Assembly: GCA_965223415.1 (NCBI GenBank)
Contig: OZ245002.1
Span: 2,208,001-2,272,000, forward strand
Direction: 5' to 3'
DNA: 64,000 nucleotides
DNA from: Myxococcota bacterium
GTDB taxonomy: Bacteria; Myxococcota_A; UBA9160; UBA6930
Both the position numbers and the translations under genes were made by a program. Under the pieces are notes generated by a model. The model had not been told where the DNA came from, did not search any database, and saw nothing but the letters and a program-made list of their open reading frames with translations. This document shows, in pieces, positions 1 to 64,000 of the stretch (the first letter of the stretch is position 1; each line of letters starts with the position of its first letter).

Positions 1-266
1 TCGAGGGTCATCAGCTCCTTGGCGAAGGGTACCGGGTGCCGGAAGTTCGGCGACGCCACCAGCGTTCCGAGGCGGATCTGCGACGTCACACCCGCCGCCG
101 CCGCCAGCGTTGGCACGGCGCCGAACCAGGCATGATCGCGCAGGCTCCGCCAGGTGAGGTGGTCGTAGGTCCAGGCGTGGTGGAAGCCCAGCCGCTCGGC
201 GCTCTCCCAACGCTCGCGGGCCTCCGCCCAGCGCGCGTCGGGCAGGATGACGACGCCGATCCTCAT
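1..266 (-). CDS. LLM-class (luciferase-like) flavin/F420-dependent oxidoreductase, N-terminal part (runs off window edge)
   Basis: Manual translation from ATG at 266: MRIGVVILPD...AERLGFHHAWTYDHL...TSQIRLGTLVASPNFRHPVPFAKELMTL, a typical LLM N-terminus. Not in the ORF track. Confidence 0.85.
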   Translation of the reverse strand, partial: MRIGVVILPDARWAEARERWESAERLGFHHAWTYDHLTWRSLRDHAWFGAVPTLAAAAGVTSQIRLGTLVASPNFRHPVPFAKELMTL

Positions 267-284
267 GGCGCCTACCCTAGCCGA

Positions 285-1118
285 GTGGAGCAAGAGGAGC
301 GCGGCCGACGCGCAGTCACCTTCGATCGCGTCGCCGCCCTCTACGACGCGGTTCGGCCCGGCTACCCCGACGCGCTCGTGGAGCACGTTCTTGCGTTCGC
401 GGGCCTGGGCGCGCCGGGCCGCATCCTGGAGGTGGGATGCGGGCCGGCCAAGGCGACGCTGCCCTTCGCGCGGCGCGGTCATCGCATGCTGTGCCTCGAG
501 CCCGGCGCGGCCCTGGCGGCGATCGCGCGAGAGCACTTGGCGCCCTACCCCGATGCCGAGGTGCACGAGGCGCGCTTCGAGGACTTCCCGCTTTCCGACG
601 CGCCCTTCGATCTCGTGATGTCGGCCCAGGCCTGGCACTGGGTGGACCCGGAGGTCGGCGACGCGAAGGCCGCTCGCGCGCTGCGGCCGGGCGGTGCGGT
701 CGCGCTCTTCTGGAACCGGCCCATCGAGATCGAGAGCCCCCTGCGCTCCGCCCTCGACGACGTGTACCGCGCCCACGCGCCGCACCTGATGCGGACGATC
801 GCACCGGGCGGCGGCCAGGCGACGACCGGCGAGCCCCTGGACGAGCGCATCGCCCGGGCCGGCGCCTTCGCTCCCGCCGAGATCCACCGCTTCCCGTGGC
901 AGGAGGTCTACGAGACGCGCCGCTACCTGGAGCTGATGGAGACCCAGTCCAACCACCAGCTCCTGCCCGAGGCCCCGCGCGAGCGCCTGCTGGAAGGGCT
1001 GGGCCGGGCGATCGACGCGGCCGGGGGCCGGATCGCCGTCGACTACGACGCGGTGCTGATCCTCGCCCGGCGCCTGCCGCAACCAGACGCAGCTTCCGCG
1101 CCCGCGGGAGGCGCTTGA
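285..1118 (+). CDS. Class I SAM-dependent methyltransferase
   Basis: [16 protein letters not shown], motif [31 protein letters not shown] start at 285 chosen to avoid the divergent LLM gene. Confidence 0.88.
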   Translation: MEQEERGRRAVTFDRVAALYDAVRPGYPDALVEHVLAFAGLGAPGRILEVGCGPAKATLPFARRGHRMLCLEPGAALAAIAREHLAPYPDAEVHEARFEDFPLSDAPFDLVMSAQAWHWVDPEVGDAKAARALRPGGAVALFWNRPIEIESPLRSALDDVYRAHAPHLMRTIAPGGGQATTGEPLDERIARAGAFAPAEIHRFPWQEVYETRRYLELMETQSNHQLLPEAPRERLLEGLGRAIDAAGGRIAVDYDAVLILARRLPQPDAASAPAGGA

Positions 1119-1314
1119 TCGCGGCTTCCCGCCGGGATGCCTCGGACCGGTCCGCACAGGGCTCCCGGTAGACCATCTCCACCGGCGGGCGCGCCCGGGT
1201 GTAGCGGGAGGCGCGCCCGCTCCGGTGGGCCTCCAGCCGGCGCGTGAGATCGTTGGTGATTCCGGTATACAACGAGCCGTCGCCGCAGCGCAGGATATAG
1301 ACCCACCAGTCCAC
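316..1314 (-). CDS. GIY-YIG nuclease family protein (UPF0213-like); conserved domain about 1080-1314, no early stop codon
   Basis: [43 protein letters not shown]...[10 protein letters not shown]. The frame stays open antisense through the methyltransferase to 316. Confidence 0.7.
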
Positions 1315-1325
1315 GCGCGCGCAGC

Positions 1326-1943
1326 ATGACACAGCCCCCACGGCCTCGGGAGGGTTCACCCGTCGATACGCTCCGTCGCATCTGCGTGTTCTGCGGATCG
1401 AGCCGCGGCGCCGATCCGGCCTACGCCGAGGCCGCCCGCGTGCTCGGCGAGCTGCTCGTCGCCCGGGATCTCGGCCTCGTCTACGGAGGCGGCTGCGTCG
1501 GTCTGATGGGCATCGTCGCCGATACGGTGCTGGCCGCCGGCGGCGAGGTGATCGGCGTCATCCCCCGCGTCCTGGCCCGGAAGGAAGTCGCCCACGAGGG
1601 CCTGAGCGAGCTGCACGTGGTGGAGACCATGTTCGAGCGCAAGCAGGTGATGATGGACCGGGCCGACGCCTTCGTGAGCCTGCCCGGCGGCGTCGGCACC
1701 CTCGACGAGCTCTTCGAGGTGTGGACGTGGGTGCAGCTCGGACAGCTATCGAAGCCCTCCGGGCTCCTCGACGTGGACGGCTTCTACGACGGCCTGTGGA
1801 GCTTCCTCGACGGCCTGGTCGAGGCCCGCTTCCTGCGCACCGAGCACCGCGCGCTCATGCTGCGCGACGACGACCCGGCGCGGCTCCTCGACCGGCTCGC
1901 GGCCTGGAGCCCGCCCGGCGCCGAGAAGTGGATCGACCGGTGA
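1326..1943 (+). CDS. LOG family protein (TIGR00730 Rossmann fold)
   Basis: [36 protein letters not shown]. Start uncertain. Confidence 0.92.
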
Positions 1944-2659
1944 GGGAGCGGCCGCCCCGGACACTGCTCCTCGATCTCGACGACACGATCCTGCGCTACG
2001 GCCCCCTCGCCGACGGCGTCTGGGAGGCGGTCACCGCCCGCTTCGCGCCGGAGCTCGGCTTCGAGGCGGCCGTCCTGCTCACGGCCATCCGCGAGGCGGG
2101 CCGTCGCTACTGGTCCGAGCCCGAGCGCAGCCGCCAGGGGCGCCACGACATGCGCGGCGCCCGCCGCAGGATCTGCCTCGACGCGCTGCGCGCCCTCGGC
2201 GCGCCCCGACCGGAGCGGGCGGCCGCCCTGGCCGACGCCTTCCACGACGAGCGCGAAGCGGGCGTCGACCCCATCCCCGGCGCTCTCGACGCCCTCGAGC
2301 ACTTCCGCTCCAGCGGGCTCCCCCTGGCCCTGGTGACCAACGGCGGCCCCGAGCTCCAGCGGCGCAAGATCGAGCGCTTCCGCCTCGCCGGCTTCTTCGA
2401 GACGATCCTGGTGGAGGGAGAGCTGGGCTTCGGCAAGCCGGACGCCCGGGTCTTCCGGATGGCCCTGGCGGCGGTCGGGGCGGAGCCCGGCCAGGCCTGG
2501 ATGGTCGGGGACAACCTGCAGGCGGACATCCACGGCGCCCAGGGGGCGGGGCTCCATGCCTGCTGGGTGGACGCCCCGGGCCGGGGCCTCCCCGCCGGCA
2601 GCGAGGTGCGGCCCACGGCGACGATCCGGGCCCTTGCGGAGCTGATCGAGCAGATCTAG
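1940..2659 (+). CDS. HAD-superfamily hydrolase
   Basis: [32 protein letters not shown] overlap with the LOG stop. Confidence 0.9.
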
Positions 2660-2665
2660 CTTCCC

Positions 2666-2692
2666 AATCAGAATACGATTCGGATTCTGATT
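2666..2692. promoter_or_regulatory. AT-rich palindrome, candidate TetR operator
   Basis: AATCAGAAT-A-CGA-T-TCG-G-ATTCTGATT, a near-perfect 27-bp inverted repeat ending 47 bp before the TetR start. Confidence 0.6.
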
Positions 2693-2739
2693 CTTGTTTC
2701 TGTTCCATCGCGCCTCGCGCACGTCCGAAGGAAGCTCCC

Positions 2740-3399
2740 ATGGCCCGATCCGTCCCCGCGCCGCTCGAGAGCGTGAGCCGCCCCAAGCAGGCGCGCAGCG
2801 AGCGCACCCTGCAGCGAATCCTCGCGGCGGCGGAGGAGCTGATCGAGGAGAAGGGCCTGGCGGACGCGTCGATCCCTGAGATCGTGCGCCGCGCCCGCTC
2901 GTCCGTCGGCGGCTTCTACGCCCGCTTCAAGGACAAGAACGAGCTGCTGCGGGCCCTCGAGGAGCGCTTCTTCCGGGAGATGTCGGTCCTGGTCGACGAG
3001 CTCGCGGACGTCGGGCGTTGGCGACAGGCATCGCTGCCCGCGATCGTGCAGGGACTGGGCGCGGAGCTGGTGCGGATCGCCCGGGAGCGCCGCAACCTGA
3101 TCGCCGCCTTCCTGCACCGGGCCACCAGCGACGAGACCACGCGGGCGGAGGCCCTGCGCTTCCGGGCGAGCGTCTCCGAGCGCATCGGCCGGCTCGTGCT
3201 CGCGCGGCCCGAGCGCCTGGGCCACCCCGATCCGGAGATCGCCGTCGATCTCGGCGTCCAGTTCGCCTTCGCCCTGATGCTCCAGATGGTGCTCGTGGGC
3301 GAGGTGAGGGCCGCTGGCCGCGTGCTCTCCGATCCGGAGCTGGCCGGCGAGATCGCCCGCAACTTCCTTTGTTATGTCGCGCCTCAGGAGTCCTCGTGA
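2740..3399 (+). CDS. TetR/AcrR family transcriptional regulator
   Basis: PKQARSERTLQRILAAAEELIEEKG...SIPEIVRRARSSVGGFYARFKDKNELL helix-turn-helix. Confidence 0.93.
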   Translation: MARSVPAPLESVSRPKQARSERTLQRILAAAEELIEEKGLADASIPEIVRRARSSVGGFYARFKDKNELLRALEERFFREMSVLVDELADVGRWRQASLPAIVQGLGAELVRIARERRNLIAAFLHRATSDETTRAEALRFRASVSERIGRLVLARPERLGHPDPEIAVDLGVQFAFALMLQMVLVGEVRAAGRVLSDPELAGEIARNFLCYVAPQESS

Positions 3400-4532
3400 A
3401 GTACCAGCAGCACAACCCCCTTCCGATCCCCTCCACCGGCAAGCATCAGGAGGTGAAGGCCACCGTCTCCACCGTCTTCGACTGGGAGTACGCGCTCCGG
3501 CGGCAGGATCTGCTCGCCCTCTATGAGAAGGGCAAAGCGCTCAACTGGAACGCCAGCGAGCTCGATTGGAGCACCGACGTCAGCATCGAGCGGATGATGG
3601 CGGAGCGCGCGGCCTCCGGCGCCGGCGACGTGATGAACAACGTCATGAACCCGCCGAAGACCATGACCGACGAGGAGATGACCCTGCTCCAGCTCCACAT
3701 GAACGGCTTCCTGCTCTCCCAGTTCCTGCACGGCGAGCAGGGTGCGCTGCTGGCGACGGCGAAGATCGTCCAGACCGTGCCCTCGGAGGAGGCGAAGTTC
3801 TACGCCGCCAGCCAGGTGATGGACGAGGCGCGACACGTCGAGGTGTACCACCGCTACCTCACCGAGAAGCTCGGCCTCTCCTACGAAGTGCACCCGAGCC
3901 TCCAGCAGCTCCTCGACGACATCATCACCGATTCGCGCTGGGACGTGACCTTCCTGGGCATGCAGATCATGGTCGAGGGCCTCGCCCTCGCGGCCTTCGG
4001 GCTGATGCGGATGATGATGAGCGGCGAGCCGCTGATCCAGGACATCACCACCCGGGTCATGCAGGACGAATCCCGCCACGTGGCCTTCGGCGTCATGGCG
4101 TTGGAGAAGATCTACAGCGAGGAGATGAGCGCCGCCGAGCTGCGGGAGCGGGAGGACTTCGTGATCGAGGCCACCCACCTGCTGCGGGAGCGCCTGCTCA
4201 TGCACCAGGTGTTCGAGCGGCTCGGCTGGGACGTGCCCCTGTGGGTCGAATGGGCCAAGGAGATGCCCTTCATGCGGGGCTTCCGGCAGATGACCTTCTC
4301 GAAGATCGTGCCCAACTTGAAGCGGCTGGGGCTTCTCACCCCACGGGTGCGCGAGGCCTACGAGAAGCTTGACCTTCTGCGCTTCGAGCACATGAAGGAC
4401 TCGGTAGCGGAGCCGGAGCCGACGCCGCCGACGGAGCTGGTCCAGATCCTGATGCAATTCCTGGCCGAGGGGCCCCAGGGCCAGCCGGAGGCGCAGCAGG
4501 AGGGTCAGCGGGCGGTTCGCGCCACGGGCTGA
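3396..4532 (+). CDS. Ferritin-like diiron protein (AurF-like oxygenase family)
   Basis: SQFLHGEQGAL, DEARH, VEGLALAAF, DESRH (two ExxH motifs). GTGA overlap with TetR. Confidence 0.85.
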   Translation: MKYQQHNPLPIPSTGKHQEVKATVSTVFDWEYALRRQDLLALYEKGKALNWNASELDWSTDVSIERMMAERAASGAGDVMNNVMNPPKTMTDEEMTLLQLHMNGFLLSQFLHGEQGALLATAKIVQTVPSEEAKFYAASQVMDEARHVEVYHRYLTEKLGLSYEVHPSLQQLLDDIITDSRWDVTFLGMQIMVEGLALAAFGLMRMMMSGEPLIQDITTRVMQDESRHVAFGVMALEKIYSEEMSAAELREREDFVIEATHLLRERLLMHQVFERLGWDVPLWVEWAKEMPFMRGFRQMTFSKIVPNLKRLGLLTPRVREAYEKLDLLRFEHMKDSVAEPEPTPPTELVQILMQFLAEGPQGQPEAQQEGQRAVRATG

Positions 4533-4633
4533 GCGGACCCCGGAACATCGGGCTAGCCGCGGGCCGAGCCCCACTTGCGCGACCCGGCCCCAGGCCATCA
4601 CACTGGCGCCTTCATCAGGCTCAGGGACGGGGA

Positions 4634-5722
4634 ATGCCGAAGATCCGGATCGCGATCGTGGGCGTCGGGAATTGCGCCAGCTCGCTGGTGCAGGGAATCC
4701 ACTACTACGCGGGGAAGCAGCGCGAAGACGCGGTCGGCCTGATGCACTGGGAGATCGGGGGCTTCCGCCCCTCGGATCTCGAGGTGGTGGCGGCCTTCGA
4801 CGTCGACCGGCGCAAGGTCGGCCTCGACGTCAGCGAGGCGATCTTCGCCCCGCCGAACTGCACCCAGGCCTTCGCGCCCGAGGTGGCGAAGGTAGGCGTG
4901 CAGGTGCGGATGGGCCGGGTCCTGGACGGCGTGTCCGCCCACATGGCCGAGCAGCCGGAGGCGCGGACCTTCCAGGTGGCCGACGCTCTCGAGGCCGATC
5001 GGGCCGAGGTGGTGCGGGTGCTCCGCGAAGCGCGGGCCGAAGTGGTGGTGAACTATCTGCCCGTCGGTTCCGAGCTGGCGGCGCGCTTCTATGCGGAGTG
5101 CGCACTCGAGGCCGGTGCCGGGCTCGTGAACTGTATCCCGGTCTTCATCGCGAGCGACCCGGCCTGGGCCGAGCGCTTCGCCGAGCGCGGCCTCCCGATC
5201 GTCGGAGACGACATCAAGGCCCAGCTCGGTGCGACGATCACCCACCGCATGCTCACCGAGCTCTTCGCCCTCCGCGGCGTGAAGCTCGAGCGCACCTATC
5301 AGCTCAACACCGGCGGCAACACCGACTTCCTGAACATGCTGAACCGCAGCCGCCTTGCCTCCAAGAAGGAGTCGAAGACCGAGGCCGTTCAGTCCGTCGC
5401 CGCCGAGCGCCTCGACGACGAGAGCATCCACGTCGGCCCTAGCGACTACGTCGCCTGGCAGAACGACAACAAGATCTGCTTCCTGCGCATGGAAGGCAAG
5501 CTCTTCGGCGACGTCCCGATGAACCTGGAGTTGCGCCTCTCCGTCGAGGACTCGCCGAACAGCGCCGGCGTCGCCATCGACGCCATCCGTTGCTGCAAGC
5601 TCGCCAAGGACCGGGGGCAGGGCGGCATCCTCGAAGCCGCGAGCGCCGCGTTCATGAAGCATCCGCCGCGCCAGCTTCCCGACGAGGAGGCGCACCGGCG
5701 GCTCGAGGACTTCGTCCGCTAG
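4634..5722 (+). CDS. ino1: Inositol-3-phosphate synthase
   Basis: IVGVGNCASSLVQG, NYLPVGS, GDDIKAQLGATITHR, YQLNTGGNTDFLNM, SKKESKT, EDSPNSAG. Confidence 0.95.
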   Translation: MPKIRIAIVGVGNCASSLVQGIHYYAGKQREDAVGLMHWEIGGFRPSDLEVVAAFDVDRRKVGLDVSEAIFAPPNCTQAFAPEVAKVGVQVRMGRVLDGVSAHMAEQPEARTFQVADALEADRAEVVRVLREARAEVVVNYLPVGSELAARFYAECALEAGAGLVNCIPVFIASDPAWAERFAERGLPIVGDDIKAQLGATITHRMLTELFALRGVKLERTYQLNTGGNTDFLNMLNRSRLASKKESKTEAVQSVAAERLDDESIHVGPSDYVAWQNDNKICFLRMEGKLFGDVPMNLELRLSVEDSPNSAGVAIDAIRCCKLAKDRGQGGILEAASAAFMKHPPRQLPDEEAHRRLEDFVR

Positions 5723-5923
5723 GCGGCTACCGGCGAGTGCTAGGCTGGGATTCCATCGCTCGGAGGTCGTCGGCGATGCTGCGATGGATCCCGGTGCTCG
5801 CAATCCTCCTGGGCACCGCCGACCGCGTCGGGTCGTCACGCGCATGGTGGTCGACGACCACATCGCCGCCGACTCTTCCTACGTCGCCTTTCTCGCGCTC
5901 TCGAAGCCGGTGCTGACCGCGCC

Positions 5924-8900
5924 TCACCGCAGCTGGTCGAGCATCCAATGGGCGCGGGGGAAGAGGGCCTCGGCGCGGGTGTCCGGGGCCCGCGCCCGGA
6001 CGCGCTGGTCCGGGAGGACTTCGAGCTCGGGCTCCCCGTCGCCATCGCCGGTCATCCATTCGACGAGACGCGCCGGGTCGACCTGGCTGGTCTCGGCGGC
6101 CGTCAGGACGAGGGCGCCGCGCTCCAGCTCGATCTTCAGGACGCCGAGCTCGCGGGCGCGCACCTTGAGCTCGATCACCTGGATCAAGTGCCGGGCCTCT
6201 TCGGGAAGCGGGCCGAAGCGGTCGAGCAGCTCCTCGCGCAGGCGCCGCGCCTCCTCGAGGTCCGGCGCTGCGGCGAGCCGCTTGTACAGGACGAGACGCT
6301 GGCTCACGTCGGCGACGTAGTCTTCGGGCAGCCGCGCTGCGACCGGCAGGCGGATCTCCGGATCGATCGCCACCGGCCGGCCGCTGCCCCGGAGCTCGGC
6401 GATCGATTCCTCGAGGAGCTCCATGTAGGTCTCGTAGCCCACCGCGCCCAGGTTCCCGGACTGCTCGCCGCCCAGCAGGTTGCCCGCGCCGCGGATCTCC
6501 AGGTCCATGTTCGCCAGCCGGAAGCCGCTGCCGAGCTCGGCGAGGTCCTGGATCGCCTCGAGCCTCCGCGTGGCGTCCGGCGTGAGCGCTGCCTCGCCCG
6601 GGATCAGCAGGTAGGCGTAGGCGCGCTGCCGGCTGCGGCCGACCCGGCCCCGGAGCTGGTAGAGCTGGGCCAGGCCGAGGGCGTCGGCCCGGTCGACCAG
6701 GAGGGTGTTCGCACGGGGGATGTCGAGGCCGCTCTCGATGATCGTCGTACACAGGAGCACGTCGAACTCGCCGCGCATGAAGGCGAGCATGCGGTCCTCG
6801 AGCTCGCGCTCCGGCATCTGGCCGTGGGCCGTCAGCAGCTTCACTTCCGGGACGATGCGTTCCAGGAACTCCGCCAGGGCTCCGATCGTCCGCACCCGGT
6901 TGTGCACGAAGAACACCTGCCCGCCTCGCCGCACCTCGCGAAGGATCGCCTCGCGAATCAGGGACTCCTCGAAGCGGCACACCTGGGTGCGGATGGCGAG
7001 ACGGTCTGCCGGCGGCGTCTGGATCACCGAGAGGTCCCGCAGGCCGCTGAAGGCCATCTGCAGGGTGCGGGGAATCGGCGTAGCGGTGAGCGTCAGCACG
7101 TCCACCGTCTGCTTGAGCTGCTTGATGCGCTCCTTGTGGGCGACGCCGAAGCGGTGCTCCTCGTCCACCACCAGGAGCCCGAGGTCCCGGAACGACACGC
7201 TCTTCTGCAGAAGCCGGTGCGTTCCGATCACGATGTCGACGTGGCCGGTGGCGAGACCCTCGAGCACCGCCTTGGCTTCTCTGGCGCCGCGGAAGCGCGA
7301 GAGGCTCTCTACCCGGGCGCCGGTGCCCTTGAAGCGTTCTTCGAAGGTCTCGGCATGCTGCTGACACAGTACGGTGGTGGGGACGAGCACCGCGACCTGC
7401 TTGCCGGCCATCACCGCCTGGAAGGCGGCGCGACAGGCGACCTCGGTCTTTCCGTAGCCGACGTCGCCGCACACCAGGCGATCCATCGGGCGGTTGCGGG
7501 AGAGATCGGTGAGCACGTCCTCGATCGCCGCCGCCTGATCCGGCGTCTCCTCGTAGGGGAAGGCCGCCTCGAACTCCTCGAGGGCGCGATCGCGTCCGGG
7601 GAAGGCGACACCGGTGGCGAGCTCGCGAGCCGCGTGCACGTCGAGGAGCTCCTTCGCCATGTCGCGCATGGAGCGCTTGACGGCGCGCTTCGTCTTCTCC
7701 CAGGTGGTTCCGCCGAGTTTGTCGACCTTCGGCGCCGCGCTCTCGGCGCCGACGTAGCGCTGCACCAGGTTGAGCCGGTGCACGGGCACGAAGAGCCGGT
7801 CGCCGTCCTCGTACTCGATGCGCAGGAACTCGTCGGAGAAGCGCCCGAGCTCGAGCATGACCAGGCCGCGGTAGATGCCGATGCCGTGCTCTGCGTGGAC
7901 CAGGAAATCGCCCGCGGCAAGCTGGCCGAGCGCCTCCACGGCGGCGCCTTCCCGGAAGCTCCCGGCGCGGCGACGCTTCTCTCGCGGCCCGAAGACCTCT
8001 TCCTCGGTGGCCAGGGCGATCCCTTCGTCGCGCAGCACGAAGCCCTCGCCGGCGGCGCCGACCCGCACCTCCACGCGCCCGGGCGCCGACCACTCCCAGA
8101 GCGGCACCGGCTCGCGCACCAGCTCTGCCGCGACCCCGTACTCGCCCAGCAGGGTGTGCAGGCGGTCGGCGCCGGAGAGCGCCGCGGCCGAGAGCACCAC
8201 CCGCAGGCCTTCCCCGCACCAGCGCTCCAGCGCCTGCACCAGGGGCTCCAGCGCACCGCCCGTCGCCGCCTCGTTGCGCCGGGTGCGCAGCACCGCGGAA
8301 AGCTCTTCCTGGGATTCCGAGCGAACGGTCAGCGCGCCGTCTCCCGCCGCCACCTCCAGGCGCTCGAGCTCCACGGGCGCGCGTCGCGCCACCTCGGCCT
8401 GTACGGCGTCCGCGCCGAGGGCGAGCTCGTCCGGTGCGCACACGACCCGCTCGCCGTTCTGGGCGCCGTTCCAGTTGTCGAGGCGCTCGGCGTCGGTGCG
8501 GAGCAGGGCGTCGCGGCCGGCGGCGGGCTCGTCGATCACGACCAGGGTGTCGTCGGGAAGCGCGTCGAAGACGGTCTCGGTGGCCGGCTGCAGGAGCGGC
8601 GCCATCGCTTCCGCGCCGGGGGGCAGGCTGCCGCGCAGCAGGGTGTCGAGCAGCTCGTCGAGCTTGCGAGGCTCCACGCCCTGGCGCGCGCCGAGCTCGC
8701 GGATCGCGTCGCTGCGGCTCACGAAGAGCTCGCGGTCGCCGAGGATCTCCCGGGCCGGCGCGGCAACCACCCGCTGGAGCCGCTGCTGGGAGCGCTGGCT
8801 CGCGGGATCGAACTCGCGCAGGGATTCGACCTCGTCCCCGAGCAGCTCGATGCGCACCGGTCGGGTGCGCTGGGGCGGGAACAGGTCCACCAGGCCGCCG

Positions 8901-9439
8901 CGCACCGCCACCTCGCCGCGCTCCTCCACGACGGGCTGGCGCGTGTAGCCCGCAGCGACGAGGGTTGCGACCAGCTCGTCCCGATCGATCCAGGTGCCCA
9001 CGTCCAGCCGCACCGAGCGCGCGCGCACGACCTCTCGCGCCGGCACCCGACCCGCCAGCGCCGACCAGGGCGCGACGATCACCGGCGCTGGCTCGTCGGC
9101 GGGCGGATCGGCGAGGCGGAAGAGCACATCCAGCCGCTGGGCCACCACGAAGGGCTGGGGCGAAAAGCGGTCGTAGGGCGGCGTGTCCGGATGCGGGAAG
9201 CTGCGCACCCGCCCGCCTTCTTCGGCCGGCGGCTCGCCGAGGGCTGCCGCCAGGTCCTGGGCGGCGCGATCGGTCTCCTTGGCGCCCGCGGTGAGCACGA
9301 GCACGGTGCGATCGCCGGCCGCCTGCACCAACCGGGCGAGGACCGCCACCCGGGCGCCGCCCCGCAGGCCCATCAGCCGGCGCGGGCCCAAGCCGCCCGC
9401 CAGCCGCACGGCCAGCTGCTCGAGATCCCCTCTCGCCAC
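5924..9439 (-). CDS. mfd: Transcription-repair coupling factor
   Basis: VRGGLVDLFP, VHAEHGIGIY, ETPDQ, CGDVGYGKTEVA, DEEHRFGV, TATPIPRTL, QLRGRVGRS, DLEIRGAGNLLG. Start approximate (GTG). Confidence 0.96.
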   Translation of the reverse strand: MARGDLEQLAVRLAGGLGPRRLMGLRGGARVAVLARLVQAAGDRTVLVLTAGAKETDRAAQDLAAALGEPPAEEGGRVRSFPHPDTPPYDRFSPQPFVVAQRLDVLFRLADPPADEPAPVIVAPWSALAGRVPAREVVRARSVRLDVGTWIDRDELVATLVAAGYTRQPVVEERGEVAVRGGLVDLFPPQRTRPVRIELLGDEVESLREFDPASQRSQQRLQRVVAAPAREILGDRELFVSRSDAIRELGARQGVEPRKLDELLDTLLRGSLPPGAEAMAPLLQPATETVFDALPDDTLVVIDEPAAGRDALLRTDAERLDNWNGAQNGERVVCAPDELALGADAVQAEVARRAPVELERLEVAAGDGALTVRSESQEELSAVLRTRRNEAATGGALEPLVQALERWCGEGLRVVLSAAALSGADRLHTLLGEYGVAAELVREPVPLWEWSAPGRVEVRVGAAGEGFVLRDEGIALATEEEVFGPREKRRRAGSFREGAAVEALGQLAAGDFLVHAEHGIGIYRGLVMLELGRFSDEFLRIEYEDGDRLFVPVHRLNLVQRYVGAESAAPKVDKLGGTTWEKTKRAVKRSMRDMAKELLDVHAARELATGVAFPGRDRALEEFEAAFPYEETPDQAAAIEDVLTDLSRNRPMDRLVCGDVGYGKTEVACRAAFQAVMAGKQVAVLVPTTVLCQQHAETFEERFKGTGARVESLSRFRGAREAKAVLEGLATGHVDIVIGTHRLLQKSVSFRDLGLLVVDEEHRFGVAHKERIKQLKQTVDVLTLTATPIPRTLQMAFSGLRDLSVIQTPPADRLAIRTQVCRFEESLIREAILREVRRGGQVFFVHNRVRTIGALAEFLERIVPEVKLLTAHGQMPERELEDRMLAFMRGEFDVLLCTTIIESGLDIPRANTLLVDRADALGLAQLYQLRGRVGRSRQRAYAYLLIPGEAALTPDATRRLEAIQDLAELGSGFRLANMDLEIRGAGNLLGGEQSGNLGAVGYETYMELLEESIAELRGSGRPVAIDPEIRLPVAARLPEDYVADVSQRLVLYKRLAAAPDLEEARRLREELLDRFGPLPEEARHLIQVIELKVRARELGVLKIELERGALVLTAAETSQVDPARLVEWMTGDGDGEPELEVLPDQRVRARAPDTRAEALFPRAHWMLDQLR

Positions 9440-9537
9440 GCTCGCGTCGTCCTCCCGGTGATCGGCCGCCGAATGCACGACGCCCGCTCCCCGCGCGAGG
9501 CGGGGGCGGGTAGCCCTGCGACGTTGGCGCGGGGAGC

Positions 9538-10671
9538 TTAGCGGGCGAGCCCGGCGGCCAGCTCCAGTGTGGCGGCGGCGGCCCGGGCAGGATCGTGCCG
9601 GCTCTCGAGCGCAGCGCGGGCGCCGGCACCGAGGCGAGCGCAGCGCTCCGGATCGGTCCACAGGTCGCGGAGTGCCGCCGCCAGGTCGAGGCCGTCGGCG
9701 CCTGCGGGCAGGAGCCAGGCCGCGGTGCCGTGGCGCAGCGTGTCCGCGACGCCTTCGACGGCGACGATCGGCCGCGCCGCCTCCATGGCCTGGAGCAGCT
9801 TGATCGGGAAGCCGCCCCGTGCGCGGCGCGGCACCACCACCAGCCGCGCCGCGAAGACCAGTCGCCGCAGCACCTCCGGGCTCGTCGTCTCGACGACGCG
9901 CAGGTGTCGCAGCGAGGGGCCCCGTCCGTCGTGGGCGACGGCCACGACGGGGCCGGCCGTGAAGCGTTCGGCCGCGGCGTCGAGGAGCGGGAGGTTCTGG
10001 TACCCGTCCAGGTTGCCGGGATACAGCACGAAGCCCTCGCGCTCGAGGCCGAGGGAGGCGCAGGCGGAGCGGATCTCCGCCTCCGTCGGCGCTGCCGCGA
10101 TCTCGCAGCCCGGTGGAACGTGCAACACCGGGCCCCGGGCGAACGGCGCGAGCCGTGCCTGCGCCTCGCCGCTGAGCGTGACGACGGCGTCGGCCCGGGC
10201 AGCGAGGCTCCGGTCGATGCGGCGCCCGAGGGCGCGCGGCCCGGCTCCCGCGCTCCGTGACAGGTAGCTCCCCAGCTCTTCCTCCCAGAGCGTGTGCGCC
10301 ACGTACACCACCGGGCGCTCCAGCCAACGGCGCACGGAGAGCGCGGCCCCGGCGGCCTCGGCGTTGTGGGCGAGCAGCGCGTCGAAGGGCTCGGCGCGAT
10401 GGGTCCCCAACAGCCGGGCGGCCAGGGCGGCATCGGCGACGAGCTTCCCCGCGTGAAACCCCGAGCGCAGGCCGCGCGGCGAGAGCCGGGCGGGCACCCG
10501 AACGATCGGCAGGTCCGGAGGGCGCCGTCCGTCCCCGGCGCCGTAGGCCACGACGCGGACGAGGGCGCCCGCCTCCTGGAGCCCTCGTGCCTGCTGCAGG
10601 ACGAAGCGCTGGGAGCCCTGGGCCGACGGGAAGGGCGCCGCCAGCACGAGTGCGAGCCGGGCTGCGCTCAG
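9538..10671 (-). CDS. Glycosyltransferase family 4 protein
   Basis: AAPFP..QGSQ, LLAHNAEA, YPGNLDGYQNL, GFPIKLLQAMEAARPIVA. Probable CTG start overlapping the GT2 stop. Confidence 0.82.
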   Translation of the reverse strand: MSAARLALVLAAPFPSAQGSQRFVLQQARGLQEAGALVRVVAYGAGDGRRPPDLPIVRVPARLSPRGLRSGFHAGKLVADAALAARLLGTHRAEPFDALLAHNAEAAGAALSVRRWLERPVVYVAHTLWEEELGSYLSRSAGAGPRALGRRIDRSLAARADAVVTLSGEAQARLAPFARGPVLHVPPGCEIAAAPTEAEIRSACASLGLEREGFVLYPGNLDGYQNLPLLDAAAERFTAGPVVAVAHDGRGPSLRHLRVVETTSPEVLRRLVFAARLVVVPRRARGGFPIKLLQAMEAARPIVAVEGVADTLRHGTAAWLLPAGADGLDLAAALRDLWTDPERCARLGAGARAALESRHDPARAAAATLELAAGLAR

Positions 10672-11405
10672 GGCTCGGTCCGCGCCCGCGCCCGCGGTGC
10701 CGCGTCGGCGCGCAGCTCGCGGAACAGGGTCGCCAGCTCCACCGCCGCCCGCCACAGCACGCGCGGACGGGCGCCGGACTGCCGCCCGTGCCGGCGCGGC
10801 CGATGGGTTACCGGCACCTGATGGATGCGGAAGCCGGCGTGGCGCGCGCGCACGAGGATTTCGGTGTTCACGAAGGCGCCGATCGAGGCGATCGGAATGG
10901 CGTCGATCACCTCGCGACGGAAGAGCTTGAAGGCGCAATCGATGTCGCGCACCGGCAGCGCGAAGAGCGCGCGCACCAGCAGGCCCCATCCCCAGGCGAG
11001 CACGCGGCGCCCCCAGGGATCGCGCCGGGGCGCGCGCACGCCGGCGACGATGTCGAACTCGTCCCGGTGGTCGAGCAGGCGGTGGAGCTCGCGGAGCTCG
11101 AACTGGAGATCGGCGTCGCTGAAGAACACCCAGCGTCCGCGCGCGGCGCGCAGTCCGGAACGCAGCGCGGCGCCGTAGCCCCGATTCGACGGATGGGTGA
11201 CGAGGCGGATCTCCGGATGCTCCTCCTCCATCGAGAGGACGAGGCGCCGGCTCGCGTCGCTGCTGCCGTCGTCGACCACGACGATCTCGAAGCCGCCCGG
11301 CAGCTCGTGTCCGAGTGCGAGCGCCGAGCGCAGGAGCGTCTCGACGTTCTCCTGCTCGTTCCACACCGGGAACACCAGGGAGAGCTCGGGCACCGGCCGC
11401 GCCAT
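10668..11405 (-). CDS. Glycosyltransferase family 2 protein (DPM1-like)
   Basis: LSLVFPVWNE, VVDDGSSD, NRGYGAALRSG, FSDADLQF, DIDCAFKL. Confidence 0.93.
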   Translation of the reverse strand: MARPVPELSLVFPVWNEQENVETLLRSALALGHELPGGFEIVVVDDGSSDASRRLVLSMEEEHPEIRLVTHPSNRGYGAALRSGLRAARGRWVFFSDADLQFELRELHRLLDHRDEFDIVAGVRAPRRDPWGRRVLAWGWGLLVRALFALPVRDIDCAFKLFRREVIDAIPIASIGAFVNTEILVRARHAGFRIHQVPVTHRPRRHGRQSGARPRVLWRAAVELATLFRELRADAAPRARARTEP

Positions 11406-11428
11406 GTTCCCAGCCTACCCCCGCGCCT

Positions 11429-13063
11429 TCAATCCAGGTAGCCGAGCTTGCGGAGCCGCGCGGCGACGATGGCGTCCTCCTCGTCGCTGTAGGCGCGGGG
11501 CTCCCGATCCGCGGGCGCACCCGTGGCGTCCGCGTCGAGGCCGAGAGCACGCAGCAGCGCCCCGGCCACCTCGGGCATGGCGGCGGGAACGCCCAGCCGG
11601 GGCGGTGCGATCCAGAGGCCGTCCGGATGATGGATGCCGTTCATCCCGCGCCCTCGCCCCCCGGCGAGCTCGTGGTCCTCGAGGCGCCGCAGCGCCGGCG
11701 AGCCGTCACGCCACGGTGTCGGCACGAGGGAGAGGCCGTAGCCGCGATCCGAGCCCAGCTCGACCACGACGTCCGGGGCGCGCTCCACGAACGGGCCGCG
11801 GTACACCTCTTCGCGGGGACGCGCGCGGGCCACCACCGGCTCGCCGCTCGGGAGCTTCCAGTCGAGGAGCGCGTCGATCACGTCCCGCCGCGCGCGCTCC
11901 GCGTCGGCGGCGGCGACGGAGCCGGCCTGCTCGCGGCCGCGCAGGTTGAGCCACACTCCGGGCTGGGTGTTTGCCTCTTCGGAGAAGGCCGCCGTCCGCG
12001 CCCAGTCGAAGCCGCCGAAGCGCGCTGCGCTCTCGAGGCGGGCCGCCGCGGGGCGCGCCCGGCGGAAGATCGCCTGGGCCGCGCGCGGCGGCAGCAGACG
12101 GAGTGCGACGTCCCGCGCACCGCGGGCGAGCCGCTCGATCCCCGCGCCGCCGGGCGAGCGGGCGAGCAGGCCGCAGCTCTCCAGGTGGCGGTTCAGGTGC
12201 ACGACACGCCGAGCGGCGCCGCGGGCTCCGTGATCCGACACGACGGCCACCACCGCGTCGCACCCCACGGCCTGGTGGAGCTCGGCGCAGGCCGCGTCGA
12301 GGGCCTCGTACACCGCGGCGACCGCGCCGCGTCGCTCGGCGCCAGCCCCCGGATCGTGACGCGGCGAGGCCTCGTCGTGGTCCCGCCAGTAGTGGTGGGC
12401 GACGGTGTCGCTCTCGGAGAACACTACGTTGACCAGCCGCGGCGGCTCTCCCTGCGCCCGCAGCTGGCGCAGCGCCTCCAGGGCGAAATCGGTCTTGCGG
12501 CGCACCCGGTCCAGCAGCACCTCGACGGCCCGCTCGTGCCAGGCGCCCTCGTCCGGCTCGGCTCCTTCGTCGAGGTCGGGGCGCATCCAGGGGCCGACCC
12601 GTGCGGCGACGGCGCGGTAGAGCCCGGGGTCGCTGGCCGACGTGCCGTCGCTACCGGTCGAGACCGGCGCGTCGAAGCCGCAGACGAGCAGCCCCTTCAC
12701 GGGCTCCGGCGGGAAGGTGGCCGGCATGCCCAGGGCGAGCACCGCATCGTCCGCGTCGCTCACCCGGCGGTAGAGGCTCGTGCCGTGCCGGTGTGTCGCG
12801 TTCGTGAAACGCAGCTGGTAGCGGCCCGGGAGCTTCTGGGTGAAGTCGAACATCCCGTGCTCGCCCGGCGTGAGCCCGGTGAGGAAGCTGCTCCAGGACG
12901 GGAACGTCATCGGCGGCACGGTGCTGGGGAGCGGCGCGGCCGTGCCCTCGTCCATCCAGCGGGCCAGGTGCGGCAGGCGGCCCTCCGCGACGAGAGGCCG
13001 GACGACGTCGAGGGTGGCCCCGTCGAGGCCGAGCACCAGGACCGGGCGGGGGGCTTCGCTCAT
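11429..13063 (-). CDS. Alkaline phosphatase superfamily protein (nucleotide pyrophosphatase/phosphodiesterase-like)
   Basis: LGLDGAT, STVPPMTFPSWSSFLTG..PGEHGMFDF, SDTVAHHYW, VVSDHG, GIHHPDG. Confidence 0.9.
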   Translation of the reverse strand: MSEAPRPVLVLGLDGATLDVVRPLVAEGRLPHLARWMDEGTAAPLPSTVPPMTFPSWSSFLTGLTPGEHGMFDFTQKLPGRYQLRFTNATHRHGTSLYRRVSDADDAVLALGMPATFPPEPVKGLLVCGFDAPVSTGSDGTSASDPGLYRAVAARVGPWMRPDLDEGAEPDEGAWHERAVEVLLDRVRRKTDFALEALRQLRAQGEPPRLVNVVFSESDTVAHHYWRDHDEASPRHDPGAGAERRGAVAAVYEALDAACAELHQAVGCDAVVAVVSDHGARGAARRVVHLNRHLESCGLLARSPGGAGIERLARGARDVALRLLPPRAAQAIFRRARPAAARLESAARFGGFDWARTAAFSEEANTQPGVWLNLRGREQAGSVAAADAERARRDVIDALLDWKLPSGEPVVARARPREEVYRGPFVERAPDVVVELGSDRGYGLSLVPTPWRDGSPALRRLEDHELAGGRGRGMNGIHHPDGLWIAPPRLGVPAAMPEVAGALLRALGLDADATGAPADREPRAYSDEEDAIVAARLRKLGYLD

Positions 13064-13070
13064 CCGGGGC

Positions 13071-14111
13071 CTACTCGGCTGGCCCGCCGTCGAGACACTC
13101 GATCACGGCGCGGGTGAGCTCGTCGGTGCCGGCGTGCCCACCCAGATCGCCGGTGTGGTTCCCCGGCTCCGCCAGCGCCTGGAAGACGGCTCGCTCGATC
13201 GCCGCGGCGGCGGCGTTCTCCCCGAGGTAGCGCAGCATCATCACCGCCGAGAGGATGACCGCGGTGGGGTTCGCGAGCCGCTTTCCCGCGATGTCCGGCG
13301 CGCTCCCGTGCACCGCCTCGAAGACGGCGCAGTCCTTGCCGATGTTCGCGCCCGGCACGACGCCGAGCCCGCCGACCAGGCCCGCGCACAGATCCGAGAG
13401 GATGTCGCCGTAGAGGTTCTCGAGCAGCAGCACGTCGAAGCGGGTCGGGTCCTTCACGAGCTGCATGGCGCAGTTGTCGATGATGATCTCGCGGTAGGCC
13501 ACGTCCGGGTGGCGCTTCGCCACGCGCCGCGCGCACTCGAGGAAGAGCCCGTCGGACAGCTTCATGATGTTGGCCTTGTGGACCGCGCACACCTCGCGGC
13601 GGCCCTCCCGCTCGGCCAGCTGGAAGGCGTGCTCGGCGATGCGCAGGGACGCGGCCTCGGTCACGACCTTCAGGCTCTCGACGATGCCCGGCGCCACGCG
13701 ATGCTCGAGGCCCGAGTAGAGCCCCTCGGTGTTCTCGCGGACGACCACCAGGTCGACCCCGTCGAAGCGGCTCGGCGCGCCGGGCACGTCCTTCACCGGC
13801 CGCACCGAGGCGAACAGCTCCAGGGATTGGCGCAGCGTGACGTTGGCGCTGCGGAAGCCGCCGCCCACCGGGGTGCCGATCGGGCCCTTGAGGGCCACCC
13901 GGTTGCGGCGGATCGAATCGAGGACCGCGTCCGGGACCGGCGTGCCGTACTTCTGGACGACCTCGGCGCCGGCCTCGACCGGCTCCCAGTCGATTCGGAC
14001 CCCGGCGGCCTCGAGCACCTGGAGGGCCGCTCCCGTGACCTCCGGGCCGATCCCGTCCCCCTGGATCAGGGTCACCTGATGGGCCTTGGCCCCGCTGGCT
14101 GTGGTCGACAC
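13071..14111 (-). CDS. Isocitrate/isopropylmalate dehydrogenase family protein (NAD-IDH-like)
   Basis: GDGIGPEV, ALKGP, RENTEGLY, VHKANIMK, ENLYGDILSDL, FEAVHGSAPDIAG. Confidence 0.92.
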   Translation of the reverse strand: MSTTASGAKAHQVTLIQGDGIGPEVTGAALQVLEAAGVRIDWEPVEAGAEVVQKYGTPVPDAVLDSIRRNRVALKGPIGTPVGGGFRSANVTLRQSLELFASVRPVKDVPGAPSRFDGVDLVVVRENTEGLYSGLEHRVAPGIVESLKVVTEAASLRIAEHAFQLAEREGRREVCAVHKANIMKLSDGLFLECARRVAKRHPDVAYREIIIDNCAMQLVKDPTRFDVLLLENLYGDILSDLCAGLVGGLGVVPGANIGKDCAVFEAVHGSAPDIAGKRLANPTAVILSAVMMLRYLGENAAAAAIERAVFQALAEPGNHTGDLGGHAGTDELTRAVIECLDGGPAE

Positions 14112-14170
14112 GGCCCTGGCTTCCTCCTATGATCCGCCGCTTCCGTCCAGTTCCGCCCAGGAGAGGGAAC

Positions 14171-14812
14171 GTGGCTATCGAGCTTCTGTGCCGCAAGATC
14201 GGCATGACGAGGGTCTTCACTGAGAGCGGGGAGTGCATCCCCGTGACCGTCCTCGAGGCCGGCCCCAATACGGTCGTGCAGAAGAAGACGCCGGAGAGGG
14301 ACGGCTACTCCGCCCTCCAGCTCGGCTTCGGCGAGCGCCGCCGGGTGACCCTGCAGAAGCCGCGCCAGGGTCACTTCGAGAAGGCCGGCGTGGCGCCCCG
14401 GCGCTTCCTGAAGGAGTGCCGCGTCTCCGAGGAGGAGCTGGGGAAGTTCGACGTCGGCGCCGAGATCAAGGCCGACGTCTTCGAGGCCGGCCAGAAGGTG
14501 GACGTGATCGGCACCAGCAAGGGCCGGGGCACCGCCGGCACCGTCAAGCGCCACCACTACAAGATCAAGCGCCGGACCCACGGCACCCACGAGGGCGAGC
14601 GCCGCCCCGGCGCCATCGGCGCCGGCGCCTACCCCGGCAAGGTCATCAAGGGCCAGGGCATGTACGGCCGCATGGGCGCCGAAAGGACCACCACCCGCAA
14701 CGTGGAGGTCGTCCAGGTCGACAGCGACAAGAACCTCCTCCTCGTCCGCGGCGGCGTCCCCGGCCACAACAACGCCCTCGTCCGCCTCCGCCCCGCCACC
14801 GCCCCCAAGTAG
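14171..14812 (+). CDS. rplC: 50S ribosomal protein L3
   Basis: KIGMTRVF, PVTVLEAGP, DGYSALQLGF, VDVIGTSKGRG, THG, PGAIG, LLVRGGVPG. GTG start after GAGAGGG. Confidence 0.95.
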   Translation: MAIELLCRKIGMTRVFTESGECIPVTVLEAGPNTVVQKKTPERDGYSALQLGFGERRRVTLQKPRQGHFEKAGVAPRRFLKECRVSEEELGKFDVGAEIKADVFEAGQKVDVIGTSKGRGTAGTVKRHHYKIKRRTHGTHEGERRPGAIGAGAYPGKVIKGQGMYGRMGAERTTTRNVEVVQVDSDKNLLLVRGGVPGHNNALVRLRPATAPK

Positions 14813-14815
14813 AAC

Positions 14816-14849
14816 GCTAAGCAAGGGGCCGGCTCCGTTTGTTAAGTTG
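14816..14849 (+). repeat. Intergenic repeat, copy 1 of the AGGGGCCGGYTCCGWTT family
   Basis: GCTAAGCA-AGGGGCCGGCTCCGTTT-GTTAAGTT-G; the core matches copies at about 30323 and 63291. Confidence 0.7.
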
Positions 14850-14867
14850 CGGCCCCGCGGGGTCGCC

Positions 14868-15467
14868 ATGGCGGAGTACGAGCGGAAGGACAGCTACCAC
14901 CAGCGGGCGAAGCGCGAGGGGTACCGCTCGCGGGCGGCGTACAAGCTGCTCGAGCTGCAGGAGACCCACGGCTTCCTGCGGAAGGGGCAGCGGGCAGTGG
15001 ATCTCGGGTGCTGGCCCGGGGGGTGGCTCCAGGTCGCGTCGGATCTCGTCGGGCCCGATGGGCGCGTGGTCGGGGTCGATCTCGCCGAGATCGATCCGCC
15101 CCTGAAGCTTGCGAACGTGTTCGCAATCGTCGGGGATCTGACGGAGGCCTCCGTTCTGAATGGGGTTCTCGCGAAGCTCGGCGGGCTCGCCGACGTCCTG
15201 CTGTCCGACGCGGCGCCGAAGCTCACCGGGGTGCGCGCTGCCGATCGGGCCAAGGAGGAGGCGCTGCTGGAGGGGGTCGAAGCCGCGCTCCCGGCCCTGC
15301 TCGCGGCGGACGGGAGCTTGCTGGTGAAGCTCCTGGACTGCCCGGAGGCCCAGGCCTTCCAAACGCGAATGCGTTCGCAATTCCGTAAGGTCCGCGTCGT
15401 CAAGCCGAAGGCCAGCCGCAAGGGCACCACCGAGAAGTACCTGCTCGCCGCCGGCCGACAGGCCTAG
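14868..15467 (+). CDS. rlmE: 23S rRNA Um2552 methyltransferase RlmE (FtsJ)
   Basis: AKREGYRSRAAYKL, VDLGCWPGGWLQ, LSDAAP, LVKL, KPKASR...E; K-D-K-E tetrad present. Confidence 0.92.
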   Translation: MAEYERKDSYHQRAKREGYRSRAAYKLLELQETHGFLRKGQRAVDLGCWPGGWLQVASDLVGPDGRVVGVDLAEIDPPLKLANVFAIVGDLTEASVLNGVLAKLGGLADVLLSDAAPKLTGVRAADRAKEEALLEGVEAALPALLAADGSLLVKLLDCPEAQAFQTRMRSQFRKVRVVKPKASRKGTTEKYLLAAGRQA

Positions 15468-16831
15468 CCGAGCGCTTCCGCCTCCAGGTCCACGCCGTCC
15501 CGCACGCCCGTGATGCGCGCCCGCACCATGGCCCCGGGCTCGAGCCGAGCTCGGCCGCGCAGGAAGGTCACGCCGTCGATCTCCGGCGCCTGGCTCGCCA
15601 GCCGGGCCACCGCGAATTCCCGCGGGCCGGGCCCGTCCACCAAGGCGGTCTGCTCGTTGCCGACCAGGGTCTCCGCACGCTCGGCCATCAGCTCGGCCAG
15701 CACCCGCGTGAGCTCCCGGTAGCGCTCGCGGGCCAGCTCGCGCGGCACTTTGTTGCCCAGCTCGAAGCCCGCCGTGCCCTCCTCGTCGGAGTAGCGGAAC
15801 ACACCCACCCGATCGAAGGCGGTCTCGCGCACCCAGGCCAGCAGCGCCTCGAAGTCCGCGTCCGTCTCGCCGGGGAAGCCGACGATGTAGGTCGTCCGCA
15901 TCGTGGCGTGGGGGATCGTCTCGCGCACCCGCTCGACGAGGCGCCGCTGCCGCTCCGCCGTCGTGCCCCGGCGCATGGCCTGCAGCAGCCGGTCGCTGGC
16001 GTGCTGGAGCGGCATGTCGACGTACGGGAGCACGCGCTTGCCCGTGGCGAGCACCTCGAGCAGCGCGTCGTCCACGGTCGTCGGGTAGATGTACAGGAGC
16101 CGCACCCAGTCGAGGCCGTCCACCTCGTCGAGCCCGCGCAGCAGCTCGGCGATGCGCGGCCGCCCGCCGCCCTCGCCGATCGGCCCGAGGTCCTTCCCCC
16201 AGGCGGTCGAGTCCTGGGCCACCAGGTTGATCTCGCGCACGCCCGCCCCCGCGAGCTGCCGTGCCTCGGCCAGCACCGAGTCGAGCTGGCGGCTCTGGAA
16301 GCGCCCGCGAATTCCGGGGATCGCGCAGAACGCGCACACCCGGTCGCAGCCCTCGGCGATCTTCACGTAGGCCGAGTGACCCTGACCCGAGAGCACCCGC
16401 GGCGCTTCGTGGTCGTAGAGATGGGTGTGCCCCGGCTCCACGTAGAGGCCCCGCCCGCGGCCGGCCAGGGCGTCGTCCAGGATCGACGCGATCTCCTGGT
16501 AGTGGGAGGTGCCGACGAAGGCGTCCACCTCGGGCAGCTCCTTCGCCAGCTCGGCGCCGTAGCGTTGAGGGAGGCAGCCGGACACCACCAACGCGCGCAG
16601 CGCACCTTCCTCGCGCAGGTCCGCCACGTCGAGGATCGCCTGGACCGACTCCTCCCGGGCGCTCTCGATGAACGAGCAGGTGTTCACCACCGCGACGTCC
16701 GCCGCCTCGAGCTCCTCCGCCAGGGCGTAGCCGGCCGTCGCCAGGCTGCCGAGCATCACCTCCGTGTCCAGGAGGTTCTTCGGGCATCCCAGCGAGTGGA
16801 AGTACACCGTGGCCTTGGGGGCGTCCCGCAT
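15464..16831 (-). CDS. rimO: Ribosomal protein S12 methylthiotransferase RimO
   Basis: SLGCPKN, VNTCSFIESAREES, AYVKIAEGCDRVCAFCAIP, IVGFPGET, QAPEIDG. Confidence 0.95.
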   Translation of the reverse strand: MRDAPKATVYFHSLGCPKNLLDTEVMLGSLATAGYALAEELEAADVAVVNTCSFIESAREESVQAILDVADLREEGALRALVVSGCLPQRYGAELAKELPEVDAFVGTSHYQEIASILDDALAGRGRGLYVEPGHTHLYDHEAPRVLSGQGHSAYVKIAEGCDRVCAFCAIPGIRGRFQSRQLDSVLAEARQLAGAGVREINLVAQDSTAWGKDLGPIGEGGGRPRIAELLRGLDEVDGLDWVRLLYIYPTTVDDALLEVLATGKRVLPYVDMPLQHASDRLLQAMRRGTTAERQRRLVERVRETIPHATMRTTYIVGFPGETDADFEALLAWVRETAFDRVGVFRYSDEEGTAGFELGNKVPRELARERYRELTRVLAELMAERAETLVGNEQTALVDGPGPREFAVARLASQAPEIDGVTFLRGRARLEPGAMVRARITGVRDGVDLEAEALG

Positions 16832-16902
16832 GAGGGGCAGGAGCGTACCAGGGCCCGTATGATCCTCCCTCCCCCGCAACCCTGACGCTTCCGGAGGCTC
16901 CC

Positions 16903-17385
16903 GTGTCCGATCGTCCCTTCCAGGTTCTCGGCATCCAGCAGATCGCCGTCGGCGGGCTCGACAAGCTCGCCCTGCGCAGGCTGTGGGTGGACACCCTGGG
17001 TCTGACCCTCCACGGGGACTTCCAGAGCGAGAGCGAGAACGTCGACGAGGACATCGCCGTCTGCGGGCGCGGGCCCCTCAAGGTGGAGGTGGACCTGATG
17101 CAGCCCCTCGACCCGGACAAGCGGCCGAAGGTGCACGAGCCAGCCCTCAACCACGTGGGCCTGTGGATCGACGACCTGCACGCCGCCGTCGCGTGGCTCG
17201 AGGGGAAGGGCATGCGCTTCACGCCCGGCGGCATCCGCCGGGGCGCCTCGGGTCACGACGTGTGCTTCATCCACCCGAAGGGGAGCGAGGCAGCGCCGAT
17301 CGGTGGCGAAGGCGTGCTGATCGAGCTGGTGCAGGCGCCGCCCGAGGTGGTAACGGCGTTCGAGACGATCGCCGCCGCGAGCTAG
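16903..17385 (+). CDS. VOC family protein (methylmalonyl-CoA epimerase/glyoxalase-like)
   Basis: [47 protein letters not shown]. Confidence 0.88.
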
Positions 17386-17387
17386 GC

Positions 17388-18824
17388 GTGGTGCGCCTGC
17401 GCGCCGCTGGGCTGGTGGTCTGTGTGGCGGCGCTCGCCTGCGCCGAACCCCCGGCACCGGCGCGGGTGGCCGCCGGACGGGAGAGCTCGCTCCTGGAGGC
17501 GCTGGTCTCCGGCGACGACGCGACCCAGGAAGCCGCCCTGGCCGAGATCGAAGCCGCCGGCGACGCCCGTTTCGTGGCACCGCTCATCGAGCTGGTGCGC
17601 GCGGGCCAGCTCGGCATCGGCGGGCGCAACGCCTACAACCAGCGCATCGTCACCCTCGAGCGGCTCTCGGGGGAGTCCCTGGGCGGCGACTGGTTCGGCT
17701 GGTCCGAGTGGTTCGGCGGCACCGATCTCGAGGAGCCTCCCGGCTTCACCGGATGGAAAGGGCGCCTGCTCGCGCCCCTCGAGCCTCGTTATGCGGAGAT
17801 CCTGACGGACGAGACCAGGGCGGCGATCCGGGTCGCGGAGATCGACTGGGGCGGCGTCCCCCTCGACGGCATTCCGCCTCTCGAGGATCCCGCCCACGTC
17901 CCGGCCGGCGAGGCGGATCACATGACCGACGGCGAGCCCGTCTTCGGTGTCAGCGCGGGCGGCGCCCACCGCGCCTATCCCCTGCGCATCCTCGACTGGC
18001 ACGAACTTGCGAACGACACCCTGGGCGGCGTCCCGCTCTCGCTCGCGTACTGCACCCTGTGCGGCTCGGGCATCGCCTACGACGGGCGGGTCCCGGGCCT
18101 GGGCGAGCCGCTGCGCTTCGGGACGAGCGGGCTCCTGCACCGCAGCAACAAGCTGATGTACGACCGGGCCACCACGACCCTCTGGAACCAGCTCACCGGT
18201 CGCCCGGTGCTGGGCGAGCTGGTGGGGCGCGAAGGCCTCGAGCTGGCGCTTCTCCCCGCCGTCGTCATCACCTGGGGAGAGTGGAAGCTGCGCCACCCGG
18301 ACACGACGGTGCTCACCCTCGACACGGGGCACCGTCGTCCCTACCGGCTGGGCGAGCCCTACGGCGGCTACTTCGCCTCCCGGGACAAGCTCTTCCCGGT
18401 GCACGAGGCCCGCGAGGAGCTCGCCAGCAAGGAGCGCATCTTCGGCCTTGTCGTGGAAGGCCGCGCCAAGGCCTGGCCGGTGACGAAGCTCGTCGAGACC
18501 CAGGTGACGAACGCCGTGCTCGGTGAGCGCCGGCTCCTGCTCGTCGCGAACAGCGGCCGCATCGAGGTCGAGGGCTACAACCAGCGCGCGGGCCCGGTGC
18601 GCTACGACGCCGGTGCCGCCGTCCGCGCCTACGACGCTCCGTCCGACGGCTTCCGCCTGGGCCCCGACGAAGAGAGCCTCGTCGACGCCGAAGGCCGGCG
18701 CTGGACCCTCACCGAGGACGCCCTCGTCGGCCCGGGCAGCCAGCGCGCCTCCCGCCGCCCCGGCACGCTCGCCTACTGGTTCGCCTGGCAAGCCTTCCAT
18801 CCCACCACCGAGCTCGCCGATTGA
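17388..18824 (+). CDS. DUF3179 domain-containing putative lipoprotein
   Basis: Lipobox-like ALAC; GGVPLDGIPPL, RAYPLRILDWHELAND, YCTLCGSG, FGTSGLLHRSNKLMYDR, YWFAWQAFHP. Confidence 0.82.
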   Translation: MVRLRAAGLVVCVAALACAEPPAPARVAAGRESSLLEALVSGDDATQEAALAEIEAAGDARFVAPLIELVRAGQLGIGGRNAYNQRIVTLERLSGESLGGDWFGWSEWFGGTDLEEPPGFTGWKGRLLAPLEPRYAEILTDETRAAIRVAEIDWGGVPLDGIPPLEDPAHVPAGEADHMTDGEPVFGVSAGGAHRAYPLRILDWHELANDTLGGVPLSLAYCTLCGSGIAYDGRVPGLGEPLRFGTSGLLHRSNKLMYDRATTTLWNQLTGRPVLGELVGREGLELALLPAVVITWGEWKLRHPDTTVLTLDTGHRRPYRLGEPYGGYFASRDKLFPVHEAREELASKERIFGLVVEGRAKAWPVTKLVETQVTNAVLGERRLLLVANSGRIEVEGYNQRAGPVRYDAGAAVRAYDAPSDGFRLGPDEESLVDAEGRRWTLTEDALVGPGSQRASRRPGTLAYWFAWQAFHPTTELAD

Positions 18825-18858
18825 GAAGCGGGGCCGTTTCTCGACTATGCTGTCGGCC

Positions 18859-19992
18859 ATGAGCGATCTTCGTCCTTTCCGGATCGACGTGCCCGACTCG
18901 GTGCTCGCGGATCTGCGCGAGCGTCTCGCGCGGACGCGCTGGACCGATCAGATCCCGGACACCGGGTGGAAGCTCGGTACCGACACCGCCTACCTGCGGG
19001 AGCTGTGCGACTACTGGCGCGAAGGCTACGACTGGCGCGCCCAGGAGGCGCAGCTCAATGCCGTGCCCCAGTTCACCACCGAGATCGACGGCCAGCGGAT
19101 CCACTTCGTGCACGCGCGCTCGAAGCACGAGGACGCGCTGCCCCTCGTGATCACCCACGGCTGGCCGGGCTCGGTGCTCGAGTTCCAGAAGATCACGCCC
19201 CTGCTCACCGACCCGGAGGCCCACGGCGGGCGCAAGGAGGACGCGTTCCACGTCGTGTGCCCGTCGATGCCCGGCTACGGCTTCTCCGGGCCGACCGCGG
19301 ACCGCGGCTGGGACCCGAAGCGCATCGCCGCCGCCGAGGTGGAGCTGATGCGGCGCCTCGGCTACGAGCGCTACGGCGCCCAGGGCGGTGACTGGGGCTC
19401 GATGGTCACGAGCCAGATCGGCGCCCTCGACCCGGAGCACTGCGCGGGCATTCACCTCAACATGGTGATCGCGCTCCCCCAGGAGGGTGAGCTCGACGAG
19501 CAGGAGCAGGGCTGGGCCACGGACACCCAGACCTTCAACACCCGGGAGACCGGCTACCAGCAGATCCAGGGCACGAAGCCCCAGACCCTGGGCCTCAGCC
19601 TGAACGACTCGCCTGCGGGCCTGTGCGGCTGGATCGTCGAGAAGTTCCGCACCTGGAGCGATTGCGGCGGCGACGTGGAGAGCGTCTTCAGCCGGGACGA
19701 GCTGCTGACTAACGTGATGATCTACTGGGTGACCGAGACCATCAACTCGTCGATCCGCCTCTACTACGAGGTGATGCAGGGCGGCACGGCGCTTCCTACC
19801 GAGAAGGTCCCGGTGCCGATGGGCTGCGCGATCTTCCCCCGCGAGATCTACAAGGCCCCGCGCAAGTGGGCCGAGGCGCTCTACGACGTCCGACACTACG
19901 AGGTGTACGAGAAGGGCGGCCACTTCGCGGCCATGGAGCAGCCCCAAGCCCTCGCGAAGGACCTGCGCACCTTCTTCGCCATGGTGCGCTAG
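18859..19992 (+). CDS. Epoxide hydrolase (microsomal EH-like)
   Basis: PFRIDVPD..L.DLRERL, HGWPGS, PSMPGYGFS, GGDWG, GGHFAAMEQP. Confidence 0.93.
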   Translation: MSDLRPFRIDVPDSVLADLRERLARTRWTDQIPDTGWKLGTDTAYLRELCDYWREGYDWRAQEAQLNAVPQFTTEIDGQRIHFVHARSKHEDALPLVITHGWPGSVLEFQKITPLLTDPEAHGGRKEDAFHVVCPSMPGYGFSGPTADRGWDPKRIAAAEVELMRRLGYERYGAQGGDWGSMVTSQIGALDPEHCAGIHLNMVIALPQEGELDEQEQGWATDTQTFNTRETGYQQIQGTKPQTLGLSLNDSPAGLCGWIVEKFRTWSDCGGDVESVFSRDELLTNVMIYWVTETINSSIRLYYEVMQGGTALPTEKVPVPMGCAIFPREIYKAPRKWAEALYDVRHYEVYEKGGHFAAMEQPQALAKDLRTFFAMVR

Positions 19993-20088
19993 TGAGACAA
20001 GGGGACGTTCCTGTCTGTCTCACTCCTCGACATGGGCCTTGGGCGACCTGTTGGGAGTGAGACAGACAGGAACGTCCCTTTGTCTCAC
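19992..20088. repeat. Long inverted repeat with nested palindromes (REPIN-like) between convergent genes
   Basis: 35-bp arms at 19992-20026 and 20054-20088 with one mismatch and a 27-bp spacer; each arm contains GTGAGACA...TGTCTCAC. Confidence 0.85.
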
Positions 20089-20092
20089 GGCC

Positions 20093-21393
20093 TCACAGCA
20101 TGCCGGCTGCTTTGACCTCTAGGTAGCCGTTGACCAGGGTGATCGGCAGCTGGGCCGGCGTGGCGTCGAGGAGCAGCGCGCCGCCGGTACGCAGGGCGTG
20201 GTGGGCGGCGCGCCGTTCGTGCAGGTAGTGGTGGATGGCGGCGACGCGGGTCGCGTCCTCCGGGCCCTGCACCGGATCCTCGAGCCGCGCGTCGAGCACA
20301 CGCTCCCGCAGGCTGGCGAGCATCACCAGGTGGTGCCGTGCCATGAGCTTCACCGCCGCGGCCAGCTCGCTCCCGTCCTCGTCCCGCAGGTTCGAGACCC
20401 ACACGATGAGGCTGCGCTTGCGCACGCGGCCCATGAGCTCCGCTGCCGCGCTCAGGTGGTCCGTGGCCAGGGGCTGGGCGTGGAGGTCGTAGAGCCCCTC
20501 GAGGAGGGCGCCGAGCTGGCCCGGGCCCTTGCGCGGCGCGAGCCAGCGCCGCACGCCGCCCAGGGTCGAGAGGCCGACGGCGTCGCCCTGGCGCAGCGCC
20601 ACGTGGGCCACGAGGAGCGCCGCGTCCAACGCCGCATCCAGGTGGGCGAGCTCGCCGTCCTGGGCGCGCATGCGCCGGCCGCAATCGAGGACCAGCACGA
20701 TCTGCTGGTCGCGCTCGTCCTGGTACTCGCGGGAGATCGCCCGCTGGAAGCGGCTCGTCGCCTTCCAATCGACCTGACGCAGCGGGTCCCCGGGGCGGTA
20801 CTCGCGCAGCTGCTGGAACTCCAGGCCGGCGCCGCGCCGTGGCCGCCGCCGAACCCCGAGCTGGCTCGTGCGATGCTCGGTGGCGAGCAGCTCGTAGCGG
20901 CGCACCGCGTCGAAGTTCGGATAGATCCGCACGGAAGTCTCCGGCTCCGGGCGATGGAGGCGCTCGAAGAGCCCGAGGGGCGAGCGCACCCGCATCTCCA
21001 CCGGGCCGAAGCGGGCGGCGCCGCGCAGGATCGGCCGTACGCGGTAGCGAACCACCGCCTCCTGACCGGGCGGGATACGGACCGTGCGGGGCAGGTCGTC
21101 GCTGGCGAGCCGGGTCGGAAGATGGTCGAAGAGCACCAGCTGCAGAGCCCGGCGGTGCGGGTTCGCGAGGCGGAGGGTCACCGTCGCGCGCCCCCGCAAC
21201 GAGAGCGCCGGCGGCACCTCTCGCGTGACCTCCGGCGCCGGCGTCCTCCACCCGAGCGCCGCGTCGACCGCGAAGGCCAGCAGCGCAAGACCACCCGCGG
21301 CCCGCCACATCGGCAACGCCTCCGGCACGAAGGCCGCGAAGCCGCCGAGGGCCGTCCACAGGCCGAGGACGAGGAGTGTGCGAACGCTCGGCG

Positions 21394-21397
<4 letters not shown>
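20093..21397 (-). CDS. DUF58 domain-containing protein
   Basis: GLEFQQLREYRPGDPLRQVDWKATSR, LVLDCGRRM; immediately downstream of MoxR. Confidence 0.92.
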
Positions 21398-22370
<973 letters not shown>

Positions 22371-22374
<4 letters not shown>

Positions 22375-23624
22375 AGGGCGTGTCGGATCCTCTCGAGGGT
22401 GGCGATCGTTCGGGTGAAGTCTCCGCGGCCGGAAGCCGGTGCTTCGCCGCGCAGGGCCAGGGCGACGTCGACGGGCTCGAGCCGCGCCGCGGCGGCAAGG
22501 CGCGCGTCGAGCTCCACGGGAGCCAGCCGCAGCCAGGCGGGCCGCCGCTCGCGCAACACGTCGTGCAGGGATTCCCGCGCCGCCTCCACGAGCACGTCCC
22601 GGCGGCCGCGGGCCAGGAGCCGCCCGGCCGCCTCCACGTGCTCGAGCAGGCTGCGCCGCACCGGGGGCCGCTCCGGGATCAGCGGCCCGAAGCGCCGGCT
22701 CGCGCGCCACACCCACGCGAGCAGCCAGCATGCCCCTGCCAGGAGCGGCGCCCACGCGTGACGGCGCACGAGCTCCCAGAGGCCGGGCCACCGCTCGACC
22801 GGAAGCAGCCACACCGGTCCGGGCGCTTCGCCGCGCCGCAGGATGCGCAGCACCACCTCCGCGTGGTCGGCCTCGGCCAGCGCGTCGTTGCGCACGAGGT
22901 AGTCGTCCGTCGAGACGGTGATCCTCCCACGACCATGATCGAGGCGGACGAGGTGCACGCCGCCGGGGCCGGAGACCGAGGCTGCCGGCTCGAGCTCCTC
23001 CGTGTCCAGGTAGAAGTTCTGATCGAAGTGGACGCGGTAGCGGCGGCTCTCTCCCTCGAAACGCACGTCGATGGCATCCCAGGTGACAGCGGGCCAGGTG
23101 CGCTCCAGGGCGAGGGGCACCTGGATGGTCTCCTCTTCCTCGTCGGCCGCCGTCGGATCCTCCTCCACCGCGTCCTGGGCGAGCCGGGCCAGGGCCTCGG
23201 GCACGGGCTCGTCGTGCATGAGCTGCCGGATGCCGAGCTCGTCGAGGAGGAAGTCCGGGCGGCGGTGCTCGTCGTCCCAGATCGTCCACGTCACGACCCA
23301 CAGATGGCCACCCGCCTCGACCCAGCGCAGCAGCCGGCGCGAACGCTCCTCACCCAGGGTGAGTCGGTTGGCCGGATAGAAGATCGTGCCCGTCCCTACC
23401 ACCGGGAGCGGACCCTCGAGCTCGCTCGGGCCCGCAAGCACCCGCACGTCGTGTCCCAGGCGTTCGAGCAGCCGCTCCAGGGCGAGGTACGGGTTGCGGA
23501 CGGCCTCGGGGCTCGCGCCCCGATACTCCCACTCCGAGCGCCGCTCGAAGCAGGTGAAGAAGAGCCCGATCACGGCAGCGGTCATCGCCGCGGCGATGAC
23601 CAGGGTCCAGCGCCTCTGGTTCAC
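22371..23624 (-). CDS. DUF4350-like membrane-anchored protein
   Basis: N-terminal TM, NPYLA, LLRWVEAGG, GRGRITV, C-terminal RFGP...RRSLLEHVEA; operon context. Confidence 0.75.
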
Positions 23625-25081
23625 GACGCGGGCTCCAGCAGCCGCGGCGCCCACCGCCGGCAGAGATCGGCGAACGTGTCGCCGCCGAGGGGAGCGCGCG
23701 CATAGCGCGAGAGCACCCAGGCGTCGTTCAGCGCCGCGAAGTCGTCGACCAGGGGCCCGTCGGAGGTCCCCCGGACGATCCGCAGGCAATCGCCCTCGGT
23801 GGCGCTGCCCGGGATGGTGAGGCCGCGGCGTTCGATCAGCAGGATGAGGGCGGCGCGGTAGAGCAGGCTGAGCGCGCGGGTGGCGTCGCCGGCGGCGAAG
23901 GCTTCGCGGGCCGCGGCGATCACGTCTTCGGGCAAGGTTTCCGGATCGAGCTCGAGGCCGAACAGCGCCGTCGGGAGAGGGGCGTCCCGCTCACGGCCCT
24001 CCCAGCGCGGCTCGCGGGCGAGGCGCAGGCCGAGCAGGCTGAGTCCCATCGCCAGGGCGACCCACAGGGCGATCTCCGCCAGCCCGGCGATGAAATCGCC
24101 GAAGCCGCTGAAGCCCCACTCGGAGGTCTCCCAGTCGTCGCCGAAGTCGAACTCCCGGGGGAGCCAGCGCGTCTTCTCCTCCCAGCGGCCGAACTCCTCG
24201 GCGCCGACGACTTCGACGGCGCACGCCCCGGCGGTCGACGGATCGTCGGGAACGCAGGCCGTCTCCGCGCGGGCGCCTGGGGCGCTGGCGAAAATCGCGA
24301 GGAGGAGCGCGGCGGCCGCGCCGCGCGCGGCGGGAGCGAGCGGTTGGATCCGCCGGCGCAGTGCGATCTCCACGTCCCAGCCCTCGAGCCACATGCGCCG
24401 GTTCACGTAGAGGCCGAAGCCCGCGGCCACGAGCAGGGGCTCCACCACGCTCGTGCCGGCCAGGTAGGCGAACGCGACCACGAGCCCGGCGCCGGTCGAG
24501 TCGCCCTCGAACCAGTTCCCGAACAGGCGCACGAGCGGATCGATCCACGCCTCCGGCGCCACCAGGAAGAAGAAGGCGCTCATGCCCACCATCAGCGCCC
24601 CGTTCACGTGGGCGCCGATCGTGTGCAGAGACGCGCTGGGGCCGAGCTCGGCCCGCGTCAGGACGCGGATGCGTGCTCGCCGCTCGGGCCCGCTCAGCCC
24701 TTCGAGCTGGAGCACGGGGGCCGCATAGCAACGGCTCGGGCTGAACCGCATCAAGGTGAGGGAGGCCAGGACGCCTCCGCGCAGGATCCGGGGCAGGGCC
24801 CGTGCCGTGGCGCGGACGCTCGGCGGCTCGGCGAAGAGCGCCTGGCCGAGCACGTGGAGCACCACGCGGCCGAAGAGCGGCCGCAGCCACCAGAGCACGA
24901 GGAGCGTCCACCACGGGCTTCCGCGCAGGCCGACGATGAGCGCGCTCGCCACTGGCACCACCAAGAGCAGCCACGCTCCCCAGATCGGCCGCCACCAGGC
25001 GCGGGCCATCGCGGTGCCCAGGTCGAGGGCCTCCCAGCCCGAGCGCGGACGGGCGTGGATGCGCAGCTCGTCAGCGCGCAC
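23621..25081 (-). CDS. DUF4129 domain-containing membrane protein
   Basis: RPRSGWEALDLG, GFGLYVNRR..LEGWDVE, ALSLLYRAAL, ATEGDCL. Confidence 0.8.
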   Translation of the reverse strand: MRADELRIHARPRSGWEALDLGTAMARAWWRPIWGAWLLLVVPVASALIVGLRGSPWWTLLVLWWLRPLFGRVVLHVLGQALFAEPPSVRATARALPRILRGGVLASLTLMRFSPSRCYAAPVLQLEGLSGPERRARIRVLTRAELGPSASLHTIGAHVNGALMVGMSAFFFLVAPEAWIDPLVRLFGNWFEGDSTGAGLVVAFAYLAGTSVVEPLLVAAGFGLYVNRRMWLEGWDVEIALRRRIQPLAPAARGAAAALLLAIFASAPGARAETACVPDDPSTAGACAVEVVGAEEFGRWEEKTRWLPREFDFGDDWETSEWGFSGFGDFIAGLAEIALWVALAMGLSLLGLRLAREPRWEGRERDAPLPTALFGLELDPETLPEDVIAAAREAFAAGDATRALSLLYRAALILLIERRGLTIPGSATEGDCLRIVRGTSDGPLVDDFAALNDAWVLSRYARAPLGGDTFADLCRRWAPRLLEPAS

Positions 25082-26030
25082 GGTCGCGCCCCGCCAGCGC
25101 CAGGCTCCCCAGCACGAAGAGCCACAGCCCGGCGCCGACGCCGTACATGAGCGGCGTCGGCCAGAGGTCGTGCTTCGACGACCAGAAGGCCTCGATGATG
25201 GCCGCCACGAAGAGCATCGCCGTGCCGCCGTAGAGCAGTGGCAGGACGCCCCGGGCGGCGCTGCGCAGGGCGTGGCCGCGAAGCCTCCGGCCCGGGGCGG
25301 TGAGCGCGAGGCCCAGGCGCAGGCCGCACATGCCGCACACGATGATCGCCGTCAGCTCGAAAGAGCCGTGGCCGATCACGAAGGGCCAGAAGGTCTCGCC
25401 GTAGCCGATGTTCACGATGTGCCCGGCCACGCCGCCGAGCACCAGCCCGTTGAACACGACGAGGAAGATGCTCCCCAGGCCGAACAGGATGCCCCCTGCG
25501 AAGCAGCGGAAGCCGATGGAGACGTTGTTGGAGATGTAGTGGCCGAAGGCGGCGAGATCTCCGGAGGTGCCGCGGGGCGCGCCCATGTGGGGCGCTTCCG
25601 GGTCGTACATCTGCTCCATCTGCTGGGCCGCCTCCCCGCCGATCACCGAGTAGACGACGTCGGGCTGGGCCCGCACGACCGCATAGGTGACGGCGCCGGT
25701 CCCGTAGAAGAGCAGCGAGGTCACGAGCAGGAGCCGCCACTCGCGACGCAGGGCCACGGGAAAGGCGAGCAGGGCGTTGATCCAACGCCTCCCGCCCTGG
25801 GGCCGCACGCCGTAGAGGTGGCGGTGACCGCTCATGGCCGCCGCCTCCAGGCGCGAGACCAGGAGCGCGCCGAAGCCGCGCTCCCGGGCGAGGGCCAGAT
25901 CCTGGCAGATCGCCCGGTAGCTGCGCGGGAAGTCCGCCTCCGGAGCTGCGCCGTCCTCGAGGGCGCGGAGAGCGGCTTCGAAGGCGCGCCAACGCTCCTC
26001 CCGCTCGCGCCGGAAGGATTCCTGCCTCAC
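25071..26030 (-). CDS. SpoIIM/DUF95 family membrane protein
   Basis: YRAICQDLALAR, YISNNVSIGFRCFAGG, HGSFELTAI, AAIIEAFWS. Confidence 0.88.
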   Translation of the reverse strand: MRQESFRREREERWRAFEAALRALEDGAAPEADFPRSYRAICQDLALARERGFGALLVSRLEAAAMSGHRHLYGVRPQGGRRWINALLAFPVALRREWRLLLVTSLLFYGTGAVTYAVVRAQPDVVYSVIGGEAAQQMEQMYDPEAPHMGAPRGTSGDLAAFGHYISNNVSIGFRCFAGGILFGLGSIFLVVFNGLVLGGVAGHIVNIGYGETFWPFVIGHGSFELTAIIVCGMCGLRLGLALTAPGRRLRGHALRSAARGVLPLLYGGTAMLFVAAIIEAFWSSKHDLWPTPLMYGVGAGLWLFVLGSLALAGRDRAR

Positions 26031-26743
26031 GAAGCGTCTCCGTCCCGCCCCAGCAGGTGGGCGGCGACGCCTTCCAACGCCTCGCGGGTGCCGCCGAGCG
26101 GGCCGGCGAGAGCGGCGAGTTCCTCCGCCCGCGCCTCGGTCAGGGTGGGCGCGCGCTCGGCGAACGCGAGCACCGCCCGCTGAGCCGCCGCGTCCAGGGG
26201 GATCGGCGGGGGGCGCGGCACGGCCTCCAGGTGGAGCCTGCCGTGCTCCCGCGTCTCCGGATCGTGGATCACCAGGGTTCCCGCAGCCAGGTCGCCCAGC
26301 CGGCGAGAGGATCCGTCGACCAACATGCTGACGATGCCGAAGAAGTAGGCACCCGGCAGGAAGTCCACGGCGAGGAGCAGGTTTCGCAGGAGGGAGGCGG
26401 GCAGACGGATCGGCGTGCCGTCCGCGTGCACGACGCGCAGGCCGAGCGCCGCCTTGCCGGGCGTGCGGCCGTTCCAGAGCACCTCGAAGGCCACCGGGTA
26501 GAACCAATTGGTCGCGAAGATCACCAGCAGGGTCGGCCCGATGCCCGCCTCTCCGAGCCAGAAGGCGAAGGCGATGCCCGCCACGGCGTAGATGAGGCTG
26601 GCGATGGAGATATCGACCATCAGGGCCAGCCCGCGTGACACCACGCCCGCGGTCGAGAGGGAGAGCTCGATTCCTTCCGGCGTCTCGACCCGGAAGCAAG
26701 TGTCGAGAGGAGCCCGCTCTCCTTCGGCGATCGGTTCGCTCAG
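26027..26743 (-). CDS. RDD family protein
   Basis: VETPEGIEL, R.LA..VD, GRTPGK..LGLRVV, LLRNLL, RRLGDLAAGT. Probable CTG start overlapping the upstream stop. Confidence 0.88.
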   Translation of the reverse strand: MSEPIAEGERAPLDTCFRVETPEGIELSLSTAGVVSRGLALMVDISIASLIYAVAGIAFAFWLGEAGIGPTLLVIFATNWFYPVAFEVLWNGRTPGKAALGLRVVHADGTPIRLPASLLRNLLLAVDFLPGAYFFGIVSMLVDGSSRRLGDLAAGTLVIHDPETREHGRLHLEAVPRPPPIPLDAAAQRAVLAFAERAPTLTEARAEELAALAGPLGGTREALEGVAAHLLGRDGDAS

Positions 26744-27519
26744 TGGGCTCTCTCTGGCCGGCCCGCCATCTGGCGATAGGCGGAGACGAAGATCAGGTAG
26801 CCGATCATCGTCGTCGGGAGCATCAGCGCGATCGCGACCACGGCGCCGAAGAAGAGCGCCGCGGCCGATTCGCTGGCGAAGGCCGGGATGAAGACGAGGG
26901 CGGCGGGGAGGATCGCCGCGAGGTAGATGGCGCCCATCACGAGCACGAGCCCGATCATCTTCCACTTCACCGGGCCGGTCATCGTCCAGGAGCTGCCCAG
27001 GGCCTCCACCGGCTGCGCATCCTGCTCGACCCAGAGGAAGAACGCGAAGTAGAAGCGGATCATGATGAAGGTCCAGGCCAGGTTCACCAGGTAACCCACG
27101 CCGATGAGCACGGCGTTCTCGGTGAACGTGCCGATGAGGACGGGGATCTGTCCGACGTAGCCGAGGAGCGTCATCAGGAACATCAGGGCGAGGCCCTGGG
27201 CGAGCACCCGGCCCCAGCTCTGGAAGCCCGACCAGACGTCGTCGGTCGCCGCCTCGCCGTCGTGCACTCGGAGCAGGAAGCGGACGCCGCCGTACAGGAG
27301 CACGGGCCAGACCACGAAGATGCCGATGATCGTGATGCCCGAGAGCAGCAGGGCGAACCCGGCCATCACCATCACGCCCAGCCAGAGGGGGAAGCTCGCC
27401 CAGGTGGCCGCCCAGGCGTCCGAGAGGCATTGGCCGATCGAGAAGTCGCCACTCCCCTCCTGGGCCCAGACCGGTGCTTCGACCTCCGAGGTCGGCGGCG
27501 CGTACGGGTTCTCGGACAT
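26740..27519 (-). CDS. Integral membrane protein with N-terminal NPYxPP motif
   Basis: MSENPYAPP followed by several hydrophobic segments; first gene of the RDD-MoxR operon. Confidence 0.78.
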   Translation of the reverse strand: MSENPYAPPTSEVEAPVWAQEGSGDFSIGQCLSDAWAATWASFPLWLGVMVMAGFALLLSGITIIGIFVVWPVLLYGGVRFLLRVHDGEAATDDVWSGFQSWGRVLAQGLALMFLMTLLGYVGQIPVLIGTFTENAVLIGVGYLVNLAWTFIMIRFYFAFFLWVEQDAQPVEALGSSWTMTGPVKWKMIGLVLVMGAIYLAAILPAALVFIPAFASESAAALFFGAVVAIALMLPTTMIGYLIFVSAYRQMAGRPERAH

Positions 27520-27669
27520 GGCGGTCCCCCCTTCTGGGCAACGTAGCGGCCGGCGCTAGGCGGAAGTTTATTGACAAATATCATCCAGAACCGGCCGGGG
27601 CCTTTCGGAGGTTGGCGTCCCGCGGGTCCGGATGCTTGAATCAGGCCCGCTCGAGAAGAGAGGAGCCCC

Positions 27670-28485
27670 ATGGCGCTGGAGATCCTGCGGGACCCGAGGC
27701 TGGAACAGGTGGAGTGGAAGGATCTCTGCGATCTCGGACCGGTCGAGGTGGCCTACGAGGTGGCGATCTACGTGCCGTGGCTGCTGGCTTCGTGGGTGTT
27801 CGCCCACTGGGCGTTCTCCTGGCACCTGGCCTGGCTCCTCGCCGCCCTGGCGAGCTCGTTCATGTTCTTCCTGTGCGGTCTCCGCCAGGTGCACAACGCC
27901 TTCCACTACGCGGTGGGTGTCTCGCCCAAGGTCCATGAGTGGCTGATGTTCGTGCTGTCGCCGCTGATGATGAGCGCGATGCACGCCGTGCAGTGGAACC
28001 ACCTGCGCCACCACCGCCATTGCATGGACGACGAAGACGTCGAGGCGATGAGCGCGCGCATGCCCGGGTGGAAGGCGCTCGTCACCGGGCCCCAGTTCCC
28101 CGTGCGGCTGCACCACGCCGCCCTCACCATCGGCAAGCCGCGCATCAAGCGCTGGATCTGGCTCGAGCTTGCCGCGATCGCCGGCATGGTCGTCCTGGCT
28201 TTCGGCCTGCTGGACGCTGCCTGGCTCCGCTACCACGTGGTGGCGATGGTCGTGGGCCAGTGCTTCTCGGCGTTCTTCGCGGTGTGGACCGTGCACCACG
28301 ATTGCGACCGTACCCACTTCATCGCGCGCACCCTGCGCAACGAAGTCAAGTCCTTCGTCAGCTACAACATGTTCTACCACGTGGAGCACCACCTCTTCCC
28401 CGCCGTGCCCACCTGCCACCTGCCCGAGCTGTCGAAGCGGCTGGACGTCGTGGCGCCGGAGCTGCGCTCGAAGAACGTTTGGTGA
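27670..28485 (+). CDS. Membrane fatty acid desaturase family protein
   Basis: His boxes HNAFH, HLRHH, HVEHHLFP; RBS AGGAG. Confidence 0.9.
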   Translation: MALEILRDPRLEQVEWKDLCDLGPVEVAYEVAIYVPWLLASWVFAHWAFSWHLAWLLAALASSFMFFLCGLRQVHNAFHYAVGVSPKVHEWLMFVLSPLMMSAMHAVQWNHLRHHRHCMDDEDVEAMSARMPGWKALVTGPQFPVRLHHAALTIGKPRIKRWIWLELAAIAGMVVLAFGLLDAAWLRYHVVAMVVGQCFSAFFAVWTVHHDCDRTHFIARTLRNEVKSFVSYNMFYHVEHHLFPAVPTCHLPELSKRLDVVAPELRSKNVW

Positions 28486-28492
28486 GCGCCGG

Positions 28493-29287
28493 GTGAGGCG
28501 GGTCGCGCTCGCCGCCATCGCATTGGCCGTGATCCTGGCCCTGCTGGGTCACGCCATCGACGGGATGCGGCCGCTGCGTCAGCTTCCGCTGTGGAGCGGG
28601 CTACACCTAGCTTCTCTGGGTGGCGCGCTCCTCGGGGCCGCTGCCCTGCGGCGGTTCGCGCCCGAGCCACCGAGCTGGCCGCTGCTCGGGCTCGGGGTCG
28701 CGCTCGCCTGGAGGCTCGCCTACTTCCCCGTGATGGTGTTCTCCGGCCATGTCGCGAGCATCGGCGAATGGCTGCTGCTCTCGCTCGGGCTGCCGGTCGT
28801 CGTCTATCCCACCTTCCTGCTCTCGGTGGCGGCGATCCACGCGGCTGCGGGTGCGGGCGCCGGGCTCGTGATGCGGCCGCCCCACCGCCTCGCGCGGCCG
28901 GCGCTGCTCGGCGCCTTCGCGGTGGCCGCGGCGGTCTCCTTCAACCGGCTCTCGGATCTCACCCTGCTTCCGGACCCGGTACGTCGCATCGACGGCCCGG
29001 TGCCGATGATGCGGGCCGAGAGGGGCAATCCCTACCTCCCGGCGCTCGTCGGCCCGGGGTACCTGCCGAACCAACGCGTCGTGCTCCTCGCGGCCGGTCT
29101 CACCTACGAGACGATTCCCCCCTCGCCCTGGGCCACCACGGTGAAGGCGGTGCTCGAGGGGCTCTTCGATACCAGGCCCTTCGGCTCCACGGCGGACCGG
29201 GTGCTCGAGCACTACCTCGCCTATCATGCCTCGCACGCCCAGATCGGCTGTCGCGATCTTGGCGACTGCCCGCCCGACGCGCCGTGA
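28493..29287 (+). CDS. Hypothetical membrane protein
   Basis: About five hydrophobic segments and a polar C-terminus; lies between the desaturase and the next gene, which overlaps its stop (GTGA). Confidence 0.7.
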   Translation: MRRVALAAIALAVILALLGHAIDGMRPLRQLPLWSGLHLASLGGALLGAAALRRFAPEPPSWPLLGLGVALAWRLAYFPVMVFSGHVASIGEWLLLSLGLPVVVYPTFLLSVAAIHAAAGAGAGLVMRPPHRLARPALLGAFAVAAAVSFNRLSDLTLLPDPVRRIDGPVPMMRAERGNPYLPALVGPGYLPNQRVVLLAAGLTYETIPPSPWATTVKAVLEGLFDTRPFGSTADRVLEHYLAYHASHAQIGCRDLGDCPPDAP

Positions 29288-30324
29288 GCAAGACGATCGT
29301 GGTGGTGGGCGCCACCGGCGAGATGGGCGCCCGGGTCGTGAGGCTCGTCCGTCGTCTCGCGCCGACGGCGCTTCTGATCGGCACGAATCGCAGCGGCCGC
29401 GGGCACGCTGAGCTGCCGATTCGTCCCCTCGACGTCGGCGACCGGGACGGGATGGCAGAGCTGCTCGAGACCGCGGACCTCGTCGTCAACGCGGTCGGGC
29501 CCTACACCTACGACCCGGCGCCGATCGTGAACGCGGCCATCTCTTCGCGGTGCCACTACGCGGATCTCGCGGAGCGTCTGTCCTTCATCGAACGGGTGCG
29601 GACGGTGGGGGACGCCCGGGCGGCGAAGGCCGGCGTGCTGCTCGTGCCCGGGTGCTCGACGCTGCCGGGCCTGGTCGAAGCACTGGCCCAGCGATGGCAC
29701 GCGGACGCGGCGGTGGCGGGGCTGCGGGTGTTCCTCTCGATGGGCTCCCGGAACCCGGTGAGCCGGGCGCTGCTCGCGAGCCTCCTGCTGCCGATCGGGC
29801 GCGAGGGCGGGCCGGGCCGCTGGTACGGGAAGCTCGTGTCCCACGTGGCGCGGGACGGCCGGGAGCTCGTCTTCGGCAGCTACCCGGCGCCCTTCTCCCG
29901 CTCCCAGCTGCGCATCGGCCAACGGGGCGTGCCGATCCGCTTCCACATGGGCTTCGATCGCGCCTGGCTGAATCGCGCGCTCGTCCTGGGCGCCCCCGTG
30001 CTCGGGCGGCTCGGCCCCCGCTGGGTGGAGCGGCTCGCCGGTGTGGCCCTGCCCCTCGCCCGCCTGGCGCGCCGCTTCGGCACCGACCGCGGCGTGCTCA
30101 GCATCGTCGCCGAAGACGCCGCGGGCGCCGAGCTCGCTCGCACCGAGGTGCTCGCCGAGCAGGCCGGCCTCGACATTCCGGCCCTCCCCGCCGCCTGGCT
30201 CGCCCAGGCCCTCGTCCGCGAAGGCTGGGCCGCCGCCCCCGGCGCCCGCACCCTCTCCCGCGTCCTCAGCGCCAACGAAGCCGCCACCCACCTCACCGAC
30301 GCCGGCTACACCGTGTTAAGTTAG
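29284..30324 (+). CDS. Saccharopine dehydrogenase-like NAD(P)-binding oxidoreductase
   Basis: IVVVGATGEMG, LVVNAVGPY, HYADLA, GCSTLPG. Confidence 0.82.
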   Translation: MSKTIVVVGATGEMGARVVRLVRRLAPTALLIGTNRSGRGHAELPIRPLDVGDRDGMAELLETADLVVNAVGPYTYDPAPIVNAAISSRCHYADLAERLSFIERVRTVGDARAAKAGVLLVPGCSTLPGLVEALAQRWHADAAVAGLRVFLSMGSRNPVSRALLASLLLPIGREGGPGRWYGKLVSHVARDGRELVFGSYPAPFSRSQLRIGQRGVPIRFHMGFDRAWLNRALVLGAPVLGRLGPRWVERLAGVALPLARLARRFGTDRGVLSIVAEDAAGAELARTEVLAEQAGLDIPALPAAWLAQALVREGWAAAPGARTLSRVLSANEAATHLTDAGYTVLS

Positions 30325-30385
30325 GGGCCGGTTCCGATTGTCAAGTTGTCACAACTTGACAATCGGAACCGGCCCCTAACTTAAC
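30315..30385. repeat. Perfect 71-bp palindrome made of two inverted copies of the AGGGGCCGGTTCCG repeat
   Basis: GTTAAGTTAGGGGCCGGTTCCGATTGTCAAGTTGT, then C, then its exact reverse complement; between convergent genes. Confidence 0.92.
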
Positions 30386-30386
30386 G

Positions 30387-31445
30387 TCAGCCGAGTTCGA
30401 TGGTGCCGGTTTCGTCGTCTTCCATGGCTTCGAGGACGGTGGTGTCGTCGTAGATGCGGATGCCTTCGGCGGCGAACTTCTCGCGGGTGCGGTCGGTGAT
30501 GGCGCCGACGCGGGCGAGGGCGGGCATCATCAGGTCCTTGAAGGCGTGGACCGTGCCGGGGGGCTGGTCGAACTCGATGCCCTGCTCGCGGGCCTCCTTC
30601 ATGCCGGCTAGGAAGTCGGCCGGGTCGATCTCGCTGTTCTCGAGCACGAGCCGGAAGGTCGGGTCCGGCGCCGGCGGCCGGCCCTTCCGGCGGCCGGTCG
30701 ACGCGACCATCATCATCAGGGCGTCGTAGGCGAACTCGGCCACGTCCTCGCGATCGTCCGGGTGCATCTTCTTGAGGGTCTCGCCCACGTAGACGTTCCC
30801 GAACGCGACGTGCCGGCTCTCGTCCCGCAGCACGCCCTCGATCAGGCTGCGGAGCAGCTCGCAGGACGTCGCGCGCCGCATGTTGTGGAAGGCGCCGAGC
30901 GCCAGCCCCTCCACGATCATGTTCATCCCGATGGCGATCTTCACCCAGTGCTCGCTCTTGAGCGTCGCGTCGATCAGCTCGCGAAGGAAGGGAGACATGG
31001 GGTAGACGAGCGCGAGCTTGCGCACGTAGCGCTCGAACACCTCGACGTGCCGCGCCTCGTCCATCGTCTGGGTCGCGGCGTAGAGCTTGCCCTCGTAGTC
31101 AGGCACCGCGTGGGTGAGCGTGGCGGCCGTCATCAGCGCACCCTGCTCGCCGTGGAGGAACTGGGAGAGGCGCTGGGCGCCCACATGGGCCCGGAACGTC
31201 TCCTGCTGGCTCTTCGAGAGCCGCTTCACGAAGGGAATCTCGGCGAGCCCGAAGCGATCGTCGTCGATGATCGGCCTGGACGGGTCGACGGGGAGCGACC
31301 AATCGAGGTCCACCTCGCCGTCCCACTGCAGCCTCTTCGACTTCGAGTAGAGGTTGCGCAGGGTGTCGATGTCCATCTCGTAGTCGAACTGCCAGGCGAT
31401 CTCCATCGCTGTCTGGTACGTCTCGACGTGCTTCGGTCCGCTCAT
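30387..31445 (-). CDS. Ferritin-like diiron protein (AurF-like), paralog of 3396-4532
   Basis: SQFLHGEQGAL, DEARH, VEGLALGAF, DESRHVAFG. Confidence 0.85.
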   Translation of the reverse strand: MSGPKHVETYQTAMEIAWQFDYEMDIDTLRNLYSKSKRLQWDGEVDLDWSLPVDPSRPIIDDDRFGLAEIPFVKRLSKSQQETFRAHVGAQRLSQFLHGEQGALMTAATLTHAVPDYEGKLYAATQTMDEARHVEVFERYVRKLALVYPMSPFLRELIDATLKSEHWVKIAIGMNMIVEGLALGAFHNMRRATSCELLRSLIEGVLRDESRHVAFGNVYVGETLKKMHPDDREDVAEFAYDALMMMVASTGRRKGRPPAPDPTFRLVLENSEIDPADFLAGMKEAREQGIEFDQPPGTVHAFKDLMMPALARVGAITDRTREKFAAEGIRIYDDTTVLEAMEDDETGTIELG

Positions 31446-31932
31446 CGTCTCGCTCTCCCGCTTCGGGCGGCGGAAGCGCCCGCGCATCTTCGCCGACGGC
31501 GTCCTGGACGGCGTCGAGCCCCCGGTCGATGGCTTCCTTCACCTGGGCGGTCACCCCGCCGCGGCGGTACTCGTCGACCAGCACGCGCTCGATGCGATCG
31601 AACACGTCGTCGGCTCGCAGCGTCTCCTCCCCCGGCTCGTCGGGGGCAGGCTCGGTGGCGAGCCCTCGCCGCCCGCGGGCCCGGCGGCCGAAGAGGTCGA
31701 CGAAGTCGTCGAACTCGTCGCCGATCTTGAGGATCTCGTGGAAGTAGCGCTCCGGCCGCGACGGTGAGAGCAGGAGGCCCGCCGCACCGGCAAGAAGGGC
31801 GGCGGGGATCAGCGCGATGTCCCGCAGCGCCTCCAGGCTCGCCTTGGCGACGAAGACCAGGAGGTCACGGATCAGCTTCCAGCGCATTGCGCGCGGGTCG
31901 CCCTGGGGCTCTTCCGGAAGGGGGGCGGACAT
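31099..31932 (-). CDS. Hypothetical protein with one hydrophobic segment; 3' end overlaps the diiron gene
   Basis: MRWKLIRDLLVFVAKASLEALRDIALIP...EYRRGGVTAQVKEAIDRGLD is protein-like; the tail below about 31445 looks like a shadow frame. Confidence 0.6.
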   Translation of the reverse strand: MSAPLPEEPQGDPRAMRWKLIRDLLVFVAKASLEALRDIALIPAALLAGAAGLLLSPSRPERYFHEILKIGDEFDDFVDLFGRRARGRRGLATEPAPDEPGEETLRADDVFDRIERVLVDEYRRGGVTAQVKEAIDRGLDAVQDAVGEDARALPPPEAGERDDERTEARRDVPDSDGDRLAVRLRDGHRHPAQPLLEVEEAAVGRRGGPRLVAPRRPVQADHRRRSLRARRDSLREAALEEPAGDVPGPCGRPAPLPVPPRRAGCADDGRHAHPRGA

Positions 31933-31984
31933 GCCACCGGAGAGTCTACCATCGGGCCTTCCCCCTTCGCCGAAGGAGCCCCCC

Positions 31985-32584
31985 ATGCCCAAGAAGGCCC
32001 TGCGTCGCATCGAGAAGACCCTCGCCCAGCTCGCCGAGCAGCAGGACGCGATCTGCGCCGAGGTCGGGACCCTGCGCGCCCGCGTCGACGCACTCGCCGC
32101 CGGCGATGCGCCCGCTTCCGACGCGCCCCGCGCCGCAGGGCGCGACGAGGTGCTCGCCTTCCTCGACCAGTTCCGCGCCGGCGAAGCCCTGGGCGAGGCC
32201 TCCACGGGCGCGTGGCTCGCCGTCTCCGACGTCGACTGCGTGCGTGGCGGCCTGCGGGTCGTCCAGCAGCGCGAGGGCATGCACGCGCGCCTGCTGGAGG
32301 AGCGCATCAAGCAGCTGGGTGGCACCTGCAGCTTCGAGATCCCGGACGCGATCCACAGCGCCGCCATGGCCGACGCCGGCGACGCGGCGAAGGGCGACGC
32401 TGCCAAGGTGCTGGGCTTCGTCCAACGCTTCGGCGACGCGGACGCCGCCCTGGCCCCCCTTCACGAGCTGGCCGATCGCCTCGACGACGATCCCGAGACC
32501 CAGAGCCTGCTGCGCAACATCGCCCTGGACGAGCGCGCGACCCTCGACTTCTTCAACGAAGCCTGCGCCCTGCTGAACGCCTGA
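31985..32584 (+). CDS. Hypothetical ferritin-like protein with N-terminal coiled coil
   Basis: RBS AAGGAG; heptad-like N-terminus; FLDQFRAGE, REGMHARLLEERIKQLGG, LL..IA.DE. Confidence 0.7.
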   Translation: MPKKALRRIEKTLAQLAEQQDAICAEVGTLRARVDALAAGDAPASDAPRAAGRDEVLAFLDQFRAGEALGEASTGAWLAVSDVDCVRGGLRVVQQREGMHARLLEERIKQLGGTCSFEIPDAIHSAAMADAGDAAKGDAAKVLGFVQRFGDADAALAPLHELADRLDDDPETQSLLRNIALDERATLDFFNEACALLNA

Positions 32585-32586
32585 GC

Positions 32587-33060
32587 CTAGAGCAGCTCGG
32601 CCGGGGCCGTGGGCTTCCACTGGGCCCACACGAGCCGCCACTCGCCGGCGTCTTCCTCCTCGAGGTCGACGTCGATCTGGTAGACGTTGCCGTGGAGGGT
32701 GGTCGCGCCGCCTCCGCCGCGGGTGCCTCCGATGCCGGCGATCACCGTGACCTCCGCCTTCCCCGGGGAGACGATCAGCACGTCGCGCACCCGGAGCACC
32801 ACGTGGCGGCTCGAGTTGCGCATGACGTGGAAGGCCACGTAGCGCCCGAGCGCCTGGCGATCGTGGCCGTGGGCGTCCTCGTAGCGCTCGGACACGAAGG
32901 CCTTGAAGGCCGCGACGTCGCCTTCTTCCGCCGCGGCCTCGAGGGCGCCCAACGCCTGGCGGACGCGGGCCTCCGGCGTCTGCTCCGGGCCGCCGCACGC
33001 GACCAGGAGCCCCAGGCCCAGGAGCAGGCCGAGCCGCGCGACGGACGCCGAGGCACGCAT
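32587..33060 (-). CDS. Lipoprotein, NTF2/SnoaL-like fold
   Basis: Lipobox LVAC; AAEEGD...FVSERYED..G, C-terminal GEWRLV.A.W. Confidence 0.72.
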   Translation of the reverse strand: MRASASVARLGLLLGLGLLVACGGPEQTPEARVRQALGALEAAAEEGDVAAFKAFVSERYEDAHGHDRQALGRYVAFHVMRNSSRHVVLRVRDVLIVSPGKAEVTVIAGIGGTRGGGGATTLHGNVYQIDVDLEEEDAGEWRLVWAQWKPTAPAELL

Positions 33061-33250
33061 TCCCTGCTCATCGGCACGCCCCTCGTCGGATGGAGCCGGC
33101 CGGCGCTCGCATTCGACGTTGCATGAGGTTCATTGGCCCCGGTGTGGGCCCTTGAGGGGGCGTCAGGCCGCTCCGGAGACACGATCGAGGCGAACGACGG
33201 GATTTCACCTCTCAGGTCAACCCTGGGTTCATCGATAAGGCGAACAACCC

Positions 33251-36052
33251 ATGGGTTCCGTACTCCGACTCACATTGCTGGTGGGCCCGTTGCTCCTGCT
33301 GGCCGGCCACCCCGCTGCCGCGCAGGTGTGCGCCGGCGGCCCCTCCGATCCCAACGTCACCGGGGCGAGTGGCTCGTTCACCGCCAGCGGTGGGAGCTGC
33401 GTGTGGGTCGGGCCGAGCGGCGCCGTGACCGGCCGCGTGCGCACCTCCGGCACCTACACGGTGACGAACGACGGGAACATCACGAACCCCGGCGGCCACG
33501 GAATCCTGGACACGACGAACGACACCACGGTCGTGAACCACGGGACGGTCGATTCCCGGAACGGCATCGACGTCCGCCATCGCAGCCAGGTCACCAACAC
33601 GGGAACCGTGCGCAGCGCCTTCCACGGCATCCGAACCCGAAACGACTCCGCGGTCGTGAACCGGGGCCTGGTCGACTCGGGCCGCATCGGCATCCTCATG
33701 AACCACCGCGCGAGCGCCACCAACCGCGGGACGATCCGGTCGGGCCACCACGGCATCCGGGTGCTCGACGACAGCCGAGTCGATCACGGCGGCACGATCG
33801 CCGCCGGCCGCTACGGGATCTACGCGCGCCACCGCTCGACGGTCACGGCGTCGGGCCGCATCACGTCGGGCTGGGACGGCATCCGCCTGATCGACGACGG
33901 CTTCGTGCGCAACGACGCGATCATCACTTCGAGCCGGCGGGGGATCTACACGCGCAACCGCGGGACGGTGGTGAACGACGGCCAGGTAGATTCCGTCCTC
34001 CGTGCGATCGAAGGCCAGAACGACACGACGGTGGTGAACCGCGGCGTCGCGCGGTCGAGTGCCCGAGAGGGCATCTACGCACGCAACCGCGCCAGCGTCG
34101 TGAACCGCGGAACGGCCCAGGGAACCATCGGCATTCTCCTGGCCGGAAACGATGGCAGCGTCGTGAACTCCGGGCGTGTCACCGGAACCTCGGGCACCGC
34201 GATCCGCTTCCTGGGCGGGACGAATCAGCTCGTGCTGCAGACCGGCTCGCAGATCCAGGGCGACGTGCGCGGCGGCTCCGGCACCGACAGCCTCTTCCTC
34301 GAAGGCAGCGGGCGCTACGGCGGCGCCTTCCTCGCCTTCGAGTCGCTGGTTCGGCGGGGCAGCGGCGTCTGGAACCTCGCCGGAACGTCGACGATCGCCG
34401 GGCCCGCCCTCGTGTCCGGCGGCGTGCTCCAGGTGGACGGCACCCTCGGCGCCGCGTCCTTCACGGTGGGCTCTGGGGGAACCCTGGCCGGCCGCGGGCG
34501 GGTCGTCTCCGACGTGGACGTCCGCGGTACCGTCGCTCCGGGGCAGCCCGGTGGCGTAGGCACCCTCCGGGTCCAGGGCGACGCCACCTTCCGCCGGGGC
34601 AGCCGCTTCGCCGTCGACGTGACGACCGGGGGCGCGGACCTGCTGCGGGTTTCGGGCCGAGCCGATCTGCGCGGCGGCACCGTCGTCGTTTCCCCGGGTA
34701 GCGGCACCTTCCGCGACGGGACGACCTACGACGTCCTGGTGGCCGGCGGTGGCCGCCGCGGAGAGTTCTCCGCCACCACGAGCACCGGCTCGCCGGTGCT
34801 GCGCTTCGAGACGCTCTACCCGAGCGGCCGCGTTCGGCTGCGCGTCCAACGCCTTCCCTTCGCGTCCCTCTCCGGTCTGACACCGAACCAGAGCAGCGTG
34901 GCCGGTGCCTTCGACCGCGCCGTCCAGTCCGGCTCGAGCCCTGCGACCGATGCGCTCACCGCCGCCCTCGACTTCCAGAGCGAAGAGGAGATCGCCGCGG
35001 CCCTGAGCTCCATGGACCCGGAGCTCTTCGACGTGTATCCCCAGCTCGCCGACCACTGGACCGAGCGACGCTTCCACGTCCTCGAGGAGCGTCTGCGGGA
35101 CGCCGCCCGCCCCCCGCGGCGCCTCGGCCAGGCCGAGGCCGTGGCCCCCGCGCCGGAGGAAGAAGCCGAGAACGCGGACGACCTGCCGGCCGTCTCCTCC
35201 GGAGAGCCTCGCACGCCCACTCTCTGGGCCAGTGGGCTCGGCCTGTTCGGCGACAAGCACGGCGGTCGCGACGTGACCGGCTATGACTTCGACGGCGCCG
35301 GCGCGATGATCGGCGGCGACCTGCCGCTCTCCGAGCGGCTGCGCCTGGGCCTCGCCGCGAGCTGGCAGGAGACCGACGTGCGCTTCGATCGAGCCGGCAG
35401 CGACGGCCAGGTGCTGAACCGCGGCCTCGCCCTGTACGGGAGCTTCGACCCCGCGGGCCCGCTCTTCGCCGACGTGATCGTGCAGCAGATGTGGAACCGC
35501 TACGAGACGGAGCGGCTCGTGACGATCGACGGCCCGCGACGCGCGACCTCGCGGCACGACGGCCGCACCTTCGCCGCCCAGGCCAGCACCGGGCTGCGCA
35601 TCGAAGCGCCGGCGCTCTCGGTCGAGCCGCGCCTCGGCCTGCGCTACGCGCGCCTCAGCCAGGACGGCTTCCGGGAGGAGGGCGCCGGCGCCTTCGGCCT
35701 GGCCGTCGACAGCCGCTCCAGCGACGGGCTCGAGAGCTTCGCCGGGCTGCGCCTCGCCACCCACCTTCGCTTCCTGGACGAGCGCCTCGAGCTCACACCG
35801 CAGATCCACGGAGAGTGGGCCCGGCAGTGGCTGAGCGACGACCGCCGCATCCGCGCGACCCTGCCGGACCTGGCGCAGACCTCCTTCAGCGTCCGCGGCG
35901 ACAGCCGCGCGCCCCAGCAGTGGTCCCTGGGTCTGGGCCTCGCCGGCCGCTGGAACGAGCGGCTGCGCTTCGAGCTCGGCTACGAGTTCCAGCGCGGTCG
36001 CGATCGGCTGCGGAGCCACGCCCTGGTCGGCGGCCTGGAGTGGAGCTTCTAG
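33251..36052 (+). CDS. Autotransporter (type Va) with repetitive beta-helical passenger
   Basis: Signal peptide ending AAA-Q; about 21-aa GI..V.N.G repeats; GSGVWNLAG; LTPNQSSVA linker; beta-barrel region (GFREEGAG) ending LEWSF. Confidence 0.9.
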   Translation: MGSVLRLTLLVGPLLLLAGHPAAAQVCAGGPSDPNVTGASGSFTASGGSCVWVGPSGAVTGRVRTSGTYTVTNDGNITNPGGHGILDTTNDTTVVNHGTVDSRNGIDVRHRSQVTNTGTVRSAFHGIRTRNDSAVVNRGLVDSGRIGILMNHRASATNRGTIRSGHHGIRVLDDSRVDHGGTIAAGRYGIYARHRSTVTASGRITSGWDGIRLIDDGFVRNDAIITSSRRGIYTRNRGTVVNDGQVDSVLRAIEGQNDTTVVNRGVARSSAREGIYARNRASVVNRGTAQGTIGILLAGNDGSVVNSGRVTGTSGTAIRFLGGTNQLVLQTGSQIQGDVRGGSGTDSLFLEGSGRYGGAFLAFESLVRRGSGVWNLAGTSTIAGPALVSGGVLQVDGTLGAASFTVGSGGTLAGRGRVVSDVDVRGTVAPGQPGGVGTLRVQGDATFRRGSRFAVDVTTGGADLLRVSGRADLRGGTVVVSPGSGTFRDGTTYDVLVAGGGRRGEFSATTSTGSPVLRFETLYPSGRVRLRVQRLPFASLSGLTPNQSSVAGAFDRAVQSGSSPATDALTAALDFQSEEEIAAALSSMDPELFDVYPQLADHWTERRFHVLEERLRDAARPPRRLGQAEAVAPAPEEEAENADDLPAVSSGEPRTPTLWASGLGLFGDKHGGRDVTGYDFDGAGAMIGGDLPLSERLRLGLAASWQETDVRFDRAGSDGQVLNRGLALYGSFDPAGPLFADVIVQQMWNRYETERLVTIDGPRRATSRHDGRTFAAQASTGLRIEAPALSVEPRLGLRYARLSQDGFREEGAGAFGLAVDSRSSDGLESFAGLRLATHLRFLDERLELTPQIHGEWARQWLSDDRRIRATLPDLAQTSFSVRGDSRAPQQWSLGLGLAGRWNERLRFELGYEFQRGRDRLRSHALVGGLEWSF

Positions 36053-36088
36053 GCGTCTAGCCGGGCCGGCGTCCGGCCGAAGAGCCGG

Positions 36089-36844
36089 GTGGAGCCCGTC
36101 GTGCCGCTTCCGCTTCTCCTCGTCTCCTGGTCCATGGTCGTCCTCGGCGCCCTGCTGGTGGTGCGCCTGGCGCGCGTCAGTGCCCGCGCACGTTCCCTGC
36201 CCGAGGCCCTGATGGCGCTCTTCTTCTTCGGCGGCGTCGGGGGCTATGCGATCCTGATGCTGCGCCCGACCCTCGACCTCCCGCCCGCTCCTCTCCGCAA
36301 CGGCGCCGAGCTCCTCTTCGTGCTCGCCCACGTCGCCGTGGTGCTCTTCACCTGGCGGGTGTTCCGGCCGGAGTCGCCCGCGGCGCGGGCGTTCGCTCTG
36401 CTCCTGGTCCTCGGCGGCGTGGCGTTCCAGCTGGGCAGCACCGCACTCGCCCTGCGTCTGGGACGTGAGGCGGCCCTCGCCACCACCGCCGGGTCCACCC
36501 TCTTCTGGATCGGCATCGCCCTGCGCGCCGCCGGCTTCGGCTGGGCCGCCATCGAGTCGATCGCCTATCACGGACGCGCCCGCCTGCAGTCCGCCCTCGG
36601 CCTGCTCGATCCCCTCACCGCCAACCGCTTCCTGCTCTTCGCCTGCTGGTCGGGGATGGCGGTGGTGCTGCTGACGCTGCGCATCTTCACACGGCTGGTG
36701 GTCGAGGCGGCAGGCCCCGACCAGCCGGCGTGGCTCGTGCTCGCCCAGCTGGTGCCGGGACTGGTCTGCGTCACCGCCGTGTGGCTCACCTTCGCGCCGC
36801 CGGGCTTCTACCGGCGCCGGGTTCTCGCCCGCGCGGCGCACTGA
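36089..36844 (+). CDS. Hypothetical polytopic (about 7 TM) membrane protein
   Basis: About seven hydrophobic segments and no soluble domain; FTWRVFRP, WLTFAPP.FY. Confidence 0.75.
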   Translation: MEPVVPLPLLLVSWSMVVLGALLVVRLARVSARARSLPEALMALFFFGGVGGYAILMLRPTLDLPPAPLRNGAELLFVLAHVAVVLFTWRVFRPESPAARAFALLLVLGGVAFQLGSTALALRLGREAALATTAGSTLFWIGIALRAAGFGWAAIESIAYHGRARLQSALGLLDPLTANRFLLFACWSGMAVVLLTLRIFTRLVVEAAGPDQPAWLVLAQLVPGLVCVTAVWLTFAPPGFYRRRVLARAAH

Positions 36845-36874
36845 CGTAGCATGGGGCCTCACGAGGAGGTTCCC

Positions 36875-37240
36875 ATGGACGGCATCTTCGCCATCGCGCC
36901 CCTGCTCGGGGCCGCCGCCGCCATCCTGCTTGGCGCCGTCGGGCTGCTGCGCCCCATGATCCTGGCCGAGGCCACCGGCATCACGACCTCCGGGCCCCAC
37001 GGGCTGAGCGAGCTGCGTGCCGTGTTCGGCGGCACCCTGGGCTCCCTCGGCCTCGTCTGCCTGGTCACCCGGGAGCCCGCAGCCTTCCTCGCGGCCGCCG
37101 CCGCGTTCTTCGGCGGGGGCGTGGCGAAGATCCTCTCGCTCGTGATCGATCGGCCCGAGCCGGGCAAGGTGATGCCGGGGCTGCTGCTCGATTTCTTCGT
37201 CGGCGCCGCACTCCTTACCGGCTACGCCGCCGCCGGCTGA
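36875..37240 (+). CDS. Small membrane protein (DUF4345-like)
   Basis: RBS GAGGAGG; SELRAVFGG; four hydrophobic segments. Confidence 0.7.
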   Translation: MDGIFAIAPLLGAAAAILLGAVGLLRPMILAEATGITTSGPHGLSELRAVFGGTLGSLGLVCLVTREPAAFLAAAAAFFGGGVAKILSLVIDRPEPGKVMPGLLLDFFVGAALLTGYAAAG

Positions 37241-37246
37241 ACGCGC

Positions 37247-38698
37247 ATGGCGTTCGCACCCACCCTCGAGAGCCTGCGCACCCACGATGTGCCGAAGTGG
37301 TACCACGATGCGAAGCTCGGGATCTTCATCCACTGGAGCGTCTCCTCGGTGCCGGCCTTCGCGCCGCGCAGCGCCGGCATCGACGAGATCTTCGCCGGCA
37401 CCGCCGACCAGACCGATTCGCCCTACGCCGAGTGGTACTGGAACTCGCTCGAGCTCCCGGGCTCCGCCGTGCAGCGGCACCACCGCGAGACCTATGGCGA
37501 CCGTCCCTACGAGAGCTTCGCCGAGGGCTTCCGCAGCGGCCTCGAGCGCTGGCAGCCCGCCGCCTGGGCCGAGCACTTCCGCGCGGCCGGAGCGCGCTAC
37601 GTGGTGCAGGTGACGAAGCACCACGACGGCTTCTGTCTGTGGCCGAGCGCCGTTCTCCACCCGAACCCCCGGTGGAAAGGCTGGAACACGGGCCGCGACG
37701 TGGTGGCGGAGCTGGCCGCCGCGGTGCGCGGGGAAGGCCTGCGCTACGGCGTCTACTACTCCGGCGGCCTCGACTGGACCTTCGACCACCGGGTGGTGAA
37801 GGGGCTGGTCGACGTCCTCGCCGGCATGCCAGGCGGCGCCTACCCGGCCTACGCCGCCGCCCAGGTGCGCGAGCTCATCGAGCGGGTCGCCCCGGACGTG
37901 CTGTGGAACGACATCAGCTGGCCCGACGTTCCCGCCCGGCTCTGGCGACTCCTGGCTCACTACTACAACGCCGTGCCCGAAGGCGTGATCAACGACCGCT
38001 GGCTCACGCGAAGCTGGCTGATTCCCCTGCTCCGCCTGGGCCCGGTGAACCGCCTCGCCGAGGCCCTGCTCGTGCGCCAGCTGGGGAAGACCGGCGGCAT
38101 GCTGGCGCCCCCCGCACCGCCGGTGTGCGACTACCGCACGCCCGAGTACGCTTCCTTCCCCGACATCCAGGCGAAGAAGTGGGAGTGCGTGCGGGGCATC
38201 GACAAGAGCTTCGGCTACAACCGCGCGTCCCTGCCCGAGGACTTCCTCGGCAAAGAGGACCTGATCCACTCCTTCGTCGACCTGGTGAGCAAGAACGGCA
38301 ACCTGCTCCTGAACGTGGGACCTCGCGGCGAGGACGCTCAGATCCCCGACGTGCAGCTCGAGCGCCTGCGCTGGCTCGGCGCCTTCCTCGACCAGAACGG
38401 CGAGGGCATCTACGACACCCGGCCGTGGACCCGCGCCGAGGGCACCACGCGGGAGGGCGTGCCGGTGCGTTTCACCCGCAAGGGCGCGAACGTCTACGCC
38501 TTCTTGCTGGGCCGTCCCGAAGGAGCCTTCGTCACGTTCCGCGACCTGCCCGTGCCCGAAGGCTCGCTGCTGCGCTGGCTCGGCGCGCCGGCGGTGGCGG
38601 GCGTGGAGCGACTCGGCGCGGACGTGCGCGTGCCGTTGCCGGATCCGTCGTCGGGAGAGGTGGCGCGGGCGTTCGCGATCGAAACGGGCGGGCGCTGA
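37247..38698 (+). CDS. Alpha-L-fucosidase (GH29)
   Basis: PKWYHDAKLGIFIHW, YAEWY, TKHHDGFCLW, LWND, SKNGNLLLNVGP, GEGIYDTRPW; no signal peptide. Confidence 0.93.
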   Translation: MAFAPTLESLRTHDVPKWYHDAKLGIFIHWSVSSVPAFAPRSAGIDEIFAGTADQTDSPYAEWYWNSLELPGSAVQRHHRETYGDRPYESFAEGFRSGLERWQPAAWAEHFRAAGARYVVQVTKHHDGFCLWPSAVLHPNPRWKGWNTGRDVVAELAAAVRGEGLRYGVYYSGGLDWTFDHRVVKGLVDVLAGMPGGAYPAYAAAQVRELIERVAPDVLWNDISWPDVPARLWRLLAHYYNAVPEGVINDRWLTRSWLIPLLRLGPVNRLAEALLVRQLGKTGGMLAPPAPPVCDYRTPEYASFPDIQAKKWECVRGIDKSFGYNRASLPEDFLGKEDLIHSFVDLVSKNGNLLLNVGPRGEDAQIPDVQLERLRWLGAFLDQNGEGIYDTRPWTRAEGTTREGVPVRFTRKGANVYAFLLGRPEGAFVTFRDLPVPEGSLLRWLGAPAVAGVERLGADVRVPLPDPSSGEVARAFAIETGGR

Positions 38699-38799
38699 GA
38701 GGGCGATCGAGGCGGCACCGCTGGCGAGTGCCGGGCGACTTGCGGAACATCTGCGACCTTCTCTCGACGGGCCCTGGCGCCCGTGAAGGTCCATCCCAC

Positions 38800-40653
38800 G
38801 TGCGCATCCTCCTCCTCGTTGCCGGGCTCCTCGTTGCGGGCTGCGCCACGCCCGTTGGCGTGCAGAGAGCTGATCCCCACGACCTCCGCCTGGAGCTGGC
38901 GCGCAGCATCCTCACCGGCGACGAGCCCAGCTCGCGCAGTCGGCAGCTCCTGGACCGGCTGGCGCTGGAGGACACCTGGGACGATGCGCCGGCGGACGCG
39001 CTCGAGGCGATCCGCTCGGGGCTTGGCGGCCCGGACGAGCCGGAGCGCCTGCTCGGACTGGCGGAGCTCTCGTTTGCCCTCGCCGATCGCAGCCGGGACT
39101 CCCTCTGGTACCGGGCGGCCGCCCTCGCCGCCTACGCCTACCTGTTTCCGGAGGAGGGTCACGCCCCGCCGAACGCCTTCGATCCCGGCCTGCGGTTGGC
39201 CGCCGAGCTCCACAACCGGGGGCTGGCGCTGGGCCTCTCGAGCCAGGCGCGCGCCGATCTCTCGGTGGTGGAGAGCCGCTGGGCGCTTCCCTACGGCGCG
39301 ATCACCCTCACGTACGATCGCAGCCAGCTCGGCTGGTCCGGCTACGTGGTGACCGGCGCCGTGCCGAGCTCGGAGCTCCGGGTGCGCGGGCTTCGCAATC
39401 GCTACCGCCGGGTCGGCATCGGTGCGCCGCTCTCGGCCACCGTCGAACGGGTGGAAGGCGACGCCGCCGGCCATCGCATCGGACGTCAGGCGAAGGTTCC
39501 CGTCACGGCGCTGCTGCGCTTCGTCCGCCCCCGCGAAGCCGTGCGCACGGGCGAGGCCGAAGGCGCACTCGAGGTCTACGTGATGGACCGGGAGAAGGAG
39601 GTGGAGATCGCCGGGCGTACGGTGCCGCTCGAGTACGAGCCCACCGCCGCGCTGGCCTTCGGCCTCCAGAACCCGGAGCTGTGGAGCTTCGAGCTGGGAG
39701 GCTTCTTCAGCGGCGACCTGAACCCCTTCGCGGAGCTGGAGGACGGCCTCGTCCTGCTGCATCCCTACCGCCCCGGCCGCGTGCCCGTGGTGCTCGTCCA
39801 CGGCACCGCGTCCACGCCGGGACGCTGGGCCGAGCTCGTGAACGAGCTGCTGGGCGATCCCACCCTTGCCGACCGCATCCAGATCTGGCTCTTCCTCTAC
39901 AACACGGGCAGCCCGATCCTCTACTCGGGCAGCCAGCTTCGCGAGGCGCTGCGCGACACGATCGCCGGCCTCGATCCGGCGGGTCGCGACCCGGCCTTGC
40001 AGCAGACCGTCGTCGTGGGCCACAGCCAGGGCGGGCTGCTGAGCAAGCTCCTCGTGGTGAGCTCGGGCGACGCGTTCTGGAGGAACTTCGCCGACCGGAA
40101 GCCCGAGGCCCTCGACCTCGATCGCGACACCCGCGAGCTCTTCTCCCGCACGTTCTTCTTCGAGCCTCTACCCTTCGTGCGCCGTGTCGTGTACGTGGCG
40201 ACACCCCATGCCGGCAGCTTCCGGGCGCGCACGTGGATCGCGGGCTGGATCAGCAGCCTGATTACGCTGCCCCTTGATCTCACCCTGCGCACCGCCGAGG
40301 TGCTCACCCGCAATGACGACTTCCGGCTCCGCAACCGTCTCGATCGCATGACCACGAGCATCGACAACATGCGGCCCGGAAACCGCTTTCTCCGGGCCCT
40401 CGCCTCCCTACGGGAGCGGGACGGAGTGCGTACGCACTCGATCATCGCCATCGACGGCGAGGGCCCGCCCGCCGGCCAGAACGACGGCGTCGTCACCTAC
40501 GAGAGCGCCCACAAGCCCGACGCGGCCTCCGAGCGGATCGTCCGATCCGGCCACTCGGTGCAGGGGCATCCCCATGCGATCGAAGAGGTGAAGCGCATCC
40601 TGTACGAGAACCTGGGCGAGCTCGACGCGGGGCTCGCGGAGGCGGGGCCGTGA
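38800..40653 (+). CDS. Alpha/beta-hydrolase (lipase/esterase-like) lipoprotein
   Basis: Lipobox VAGC; PVVLVHG, GHSQGG, ATPHAGS, NDGVV, GHS. Confidence 0.88.
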   Translation: MRILLLVAGLLVAGCATPVGVQRADPHDLRLELARSILTGDEPSSRSRQLLDRLALEDTWDDAPADALEAIRSGLGGPDEPERLLGLAELSFALADRSRDSLWYRAAALAAYAYLFPEEGHAPPNAFDPGLRLAAELHNRGLALGLSSQARADLSVVESRWALPYGAITLTYDRSQLGWSGYVVTGAVPSSELRVRGLRNRYRRVGIGAPLSATVERVEGDAAGHRIGRQAKVPVTALLRFVRPREAVRTGEAEGALEVYVMDREKEVEIAGRTVPLEYEPTAALAFGLQNPELWSFELGGFFSGDLNPFAELEDGLVLLHPYRPGRVPVVLVHGTASTPGRWAELVNELLGDPTLADRIQIWLFLYNTGSPILYSGSQLREALRDTIAGLDPAGRDPALQQTVVVGHSQGGLLSKLLVVSSGDAFWRNFADRKPEALDLDRDTRELFSRTFFFEPLPFVRRVVYVATPHAGSFRARTWIAGWISSLITLPLDLTLRTAEVLTRNDDFRLRNRLDRMTTSIDNMRPGNRFLRALASLRERDGVRTHSIIAIDGEGPPAGQNDGVVTYESAHKPDAASERIVRSGHSVQGHPHAIEEVKRILYENLGELDAGLAEAGP

Positions 40654-41132
40654 GGAAGGGGCTGCTGGTCGCGGGGCTCGCCACGTTCGCAGCGGCGGCC
40701 GCGCAGGCCCGGGAGCCGGCGCCCCGCGATCTTCACGCCGCGGAGATCAACGAGCGCGCCCGCGCCGGCATCGAAGCGAGCGTGCGCGACAACACGCGAG
40801 CGATCGACGACGGTGTGATCCGCCGCATCGGCAACCCGAACGTCCTGCCGGGAATCCGCCACGAGCGCAGGCTGGAGGAGGACCTGGCAGCGATGCGCCG
40901 CACGGAGCGCTGGCGGCGCATCGAGCTCGAGGCCGCGGGCCTCGGCCCGACGACGCGACGCGTGCTCGAGGAGAGCCGCATCGAGCTGTGGGTGCGCGAG
41001 CGGAAGCGCGGCGTCGAGGTCGGGCTGGACGCCCTGGAAGAGGGAGCCGGGGGCGAAGGCTCCGATCGACCGGCGCTGGAGGATTTCCTGCCTCGCGTGC
41101 CCGGCGTGGCCGCGCCGACACCGCACCGCTAG
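40650..41132 (+). CDS. Hypothetical secreted protein
   Basis: Signal-peptide-like N-terminus (AQA); GTGA overlap with the hydrolase. Confidence 0.55.
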   Translation: MRKGLLVAGLATFAAAAAQAREPAPRDLHAAEINERARAGIEASVRDNTRAIDDGVIRRIGNPNVLPGIRHERRLEEDLAAMRRTERWRRIELEAAGLGPTTRRVLEESRIELWVRERKRGVEVGLDALEEGAGGEGSDRPALEDFLPRVPGVAAPTPHR

Positions 41133-41181
41133 CCACGCAGCACCGCGGCCTATACTCCCGCCCCCGCCAAGAGAGGAAGCC

Positions 41182-42258
41182 ATGCCCAACTCCCGCGCGC
41201 TGCGGCTCGCCTTCGCATTGACTCTCGCGATCGCCTGCAAGGAAGCGGAGGCTCCCGAGCCCGAGATCGTTCGCCCGATCAAGATCCTCGAGATCGGCGA
41301 CACCGGCGGCAGCGGACGACGCGAGTTCCCCGGCACCATCTCGGCGGCGACGAGCGCCGAGCTGGCGTTCGAGGTGCCCGGGAAGCTCACCGAATTCCCC
41401 ATCCACGAAGGCGAGGAGGTGGAGGCGGGCAGCGTGCTGGCGCGGATCGATCCGCGCGATTACGAGAATCGCCTGGCCAAGGCGCGGGCCCAGCGAAACG
41501 ACGCGCGCACCGAGTTCGAGCGCGCGAAGAAGCTCTTCGAGCAGGGCGTCTCGGCGGAGGCCGAGAGGGATCGCCGGCAGCGCACCCTGGAGGTGGCCGA
41601 GGCCGATCTCGACGAGGCGCGGAAGGCGGTCGAGGACACGATCCTGCGGGCTCCCTTCGCCGGGACGGTGGCGAGGAAGCTGGTCCATGACTTCGAGAAC
41701 GTCCAGGCCAAGCAGCCCGTCGTGCTGCTGGAGGACGACACGAGCCTGGAGATCGTGGTCGACATCCCCGAACGGGACATCGCCCAGGGCGGGAACCCGC
41801 GCGCCGACGATGCCGAGCTCAGCCGCCTGCTGGGGCCCGAGGTCTCGCTCACCGCGCTCCCGGATCGGCGCTTCCCGGCCCGGGTGAAGGAGTTCTCCAC
41901 GGCCGCCGATCCGGACACGCGCACCTTCCGCGGCACCCTGGCGTTCGACCCGCCGAGCGACACGCGCGTTCTCCCCGGGATGACGGCGAAGGTCTCGATC
42001 CGCCCGCCGCGGTCCTTCGCTCCGGACGCAGCGCTCGAGGTGCCGGCTCGCGCCGTCCGTGCCGACGACGCGGGCGCCTCCTTCGTGTGGATCGTCGATC
42101 CGAGCACGATGGTCGTCTCCCCCCGCAGCGTCTCCCTGGGCGCGCTCGTCGAGGATCGGGTCCAGGTGATCTCGGGCCTCCGCTCGGGCGACTGGCTGGC
42201 CGTCTCCGGCGTCCATCAGCTCCGCGAGGGGATGCAGGTCTCCCGGATGGGCGACTGA
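41182..42258 (+). CDS. RND efflux periplasmic adaptor (MFP) lipoprotein
   Basis: Lipobox AIAC; LAFEVPG, LARID, LRAPFAG.V, LPGMTA, SGLRSGD. Confidence 0.93.
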   Translation: MPNSRALRLAFALTLAIACKEAEAPEPEIVRPIKILEIGDTGGSGRREFPGTISAATSAELAFEVPGKLTEFPIHEGEEVEAGSVLARIDPRDYENRLAKARAQRNDARTEFERAKKLFEQGVSAEAERDRRQRTLEVAEADLDEARKAVEDTILRAPFAGTVARKLVHDFENVQAKQPVVLLEDDTSLEIVVDIPERDIAQGGNPRADDAELSRLLGPEVSLTALPDRRFPARVKEFSTAADPDTRTFRGTLAFDPPSDTRVLPGMTAKVSIRPPRSFAPDAALEVPARAVRADDAGASFVWIVDPSTMVVSPRSVSLGALVEDRVQVISGLRSGDWLAVSGVHQLREGMQVSRMGD

Positions 42259-42262
42259 CGTC

Positions 42263-45200
42263 ATGAACGCCGCCGATTTCGCACTGCGCAACCGGACCGT
42301 CATCCTGGTGCTCACCGCCGTGATGTTCATCGGGGGTTTCCTCGCGTTCCAGAACCTCTCGCGCCTGGAAGACCCGGAGTTCACGATCAAGGACGCCCTG
42401 GTCGTCACGCCCTACCCGGGCGCCTCTGCCTACGAGGTGGAGGAGGAGGTGAGCGACGAGATCGAGCTGGCCGCCCAGCAGCTCGGCCAGCGGAAACGGG
42501 TGAAGTCGAGGAGCGACCGGGGCCTCTCCACGGTCACCGTCACCATCCAGGACAGCTACGCTAAGGACGAGCTGCCCCAGGTGTGGGACGAGCTTCGGCG
42601 CAAGGTCTCCGACGCCCAGTCGAAGCTGCCTCCCGGCACCGGGCCTTCCCTGGTGGTCGACGACTTCGGCGACGTCTACGGGGTCTTCGTCGCGGTCTAC
42701 GGTGCCGAGTACAGCTACGCCGAGCTCAAGAAGTTCGTCGACCTGCTCCGCCGGGAGCTGCTGCTGGTGCCCGAGGTCGCGAAGATCGAGCTGTGGGGCG
42801 AGCGCACCGAGGCGATCTACGTCGAGCCCTCCCGGGAGCGCATGGCCCAGCTCAACGTCTCGATCGAGGCGCTCACGAACGAGCTCCGCACCCGCAACCT
42901 CGTGGTCGACGCGGGGCGGGTGAAGGTCGGGCCCGAGTCCATCGCCATCCACCCGACCGGTCTCTTCGACTCGGTCGAGGATTTCGAGAACCTCCGCCTC
43001 CGCGGCGGCAGCGGCACGCAGATTCGCCTGCGCGATATCGCTTCCGTGCGCCGCGGCTACGTGGAGCCGCAGACCAAGGTGCTGCGCTACGACGGGAGCG
43101 TCGCGATCGGTCTCGGAATCTCCACCGTCTCCGGCGGCAACGTCGTGCGCATGGGCGAGCGGGTCGAGGCCCGCGCCCTCGAGCTGCGGAACCAGTGGCC
43201 CCTCGGCATCGAGGTGGGCCTCGTCTCGCTCCAGTCCGAAGCCGTCGTGAAGGCGATCCGGGGCTTCACGACGAGTCTGGTGCAGGCGGTCGCGATCGTG
43301 GTCGCCGTGCTGCTCGTCTTCATGGGGCTGCGCAGCGGCCTGCTGATCGGCTTCGTCCTCGTGCTCACGATCGCCGGGACGTTCATCTTCCTCGGCCCGA
43401 TGGGGGTGGCCCTCGAGCGCATCTCGCTGGGCGCGCTGATCATCGCCCTCGGCATGCTGGTCGACAACGCGATCGTGGTGGTCGACGGCATGCTCGTGCG
43501 CATGCAGGAGGGCCGGGCGCCCGAGGACGCCGCCCGGGAGGTGGTGGGGCAGACGGCGCTCCCGCTCCTCGGGGCGACGCTGGTGGCGATCCTCGCCTTC
43601 GCCGCGATCGGGACCTCCGACGACAGCACCGGCGAGTACTGCCGTTCCCTCTTCCAGGTCGTGCTGGTCTCGCTCGGGCTGAGCTGGGTCACGGCGGTCA
43701 CGGTCGCCCCCGTGCTCGGCGTGCTCTTCCTCGAGGTGCCGGCGGGCGATGCCGGGGCGCCCCACGGCGGCCGCTTCTACGCGGGCTACCGGGCGTTCCT
43801 CGCGGGGTGCATTCGCCGCCGCTGGGCGACGGTGGTGGCGGTGGCGATCGCCTTCGGCGTCTCGCTCTGGGGCTTCGGCTTCGTGGATCGGAGCTTCTTC
43901 CCGGATTCGACCCGGCCCCAGTTCATGGTGGACGTGCGGCTGCCCCAGCGTACCCACATCGACGACACCGCGCGGACCGCAGAGGAGGTGGAGCGGTACC
44001 TGCTGGGTCTCGACGAGGTCACCCACGTCACGTCGCTCGTGGGCGCGGGCGGCCTGCGCTTCCTCCTCACCTACGCCCCGGAGAAGACGAGCTCCGCCTA
44101 TGCGCAGTTCCTCGTGGACGTCGCCCCCGAGGACTACACCGCCATTCCGGCATTGATCGACCGCGCCGAGAGGGAGCTTGCGGCGGCGCACGCGGACGCC
44201 CTGATCAGCGGCAGGCAGTTCCTGCTCGGCCCGGGCGACGGCGGGAAGATCCAGCTCCGCATCAGCGGCCCGGATGCGAACGCGCTGCGTCGCCTCGAGA
44301 GCGAGGCGGCGGCGATCCTCGCGGCGGACCCGGATGCGAAGGGCATCCGCTCCGATTGGGGAGAGCGCGTCAAGGTGCTCCAGGCGCTGGTGGCCGACGA
44401 GGAGGCTGGGCGGGCCGGCATCACCCGCAGCGACGTCGCCGATGCGGTGCGGGCGGGCTTCGACGGCCTCCAGGTCGGCGTCTACCGCGAGGGCGACGAT
44501 CTCCTGCCGGTCCTGTTCCGCGCGCCGGCCGCCGAGCGCGGAGACGTCGGGAGCATCAACGACCGTCAGATCTGGAGCCCCGCGGCCGGACGATCGATCC
44601 CGCTCCGCCAGGTCGTCTCGGGCTTCGAGACCGTCTTCGAGGACGACGTCGTCCAACGCCGAAACCGCAAGCGCACGCTCACCCTCCACGCGGATCCGGT
44701 CCGAGGGCCCGCCAGCACCCTGCTCTCCCGGGTGCGCCCGAAGATCGAGGCCCTGGCGCTCCCGCCCGGCTACGCGCTCGAGTGGGGCGGCGAGGCCGAG
44801 AACTCCGGCGACGCCCAGGCGGCCCTCGCCGGCTCCATCCCCGCTTTCGTTCTGGTGATGTTCCTCGTCGTCGTCGCGCTCTTCAACGCCCTGCGCCAGC
44901 CGATCGTGATCTTCCTCAGCGTTCCCCTCGCGATCATCGGGGTGTCCGCCGGCCTGCTGGTGACGCGCCAGCCCTTCGGCTTCATGGCCCTGCTCGGCTT
45001 CCTCTCGCTCTCGGGCATGCTGATCAAGAACGCCATCGTGCTGATCGACGAGATCGAGGCGCAGAAGGGAAAGGGTGGGCCCCCGCTCCGGGCGATCCTC
45101 GATTCGGGCGTGAGCCGCCTGCGCCCCGTGGCGATGGCCGCCGTGACGACGGCGCTCGGCATGATCCCGCTCCTGCCGGACGCCTTCTTCGTGGCGATGG

Positions 45201-45298
45201 CCGTGACGATCATCGCCGGCCTGATGGTGGCCACGCTGCTGACGATGATCTTCGTCCCGGTGCTCTACGCGATCTTCTTCGGCGTCGAGGCCGACTGA
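42263..45298 (+). CDS. RND efflux permease (AcrB/AcrD/AcrF family)
   Basis: EDPEFTIK, LGMLVDNAIVV, GMLIKNAIVL, RLRPVAM; 1011 aa. Confidence 0.95.
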   Translation: MNAADFALRNRTVILVLTAVMFIGGFLAFQNLSRLEDPEFTIKDALVVTPYPGASAYEVEEEVSDEIELAAQQLGQRKRVKSRSDRGLSTVTVTIQDSYAKDELPQVWDELRRKVSDAQSKLPPGTGPSLVVDDFGDVYGVFVAVYGAEYSYAELKKFVDLLRRELLLVPEVAKIELWGERTEAIYVEPSRERMAQLNVSIEALTNELRTRNLVVDAGRVKVGPESIAIHPTGLFDSVEDFENLRLRGGSGTQIRLRDIASVRRGYVEPQTKVLRYDGSVAIGLGISTVSGGNVVRMGERVEARALELRNQWPLGIEVGLVSLQSEAVVKAIRGFTTSLVQAVAIVVAVLLVFMGLRSGLLIGFVLVLTIAGTFIFLGPMGVALERISLGALIIALGMLVDNAIVVVDGMLVRMQEGRAPEDAAREVVGQTALPLLGATLVAILAFAAIGTSDDSTGEYCRSLFQVVLVSLGLSWVTAVTVAPVLGVLFLEVPAGDAGAPHGGRFYAGYRAFLAGCIRRRWATVVAVAIAFGVSLWGFGFVDRSFFPDSTRPQFMVDVRLPQRTHIDDTARTAEEVERYLLGLDEVTHVTSLVGAGGLRFLLTYAPEKTSSAYAQFLVDVAPEDYTAIPALIDRAERELAAAHADALISGRQFLLGPGDGGKIQLRISGPDANALRRLESEAAAILAADPDAKGIRSDWGERVKVLQALVADEEAGRAGITRSDVADAVRAGFDGLQVGVYREGDDLLPVLFRAPAAERGDVGSINDRQIWSPAAGRSIPLRQVVSGFETVFEDDVVQRRNRKRTLTLHADPVRGPASTLLSRVRPKIEALALPPGYALEWGGEAENSGDAQAALAGSIPAFVLVMFLVVVALFNALRQPIVIFLSVPLAIIGVSAGLLVTRQPFGFMALLGFLSLSGMLIKNAIVLIDEIEAQKGKGGPPLRAILDSGVSRLRPVAMAAVTTALGMIPLLPDAFFVAMAVTIIAGLMVATLLTMIFVPVLYAIFFGVEAD

Positions 45299-45301
45299 CG
45301 C

Positions 45302-46636
45302 CTACGCCTCCCGCTCCGCCGCGGCGTAGAGGGAGAGGAGCCGCGCCAGCAGCACCGCCGGGTAGAAGATGCCGATCAGCGCGCCCAGGGAGGCCAGGCT
45401 CTCGGCCGCCGGGATGGCCGGCCGCACGTCGCCGAAGCCCGTGGTCGTGAGCGTCATGAAGGCGAAGTAGACGAAGCGGGTTTCTTCGATCGGCGCGCCG
45501 GCGGGGAACGCGACGGCCCCCGGGCGAAGCGCCTCCATCAAGTGGAACGCGGCGGCCAGGCAGAAGCCCAGGAGGAGGTAGGCGGCCAGGGCCGCGCACA
45601 GCACCTGGCGCGTCACGTTGCGCTCGCGGGCCAGCCAGCGCAGCAGCATCCCGGTGGTGAGCAGGAAGAACCCGGTGCGGGCGACGAGCCCGCCCTGCTC
45701 GACCCAGCCCCCCGGCCCGAGCGCCCCGACCAGCGCCGCACCTCCCAGCCCAAAGGCGAGCCCGGCCGGCCAGCCGCGCACGCCGACGGCGGTGAGCGCG
45801 CCGAGCAGCTGGGCCACGAGCAGCAGCCCGAACCCCAGCCTGCCGAGGGGGCTCGCCAGCACCCACGGCCCGGCCAGGAGCGTGGCCACGAGCAGCCAGG
45901 CGAGCGCCTCGTAGCGTCGGCCGCTCCATCCGCCGCTCCCCGCCGCGCGGGCCGCGGGCCCGCGGGCGCCGCGCGCGGCCAGCCCGATGAGCCACGCCAC
46001 CACCACCGCCGGGTACAGGATGCCGATCACGGATTCGAGCGAGACGAGCGCCCGGGCGCCGGACTGGAGGGGCACGACGTCCCCGAACCCCAGCGTCGTG
46101 AGCGTGACGAGGCTGAAGTAGAGGAGCCTCCCGAAGCTGCGCCCACCGCTCGCCTCTCCGAGGGCGAACGTGCCCGGCTGTGCCGCCTCGAGGCCGGCGT
46201 ACACCGCCGCGAAGACCACCGCCGCCAGCAGGTAGGTGCAGATCGAGCCGACCACGACGTCCTCGTCCACCCGCTCGGCGCGGGCGACGCCACGCGCCAC
46301 TGCCCAGGTGGCGACGCCGAGCAGCGGCAGGTGATACCAGGAGCCCGCCGCCGCAGCCCAGCGCTCGCCCATCCCGAAGAGCCCCACCAGGACCGGCGCC
46401 ACCAGCAGCGCCGCCAGCGGCCAGCGCAGGCGCCACGGATCGATCGCCCACACCAGCGCCGCCACGAAGCCCATACCCAGGGGCCCCATCACGGCATCCT
46501 CGAAGGCCGTGCCGCCCACCGCCGCGTGCCCCACCAGCAGGGCCACCAGCGAGAGGCCGAGCAGCCGGAACCGCCACGCCGCCAGGCGGGAAGGCGCGGA
46601 GTGGCCCTGAGGCGCCGCTAGTCGTCCAGCTTCCAC
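45302..46636 (-). CDS. Potassium-channel-family protein with two tandem pore domains
   Basis: YFSLVTLTTLGFGDV (about 46075-46120) and YFAFMTLTTTGFGDV (about 45425-45470). Start uncertain. Confidence 0.8.
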   Translation of the reverse strand: MEAGRLAAPQGHSAPSRLAAWRFRLLGLSLVALLVGHAAVGGTAFEDAVMGPLGMGFVAALVWAIDPWRLRWPLAALLVAPVLVGLFGMGERWAAAAGSWYHLPLLGVATWAVARGVARAERVDEDVVVGSICTYLLAAVVFAAVYAGLEAAQPGTFALGEASGGRSFGRLLYFSLVTLTTLGFGDVVPLQSGARALVSLESVIGILYPAVVVAWLIGLAARGARGPAARAAGSGGWSGRRYEALAWLLVATLLAGPWVLASPLGRLGFGLLLVAQLLGALTAVGVRGWPAGLAFGLGGAALVGALGPGGWVEQGGLVARTGFFLLTTGMLLRWLARERNVTRQVLCAALAAYLLLGFCLAAAFHLMEALRPGAVAFPAGAPIEETRFVYFAFMTLTTTGFGDVRPAIPAAESLASLGALIGIFYPAVLLARLLSLYAAAEREA

Positions 46637-46854
46637 TTCAGCTGGAACTCGATCTCTTCCTCGCCCGCGCCGCGCTCGTGCTCGATGTTGATGGTGGCGT
46701 CGGACGGCACCGAGACGCGCACCCCCGCCACCTGGATGCGGAAGCGCGAGCCGTTCTCGATGCAATCCGCGAGCCTCCGCAGCTTGGCCACGAGTTGTTT
46801 CGGGGGGTAGTCCTTCTCGACGTCGCGGCGGGCTCGCCGGCGGCGCTGGGCCAT
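46618..46854 (-). CDS. Amphi-Trp domain-like small protein
   Basis: RBS GAGGAG; RDVEKDY...KLRRLAD.IE.G..F.IQVAG...IEHER...EIEFQLKW. Confidence 0.8.
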   Translation of the reverse strand: MAQRRRRARRDVEKDYPPKQLVAKLRRLADCIENGSRFRIQVAGVRVSVPSDATINIEHERGAGEEEIEFQLKWKLDD

Positions 46855-46888
46855 GGTCGGTCTCCTCCTCTCGCGGGTTGCCCCGGGT

Positions 46889-47239
46889 TTATCGCCTCTC
46901 CAGCCACGCCGCCGCCCCGCCCGCCAGGGCCACGCCCAAGGCATCGGCCACGAAATCCGCCAGGGAGGGGTAGCGGTTCGGCACGAAGGCCTGGAGCACC
47001 TCGATCGCGCCGCCGTAGAGCACCAGCCCCGCCAGCGCCCAGAAGAAGGCGCGCCGATAGCCGAAGGCCAGGTAGGCGAGGGCGCCGAGCAGGAAGCAGG
47101 CGACGGCGTGCGCCACCAGGTCGTTCACCTGCACGCCATCCGGCATCGTGTGCGCGGGCAGCAGGCCCGCGGCCAGGCCCAGGGCCAGGGCCGCGAGCCA
47201 AAGCACCTGCCAGAGGATGGAGGCCCGCCGGGCGCTCAC
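46889..47239 (-). CDS. VanZ family protein
   Basis: ND..AH, YGGAIEVLQAFVPNR, ADFVADALG. Confidence 0.85.
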   Translation of the reverse strand: MSARRASILWQVLWLAALALGLAAGLLPAHTMPDGVQVNDLVAHAVACFLLGALAYLAFGYRRAFFWALAGLVLYGGAIEVLQAFVPNRYPSLADFVADALGVALAGGAAAWLERR

Positions 47240-47607
47240 TTCTTCTTCGGCCCCTTCTTCTTCCTGGCCTTCGCGCCCTTCTTCGGCTTCGCCCGCTCGG
47301 CCGCGGCGCGCGCCTCGACCACCCAGCCCGCCAGCTCCTCCGCGTCTTCCAGCACCTCCGCCGGCACCTGGAAGTAGGGCATCATCGCCTTGCCCCGGCC
47401 CTTCATCTGCTGCATGCCGCGCTCTTCGAAGGCGCCGCGGTTGCCGTCGTCCACCCGCAGGTAGAAGAGGCCGGCGCCGGTGAGGATCGCGCAGAACACC
47501 TCGTCCACGTAGACGCCCAGCCCGCCGAACATGCGCTTGGCGTGGACGTCGCCGGCCTCTTCGAGCTGGGAGAGGACGTAGGTCTGGAACTCGCTGGGTT
47601 CGGGCAT
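47236..47607 (-). CDS. TfoX/Sxy N-terminal domain protein
   Basis: KRMFGGLGVY, FYLRVD, MPYFQVP; Lys-rich tail. Confidence 0.88.
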   Translation of the reverse strand: MPEPSEFQTYVLSQLEEAGDVHAKRMFGGLGVYVDEVFCAILTGAGLFYLRVDDGNRGAFEERGMQQMKGRGKAMMPYFQVPAEVLEDAEELAGWVVEARAAAERAKPKKGAKARKKKGPKKK

Positions 47608-47761
47608 GTGGGGACCCTATCAAGACCGGCCTGTTCCCCGAGGGGGGATGGCTGCGGCCCGTTTCTTGATGAGGATTTGACGTTTTCCGACGCCCCCCCT
47701 CCATAGAATGATCGGGCTTCCAGCGGCCCGGCCCGCCGCCACACCATTCTGGAGGTTCGCC

Positions 47762-48592
47762 GTGGCCACCCGCTCCCTTTGCGCCCGAGTCGCCGTTCTC
47801 ACTGCGCTCGCGGCTTCCAGCGTGCCCGCCGCCGGCTCCGCTGCGGACGCCACCGCCCCGGCCCCGGGCGTCCTGCTCCAGGGGGCCTTCTCGGCCCGCT
47901 ACGACTGCACCCTCTCCGGCGTCGTCCGCATCGCCGCGCGCAAGGGCGATGCTCGCGCCCTCGAGCGCCGGGTGCACGTCGCCACCAAGCTGATCGACGA
48001 CCGCCTCCACACCTACGCCCAGTTCCGCGCCCCGGAGTACATCCGCGGCATGGCCTTCCTGGGCATCGAGCCGGAAGTGGTGGGCCGCAACGAGCAGCGC
48101 TTCGTCTACCTGCCGAGCATGCGTCGCATCCGCCGGGTGAGCGGCAGCCACTCGAGCGATTCGTTCCTCGGCACCGATCTCAGCTACCACGACTTCGAGC
48201 GGCAGCACGCTCGCAACTACGAGGTGGCACCTCCTGTCGCGGCCAACGCGGACGGCAGCGTCGTCCGCCTGCGCGCCAAGCCGCGCTTCCACACCGAGTA
48301 CGCCGCCGTCGAGTACGACGTGGACCGGCGCGACCACGCCATCCTCGGCACCCGCTACTACAAGCGGGACGGGGACGAGGCGTTCAAGGTGATGGAGATG
48401 CCCCGCGAGACGATCGTGGAGAGGGGCCACTGCCGCATCCCCAGCGTGGTGCGCGTGAGCGATCGCCAGCGGCGCACGACGACCGACCTTCGGATCGAAC
48501 CGCTCTCGATCGACGCGGAGTTCGACGACTCGCTGTTCTCGATGGTGTCACTGGAGAAGTCGAAGGACGTGCCGCTGCCGAGCACGCGTTGA
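47762..48592 (+). CDS. Outer-membrane lipoprotein-sorting (LolA-like) protein
   Basis: RBS GGAGG; signal peptide; F.APEYIRGMAFL, YLPSMRRIRRVSG, SFLGTDLSYHDF, DDSLFS...L. Confidence 0.85.
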   Translation: MATRSLCARVAVLTALAASSVPAAGSAADATAPAPGVLLQGAFSARYDCTLSGVVRIAARKGDARALERRVHVATKLIDDRLHTYAQFRAPEYIRGMAFLGIEPEVVGRNEQRFVYLPSMRRIRRVSGSHSSDSFLGTDLSYHDFERQHARNYEVAPPVAANADGSVVRLRAKPRFHTEYAAVEYDVDRRDHAILGTRYYKRDGDEAFKVMEMPRETIVERGHCRIPSVVRVSDRQRRTTTDLRIEPLSIDAEFDDSLFSMVSLEKSKDVPLPSTR

Positions 48593-48602
48593 CGCCGGCC
48601 CG

Positions 48603-50981
48603 ATGGAAGGACGTTCCACCTACATCCGACCCGACCGCCCGTCCCCGAGGAGAGCGTTCCTCCTCGGCGCGATCGCCATTGCGCCGCCGGTCGCGATTCT
48701 CCTCCTGGCCTTCCCATCCCTGCTCGATCCGGCGCAGCCGCGCTTCCCCTGCCCCCTCTATCCCAATGCGGTCACCTCGATGACCTCGGGGTTCCACGAG
48801 GGTTGTGAGCTTCCCTACGGGACGCGGATTCGCTCCGTCCGGGACGAGAAAGGCGTGGTCTTCGTCGACGACACCAACGGCCTCGGCGAAGTGCTCGAGA
48901 GGTTGAAGATCGGTCCCGTTTCGATCGACCTCGATCCTCGCGGCTCCGCCGAGGTCAGGACCCTCCCGCACGATTCGGCTCAGTCCATCGCCCGCGTCAC
49001 GGCTTCCGTCGTCCTCTGCGGGATCCTGATCGCCATCGTCCTGCTGACGGCCGTCCGCGCGAAGGTGGATGCGGCGTTGCCCTTCGCGCTCATCTACGGA
49101 AGCGTCGGAGCCCTGATCGCCGGGGCGATCGCGGGGTGGTCGGCTCCTGCGGTCTATCCCGTCACGGCGGCGGCGCGAATGCTCCTGGCGGCGGCGATCC
49201 TCGATCTGGCGATGGTCTTCCCTCGGCCCCGGGACATCCTCGACATCGCGCCTTCCGTGAGGAGCGTTCCGTACGCGTTCTTCGGCGTCATCCTCCTCGC
49301 CGAGCTCGACGCAACCTACCGCGCCGCCCACACCTCCATGGTGCTCGTGCAGAAGGTGTCCTTCGTCCTCCTCGCGGGGTCGATGCTCCTTCTGTGCGTC
49401 GCCTGCTACCTGGCCATGCGCGAGTCGCCCTCGCTGCTGGAGCGGCGACAGGCGACCGCATTCCTGAAGGGGCTCGTGGGTCTGTGCGCCGCCACGCAGC
49501 TGCTCTCGATCGCCGATCCCTCGAGCAGCGCCTTCTCCGCCACCGTCATCGGTGCGGCCCTCTCGCCCCTGCCCCTGGGCTATGCCATCGCCCGCTATCA
49601 TCTGTTCGATCTGGACCTGGCCGTGCGCCGGGCTGCGGCACATCTGGTCTACCTGCTCGCGATCAGCACCATCGTCTTCCTCGCCGTGGTGATCTTCCGC
49701 GAGGCGCTGACACTCCCCGACCTGGTCAGCTCGCGTCCGGTCCTCTTTGCCCTCGTCTTCGGCTGCATCGCCCCCTTGGATCTGCTTCGCTCATGGGTTG
49801 CCAGCTCGATCCAGACCGTGTTCCGCCCGAACTCGCTCGCCTGGGACCAGCTCCTCGACGATCCGTCCTCGACGCGCATTGCCGGGCTCTCGAGCGTGCA
49901 GGAGATTGCGTCCAGGGCGAGTCGGATCCTCGCGGCTGGTCTGCCGAAGACCCACAACGCGGTCTTCACCCTCGCAGAGCGCCGCATGGTTCTGGCTCAT
50001 GCGACGGGCCCCCCCGCGTGCACGGACTCGGGCATCGCCGAGCTCGCCGCCACGTCGTTTCCGGGTCGGCTCGTGGACCTGAACCGCGTCGAGCTGGACG
50101 AGGCCGGCGAGACCATCTACGAGGCCGGCGTCGAGCTGAGCTGCCCGATCGGCACGGGTGACGAGATCCTCGGATGGCTGATCGTCAGCCCCGCCCGACG
50201 AGGCATGTTCTTCTCCGCGGGCCACCTGAGCTTCGTGGAGTCGATCGCCGCCCAGGCTGCGTCGGCGCTGCACTCGATCGAGCTGAAGGAGGCGCTGGTC
50301 ATCTCCGAGCGGTTCGCGGCGAAGGGCCGCGTTCACGCCGAGCTTGCCCACGAGATCGGCAAACCCCTGGGCACGCTCGAGATCCTCGCCAAAAAGCTCG
50401 AGGCCGGCGCGGTCGACGCCGCGGCCCGTCCGCGAGTCGTCGAATCCATCGCGCGTCTCGCAGGTCAGCTGCGAAGCATCGTTCGCGGCGTTCTCGAGGC
50501 CGGCTCCATGCCCACGGAAGCTGCGCCCGTGCTCGTGCCGGACCTCATCGAGCAGGCGCTGCGCGAAGTTGCCGAGGTGCGCGGCGAGGGGCGAGTCGTG
50601 GTCCATGCCATTCCCCAGGTTCCGACGCTGCCTCTTCCCTTCCAGCGGCTCGGTCGGCTGATCGTCAACCTCCTGCACAACGCGATCGAGGCAAGCGATC
50701 CCGACGACACCGTCGAGCTGTCGGTCGACCACTTGGCCGGGACGCTCTCGATCGAGGTGAGTGACGATGGCCGCGGCATGTCCCCCGACCAGCTCGCGTG
50801 TGCGACGGAGCCCTTCGTGAGCTTTCGTCCGGAGGGCAACGGCCTCGGGCTCGCAATCGCCGCGGAGACCGTCCGCCAGCTCGGAGGCCGATTCGAGCTG
50901 TCGTCCGAGCTGGGAACGGGAACTCGAGCTCGGATCTCCATCTCCGCCGAAGCGATCCAGGGACAGGAGACGTCGCAATGA
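48603..50981 (+). CDS. Multi-TM sensor histidine kinase (periplasmic loop, TM block, GAF-like region, HisKA, HATPase)
   Basis: H-box LAHEIGKPL, NLLHNAIEA, DDGRGM, GNGLGL; YAIARYHLFDLD after the TM block. Confidence 0.9.
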   Translation: MEGRSTYIRPDRPSPRRAFLLGAIAIAPPVAILLLAFPSLLDPAQPRFPCPLYPNAVTSMTSGFHEGCELPYGTRIRSVRDEKGVVFVDDTNGLGEVLERLKIGPVSIDLDPRGSAEVRTLPHDSAQSIARVTASVVLCGILIAIVLLTAVRAKVDAALPFALIYGSVGALIAGAIAGWSAPAVYPVTAAARMLLAAAILDLAMVFPRPRDILDIAPSVRSVPYAFFGVILLAELDATYRAAHTSMVLVQKVSFVLLAGSMLLLCVACYLAMRESPSLLERRQATAFLKGLVGLCAATQLLSIADPSSSAFSATVIGAALSPLPLGYAIARYHLFDLDLAVRRAAAHLVYLLAISTIVFLAVVIFREALTLPDLVSSRPVLFALVFGCIAPLDLLRSWVASSIQTVFRPNSLAWDQLLDDPSSTRIAGLSSVQEIASRASRILAAGLPKTHNAVFTLAERRMVLAHATGPPACTDSGIAELAATSFPGRLVDLNRVELDEAGETIYEAGVELSCPIGTGDEILGWLIVSPARRGMFFSAGHLSFVESIAAQAASALHSIELKEALVISERFAAKGRVHAELAHEIGKPLGTLEILAKKLEAGAVDAAARPRVVESIARLAGQLRSIVRGVLEAGSMPTEAAPVLVPDLIEQALREVAEVRGEGRVVVHAIPQVPTLPLPFQRLGRLIVNLLHNAIEASDPDDTVELSVDHLAGTLSIEVSDDGRGMSPDQLACATEPFVSFRPEGNGLGLAIAAETVRQLGGRFELSSELGTGTRARISISAEAIQGQETSQ

Positions 50982-52177
50982 TCACCGTCCTGGTGGTCGA
51001 CGATTGCCCCGACGCGCTCGAGCTGATCTCGAGCGAACTCTGTTCAGAAGAGGTCGCGGTCCTCCGGGCCACGGACGGCCGAGAAGCCTGGCTCCTCTTC
51101 GAGGACGAGTCCCCGGACGTCGTCGTCAGCGACGTCCGCATGCCGCATTCCGACGGCTTCGATCTGCTGAAGCGGGTTCGGGAGGTCTCGGACGTGCCTC
51201 TCATCCTGCTGACGGCGCACGCCGAGGTGCCGGCCGCCGTCACTGCGATGCGCGCCGGCGCGGACGACTACCTCCGCTACCCGGACGACCTGGATCAGAT
51301 CCGGAGCGCGGTTCGCGAGCTGGCGAAACGCAAGGGGCCCACGCCGGGAGACGCGGTCGATCGGTTGCTCGTCGGAGACTCCGAGGTGATAGAAGTCGTG
51401 CGGAATCGCATCCGCTCGCTGGCCTCCCTGCGTTCCCCCGTTCTGATCACCGGCGAGTCCGGAAGCGGAAGGGCTCGCGTGGCGAAGGCGTTGCACGAGC
51501 TTTCGTCCCCCGAGAAGCCCCTGTGGGCCGTTGCCCCGAGCGAGCCCGCTCCGCCCGACGCCTTGGGGACCGTCCTCCTGAGGGAGATCGCCGATTTCGA
51601 GATGTCCGAGCAGAGGCGGTGGTGCACCGAGCTGCACCGGATCAAGGGCCGCAACTCTCCCTTCGATCGCCTGATCATCACGACCGAGGCGGAAAAGGGC
51701 GATCCTGCGGTCCATCCGCAGCTTTGGAAGGAGGCAGGTCGCTTCGAGATCGAAGTGCCCCCTCTTCGGAAGCGCGTCGAGGACATCGAGAAGCTCTCCT
51801 GGGACCTGGCCTGCGAGGTGAGCCGCGATCTCGGGTGCGACTCCCCACGCATCTCCCGCGACGCCGTCGCGACCCTGCAGAGACACAAGTGGCCCGGCAA
51901 CGTGTCCGAGCTGCGAGAGATCCTGGAGAAGGCCGTGGCCTACTCGCGTGGCAGCTTCGTCTCCGCTCACGCGATCGATGAAGCGCGAAGGCTGGTGATC
52001 ACGCAGAAGCAGGAGGGTCTCGCAAAGCGCCGCTCCGCCCGGCATCTCGCGGAACGCCAGGAGCTGGTCGTGATGCTCGAGGAGTGCGGTGGCAACGTGG
52101 CCGAGATGAGTCGCCGGATGGGCATGACGCGTGGTGCCATTGCCTACCGACTGAAGAAGCACGGGCTGGCGGTCTGA
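50978..52177 (+). CDS. NtrC-like response regulator with degenerate AAA+ domain (no GAFTGA)
   Basis: REC (VLVVDD, SDVRMP); GESGSGR; PPLRKRVEDI; WPGNVSELR; Fis-type HTH GGNVAEMSRRMG. Confidence 0.88.
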   Translation: MITVLVVDDCPDALELISSELCSEEVAVLRATDGREAWLLFEDESPDVVVSDVRMPHSDGFDLLKRVREVSDVPLILLTAHAEVPAAVTAMRAGADDYLRYPDDLDQIRSAVRELAKRKGPTPGDAVDRLLVGDSEVIEVVRNRIRSLASLRSPVLITGESGSGRARVAKALHELSSPEKPLWAVAPSEPAPPDALGTVLLREIADFEMSEQRRWCTELHRIKGRNSPFDRLIITTEAEKGDPAVHPQLWKEAGRFEIEVPPLRKRVEDIEKLSWDLACEVSRDLGCDSPRISRDAVATLQRHKWPGNVSELREILEKAVAYSRGSFVSAHAIDEARRLVITQKQEGLAKRRSARHLAERQELVVMLEECGGNVAEMSRRMGMTRGAIAYRLKKHGLAV

Positions 52178-54447
52178 TGCACCGACTTACGGAGCTTTCG
52201 CTTCGGTATCCGTGGGTGACGATCGTTGTCGCGCTTGTCGCTTCGGGTCTGGCTGGTGCCTCCCTTCCCGGCCAGGACGTTCTTACTGGCGCCCGCTCGC
52301 AGCTCGGTGCCGCAAGTTCGGTAGTGCAGACGTTCGACTCCTTCATGGAGCGCTTCGGCGGCGGCTACCCCGTTCTGATCGCATGGAGCTGCGAGACATC
52401 TCCCTGCGAAGATGTGCTCGACGCCAAGTCTCGGTCAATGGCCTCCGACGTGTCCCGCTTCCTCGAGCAGGCGGAGTTCGTTACGCGAGTCCTGAGTCCT
52501 GCCACGACACCGCTGGTCGCATCGGACGAGATGGGGAACATCGAGATCATCCGCCTCGGCGACGGGGTGCAGAACGAGCTGATCTCCGACCGCGAGCGCG
52601 ATCTCGTGTACCAGGATCCAAGTTGGCGGCGGGCTCTCGTGTCTGAAACCGCAGATGTGGCTGGGATCGTAGTCGAGACCAGCTCAAGCGATAGCGACGC
52701 GCTCTTCTCGATTGTGAGCGATGTTCGGCTGGCGCTCGAGCCTCATCGCCTCGCCGGGTTCGACTTCCATCTCATGGGCCAGCCTGTCCTCGAAGTGATG
52801 ATCCAAGAGCAGTCGCTGAAGGATGGAGCCACTGTGGCTGCGCTCACCAGCCTGGTGATTGCCCTCACGATCGCGTACCTGACAAGATCCTGGCAAGCGG
52901 TGGTCGCCGTGATGCTCACCATCGGATGCGCCACGGCGTGGATGATGAGCTCCCTGACCATCCTTGGGTGGCCACGAGACTCGCTGGCAATGGTCGCACC
53001 CACGCTGGTCTTGGTGGTAGGCGCCGCGGATGCGATTCACCTCTTGTCGTCCTATGCGGCCAATCGGTCCCTAGGCCGATCCACTCGAGATTCCCTTGTC
53101 GGTGGCGCTCGGCAGCTCTCGGGGCCCTGCCTGGTGACGACGCTTACGACTGGAGCAGCGTTCGCCTCTTTCGTGGCAAGTGAGATCCGAGCTCTTGCCC
53201 AGTTCGGCGTTCTCAGCGCCATTGGAGTATCGGCAGCCCTGATCTTGGCCTTTTCTCTTCTGCCAGCCCTGATGTACGTGCTGCCTTCGGAGGGACGGTC
53301 GGCTGGCCGACGTTCTGACGGCTGGAGTCGCGTCGTGGGGCGACTTGCGGACTTCGCGACGACCCGGGTTGGCCTCGTTTTCGGGGCCGCAGCCCTGGTC
53401 CTGGCCGTTTCGGCTGTAGGAGTGCCAAAGCTGCGCGCGGAATTCGACATCTATGGCTTTTGGGAGTCGTCCCATCCGGTTAGGCAGGCGCTCGCCTTTT
53501 TCGACGAGAACCTCCGGCGCCCGGATTCATTCGAAGTGTCGATCAGTCCCCCCATGCCGACCACGTTTGCGGACCCGGATGCACTTCGACTGCTCGAAGG
53601 AGTCGAAGCGGATCTTGCAGAGATCAAAGGGCTTGGGTCCTCGATGTCGATTGTGAAGATCTTGAAGCGGCTCGACGAAGTTGTCGGGGAAGGCTCGCCC
53701 GGACTGAGCCCGACTCGGGTCGCAGAGCTCCTACTTCTGAGTTCCTTCGGAGGACCGCACGTGATCGACCCGTGGATCACAATCGACCACCAGCACGCGA
53801 GGATCTCGCTGGAAGCTGGACGCCTTCTTCAGCAAGAGCGAGCGGAGATGATCGCTTCCGCCAGTCGAGTCCTTGAGAACCGCTTGCCGGAGGGCTGGAG
53901 GTTCGAGGTTACCGGTTCGATTCCGTTGATGCATGCCAGCGTGGACTCCACCATGAGAGCTCAGCTGCAGTCGTTCGTCGTCGCGACTGGGCTGGTCTTC
54001 GTGATCTTGGTGATCTACATGCGATCGTTGTTCTGGGGGGCGTTCGCGATGCTCCCAAATCTGATTCCGGTCGCGGTCCTCATCGGCGCAATGGGGCACC
54101 TCGGGATCTACCTGGACGCCGCGACGGCGATGGTGGCTCCCCTGGCGCTCGGCATCGCAGTCGATGACACGATTCACATCCTGGCAGGCTTTCGTGCCAA
54201 TCGAGCGCGTGGCATCGATATGGTGAACGCAGTTCGTTCAGCGATGATGACCACTGGGCGGGCAGTGATCACGACAACTGCGGCGCTTGGTCTGGGGTTC
54301 TTGACAATGATGGTGTCGTCCTTTCAGAACATTGCGAACATCGGATTCTTGAACTCGCTCGCCATAGTCGGCGCACTCGTGGCCGATCTCATCGTGCTTC
54401 CCGCGCTCATCGCGGCGCTTGCGTCGATGCGGAGTCGAGCACGGTAG
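52177..54447 (+). CDS. MMPL/RND family lipid transporter
   Basis: Two repeats of TM-periplasmic domain-TM block; GAADAIH, TTLTTGAAF, LGIAVDDTIH, TGRAVITT, ADLIVLPAL. Confidence 0.9.
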   Translation: MHRLTELSLRYPWVTIVVALVASGLAGASLPGQDVLTGARSQLGAASSVVQTFDSFMERFGGGYPVLIAWSCETSPCEDVLDAKSRSMASDVSRFLEQAEFVTRVLSPATTPLVASDEMGNIEIIRLGDGVQNELISDRERDLVYQDPSWRRALVSETADVAGIVVETSSSDSDALFSIVSDVRLALEPHRLAGFDFHLMGQPVLEVMIQEQSLKDGATVAALTSLVIALTIAYLTRSWQAVVAVMLTIGCATAWMMSSLTILGWPRDSLAMVAPTLVLVVGAADAIHLLSSYAANRSLGRSTRDSLVGGARQLSGPCLVTTLTTGAAFASFVASEIRALAQFGVLSAIGVSAALILAFSLLPALMYVLPSEGRSAGRRSDGWSRVVGRLADFATTRVGLVFGAAALVLAVSAVGVPKLRAEFDIYGFWESSHPVRQALAFFDENLRRPDSFEVSISPPMPTTFADPDALRLLEGVEADLAEIKGLGSSMSIVKILKRLDEVVGEGSPGLSPTRVAELLLLSSFGGPHVIDPWITIDHQHARISLEAGRLLQQERAEMIASASRVLENRLPEGWRFEVTGSIPLMHASVDSTMRAQLQSFVVATGLVFVILVIYMRSLFWGAFAMLPNLIPVAVLIGAMGHLGIYLDAATAMVAPLALGIAVDDTIHILAGFRANRARGIDMVNAVRSAMMTTGRAVITTTAALGLGFLTMMVSSFQNIANIGFLNSLAIVGALVADLIVLPALIAALASMRSRAR

Positions 54448-54744
54448 TCCTCGGATCGAAGACGATCAGATGTCAACGGCTGCAGATGGCCCGGTGTTTC
54501 GCGGCCCCGCGCGTATCGACCCCGATTCTCGGTGAGCTGAGCCTGGCGGCTCTGGACCGCTGCCTTCGGACGGAACCCGCCTCGCCCGCACCGTGTCGAT
54601 CGTGGCACTCGCCCCAGGTGGCCTCCGGTGCCGCTGGTCGCCGCCCTGACGGCCCTCGCCGCGCCCCCCGATTTGGCGATCTTTGACACCATCCGCCGCT
54701 CTCCAGCCTGTCGTTCCCACCCTCCGCGCCCGTAGGGTCGTGGC

Positions 54745-54957
54745 ATGGCTCGGCTCTCCCTGTTCTGCACCCGCCATCCGAAGCTCGCCTGCCTGGCGCT
54801 CCCGGGCTGGGTTGCCCTGAGGGAGTCCCAGGCGCTTCGGCTGGACGACGCCGTGGACCTGCCGATCCTTCCGGCCCTCGTCTCGATCGTGGCCGCGGAC
54901 CGGGAGCGGGCGGGGTCGGATGTCGGCCTCGCCGCCGAGCCCGTAAGGACGCGCTGA
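54745..54957 (+). pseudogene. Probable internally deleted MMPL paralog (N-terminus fused to C-terminus), 70 aa
   Basis: MARLSLFCTRHP resembles MHRLTELSLRYP and VDLPILPALVSIVA resembles ADLIVLPALIAALA of the adjacent MMPL. Confidence 0.5.
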
Positions 54958-54971
54958 GAAGGAGAACCATC

Positions 54972-55880
54972 ATGGCTCAGACGATTCGCCACGGCACCGA
55001 GCCGACCGCAGCCATCTCCGACGCGCATGCACCCCGCGTCGAGGTGGAATCGCTGGGCGCTCTTGCCGGCGAAGGCCGCGCAGTCACCCGGGTAAGGGAG
55101 TGGCTGCGCGGTCTGGCGTCCCTGCAGGCGCCGGTCCTCCTGGTCGGTGAGGCCGGGAGCGGTCGCAGCACGGCCGCGGGTCTGCTGCACGCCTGGGGAA
55201 CCGCGGCCCAGGCTCCATTCGTCCGCATCGCCGCGGGTGGCGTGGGCCCCGAGGCCACTCCGCTTCGCGGGACGATCCATCTCGAGGATCTCGAGCAGCT
55301 TCCGGCCGCCGGGCAGGGGCGGTGGCGACGGTTCGTGGATGCGTCCCACGAAGGCAGTCGGCTCATCGCGTCGGCCGGTCCTCTCTTCGCCGACCGTGTT
55401 GCCAGCGGCGGCTTCGACGCAGCGCTAGCATCCGCGTTGCAGCGGTTCGAGGTGCGGTTGCCCACCCTGCGCGATCGGCCCGAAGACCTGCCTGTCCTCG
55501 CGTCGGCCTTGCTCGCTTCGGTCGGTCGTGAGCTCGGGCGCCCGGATCGCCGTCTGACGGACGGCGCGGTGCGACGCCTCGCCCGTGAGCGCTGGCCCGG
55601 CAACCTCACCGAGCTGCGTCGCGTGATCGAGCGGCTGATCGCCTTCTGCGACGGGCCGTCCATCGGCCTAACAGAGGTGGAGGCGGTGCTCGAGGACATT
55701 CGTCCGTCGGTGGCCGAGCTCCGCGAGCGCCATCAGGTGGCCGAGCGAGTGTGCCTGATTCGGCACCTCGAAGAGACCGGCGGCAACGTCACCGAGACGG
55801 CGGAGCGCATGCAGCGGAGCCGCGCTGCCATCTACCGGCTGGTCGAGAAGCACGGCATCGCGCTGCGGCGGGGCGCCTGA
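54972..55880 (+). CDS. Receiver-less degenerate sigma54-activator-like regulator (AAA+-like domain and Fis HTH)
   Basis: RBS AAGGAG; GEAGSGR, PTLRDRPEDL, WPGNLTELR, GGNVTETAERM; no GAFTGA. Confidence 0.85.
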   Translation: MAQTIRHGTEPTAAISDAHAPRVEVESLGALAGEGRAVTRVREWLRGLASLQAPVLLVGEAGSGRSTAAGLLHAWGTAAQAPFVRIAAGGVGPEATPLRGTIHLEDLEQLPAAGQGRWRRFVDASHEGSRLIASAGPLFADRVASGGFDAALASALQRFEVRLPTLRDRPEDLPVLASALLASVGRELGRPDRRLTDGAVRRLARERWPGNLTELRRVIERLIAFCDGPSIGLTEVEAVLEDIRPSVAELRERHQVAERVCLIRHLEETGGNVTETAERMQRSRAAIYRLVEKHGIALRRGA

Positions 55881-55983
55881 GCCGACCCGGAGGAAACCCC
55901 AACGCTGCGCTCGGGATCCCCCAATCCCCCGCTACTGACCGCGCGGCTAGCTTCCTCGTGCCCTTCTCGCCCGAGGAAGATCC

Positions 55984-57699
55984 GTGCCGACGCCCGACGG
56001 GTTCACGCTCGATCCGGCGGCGTTTCGCGCGTCGCATCCGTTCCACGCGGTCGTTTCCCGCCGAGGCGAGATCACCCAGGTGGGACGGGGCTGGCAGCGA
56101 TTGGCTCCGGAGCTGCGTGCGGGTGCCCGCTTCGACGAGAGCTTCGCGTTCGTGCAGCCGCCGCAGGGGCGCTTCGAGGCGGCGGCGCTCGACGAGCTGG
56201 AGGGCTCGCTTCTCGTCCTGGAGCACCGTCGGCTGGGGCTGCGCCTGCGCGCGGAGGTGGTGGCTTCAGGCGGTGTGTTCTTCTTCCTGATGACGCCGTG
56301 GGCCCGCGGGCTCGATGCGCTTCGCCAGGCGGGCCTGCGACTCGAGGACTTCGCGGCCCACGATGCGATCGGTGACTACCTGGTAGCGCTCGATGCGCAG
56401 AACGCGCTGCTCGGCGAGGCCCGGGAGCTGGCCGAGCGCCTGGCCGCCCAGAAGGCCGAGCTGGCCCGCCTGAACGAGCGCCTCGCTGCGGAGATGGAGG
56501 CCGTGCAGCAGGCGCGGGACGAGCGCGCGCAGATGGCGCGGCGAGTGAAGGAGGCCGAGCGGCTCGAAAGCCTGGGTGTGCTGGCGGGCGGCGCCGCCCA
56601 CGATTTCAACAACCTGCTCGTGCCGATCCTCGCCAACGCGGAGCTGCTCCGGGACGAGCCGGTCGGGGAGCAGGGGCGGCGCTGTGTCGAGGAGATCCTG
56701 CAGGCCTCCAGCATCGCCGCGGATCTCTGCCGGCAGATGCTCTCCTACGCCGGGCGCACGCCGGTGCACCTGGAGCTGGTCTCCCTCTCCGGCGTGGTCG
56801 AGGAGATGCAGGAGCTCGTCGGCAGCGCGGCCCCGGGCGTCGAGCTCGGCTTCGAGCTCGATCCAAGGCCGGTCGAGCTGCGTGCCGATTCCACCCAGGT
56901 GCGGCAGATCGTGCTGAACCTCGTGCTCAATGCCACCGAGGCCTGCGGTGCGGTGGGCGGGCGCGTCACGGTGCGCACGGGCCAGCACCTGCCCGGGCCG
57001 CCTCGCCCGGACGAGGTGCGCATGGGGGAGCTGAGCGAGGAGCGCTCCTACGCCTACCTCGAGGTGGAGGACGACGGCGAGGGCATGGACGCCGCCACCC
57101 TCGAGCGCATCTTCGATCCCTTCTTCTCCACCAAGCTCCTCGGGCGCGGCCTCGGCATGGCGGTAGTGTTCGGCATCGTGCGTCGTCACGAGGGCGCCGT
57201 CATCGTCCGCAGCGCTCCGGGCCGGGGCACGCGCATCCGGGTGCTCTTTCCGCCGGGCAATGGAGAGTCTTCCGCGGTGCTTGCGCCTGCGCCGGAGACG
57301 CCGGCTCCCGCTCTTTCCGGCCGGATCCTCCTCGTGGACGACGACCACCGGGTTCGCACCGTCGCCGAGCGCATCCTTCGGCACCACGGCTTCGACGTGG
57401 TCTCGGCCTCCGACGGCGAAGAAGCGCTCGCCCGCTGTCGCGAGACGAGCCACGATCTGCGCTGCGTCCTGCTCGATCTCTCGATGCCCGGGCTCGGCGG
57501 CGAGGCCGTCTACCGGGAGCTGCGCGCGAAGTGGCCGGGCCTGCCCGTGCTGCTGATGAGCGGCTACACCGGCGAGACGGTCGCGGAGCTGCTGGGCGGC
57601 GACCCGCGCGCCGGCTTCCTCCACAAGCCCTTCGGCGCCGAGCAGGTCCTGGCGGCCATCGGCCGCGTGAGCGCGCCGCCGGGCGACGAGGCGGGCTGA
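55984..57699 (+). CDS. Hybrid histidine kinase with N-terminal HNOBA (H-NOX-associated) domain and C-terminal receiver
   Basis: HPFH...ITQVG...FFLMTPW...GLRLEDFAAHD; AHDFNNLL; NLVLNA; DDGEGM; GRGLG; LLVDDD, LDLSMP. Confidence 0.9.
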   Translation: MPTPDGFTLDPAAFRASHPFHAVVSRRGEITQVGRGWQRLAPELRAGARFDESFAFVQPPQGRFEAAALDELEGSLLVLEHRRLGLRLRAEVVASGGVFFFLMTPWARGLDALRQAGLRLEDFAAHDAIGDYLVALDAQNALLGEARELAERLAAQKAELARLNERLAAEMEAVQQARDERAQMARRVKEAERLESLGVLAGGAAHDFNNLLVPILANAELLRDEPVGEQGRRCVEEILQASSIAADLCRQMLSYAGRTPVHLELVSLSGVVEEMQELVGSAAPGVELGFELDPRPVELRADSTQVRQIVLNLVLNATEACGAVGGRVTVRTGQHLPGPPRPDEVRMGELSEERSYAYLEVEDDGEGMDAATLERIFDPFFSTKLLGRGLGMAVVFGIVRRHEGAVIVRSAPGRGTRIRVLFPPGNGESSAVLAPAPETPAPALSGRILLVDDDHRVRTVAERILRHHGFDVVSASDGEEALARCRETSHDLRCVLLDLSMPGLGGEAVYRELRAKWPGLPVLLMSGYTGETVAELLGGDPRAGFLHKPFGAEQVLAAIGRVSAPPGDEAG

Positions 57700-57700
57700 G

Positions 57701-58249
57701 ATGTACGGCATCGTCAACCGCGGCGTCGAGCAGATGCTCGTCGCTCGGTTCGGTGAGGAGCTGTGGCGCCAGGTGGTCGACGAGGTCGATCCGCAGTGGG
57801 TCGGCTTCGTCAGCATGGAGAGCTACCCGGACGAGCTGACCTACCGCCTCATCGAGGCGGCGAGCCGGAGGACGGGCACCGGCAGGGCCGAGCTGCTGGA
57901 GGCCTGGGGCGAGCAGTGGTTCCTGCCCGTTTTCGAAGAGGGCTTCGGACACCTGATCGACATGACCGGCGAGAGCCTGGGCGAGGTCCTGTCCCGGCTC
58001 GACGCCCTCTACGCCCGCGTGGCCCTCCTCTTCCCCCAGATGCGCGCGCCCGGCTTCGTGTGCAAGACCCTCGGCCCCGGTCTCTGGGAGCTCCTCTACC
58101 GGAGCGAGCGCGAGGGCCTGGCGCCGCTGGCCAAGGGTTCGCTGCGCGGGCTCGCGGCGCGGCTCGGCACGCGGGTGGAGGTGGAGCAGGTCGCGGCGCG
58201 GCCGGAGGCGGAGCACGACGTGTTCCGGGTGCGGGAGGTCGGCAGCTAG
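57701..58249 (+). CDS. H-NOX (heme NO-binding) domain protein, proximal His replaced by Tyr
   Basis: MYGIVN, FGEELW, YPDELT, LDALYARV, FPQMRAPGF, and YRSER (YxSxR motif). Confidence 0.9.
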   Translation: MYGIVNRGVEQMLVARFGEELWRQVVDEVDPQWVGFVSMESYPDELTYRLIEAASRRTGTGRAELLEAWGEQWFLPVFEEGFGHLIDMTGESLGEVLSRLDALYARVALLFPQMRAPGFVCKTLGPGLWELLYRSEREGLAPLAKGSLRGLAARLGTRVEVEQVAARPEAEHDVFRVREVGS

Positions 58250-58274
58250 CTCGGCCGAGCCCCGCGGGGAGGGC

Positions 58275-58303
58275 TTGACCACAAAACTAGAACATGTTTC
58301 AAT
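58275..58303 (+). promoter_or_regulatory. sigma70-like promoter overlapped by a KstR-type operator
   Basis: TTGACC-17 bp-TTCAAT with TGn before the -10; TAGAACATGTTTCA at 58288-58301 equals TnnAACnnGTTnnA. Confidence 0.65.
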
Positions 58304-58362
58304 TCCGCCTCGCGGCCCCGCCCCCTCCGCGGGCAGGCGGCCCCCAGCCGAGGCCCGCCCCC

Positions 58363-59544
58363 ATGCACATCGACTTCACCCCCGAGCAGAAGGCGCTGCG
58401 CCAGGAGCTGCGCGCCTACTACCAGGACCTGCTCCAGGGAGACCTCCGCCGCCGCCTCGACGAGGAGTGGGACGAGCTCGGCGGGCCCGCCTTCCGCGAG
58501 GCCATGGGCCGGATGGGCAAGGACGGCTGGCTCGTGATCGGCTGGCCCAAGGAATGGGGCGGGCAGGGCCGCGGGCACATCGAGCAGTTCATCTTCTGGG
58601 ACGAGACCTATCGTGCCCGCGCGCCGCTTCCGCTCATCACCGTCAACACGGTCGGGCCGATGGTGATGCAGCACGGGACGAAGCAGCAGCAGGAAGAGCT
58701 GCTGCCGAAGATCCGCGACGGCGAGCTGATGGTCTCGATCGGCTACACGGAGCCGAACAGCGGGACGGATCTCGCGTCGCTGCAGACCCGCGCCGTGCGC
58801 GACGGCGACGAATGGGTGATCAACGGGCAGAAGGTCTACACGACCCACGCCGGCGATGCGGACTACGTGTGGCTCGCCTGCCGCACGGATCCCGACGCGC
58901 CGAAGCACAAGGGCATCTCGATCATCCTCGTGCCCACCTCCGATCCGGGCTATACGGCGACGCCCATCGAGACGATCGGCGGCGAGATCACCTACGCCAC
59001 CTTCTACGAGGACATCCGCGTTCCGGTCGCGAACACGATCGGGCCCGAGAACGGCGGCTGGGGGCTGATCACCGGGCAGCTCAACCTGGAGCGCATCACC
59101 CTGGCCATGCCGGCGAGCCTCGATCGGCTGTACGACGAGATCGCGGCCTGGGCCGAGCAGACCGAGCGCCCCGGCGGCGGCCACATGATCGACGAGCCCT
59201 GGGTGCAGCAGAACCTCGCCAAGGTGTATGCCGAGCTCGAGGCGCTCAAGGTGATGAACTGGCGCTCGGCCTGGATGATCGATCAGGGCGCGCCGGGCAT
59301 GGCCGAGAGCTCGGCGGTGAAGGTGTTCGGCACCGAGATGGTGATCGAGTGCTACCGCCTGCTCCTCGAGATCACGGGCCAGGCCGGCCTCGTGCGCAAG
59401 TGGGAGACCGGTGCGCTCTTCGGGGGGCTCCTGGAGAGCGCCTACCGCCTGTCGATGGTGAACACCTTCGGCGGCGGCGTGAACGAGGTGCAGAGGGACA
59501 TCATCGCGGCGGCGGGGCTGCAGCTCCCGCGGGCGCGGCGCTAG
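58363..59544 (+). CDS. Acyl-CoA dehydrogenase, FadE29/ChsE2-like (steroid side chain)
   Basis: IDFTPEQ, GYTEPNSGTDLASL, KHKGIS, QLNLERI, TFGGGVNEVQRDII. Confidence 0.88.
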   Translation: MHIDFTPEQKALRQELRAYYQDLLQGDLRRRLDEEWDELGGPAFREAMGRMGKDGWLVIGWPKEWGGQGRGHIEQFIFWDETYRARAPLPLITVNTVGPMVMQHGTKQQQEELLPKIRDGELMVSIGYTEPNSGTDLASLQTRAVRDGDEWVINGQKVYTTHAGDADYVWLACRTDPDAPKHKGISIILVPTSDPGYTATPIETIGGEITYATFYEDIRVPVANTIGPENGGWGLITGQLNLERITLAMPASLDRLYDEIAAWAEQTERPGGGHMIDEPWVQQNLAKVYAELEALKVMNWRSAWMIDQGAPGMAESSAVKVFGTEMVIECYRLLLEITGQAGLVRKWETGALFGGLLESAYRLSMVNTFGGGVNEVQRDIIAAAGLQLPRARR

Positions 59545-59559
59545 AGGGTAGGAGACGCG

Positions 59560-60540
59560 ATGCCGCTCACTGCCGAGCAGAAGAAGGAGCTGGAGGCGAA
59601 GCTCTACGAGTACGTCGGGCGCCCGATCGGGCCGCCCTTCGTCGCGCGGGATCCGGTGAACGAGCCCCAGATCCGGGCCTGGTGCGACGCCATGGGCGAC
59701 CTGAATCCCATCTACTGGGACGCCGGCGCCGCGGAGAAGACCGTGCACGGCGGCGTGGTGGCGCCGCCGACCATGCTGCAGGCGTGGACGATGCAGGGCT
59801 TCGAGATGCACAAGGGCTACGACGATCCCCAGAACGAGGAGCACCGCCTGCACAAGCTCCTCACGGATGCTGGCTACACGGGCGTCCTCGGCACCGATAC
59901 CGAGCAGGAGTTCACCCGCTACCTGAAGCCCGGCGACGTCGTCACGGCGAACACGATCGTCGACAGCATCTCCGAGGAGAAGGCCACCGGCGCGGGCGTC
60001 GGCTACTTCATCACCACGCGCACCAGCTTCACCGATCAGGACGGCGAAGAGGTGGGCTGGATGACCTTCCGGGTGCTGAAGTTCATCCCGGCCCAGCCCC
60101 AGCAGGCGGCGAGCGACAGTGGCGCGGCGGCGACGCCCGCCAAGCCGGCGCGCATCAAGCCGCCCATGGGCCACGACAACGCCTGGTGGTGGGAGGGTGC
60201 CGCCGAGGGGAAGCTGCTGATCCAGCGCTGCAAGGCCTGCGAGAAGCTGCGCCATCCGCCGCGCCCGATCTGCGATGCCTGTGGCTCGATGGAGTGGGAC
60301 TCGGTCGAGTCCGCGGGGAACGGGACGATCCACACGTTCACGATCCTCCACTACCCCCAGTTCCCGGGCTACGAGTTCCCGATCTTCGCGGCGCTGATCG
60401 ATCTGGACGAGGGCACGCGCATCGTGTCGAACGTCGTCGACTGCAAGCCCGAGGACGCGCGGATCGGCATGCGCGTGAAGGCCTTCATCCACGAAGACGA
60501 AGACGGCTTCAAGCTGCCGCTCTTCCGGCCGGCGGAGTAG
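59560..60540 (+). CDS. ChsH2-like MaoC dehydratase fused to DUF35 (Zn-ribbon/OB fold)
   Basis: DPVNEPQIRAWCDAMGD.NPIY, APPTMLQAWTM, CKAC...HPP...CDAC, LDEGTRIVSN. Confidence 0.9.
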   Translation: MPLTAEQKKELEAKLYEYVGRPIGPPFVARDPVNEPQIRAWCDAMGDLNPIYWDAGAAEKTVHGGVVAPPTMLQAWTMQGFEMHKGYDDPQNEEHRLHKLLTDAGYTGVLGTDTEQEFTRYLKPGDVVTANTIVDSISEEKATGAGVGYFITTRTSFTDQDGEEVGWMTFRVLKFIPAQPQQAASDSGAAATPAKPARIKPPMGHDNAWWWEGAAEGKLLIQRCKACEKLRHPPRPICDACGSMEWDSVESAGNGTIHTFTILHYPQFPGYEFPIFAALIDLDEGTRIVSNVVDCKPEDARIGMRVKAFIHEDEDGFKLPLFRPAE

Positions 60541-60544
60541 CGAG

Positions 60545-61663
60545 ATGGACTTCGCGTTCACGGAAGAGCAGACGACCGTGCAGGAGCTCGCCCGCGAGAT
60601 CCTGGGCAACGAGGCGAGCCTCGATCGGGTGAAGGAGGCGGAGCGCTCGGAGCACGGGCTCGACGAGGCGCTCTGGGCCCAGCTCGCCGAGGCGAACCTG
60701 CTCGGCATCGCCATTCCCGAGGAGCACGGCGGCATGGGGATGGGGATCCTCGAGCTGTGCTGCCTGCTCGAAGAGGTGGGCCGGCGGGTCGCGCCGGTGC
60801 CGGTGCTGGAGACGCTCGTGCTCGGGGCGCTGCCGCTGGCCGACCACGGCAGCGAGGCGCAGAAGGCCGCGTGGCTGCCGAAGGTCGCTGCCGGCGAAGC
60901 GCTCCTCACGGCCGCTCTCGACGACGCCGGCAGTGAGGACGTGCTCGCCCCGGCCACGACGGCGCGCCGGAACGGCGACGCCTGGGCCCTCTCCGGACGC
61001 AAGCGCTTCGTCGCCCTGGCGGGCCGCGCGGATCGGGTGCTGGTTCCCGCCTGGAGCGACGCCAAGCCGTCGCTCTTCCTCGTCGATCCGCGGGGAGCCG
61101 GCGTCGCCCTGGAGGGCGCCCGGATCTCGACCGGGGCTCCGCTCTACGAGATGGCCCTGGACGGCGCCCGCGGCGAGCTGCTGGGGGAGGAGGACGCGAC
61201 CGGCGCCCTGATCCGGCTGCGGGACGCGGCGCTCGTGGGCCTGGCGTCGCTGCAGACGGGGGTCTCCAGCGAGGCGATCGCCATCACGCGGGGCTACGTG
61301 AGCGAGCGCGAGCAGTTCGGCGTGCCGATCGGATCATTCCAAGCGGTGCAGCACCGCGCGGCCGACGGCTTCATCGATCTCGAGGCGCTGCGCTGGGTCA
61401 CCTGGCGGGCCGCCTACAAGATCGCCGCCGGCGAGCCGGCGGAGCGCGAAGCGCGGGTGGCCAAGTACTGGGCCGCCAACGCCGGTGCGCGCATCGCCGG
61501 AGCCTGCGTGCACCTGCACGGGGGCATGGGCTCGGACACCGACTACCCGATCCAGCGGTACTTCTTGTGGTCCCGCGCGCTGGAGCTATCCCAGGGTGGC
61601 GCGACGCCGCAGCTCGTCGCCCTCGGTCGCGACCTGGCCGCCTGCCGGCCCGGCGCCGCCTAG
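60545..61663 (+). CDS. Acyl-CoA dehydrogenase, FadE28/FadE27-like partner subunit
   Basis: MDFAFTEEQ, REQFGVPIGSFQAVQHR, HLHGGMG.D.DYP. Confidence 0.88.
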   Translation: MDFAFTEEQTTVQELAREILGNEASLDRVKEAERSEHGLDEALWAQLAEANLLGIAIPEEHGGMGMGILELCCLLEEVGRRVAPVPVLETLVLGALPLADHGSEAQKAAWLPKVAAGEALLTAALDDAGSEDVLAPATTARRNGDAWALSGRKRFVALAGRADRVLVPAWSDAKPSLFLVDPRGAGVALEGARISTGAPLYEMALDGARGELLGEEDATGALIRLRDAALVGLASLQTGVSSEAIAITRGYVSEREQFGVPIGSFQAVQHRAADGFIDLEALRWVTWRAAYKIAAGEPAEREARVAKYWAANAGARIAGACVHLHGGMGSDTDYPIQRYFLWSRALELSQGGATPQLVALGRDLAACRPGAA

Positions 61664-61673
61664 GAGGAAGGGA

Positions 61674-62093
61674 ATGGAGACCCGCAGCTTCGAGTCCGTG
61701 CACGCCGGTGACGAGCTCCCGCCGCTGGACGTCCCGGTCTCCGCGGCCATCATCGTCGGTGGCGCCGTTGCCTCGAACGACTTCACGCCGGTGCACCACG
61801 ACCGCTCGGCGGCGGTCGAGCAGGGTCTGCCGGACGTGTTCATGAACATCCTCACCACCAATGGCTACGTCGGCCGCTACGTCACAGACTGGGCCGGCCC
61901 CGACGCCCTGGTGAAGGGCGTGCGGCTCAAGCTGGGTGGCCCCAACATGCCTGGCGACACACTCAAGATCCGCGGCAAGGTGCTGGAGACGACCGACGAC
62001 GGCGTGGCCGTGGTCGAGGTGGCCGGCAACAACTCCTGGGGCAACCACGTGACGGCGACGGTGAAGGTCGCGCTGCCCCGAGCAGCGGCCTAG
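61674..62093 (+). CDS. ChsH1-like MaoC dehydratase
   Basis: GDELPP, A.ASNDFTPVHHD, FMNILTTNG, VTDWAGP, LGGPNMPGD. Confidence 0.88.
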   Translation: METRSFESVHAGDELPPLDVPVSAAIIVGGAVASNDFTPVHHDRSAAVEQGLPDVFMNILTTNGYVGRYVTDWAGPDALVKGVRLKLGGPNMPGDTLKIRGKVLETTDDGVAVVEVAGNNSWGNHVTATVKVALPRAAA

Positions 62094-62105
62094 GAGGCGA
62101 GAGGG

Positions 62106-63275
62106 ATGCCCACCACCCTTCACGACGAGGCCGCGATCGTCGGCATCGGCCAGACGAAGTACTCGAAGAACTCCGGCGTGTCCGAGCTGGCGCTGGCCTG
62201 CGAGGCGGTGCGGAGCGCCATCGACGACGCGGGGATCGAGCCCGCGCAGGTCGACGGGCTGGTCACCTTCCTGATGGATTCGAGCGACGAGGTCGAGGTG
62301 GCGCGGGCCGTCGGCATCGGCGAGCTCCACCTCTTCAGCCGCGTCGCCTACGGCGGCGGCGGCGCCGTGGGCCTGGTGCACCAGGCGGCGATGGCCATCG
62401 CCACCGGCACCTGCGAGTACGTCGTGATCTACCGGGCCCTCAACGGTCGCTCGGGCCAGCGGATGGGGCAGGGCGTGTCCGGCGACATCGTTACCAGCGA
62501 TCTCATCCACTGGAGCTGGTACATGCCCTACGGGATGCTCACGCCGGCCAGCTGGGTGGCGTTCTGCGCCCAGCGCTACATGCACGAGTACGGCGCGACC
62601 TCCGAGGACCTGTGCCAGATCGCCCTCTCGACCCGCAAGCACGCGGTGAACAACCCGAACGCGGCCTTCTACGAGAAGCCACTCACCCGGGAGGACTACT
62701 TCGGCTCGAAGATGGTGACCGAGCCGCTGCGGCTCTTCGACTGCTGCCAGGAGACCGACGGTGGCTGCGCCATGGTGATCACCTCGCCCGAACGTGCGAA
62801 GGACCTGAAGCAGAAGCCGGCGCTGGTCCGCGGCGTGTCCCAGGCCAGCGCCGCGGGCCAGGAGCAGATGACGAGCTTCTACCGCGACGACATGGCGGCG
62901 CTCCCGGAGATGGAGCTCGCCGGCAAGCAGGTCTACGAGCAGAGCGGCCTCGGCCCCGACGACATCGATGCCACTGTCCTCTACGACGCCTTCACCCCGG
63001 AGGTGCTGATCCAGCTCGAGTCCTTCGGCTTCTGCAAGAAGGGCGAAGCCAAGGACTTCATCCGGGACGGCGCCCTCGAGGTCGGCGGTCGCCTCCCCAA
63101 CAACACCCACGGCGGCCTGCTGAGCGAGGCCTACATCCACGGCGTGAACAACATCGCCGAAGGCGCCCGCCTCATCCGCGGCCAATCCTGCAACCAGCCC
63201 GAGAACGTCGAGCACGTCCTCGTCAGCAGCGGCGTCGGCGTCCCCACCGGCGCCCTCATCCTCGGCCCCTCCTGA
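62106..63275 (+). CDS. Ltp2-like lipid-transfer protein / steroid side-chain aldolase (SCP-x thiolase fold)
   Basis: AIVGIGQT.YSKNSG.SE, GGGGA in place of the thiolase Cys, DCCQETDG, LYD, NTHGGLLSEAYIHG. Confidence 0.9.
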   Translation: MPTTLHDEAAIVGIGQTKYSKNSGVSELALACEAVRSAIDDAGIEPAQVDGLVTFLMDSSDEVEVARAVGIGELHLFSRVAYGGGGAVGLVHQAAMAIATGTCEYVVIYRALNGRSGQRMGQGVSGDIVTSDLIHWSWYMPYGMLTPASWVAFCAQRYMHEYGATSEDLCQIALSTRKHAVNNPNAAFYEKPLTREDYFGSKMVTEPLRLFDCCQETDGGCAMVITSPERAKDLKQKPALVRGVSQASAAGQEQMTSFYRDDMAALPEMELAGKQVYEQSGLGPDDIDATVLYDAFTPEVLIQLESFGFCKKGEAKDFIRDGALEVGGRLPNNTHGGLLSEAYIHGVNNIAEGARLIRGQSCNQPENVEHVLVSSGVGVPTGALILGPS

Positions 63276-63282
63276 CCAAGGT

Positions 63283-63316
63283 GTTGCGTTAGGGGCCGGT
63301 TCCGTTTGTTGCGTTG
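63283..63316 (+). repeat. Intergenic repeat, further copy of the AGGGGCCGGTTCCGTTT family
   Basis: GTTGCGTT-AGGGGCCGGTTCCGTTT-GTTGCGTT-G. Confidence 0.75.
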
Positions 63317-63348
63317 CTCCCTTCGGGGAGAGTGAGGAGAACATCAGC

Positions 63349-64000
63349 ATGCCCGAAGCCGTCATCGTCGAAGCGCTGAGGACGCCCATTGCCCGGGGCA
63401 AGATGGGCAAGGGCGATCTCTCGGGGCTGCACGCGGCCCACCTGCTCGGAAATGTCCAGCGGGGCGTCATCGAGAAGGCCGGGATCGAGCCGAAGGACGT
63501 CGACCAGATCTTCGGCGGCTGCGTCACCCAGGCGGGAGAGCAGTCGAACAACATCACCCGCCACGCCTGGCTCTCGGTGACGCCGGACGACTACTCGACC
63601 GCCGGCACCACCATCGACGTGCAATGTGGCTCAGGCCAGCAGGCGAACAACCTGGTGAACGCCCTCGTGAAAGGCGGCTCGATCGACGTCGGCATCGCCT
63701 GCGGTATCGAGCTGATGAGCCACGTGGGCCTGGGCATGAACGTGATGAACGGCCCGGGCTACTTCATCCCGGACGGCTTTCCCTACGACGCACCCATGTC
63801 CCAGTTCATCGGCGTCGAGCGGATCGCCGAGAACTTCGGCATCACCCGCGACGAGACGGACCAGCTCGGCCTGCGCAGCCAGACCCTCGCCAGGCAGGCC
63901 TGGGACGAGGGCCGCTTCGATCGGGAGATCCTGCCGATCGAGGCGCCGGTGCTGGGCGACGACGGTGCGCCGACCGGCGAGACCCGGACCGTCACCCGCG
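63349..64000 (+). CDS. Acetyl-CoA C-acyltransferase (FadA5-like steroid 3-ketoacyl-CoA thiolase), partial
   Basis: Manual translation: MPEAVIVEALRTPI...GGCVTQAGEQSNNITRHAWL...TTIDVQCGSGQQA; RBS GAGGAG; runs off the window. Confidence 0.9.
   Translation, partial: MPEAVIVEALRTPIARGKMGKGDLSGLHAAHLLGNVQRGVIEKAGIEPKDVDQIFGGCVTQAGEQSNNITRHAWLSVTPDDYSTAGTTIDVQCGSGQQANNLVNALVKGGSIDVGIACGIELMSHVGLGMNVMNGPGYFIPDGFPYDAPMSQFIGVERIAENFGITRDETDQLGLRSQTLARQAWDEGRFDREILPIEAPVLGDDGAPTGETRTVTR

Follow-up and report, generated by a model that had tools for sequence, protein, structure and literature searches.

A co-conserved Myxococcota module joining an MMPL pump and a LolA-like carrier to a two-component system, with recurrent pump-kinase fusions

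The window analyzed here is a 64,000-nucleotide stretch of the genome of a Myxococcota bacterium. It contains a block of five plus-strand genes encoding a LolA-like protein, a histidine kinase, a regulator, an MMPL/RND pump and a receiver-less paralog of the regulator. The features of the block and its downstream context are listed below.

47762..48592, + strand: LolA-like periplasmic carrier, 276 aa (PF17131 profile match)
48603..50981, + strand: sensor histidine kinase, 792 aa (HATPase_c profile, AlphaFold models)
50978..52177, + strand: response regulator RR, with REC, truncated AAA+, AAA lid and Fis-type HTH_8 (Response_reg, Sigma54_activ_2, AAA_lid_14 and HTH_8 profiles)
52177..54447, + strand: MMPL/HAE3-like RND transporter, 756 aa (PF03176 profile)
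54745..54957, + strand: possible remnant of a second MMPL, 70-codon ORF (weak similarity to MMPL N- and C-terminal tips)
54972..55880, + strand: RR2, receiver-less RR paralog with degenerate AAA+, lid and HTH (Sigma54_activ_2, AAA_lid_14 and HTH; no REC)
55984-57699, + strand: HNOBA-HisKA-HATPase-REC hybrid kinase, context gene (profile domains)
57701-58249, + strand: H-NOX protein, context gene (profile domains)

The stop codon of the carrier gene (TGA, 48590-92) is separated by a 10-nt gap from the ATG of the kinase gene at 48603, and the next two junctions, likewise read from the sequence, are an ATGA overlap between kinase and regulator (50978-81) and a TGATG overlap between regulator and MMPL (52175-79). 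All five frames are backed by GC3 periodicity. The same gene content and junctions had been described in an earlier sequence-only reading, and were recovered here from the ORFs, the domains and the sequence. Across 47200-58400, neither a sigma-70-like promoter nor a terminator was called. The hybrid kinase and H-NOX pair beside RR2 is conserved within the genus only (synteny in the relative G002), and G002 also shows synteny between the module and a cluster of ACAD, ChsH2-like and thiolase genes located 2.4 kb downstream, at 58294-63275.

The start of the carrier was placed at GTG 47762, which is preceded by a Shine-Dalgarno sequence (GGAGG, 6 nt upstream) and followed by a Sec signal peptide without a lipobox; the longest ORF begins at ATG 47708. 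The LolA_like profile PF17131 was matched with 94.2 bits (cut-off 30) over residues 102-284, corresponding to profile positions 5-184 of 184, and sequence matches in the PDB were 9tp6_A (E 1.8e-8), 3bk5 and 4z48, 'outer membrane lipoprotein-sorting protein'. The carrier alignment comprised 23 orthologs, and four adjacent pairs of MMPL and LolA-like genes were found in this genome.

The MMPL, whose gene has a lower GC3 (0.62-0.81) than the neighboring genes, is built of two SSD-like halves of six TM helices and was matched by PF03176 in two stretches (110.5 bits versus a cut-off of 20.5). It contains DAxH (DAIH) in TM4 and GIAVDDTIH in TM10, conserved charged motifs with a role as a proton relay. 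The top-scoring RND subfamily was HAE3 (TIGR00921), at 176.8 bits and thus below its cut-off of 351.9. Identity with HpnN was rejected with both models (TIGR03480, 117.5 vs 751.85; NF052374, 63.2 vs 1100), as was identity with BstA (NF045600, 28.6 vs 1400). The Pfam Patched and Sterol-sensing models matched weakly to the window MMPL and to the fused proteins described below. As to the 70-codon ORF, its first 19 residues resemble the MMPL N-terminus (47% to the MMPL of relative L030, E 0.033), its residues 38-56 resemble the C-terminus (53% to residues 738-756 of the window MMPL, E 0.013), and a profile search over six frames gave its C-terminal tip E 0.12. These similarities, which are not significant, are suggestive of a second MMPL gene with its interior deleted. 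Relatives L025 and L050 carry tandem MMPLs, and L045 has a clear MMPL remnant with an internal deletion, in pieces matching query residues 2-95 (E 1.4e-17) and 692-750 (E 1.2e-9).

The sensor kinase has approximately nine TM helices in the structure model. Its input part comprises TM1 (residues 15-41), a periplasmic PDZ-like domain (42-124), a seven-helix membrane bundle (125 to ~365) and a GAF domain (~430-535), and its output part a DHp domain with His583 followed by the CA domain (AlphaFold models, pLDDT 89.6 and 83.3). The 80-residue PDZ-like domain is the only extracytoplasmic part; it matched the PDZ domain of 1y8t_A in structure (Z 9.4, rmsd 2.3 Å, 75 residues), and its Cys50 and Cys68 are found in at least 90% of aligned rows. 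Pfam PDZ gave no match, and the nearest Atlas clusters, to be read as leads, are labeled PDZ on 10-83% of their members. For the bundle, HisKA_7TM (PF16927) gave no match at E <= 0.01 and labels 12% of the members of one Atlas cluster, and comparison with GPCR-like bundles yielded Z 10-11, below the bar of ~13 stated by the tool for helical folds. The GAF_2 match was weak (22.8 bits, cut-off 28.6). With these potential ligand-binding domains (PDZ, 7TM bundle and GAF), the kinase could sense by itself. In the output part, HATPase_c was matched with 74.6 bits, the Pfam HisKA model had no match at E <= 0.01 in the window kinase, and the H-box His and the N, G1 and G2 boxes of histidine kinases are present. 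Because the catalytic residues (H583, N693, D721, G723, G725, G747 and G749) are invariant in 59 kinase sequences, the kinase looks catalytically competent. Two further kinases in this genome (L034 and L035) have the same TM and GAF architecture without a pump.

The receiver of RR (PF00072, 87.5 bits) retains the DD pair, the acceptor Asp ('VVSDVRMP') and the Thr ('LLTAH'); in 'DYLRYP', Tyr or Phe occupies, in both the window and G002, what is presumably the site of the conserved Lys. In the AAA+ part, the Walker A motif reads GESGSGR in RR and GEAGSGR in RR2, and the Walker B of RR reads LLREI; of 13 module-type sequences, 11 have R and two have H or C in place of the Walker A lysine. Approximately 27 alignment columns including the ESELFGHERGAFTGA loop (GAFTGA) are missing in both RR and RR2 and in each of the 11 module-type orthologs, whereas the loop columns are kept in four canonical EBPs of the same alignment; the alignment of RR to NtrC1 (4l4u) is broken between query residues 183 and 247. 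Assignment of RR and RR2 as sigma-54 activators (bacterial enhancer-binding proteins) was ruled out, since GAFTGA is absent and the motifs depart from Walker A GxxGxGK and Walker B hhhhDE. As neither a Walker A lysine nor a GAFTGA loop is left, the whole regulator family is predicted to be sigma-54-independent, and these losses justify the previous description of a degenerate NtrC-like regulator. RR2 has RR as its closest paralog within the genome (32%). In G002 the corresponding position is occupied by an ortholog with 58% identity, and paralogs lacking a receiver, or forms in which REC and AAA-HTH are split, recur among relatives. The idea of a relic second unit is thus partly right: it fails for this conserved and recurring gene, and the MMPL remnant is suggestive.

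Conservation of the block was examined in 37 loci fetched by kinase homology, 36 of which gave matches. In these kinase-centered counts, which come from related and hence non-independent genomes and include many loci cut by contig ends, an MMPL was found within ~9 kb of the kinase in 27/36 loci, a LolA-like gene in 25/36, an RR-type regulator in 29/36, and all three in 18/36. Gene orders are permuted, and the kinase gene directly precedes or follows the LolA-like gene in most loci. The insertion of a two-component system between carrier and exporter, as emphasized in the sequence-only reading, is true of the window and is only one of several arrangements, while the co-conservation of the four genes, proposed there as a check, was confirmed. 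The kinase has no adjacent MMPL in nine of the 36 loci, and the pump is therefore not obligatory in cis; the LolA-like gene is kept in five of them (L024, L026, L031, L048 and L049), only regulators accompany the kinase in three (L043, L056 and L057), and L038 is a 2.7-kb contig. No conserved enzyme or biosynthetic neighbor was found among 51 flanking ORFs scanned at 14 loci, in agreement with the earlier remark that the block holds no biosynthetic enzyme. The genes of the block thus make up a real module of uncultured Myxococcota, self-contained and conserved together.

In 10 of the 36 kinase-centered loci, a single open frame of ~1550 codons spans MMPL and kinase, and the fused ORFs of L027, L029 and L030 have a single terminal stop and uniform GC3. 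Proteins of fused size (1346-1573 aa) account for 20 of the best 150 matches among 1.84 billion representatives; all 20 have an N-terminal MMPL domain and 18 a C-terminal HATPase_c, the kinase part starting at approximately residue 730-816. In a quick tree built from 30 kinases, six changes are needed to account for the fused state, at least two of which are forced by well-supported branches, and the unfused L028 is sister to the fused L030 with 98% support. The TM4 DAxH and TM10 GIAVDDxxH motifs are kept in 13/13 locus MMPLs, and a TM10 motif of that form is present in 20/20 fused proteins, with the second D changed to N or G in three, so that the pump looks still active. Such repeated fusion, which could not be seen in the sequence-only reading, is the stronger mechanistic clue, and suggests that the state of the pump itself serves the cell as a signal. 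In the window, kinase and MMPL are separate proteins.

A complex of the LolA-like carrier with the PDZ-like domain of the kinase was also predicted, with a median score of 0.33 versus 0.00 for the best control, contact agreement between runs of at least 69% and partner pLDDT of at least 72. The mark used was reached by 116/157 solved complexes and 2/215 mismatches, and at <=0.60 by only 18/157 solved complexes and both passing mismatches. The prediction gives a weak hint that the carrier may dock on the PDZ-like domain, a kind of call that, as the tool itself states, is wrong more often than not where the guess was not already likely.

Taken together, the block may be a transporter-coupled two-component module whose kinase reads the state of the pump or carrier, a reading to which we assign a probability of about 0.5. 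The proton-driven MMPL/HAE3-type pump would pull a hydrophobic molecule out of the inner membrane and hand it to the soluble periplasmic carrier; a lipid of the membrane or envelope, or else a hydrophobic toxicant, is the most probable cargo. The PDZ-7TM-GAF kinase would sit in the membrane in a complex with the pump, and occupancy of pump and/or carrier would trigger autophosphorylation on His583, from which the phosphoryl group would pass to the receiver of the regulator. With an AAA+ domain that would neither hydrolyze ATP nor touch sigma-54, the NtrC-derived regulator would thus be a phosphorylation-controlled oligomeric DNA binder acting through its Fis-type HTH, with RR2 as its probable receiver-less partner. 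Its most likely target would be the module itself, resulting in need-based control. What the analysis shows is the domain content and its co-conservation, the fusion of pump to kinase, and the missing ATPase and sigma-54 motifs; we infer from these that kinase and pump also associate where they are unfused, as in the window, which way the cargo moves, what the kinase senses and which genes it controls.

The block might instead be an ordinary stimulus-regulated efflux operon, in which the kinase binds an external or membrane cue via its PDZ-like, 7TM or GAF domain, the regulator induces pump and carrier, and the fusions only secure stoichiometry or co-localization and carry no signal. RND pumps regulated by two-component systems are well known, the kinase offers three candidate input domains, and kinases occur beside regulators without MMPL or LolA-like genes (L043, L056 and L057) or, with the same TM and GAF architecture, without a pump in this genome (L034 and L035). 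However, the repeated and persistent fusion of a full 12-TM pump to the kinase N-terminus is hard to understand without functional coupling, and known transporter-fused or transporter-bound kinases, in the available portions of the reports, take the transporter as their input, which leaves this explanation rather unlikely.

Two other explanations turn on the cargo. In an autocrine, quorum-sensing-like circuit, which follows the sequence-only reading, a self-made lipophilic signal or sterol/hopanoid-like lipid would be exported and sensed outside the cell. Exporter, carrier and sensor do lie in one cassette, the pump is weakly similar to the lipid transporters HpnN and BstA, and a single gene of the squalene-cyclase family occurs in the genome, at 4.88 Mb; but that gene is 2.6 Mb from the module, no conserved synthase lies beside the module (51 flanking ORFs, 14 loci), the HpnN and BstA scores are far below cut-offs, and the fusions favor sensing at the pump over sensing of a diffusible product, making such a circuit improbable. 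It also appears quite doubtful that MMPL and carrier handle an incoming hydrophobic nutrient (long-chain alkane or steroid-like lipid), with the two-component system switching on beta-oxidation-type genes such as the ACAD/ChsH2-like/thiolase cluster. RND pumps are known as exporters, the adjacency of the cluster is confined to the genus, with no ACAD or thiolase among the scanned flanks of other relatives, and the H-NOX pair lies between module and cluster, although synteny of cluster and module holds in G002 and an MMPL-LolA-like fusion of Thalassolituus is reported, in the part of the paper available, to be up 42-fold on n-C28 (PMC6304351).

Transporter-coupled sensing is established for ABC (Bce) and SLC5 (CbrA/CrbS) systems, and no report of it for RND/MMPL pumps was found in the literature searched. 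These are the dominant pumps of diderm bacteria for the export of lipids and the efflux of drugs. Extending the transporter-coupled reading, it is tentatively proposed that bacterial histidine kinases use RND/sterol-sensing-domain pumps as their ligand-sensing input, where a fused or bound pump and a carrier docked on the PDZ-like domain would report envelope-lipid load, and an ATPase-dead, sigma-54-independent NtrC relic, acting as an RR/RR2 hetero-oligomer, would pass it to transcription. In the eukaryotic SSD proteins Patched, SCAP and NPC1, the RND/SSD membrane domain is the input of a signaling pathway; there is no homology in output and the likeness is an analogy only. If true, the proposal would provide a prokaryotic counterpart of Patched/SCAP-type SSD signaling and the first RND-based 'trigger transporter'. 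MMPL-kinase pairs that occur naturally in both fused and separate form, along with a periplasmic carrier of their own, make a tractable system, with the fused proteins as ready-made cryo-EM targets, and could reveal how a cell reads RND pump state, what the widespread, uncharacterized MMPL and LolA-like cassettes carry, and how AAA+ regulators without ATPase activity and sigma-54 contact function.

Among known systems, PrsK/PrsR of the XrtA/PEP-CTERM type also combines a multi-TM and GAF kinase with an NtrC-family regulator. The kinase and regulator are not orthologs of this pair, the possibility that would have counted against a new module: PrsK (TIGR02916) scored 94.3 bits (cut-off 300) over profile positions 410-678 only, the C-terminal kinase core, with 0/52 matches above cut-off anywhere in the genome, and PrsR (TIGR02915), which NCBIfam describes as a genuine activator of sigma-54, unlike the module regulator, scored 121.3 for RR and 93.9 for RR2 (cut-off 502.6). 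As previously surmised, no description of the module was found in the literature searched. NtrX, a sigma-54-independent NtrC-family regulator generally described as lacking GAFTGA, is the best NCBIfam match for RR and RR2 (150.9 bits, cut-off 600) and the third-best PDB sequence match (5m7n), and shares the REC-AAA+-HTH_8 layout; unlike NtrX, the module regulator also lacks the Walker A lysine and has an AAA+ core ~40 residues shorter. CrbR and CbrB, in turn, are true sigma-54 activators. HpnN (hopanoid) and BstA (sterol) share with the pump the RND/SSD-type fold and its motifs and deliver lipids towards the outer membrane, as the pump may do, but the module has no hopanoid or sterol genes in cis.

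The MMPL and LolA-like core recurs in Porphyromonas (PG1175-81) and in Prevotella, where iron limitation induces the operons 13- to 223-fold (PMC10434189), and as the fused Thalassolituus TOL_3187 (PMC6304351); in the sections of these papers available, such pairs have TetR-type or unknown regulators, and a dedicated or fused histidine kinase is reported in none. In CbrA/CrbS-type kinases, as described in excerpts of PMC5715377, an SLC5 solute symporter domain is fused N-terminally and an NtrC-family regulator is the partner, so that a whole transporter domain precedes the histidine kinase as in the fused forms of the module. The transporter superfamily differs, and there is no periplasmic carrier. 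In the flux-sensing complex of transporter and kinase formed by BceRS-BceAB of Bacillus subtilis (PMC4513084, PMC10314905 and PMC9169098, in part), a kinase with little extracytoplasmic input reports the activity of its coupled transporter, leading to need-based induction. Assignment as a Bce-type flux-sensing module was rejected, as the transporter is RND and not ABC; the likeness is functional only, and flux sensing is a Bce feature. Bce-type systems are Firmicutes systems with an ABC transporter, an OmpR-type regulator and a non-covalent complex, whereas in the module the pump is of the RND/MMPL type and often joined covalently to the kinase, the kinase has a PDZ-7TM-GAF layout and the regulator derives from NtrC.

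The block between 47.7 and 55.9 kb of the window, which has a G+C content of ~70%, comprises five + strand genes whose reading frames are backed by third-position G+C:

Genes of the module in the window
47762-48592, + strand: LolA-like protein (PF17131, 94.2 bits)
48603-50981, + strand: histidine kinase of 792 aa (HATPase_c, weak GAF)
50978-52177, + strand: regulator with a receiver, RR (Response_reg, Sigma54_activ_2, AAA_lid_14, HTH_8)
52177-54447, + strand: MMPL transporter (PF03176, 110.5 bits; weak Patched and Sterol-sensing matches)
54972-55880, + strand: regulator paralog of 302 aa without a receiver, RR2 (domain search)

The tight spacing claimed by the sequence-only reading (a 10-nt gap, then ATGA and TGATG overlaps) was read in the sequence at each junction. 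For the LolA-like gene, GTG 47762 is the most likely start, with GGAGG just before it; the protein from this start has a signal peptide and lacks a lipobox. Scanning of 47200-58400 for promoters and terminators returned 0 and 0 sites, and a repeat search of the promoter region and the 54440-54990 gap found nothing convincing.

The genes on both sides of the block are unrelated to it. Upstream are an AcrB/HlyD pair, a K+ channel and TfoX; the region 33239-45298 encodes an autotransporter (beta-domain), a DUF4345 protein, an alpha-L-fucosidase and an HlyD-type adaptor with an AcrB-type RND pump, the last two being a separate tripartite efflux system. Directly 3' of RR2 lie an HNOBA-HisKA-HATPase-REC hybrid kinase and an H-NOX (haem-NO-binding) protein (55984-58249), a pair that is also syntenic with RR2 in the congener G002 (loci L021/L064). 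They are followed at 58294-63275 by two acyl-CoA dehydrogenases, a ChsH2-like hydratase (FAS1_DH_region, zf-ChsH2 and OB_ChsH2_C) and a Thiolase_C_1 protein, in a layout similar to that of steroid or branched side-chain beta-oxidation genes and with 65-86% identity and synteny in G002.

The genome itself is a single 5.83-Mb contig. Paralogous kinases of 850-940 aa with 24-27% identity occur at G000:C1:2478157-2482871 (L034) and 1182432-1184420 (L035); they share the layout of transmembrane, GAF and kinase parts, two of them are in tandem, and none has an adjacent MMPL gene, while the L035 copy has a PF17131 match ~5 kb away. A single squalene-hopene/oxidosqualene cyclase-family gene (G000:C1:4881885-4882850, in a 638-codon frame) is unlinked to the module, and the organism may, to judge from this gene, make cyclic triterpenoids.

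The order to which this genome belongs has full-length homologs of the kinase in several of its genera and families, and the relatives with named records are Myxococcota/'Deltaproteobacteria' MAGs. A locus search with a 5-sequence alignment yielded 8 loci. In the larger set, 37 kinase-centred loci were fetched and the window proteins were placed on them by tblastn, with hits in 36, many of which end at contig ends. Within ~9 kb of the kinase, an RR-type regulator was found in 29 of these 36 loci, MMPL in 27, the LolA-like gene in 25, and all three partners in 18. Since the module genes co-occur across relatives, the association proposed by the sequence-only reading is borne out, and a lack of co-conservation no longer speaks against it. 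Gene order is permuted: LolA-HK-RR-MMPL in the window (HK, the kinase), LolA-HK-MMPL-RR in G002, HK-MMPL-LolA-RR in another genus (g2) and RR-MMPL-HK-LolA in most remaining loci. Among 401 sampled genomes of the phylum, 28 carry the kinase sensor region at E <= 1e-30, all in the same order except 2 that share only the class. No conserved biosynthetic or outer-membrane partner gene was found in the flanks among 51 of the 106 called non-module ORFs (those nearest the modules, 14 loci); their families vary, and include glutamine synthetase, ABC ATPase, MAPEG, epoxide hydrolase, inositol-1-phosphate synthase, HAD hydrolases and acyl-CoA ligase, among others.

Pump and kinase are physically joined in part of this family. 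In 10 of the fetched loci, MMPL and kinase form one reading frame of ~1550 codons. The fusions in L027, L029 and L030 have their only stop at the end and a GC3 that is high throughout; in them a short Arg-rich linker joins TM12 of the pump to the whole kinase, including its TM1 and periplasmic domain. By searching a sensor-region profile (kinase residues 1-560, GAF included) against 1.84 billion representatives, 219 matching proteins were obtained at E <= 1e-30. Of the 150 that score highest, 20 measure 1346-1573 aa, and in these the kinase part begins at about residue 730-816; an N-terminal MMPL domain is present in 20/20 and a C-terminal HATPase_c in 18/20. Three additional fragments carry part of an MMPL ahead of the kinase. 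A quick maximum-likelihood tree built from 30 kinases requires 6 changes between the fused and the separate state, at least 2 of these changes being forced by well-supported branches. The charged TM4 and TM10 motifs of the pump are kept in separate and fused forms alike, so that the fused pump, judged by its motifs, has kept the look of a functional transporter. The MMPL gene of the window has a third-position G+C of 0.62-0.81 versus 0.83-0.94 in its neighbours, and its position differs from that in G002, which may reflect recent rearrangement or replacement.

AlphaFold models of the kinase (pLDDT 89.6 at full length, with 59 sequences, and 83.3 for residues 1-430) display TM1, a periplasmic domain, a membrane helix bundle, a GAF fold, a DHp domain with the invariant His583, and an intact catalytic domain. 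The periplasmic domain (80 residues, alpha/beta, two near-invariant cysteines) aligns structurally with the PDZ domain of Rv0983 at Z 9.4 and 2.3 A over 75 residues, and the likeness of the helix bundle to 7TM receptors is at a level common for helical folds. Among the language-model neighbours, PDZ and HisKA_7TM labels are borne by a minority of members and serve as a lead only. Foldseek returned only kinase cores for the full model and nothing at E <= 0.001 for the N-terminal model. Support from complex prediction for a contact between the LolA-like protein and the PDZ-like domain is weak (0.33 versus 0.00 for the best control); by the calibration of the method, most passes at this level are wrong unless there was prior reason to expect the pairing. 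The PrsK/PrsR system, which the sequence-only reading had named as a possible unrelated identity, was rejected: the kinase core alone matches PrsK (94.3 bits, cut-off 300), and the genome has no match at PrsK level.

The regulators have diverged from their enhancer-binding relatives. An alignment set RR, RR2 and 11 module-type orthologs against four canonical enhancer-binding proteins encoded beside the module in some relatives. About 27 columns including the GAFTGA loop are absent from RR, RR2 and all 11 orthologs, the Walker A lysine is replaced by Arg or, in two sequences, by His or Cys, and RR of the window also has Arg within Walker B; the alignment of RR to the solved NtrC1 breaks at the same place as the GAFTGA gap. 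The receiver acidic residues and the Fis-type HTH are retained. Judged from the loss of the loop and the lysine, the module regulators are sigma-54-independent and almost certainly ATPase-dead. The canonical sigma-54 activators (GETGTGK, GAFTGA) adjoin the module in several relatives (L027 5636-6964, L029 5662-6990, L030 7031-8029, L032 6135-7109), twice beside a HAD hydrolase, and those of L027 and L029 have a degenerate receiver-like N-terminus; the block in the window contains no equivalent.

A split of the regulator recurs in relatives as a stand-alone receiver and a receiver-less AAA-HTH protein, the lone receiver being found in 7 loci and its partner in 4 of these 7. RR2 had been taken as part of a relic second unit, a view which does not hold, as G002 carries a 58%-identical ortholog in the same place. 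The other part of that claim survives in weaker form: the 70-codon ORF at 54745-54957 resembles the N- and C-terminal tips of MMPL, with scores that are not significant (profile E 0.12, blastp E 0.013-0.033). A candidate MMPL remnant is plausible here because relatives have tandem MMPLs (L025, L050) and an internally deleted one (L045). The latter, at 5662-6114 on the - strand of the relative genome G337, is a clear remnant directly upstream of an intact MMPL, with the N-terminal ~95 aa joined to the C-terminal ~60 aa, and demonstrates that the family produces relics of this kind.

Taken together, we favor a transporter-coupled two-component module, with a probability of about 0.5. The pump and the LolA-like carrier would act on a hydrophobic substrate. 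Attached to the pump by binding or by fusion, the kinase would report the state of pump and carrier, possibly touching the carrier via its PDZ-like domain. The degenerate NtrC-type regulators would set transcription, probably of the cassette itself. The fusions, the co-conservation and the loss of motifs are observed, and what we infer is the coupling in the unfused version of the window, together with the cue, transport direction, targets and substrate. On the other hand, the kinase might sense a ligand directly and the pump be a mere output, an explanation to which we give a minor chance. An autocrine lipid-signal circuit, as the sequence-only reading envisaged, appears improbable, and a similarly small chance is given to a sensor of nutrient uptake or catabolism tied to the nearby acyl-CoA dehydrogenase/ChsH2/thiolase cluster, against which it counts that the synteny of this cluster does not reach beyond the genus.

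Full-text literature searches, subscription journals being outside their coverage, turned up neither an RND/MMPL-kinase fusion nor an account of this cassette. The proposed transporter-coupled two-component module has partial counterparts among known systems. Pairs of MMPL and LolA-like genes, four of which are present in the genome of the window, are already known but uncharacterised: published reports describe TetR-controlled operons in Porphyromonas and Prevotella induced by iron limitation (PMC10434189), and an MMPL-LolA fusion induced by alkane in Thalassolituus (PMC6304351). Transporter-coupled kinases are known for ABC (Bce) systems (PMC4513084, PMC10314905, PMC9169098) and for SLC5 (CrbS) systems (PMC5715377).
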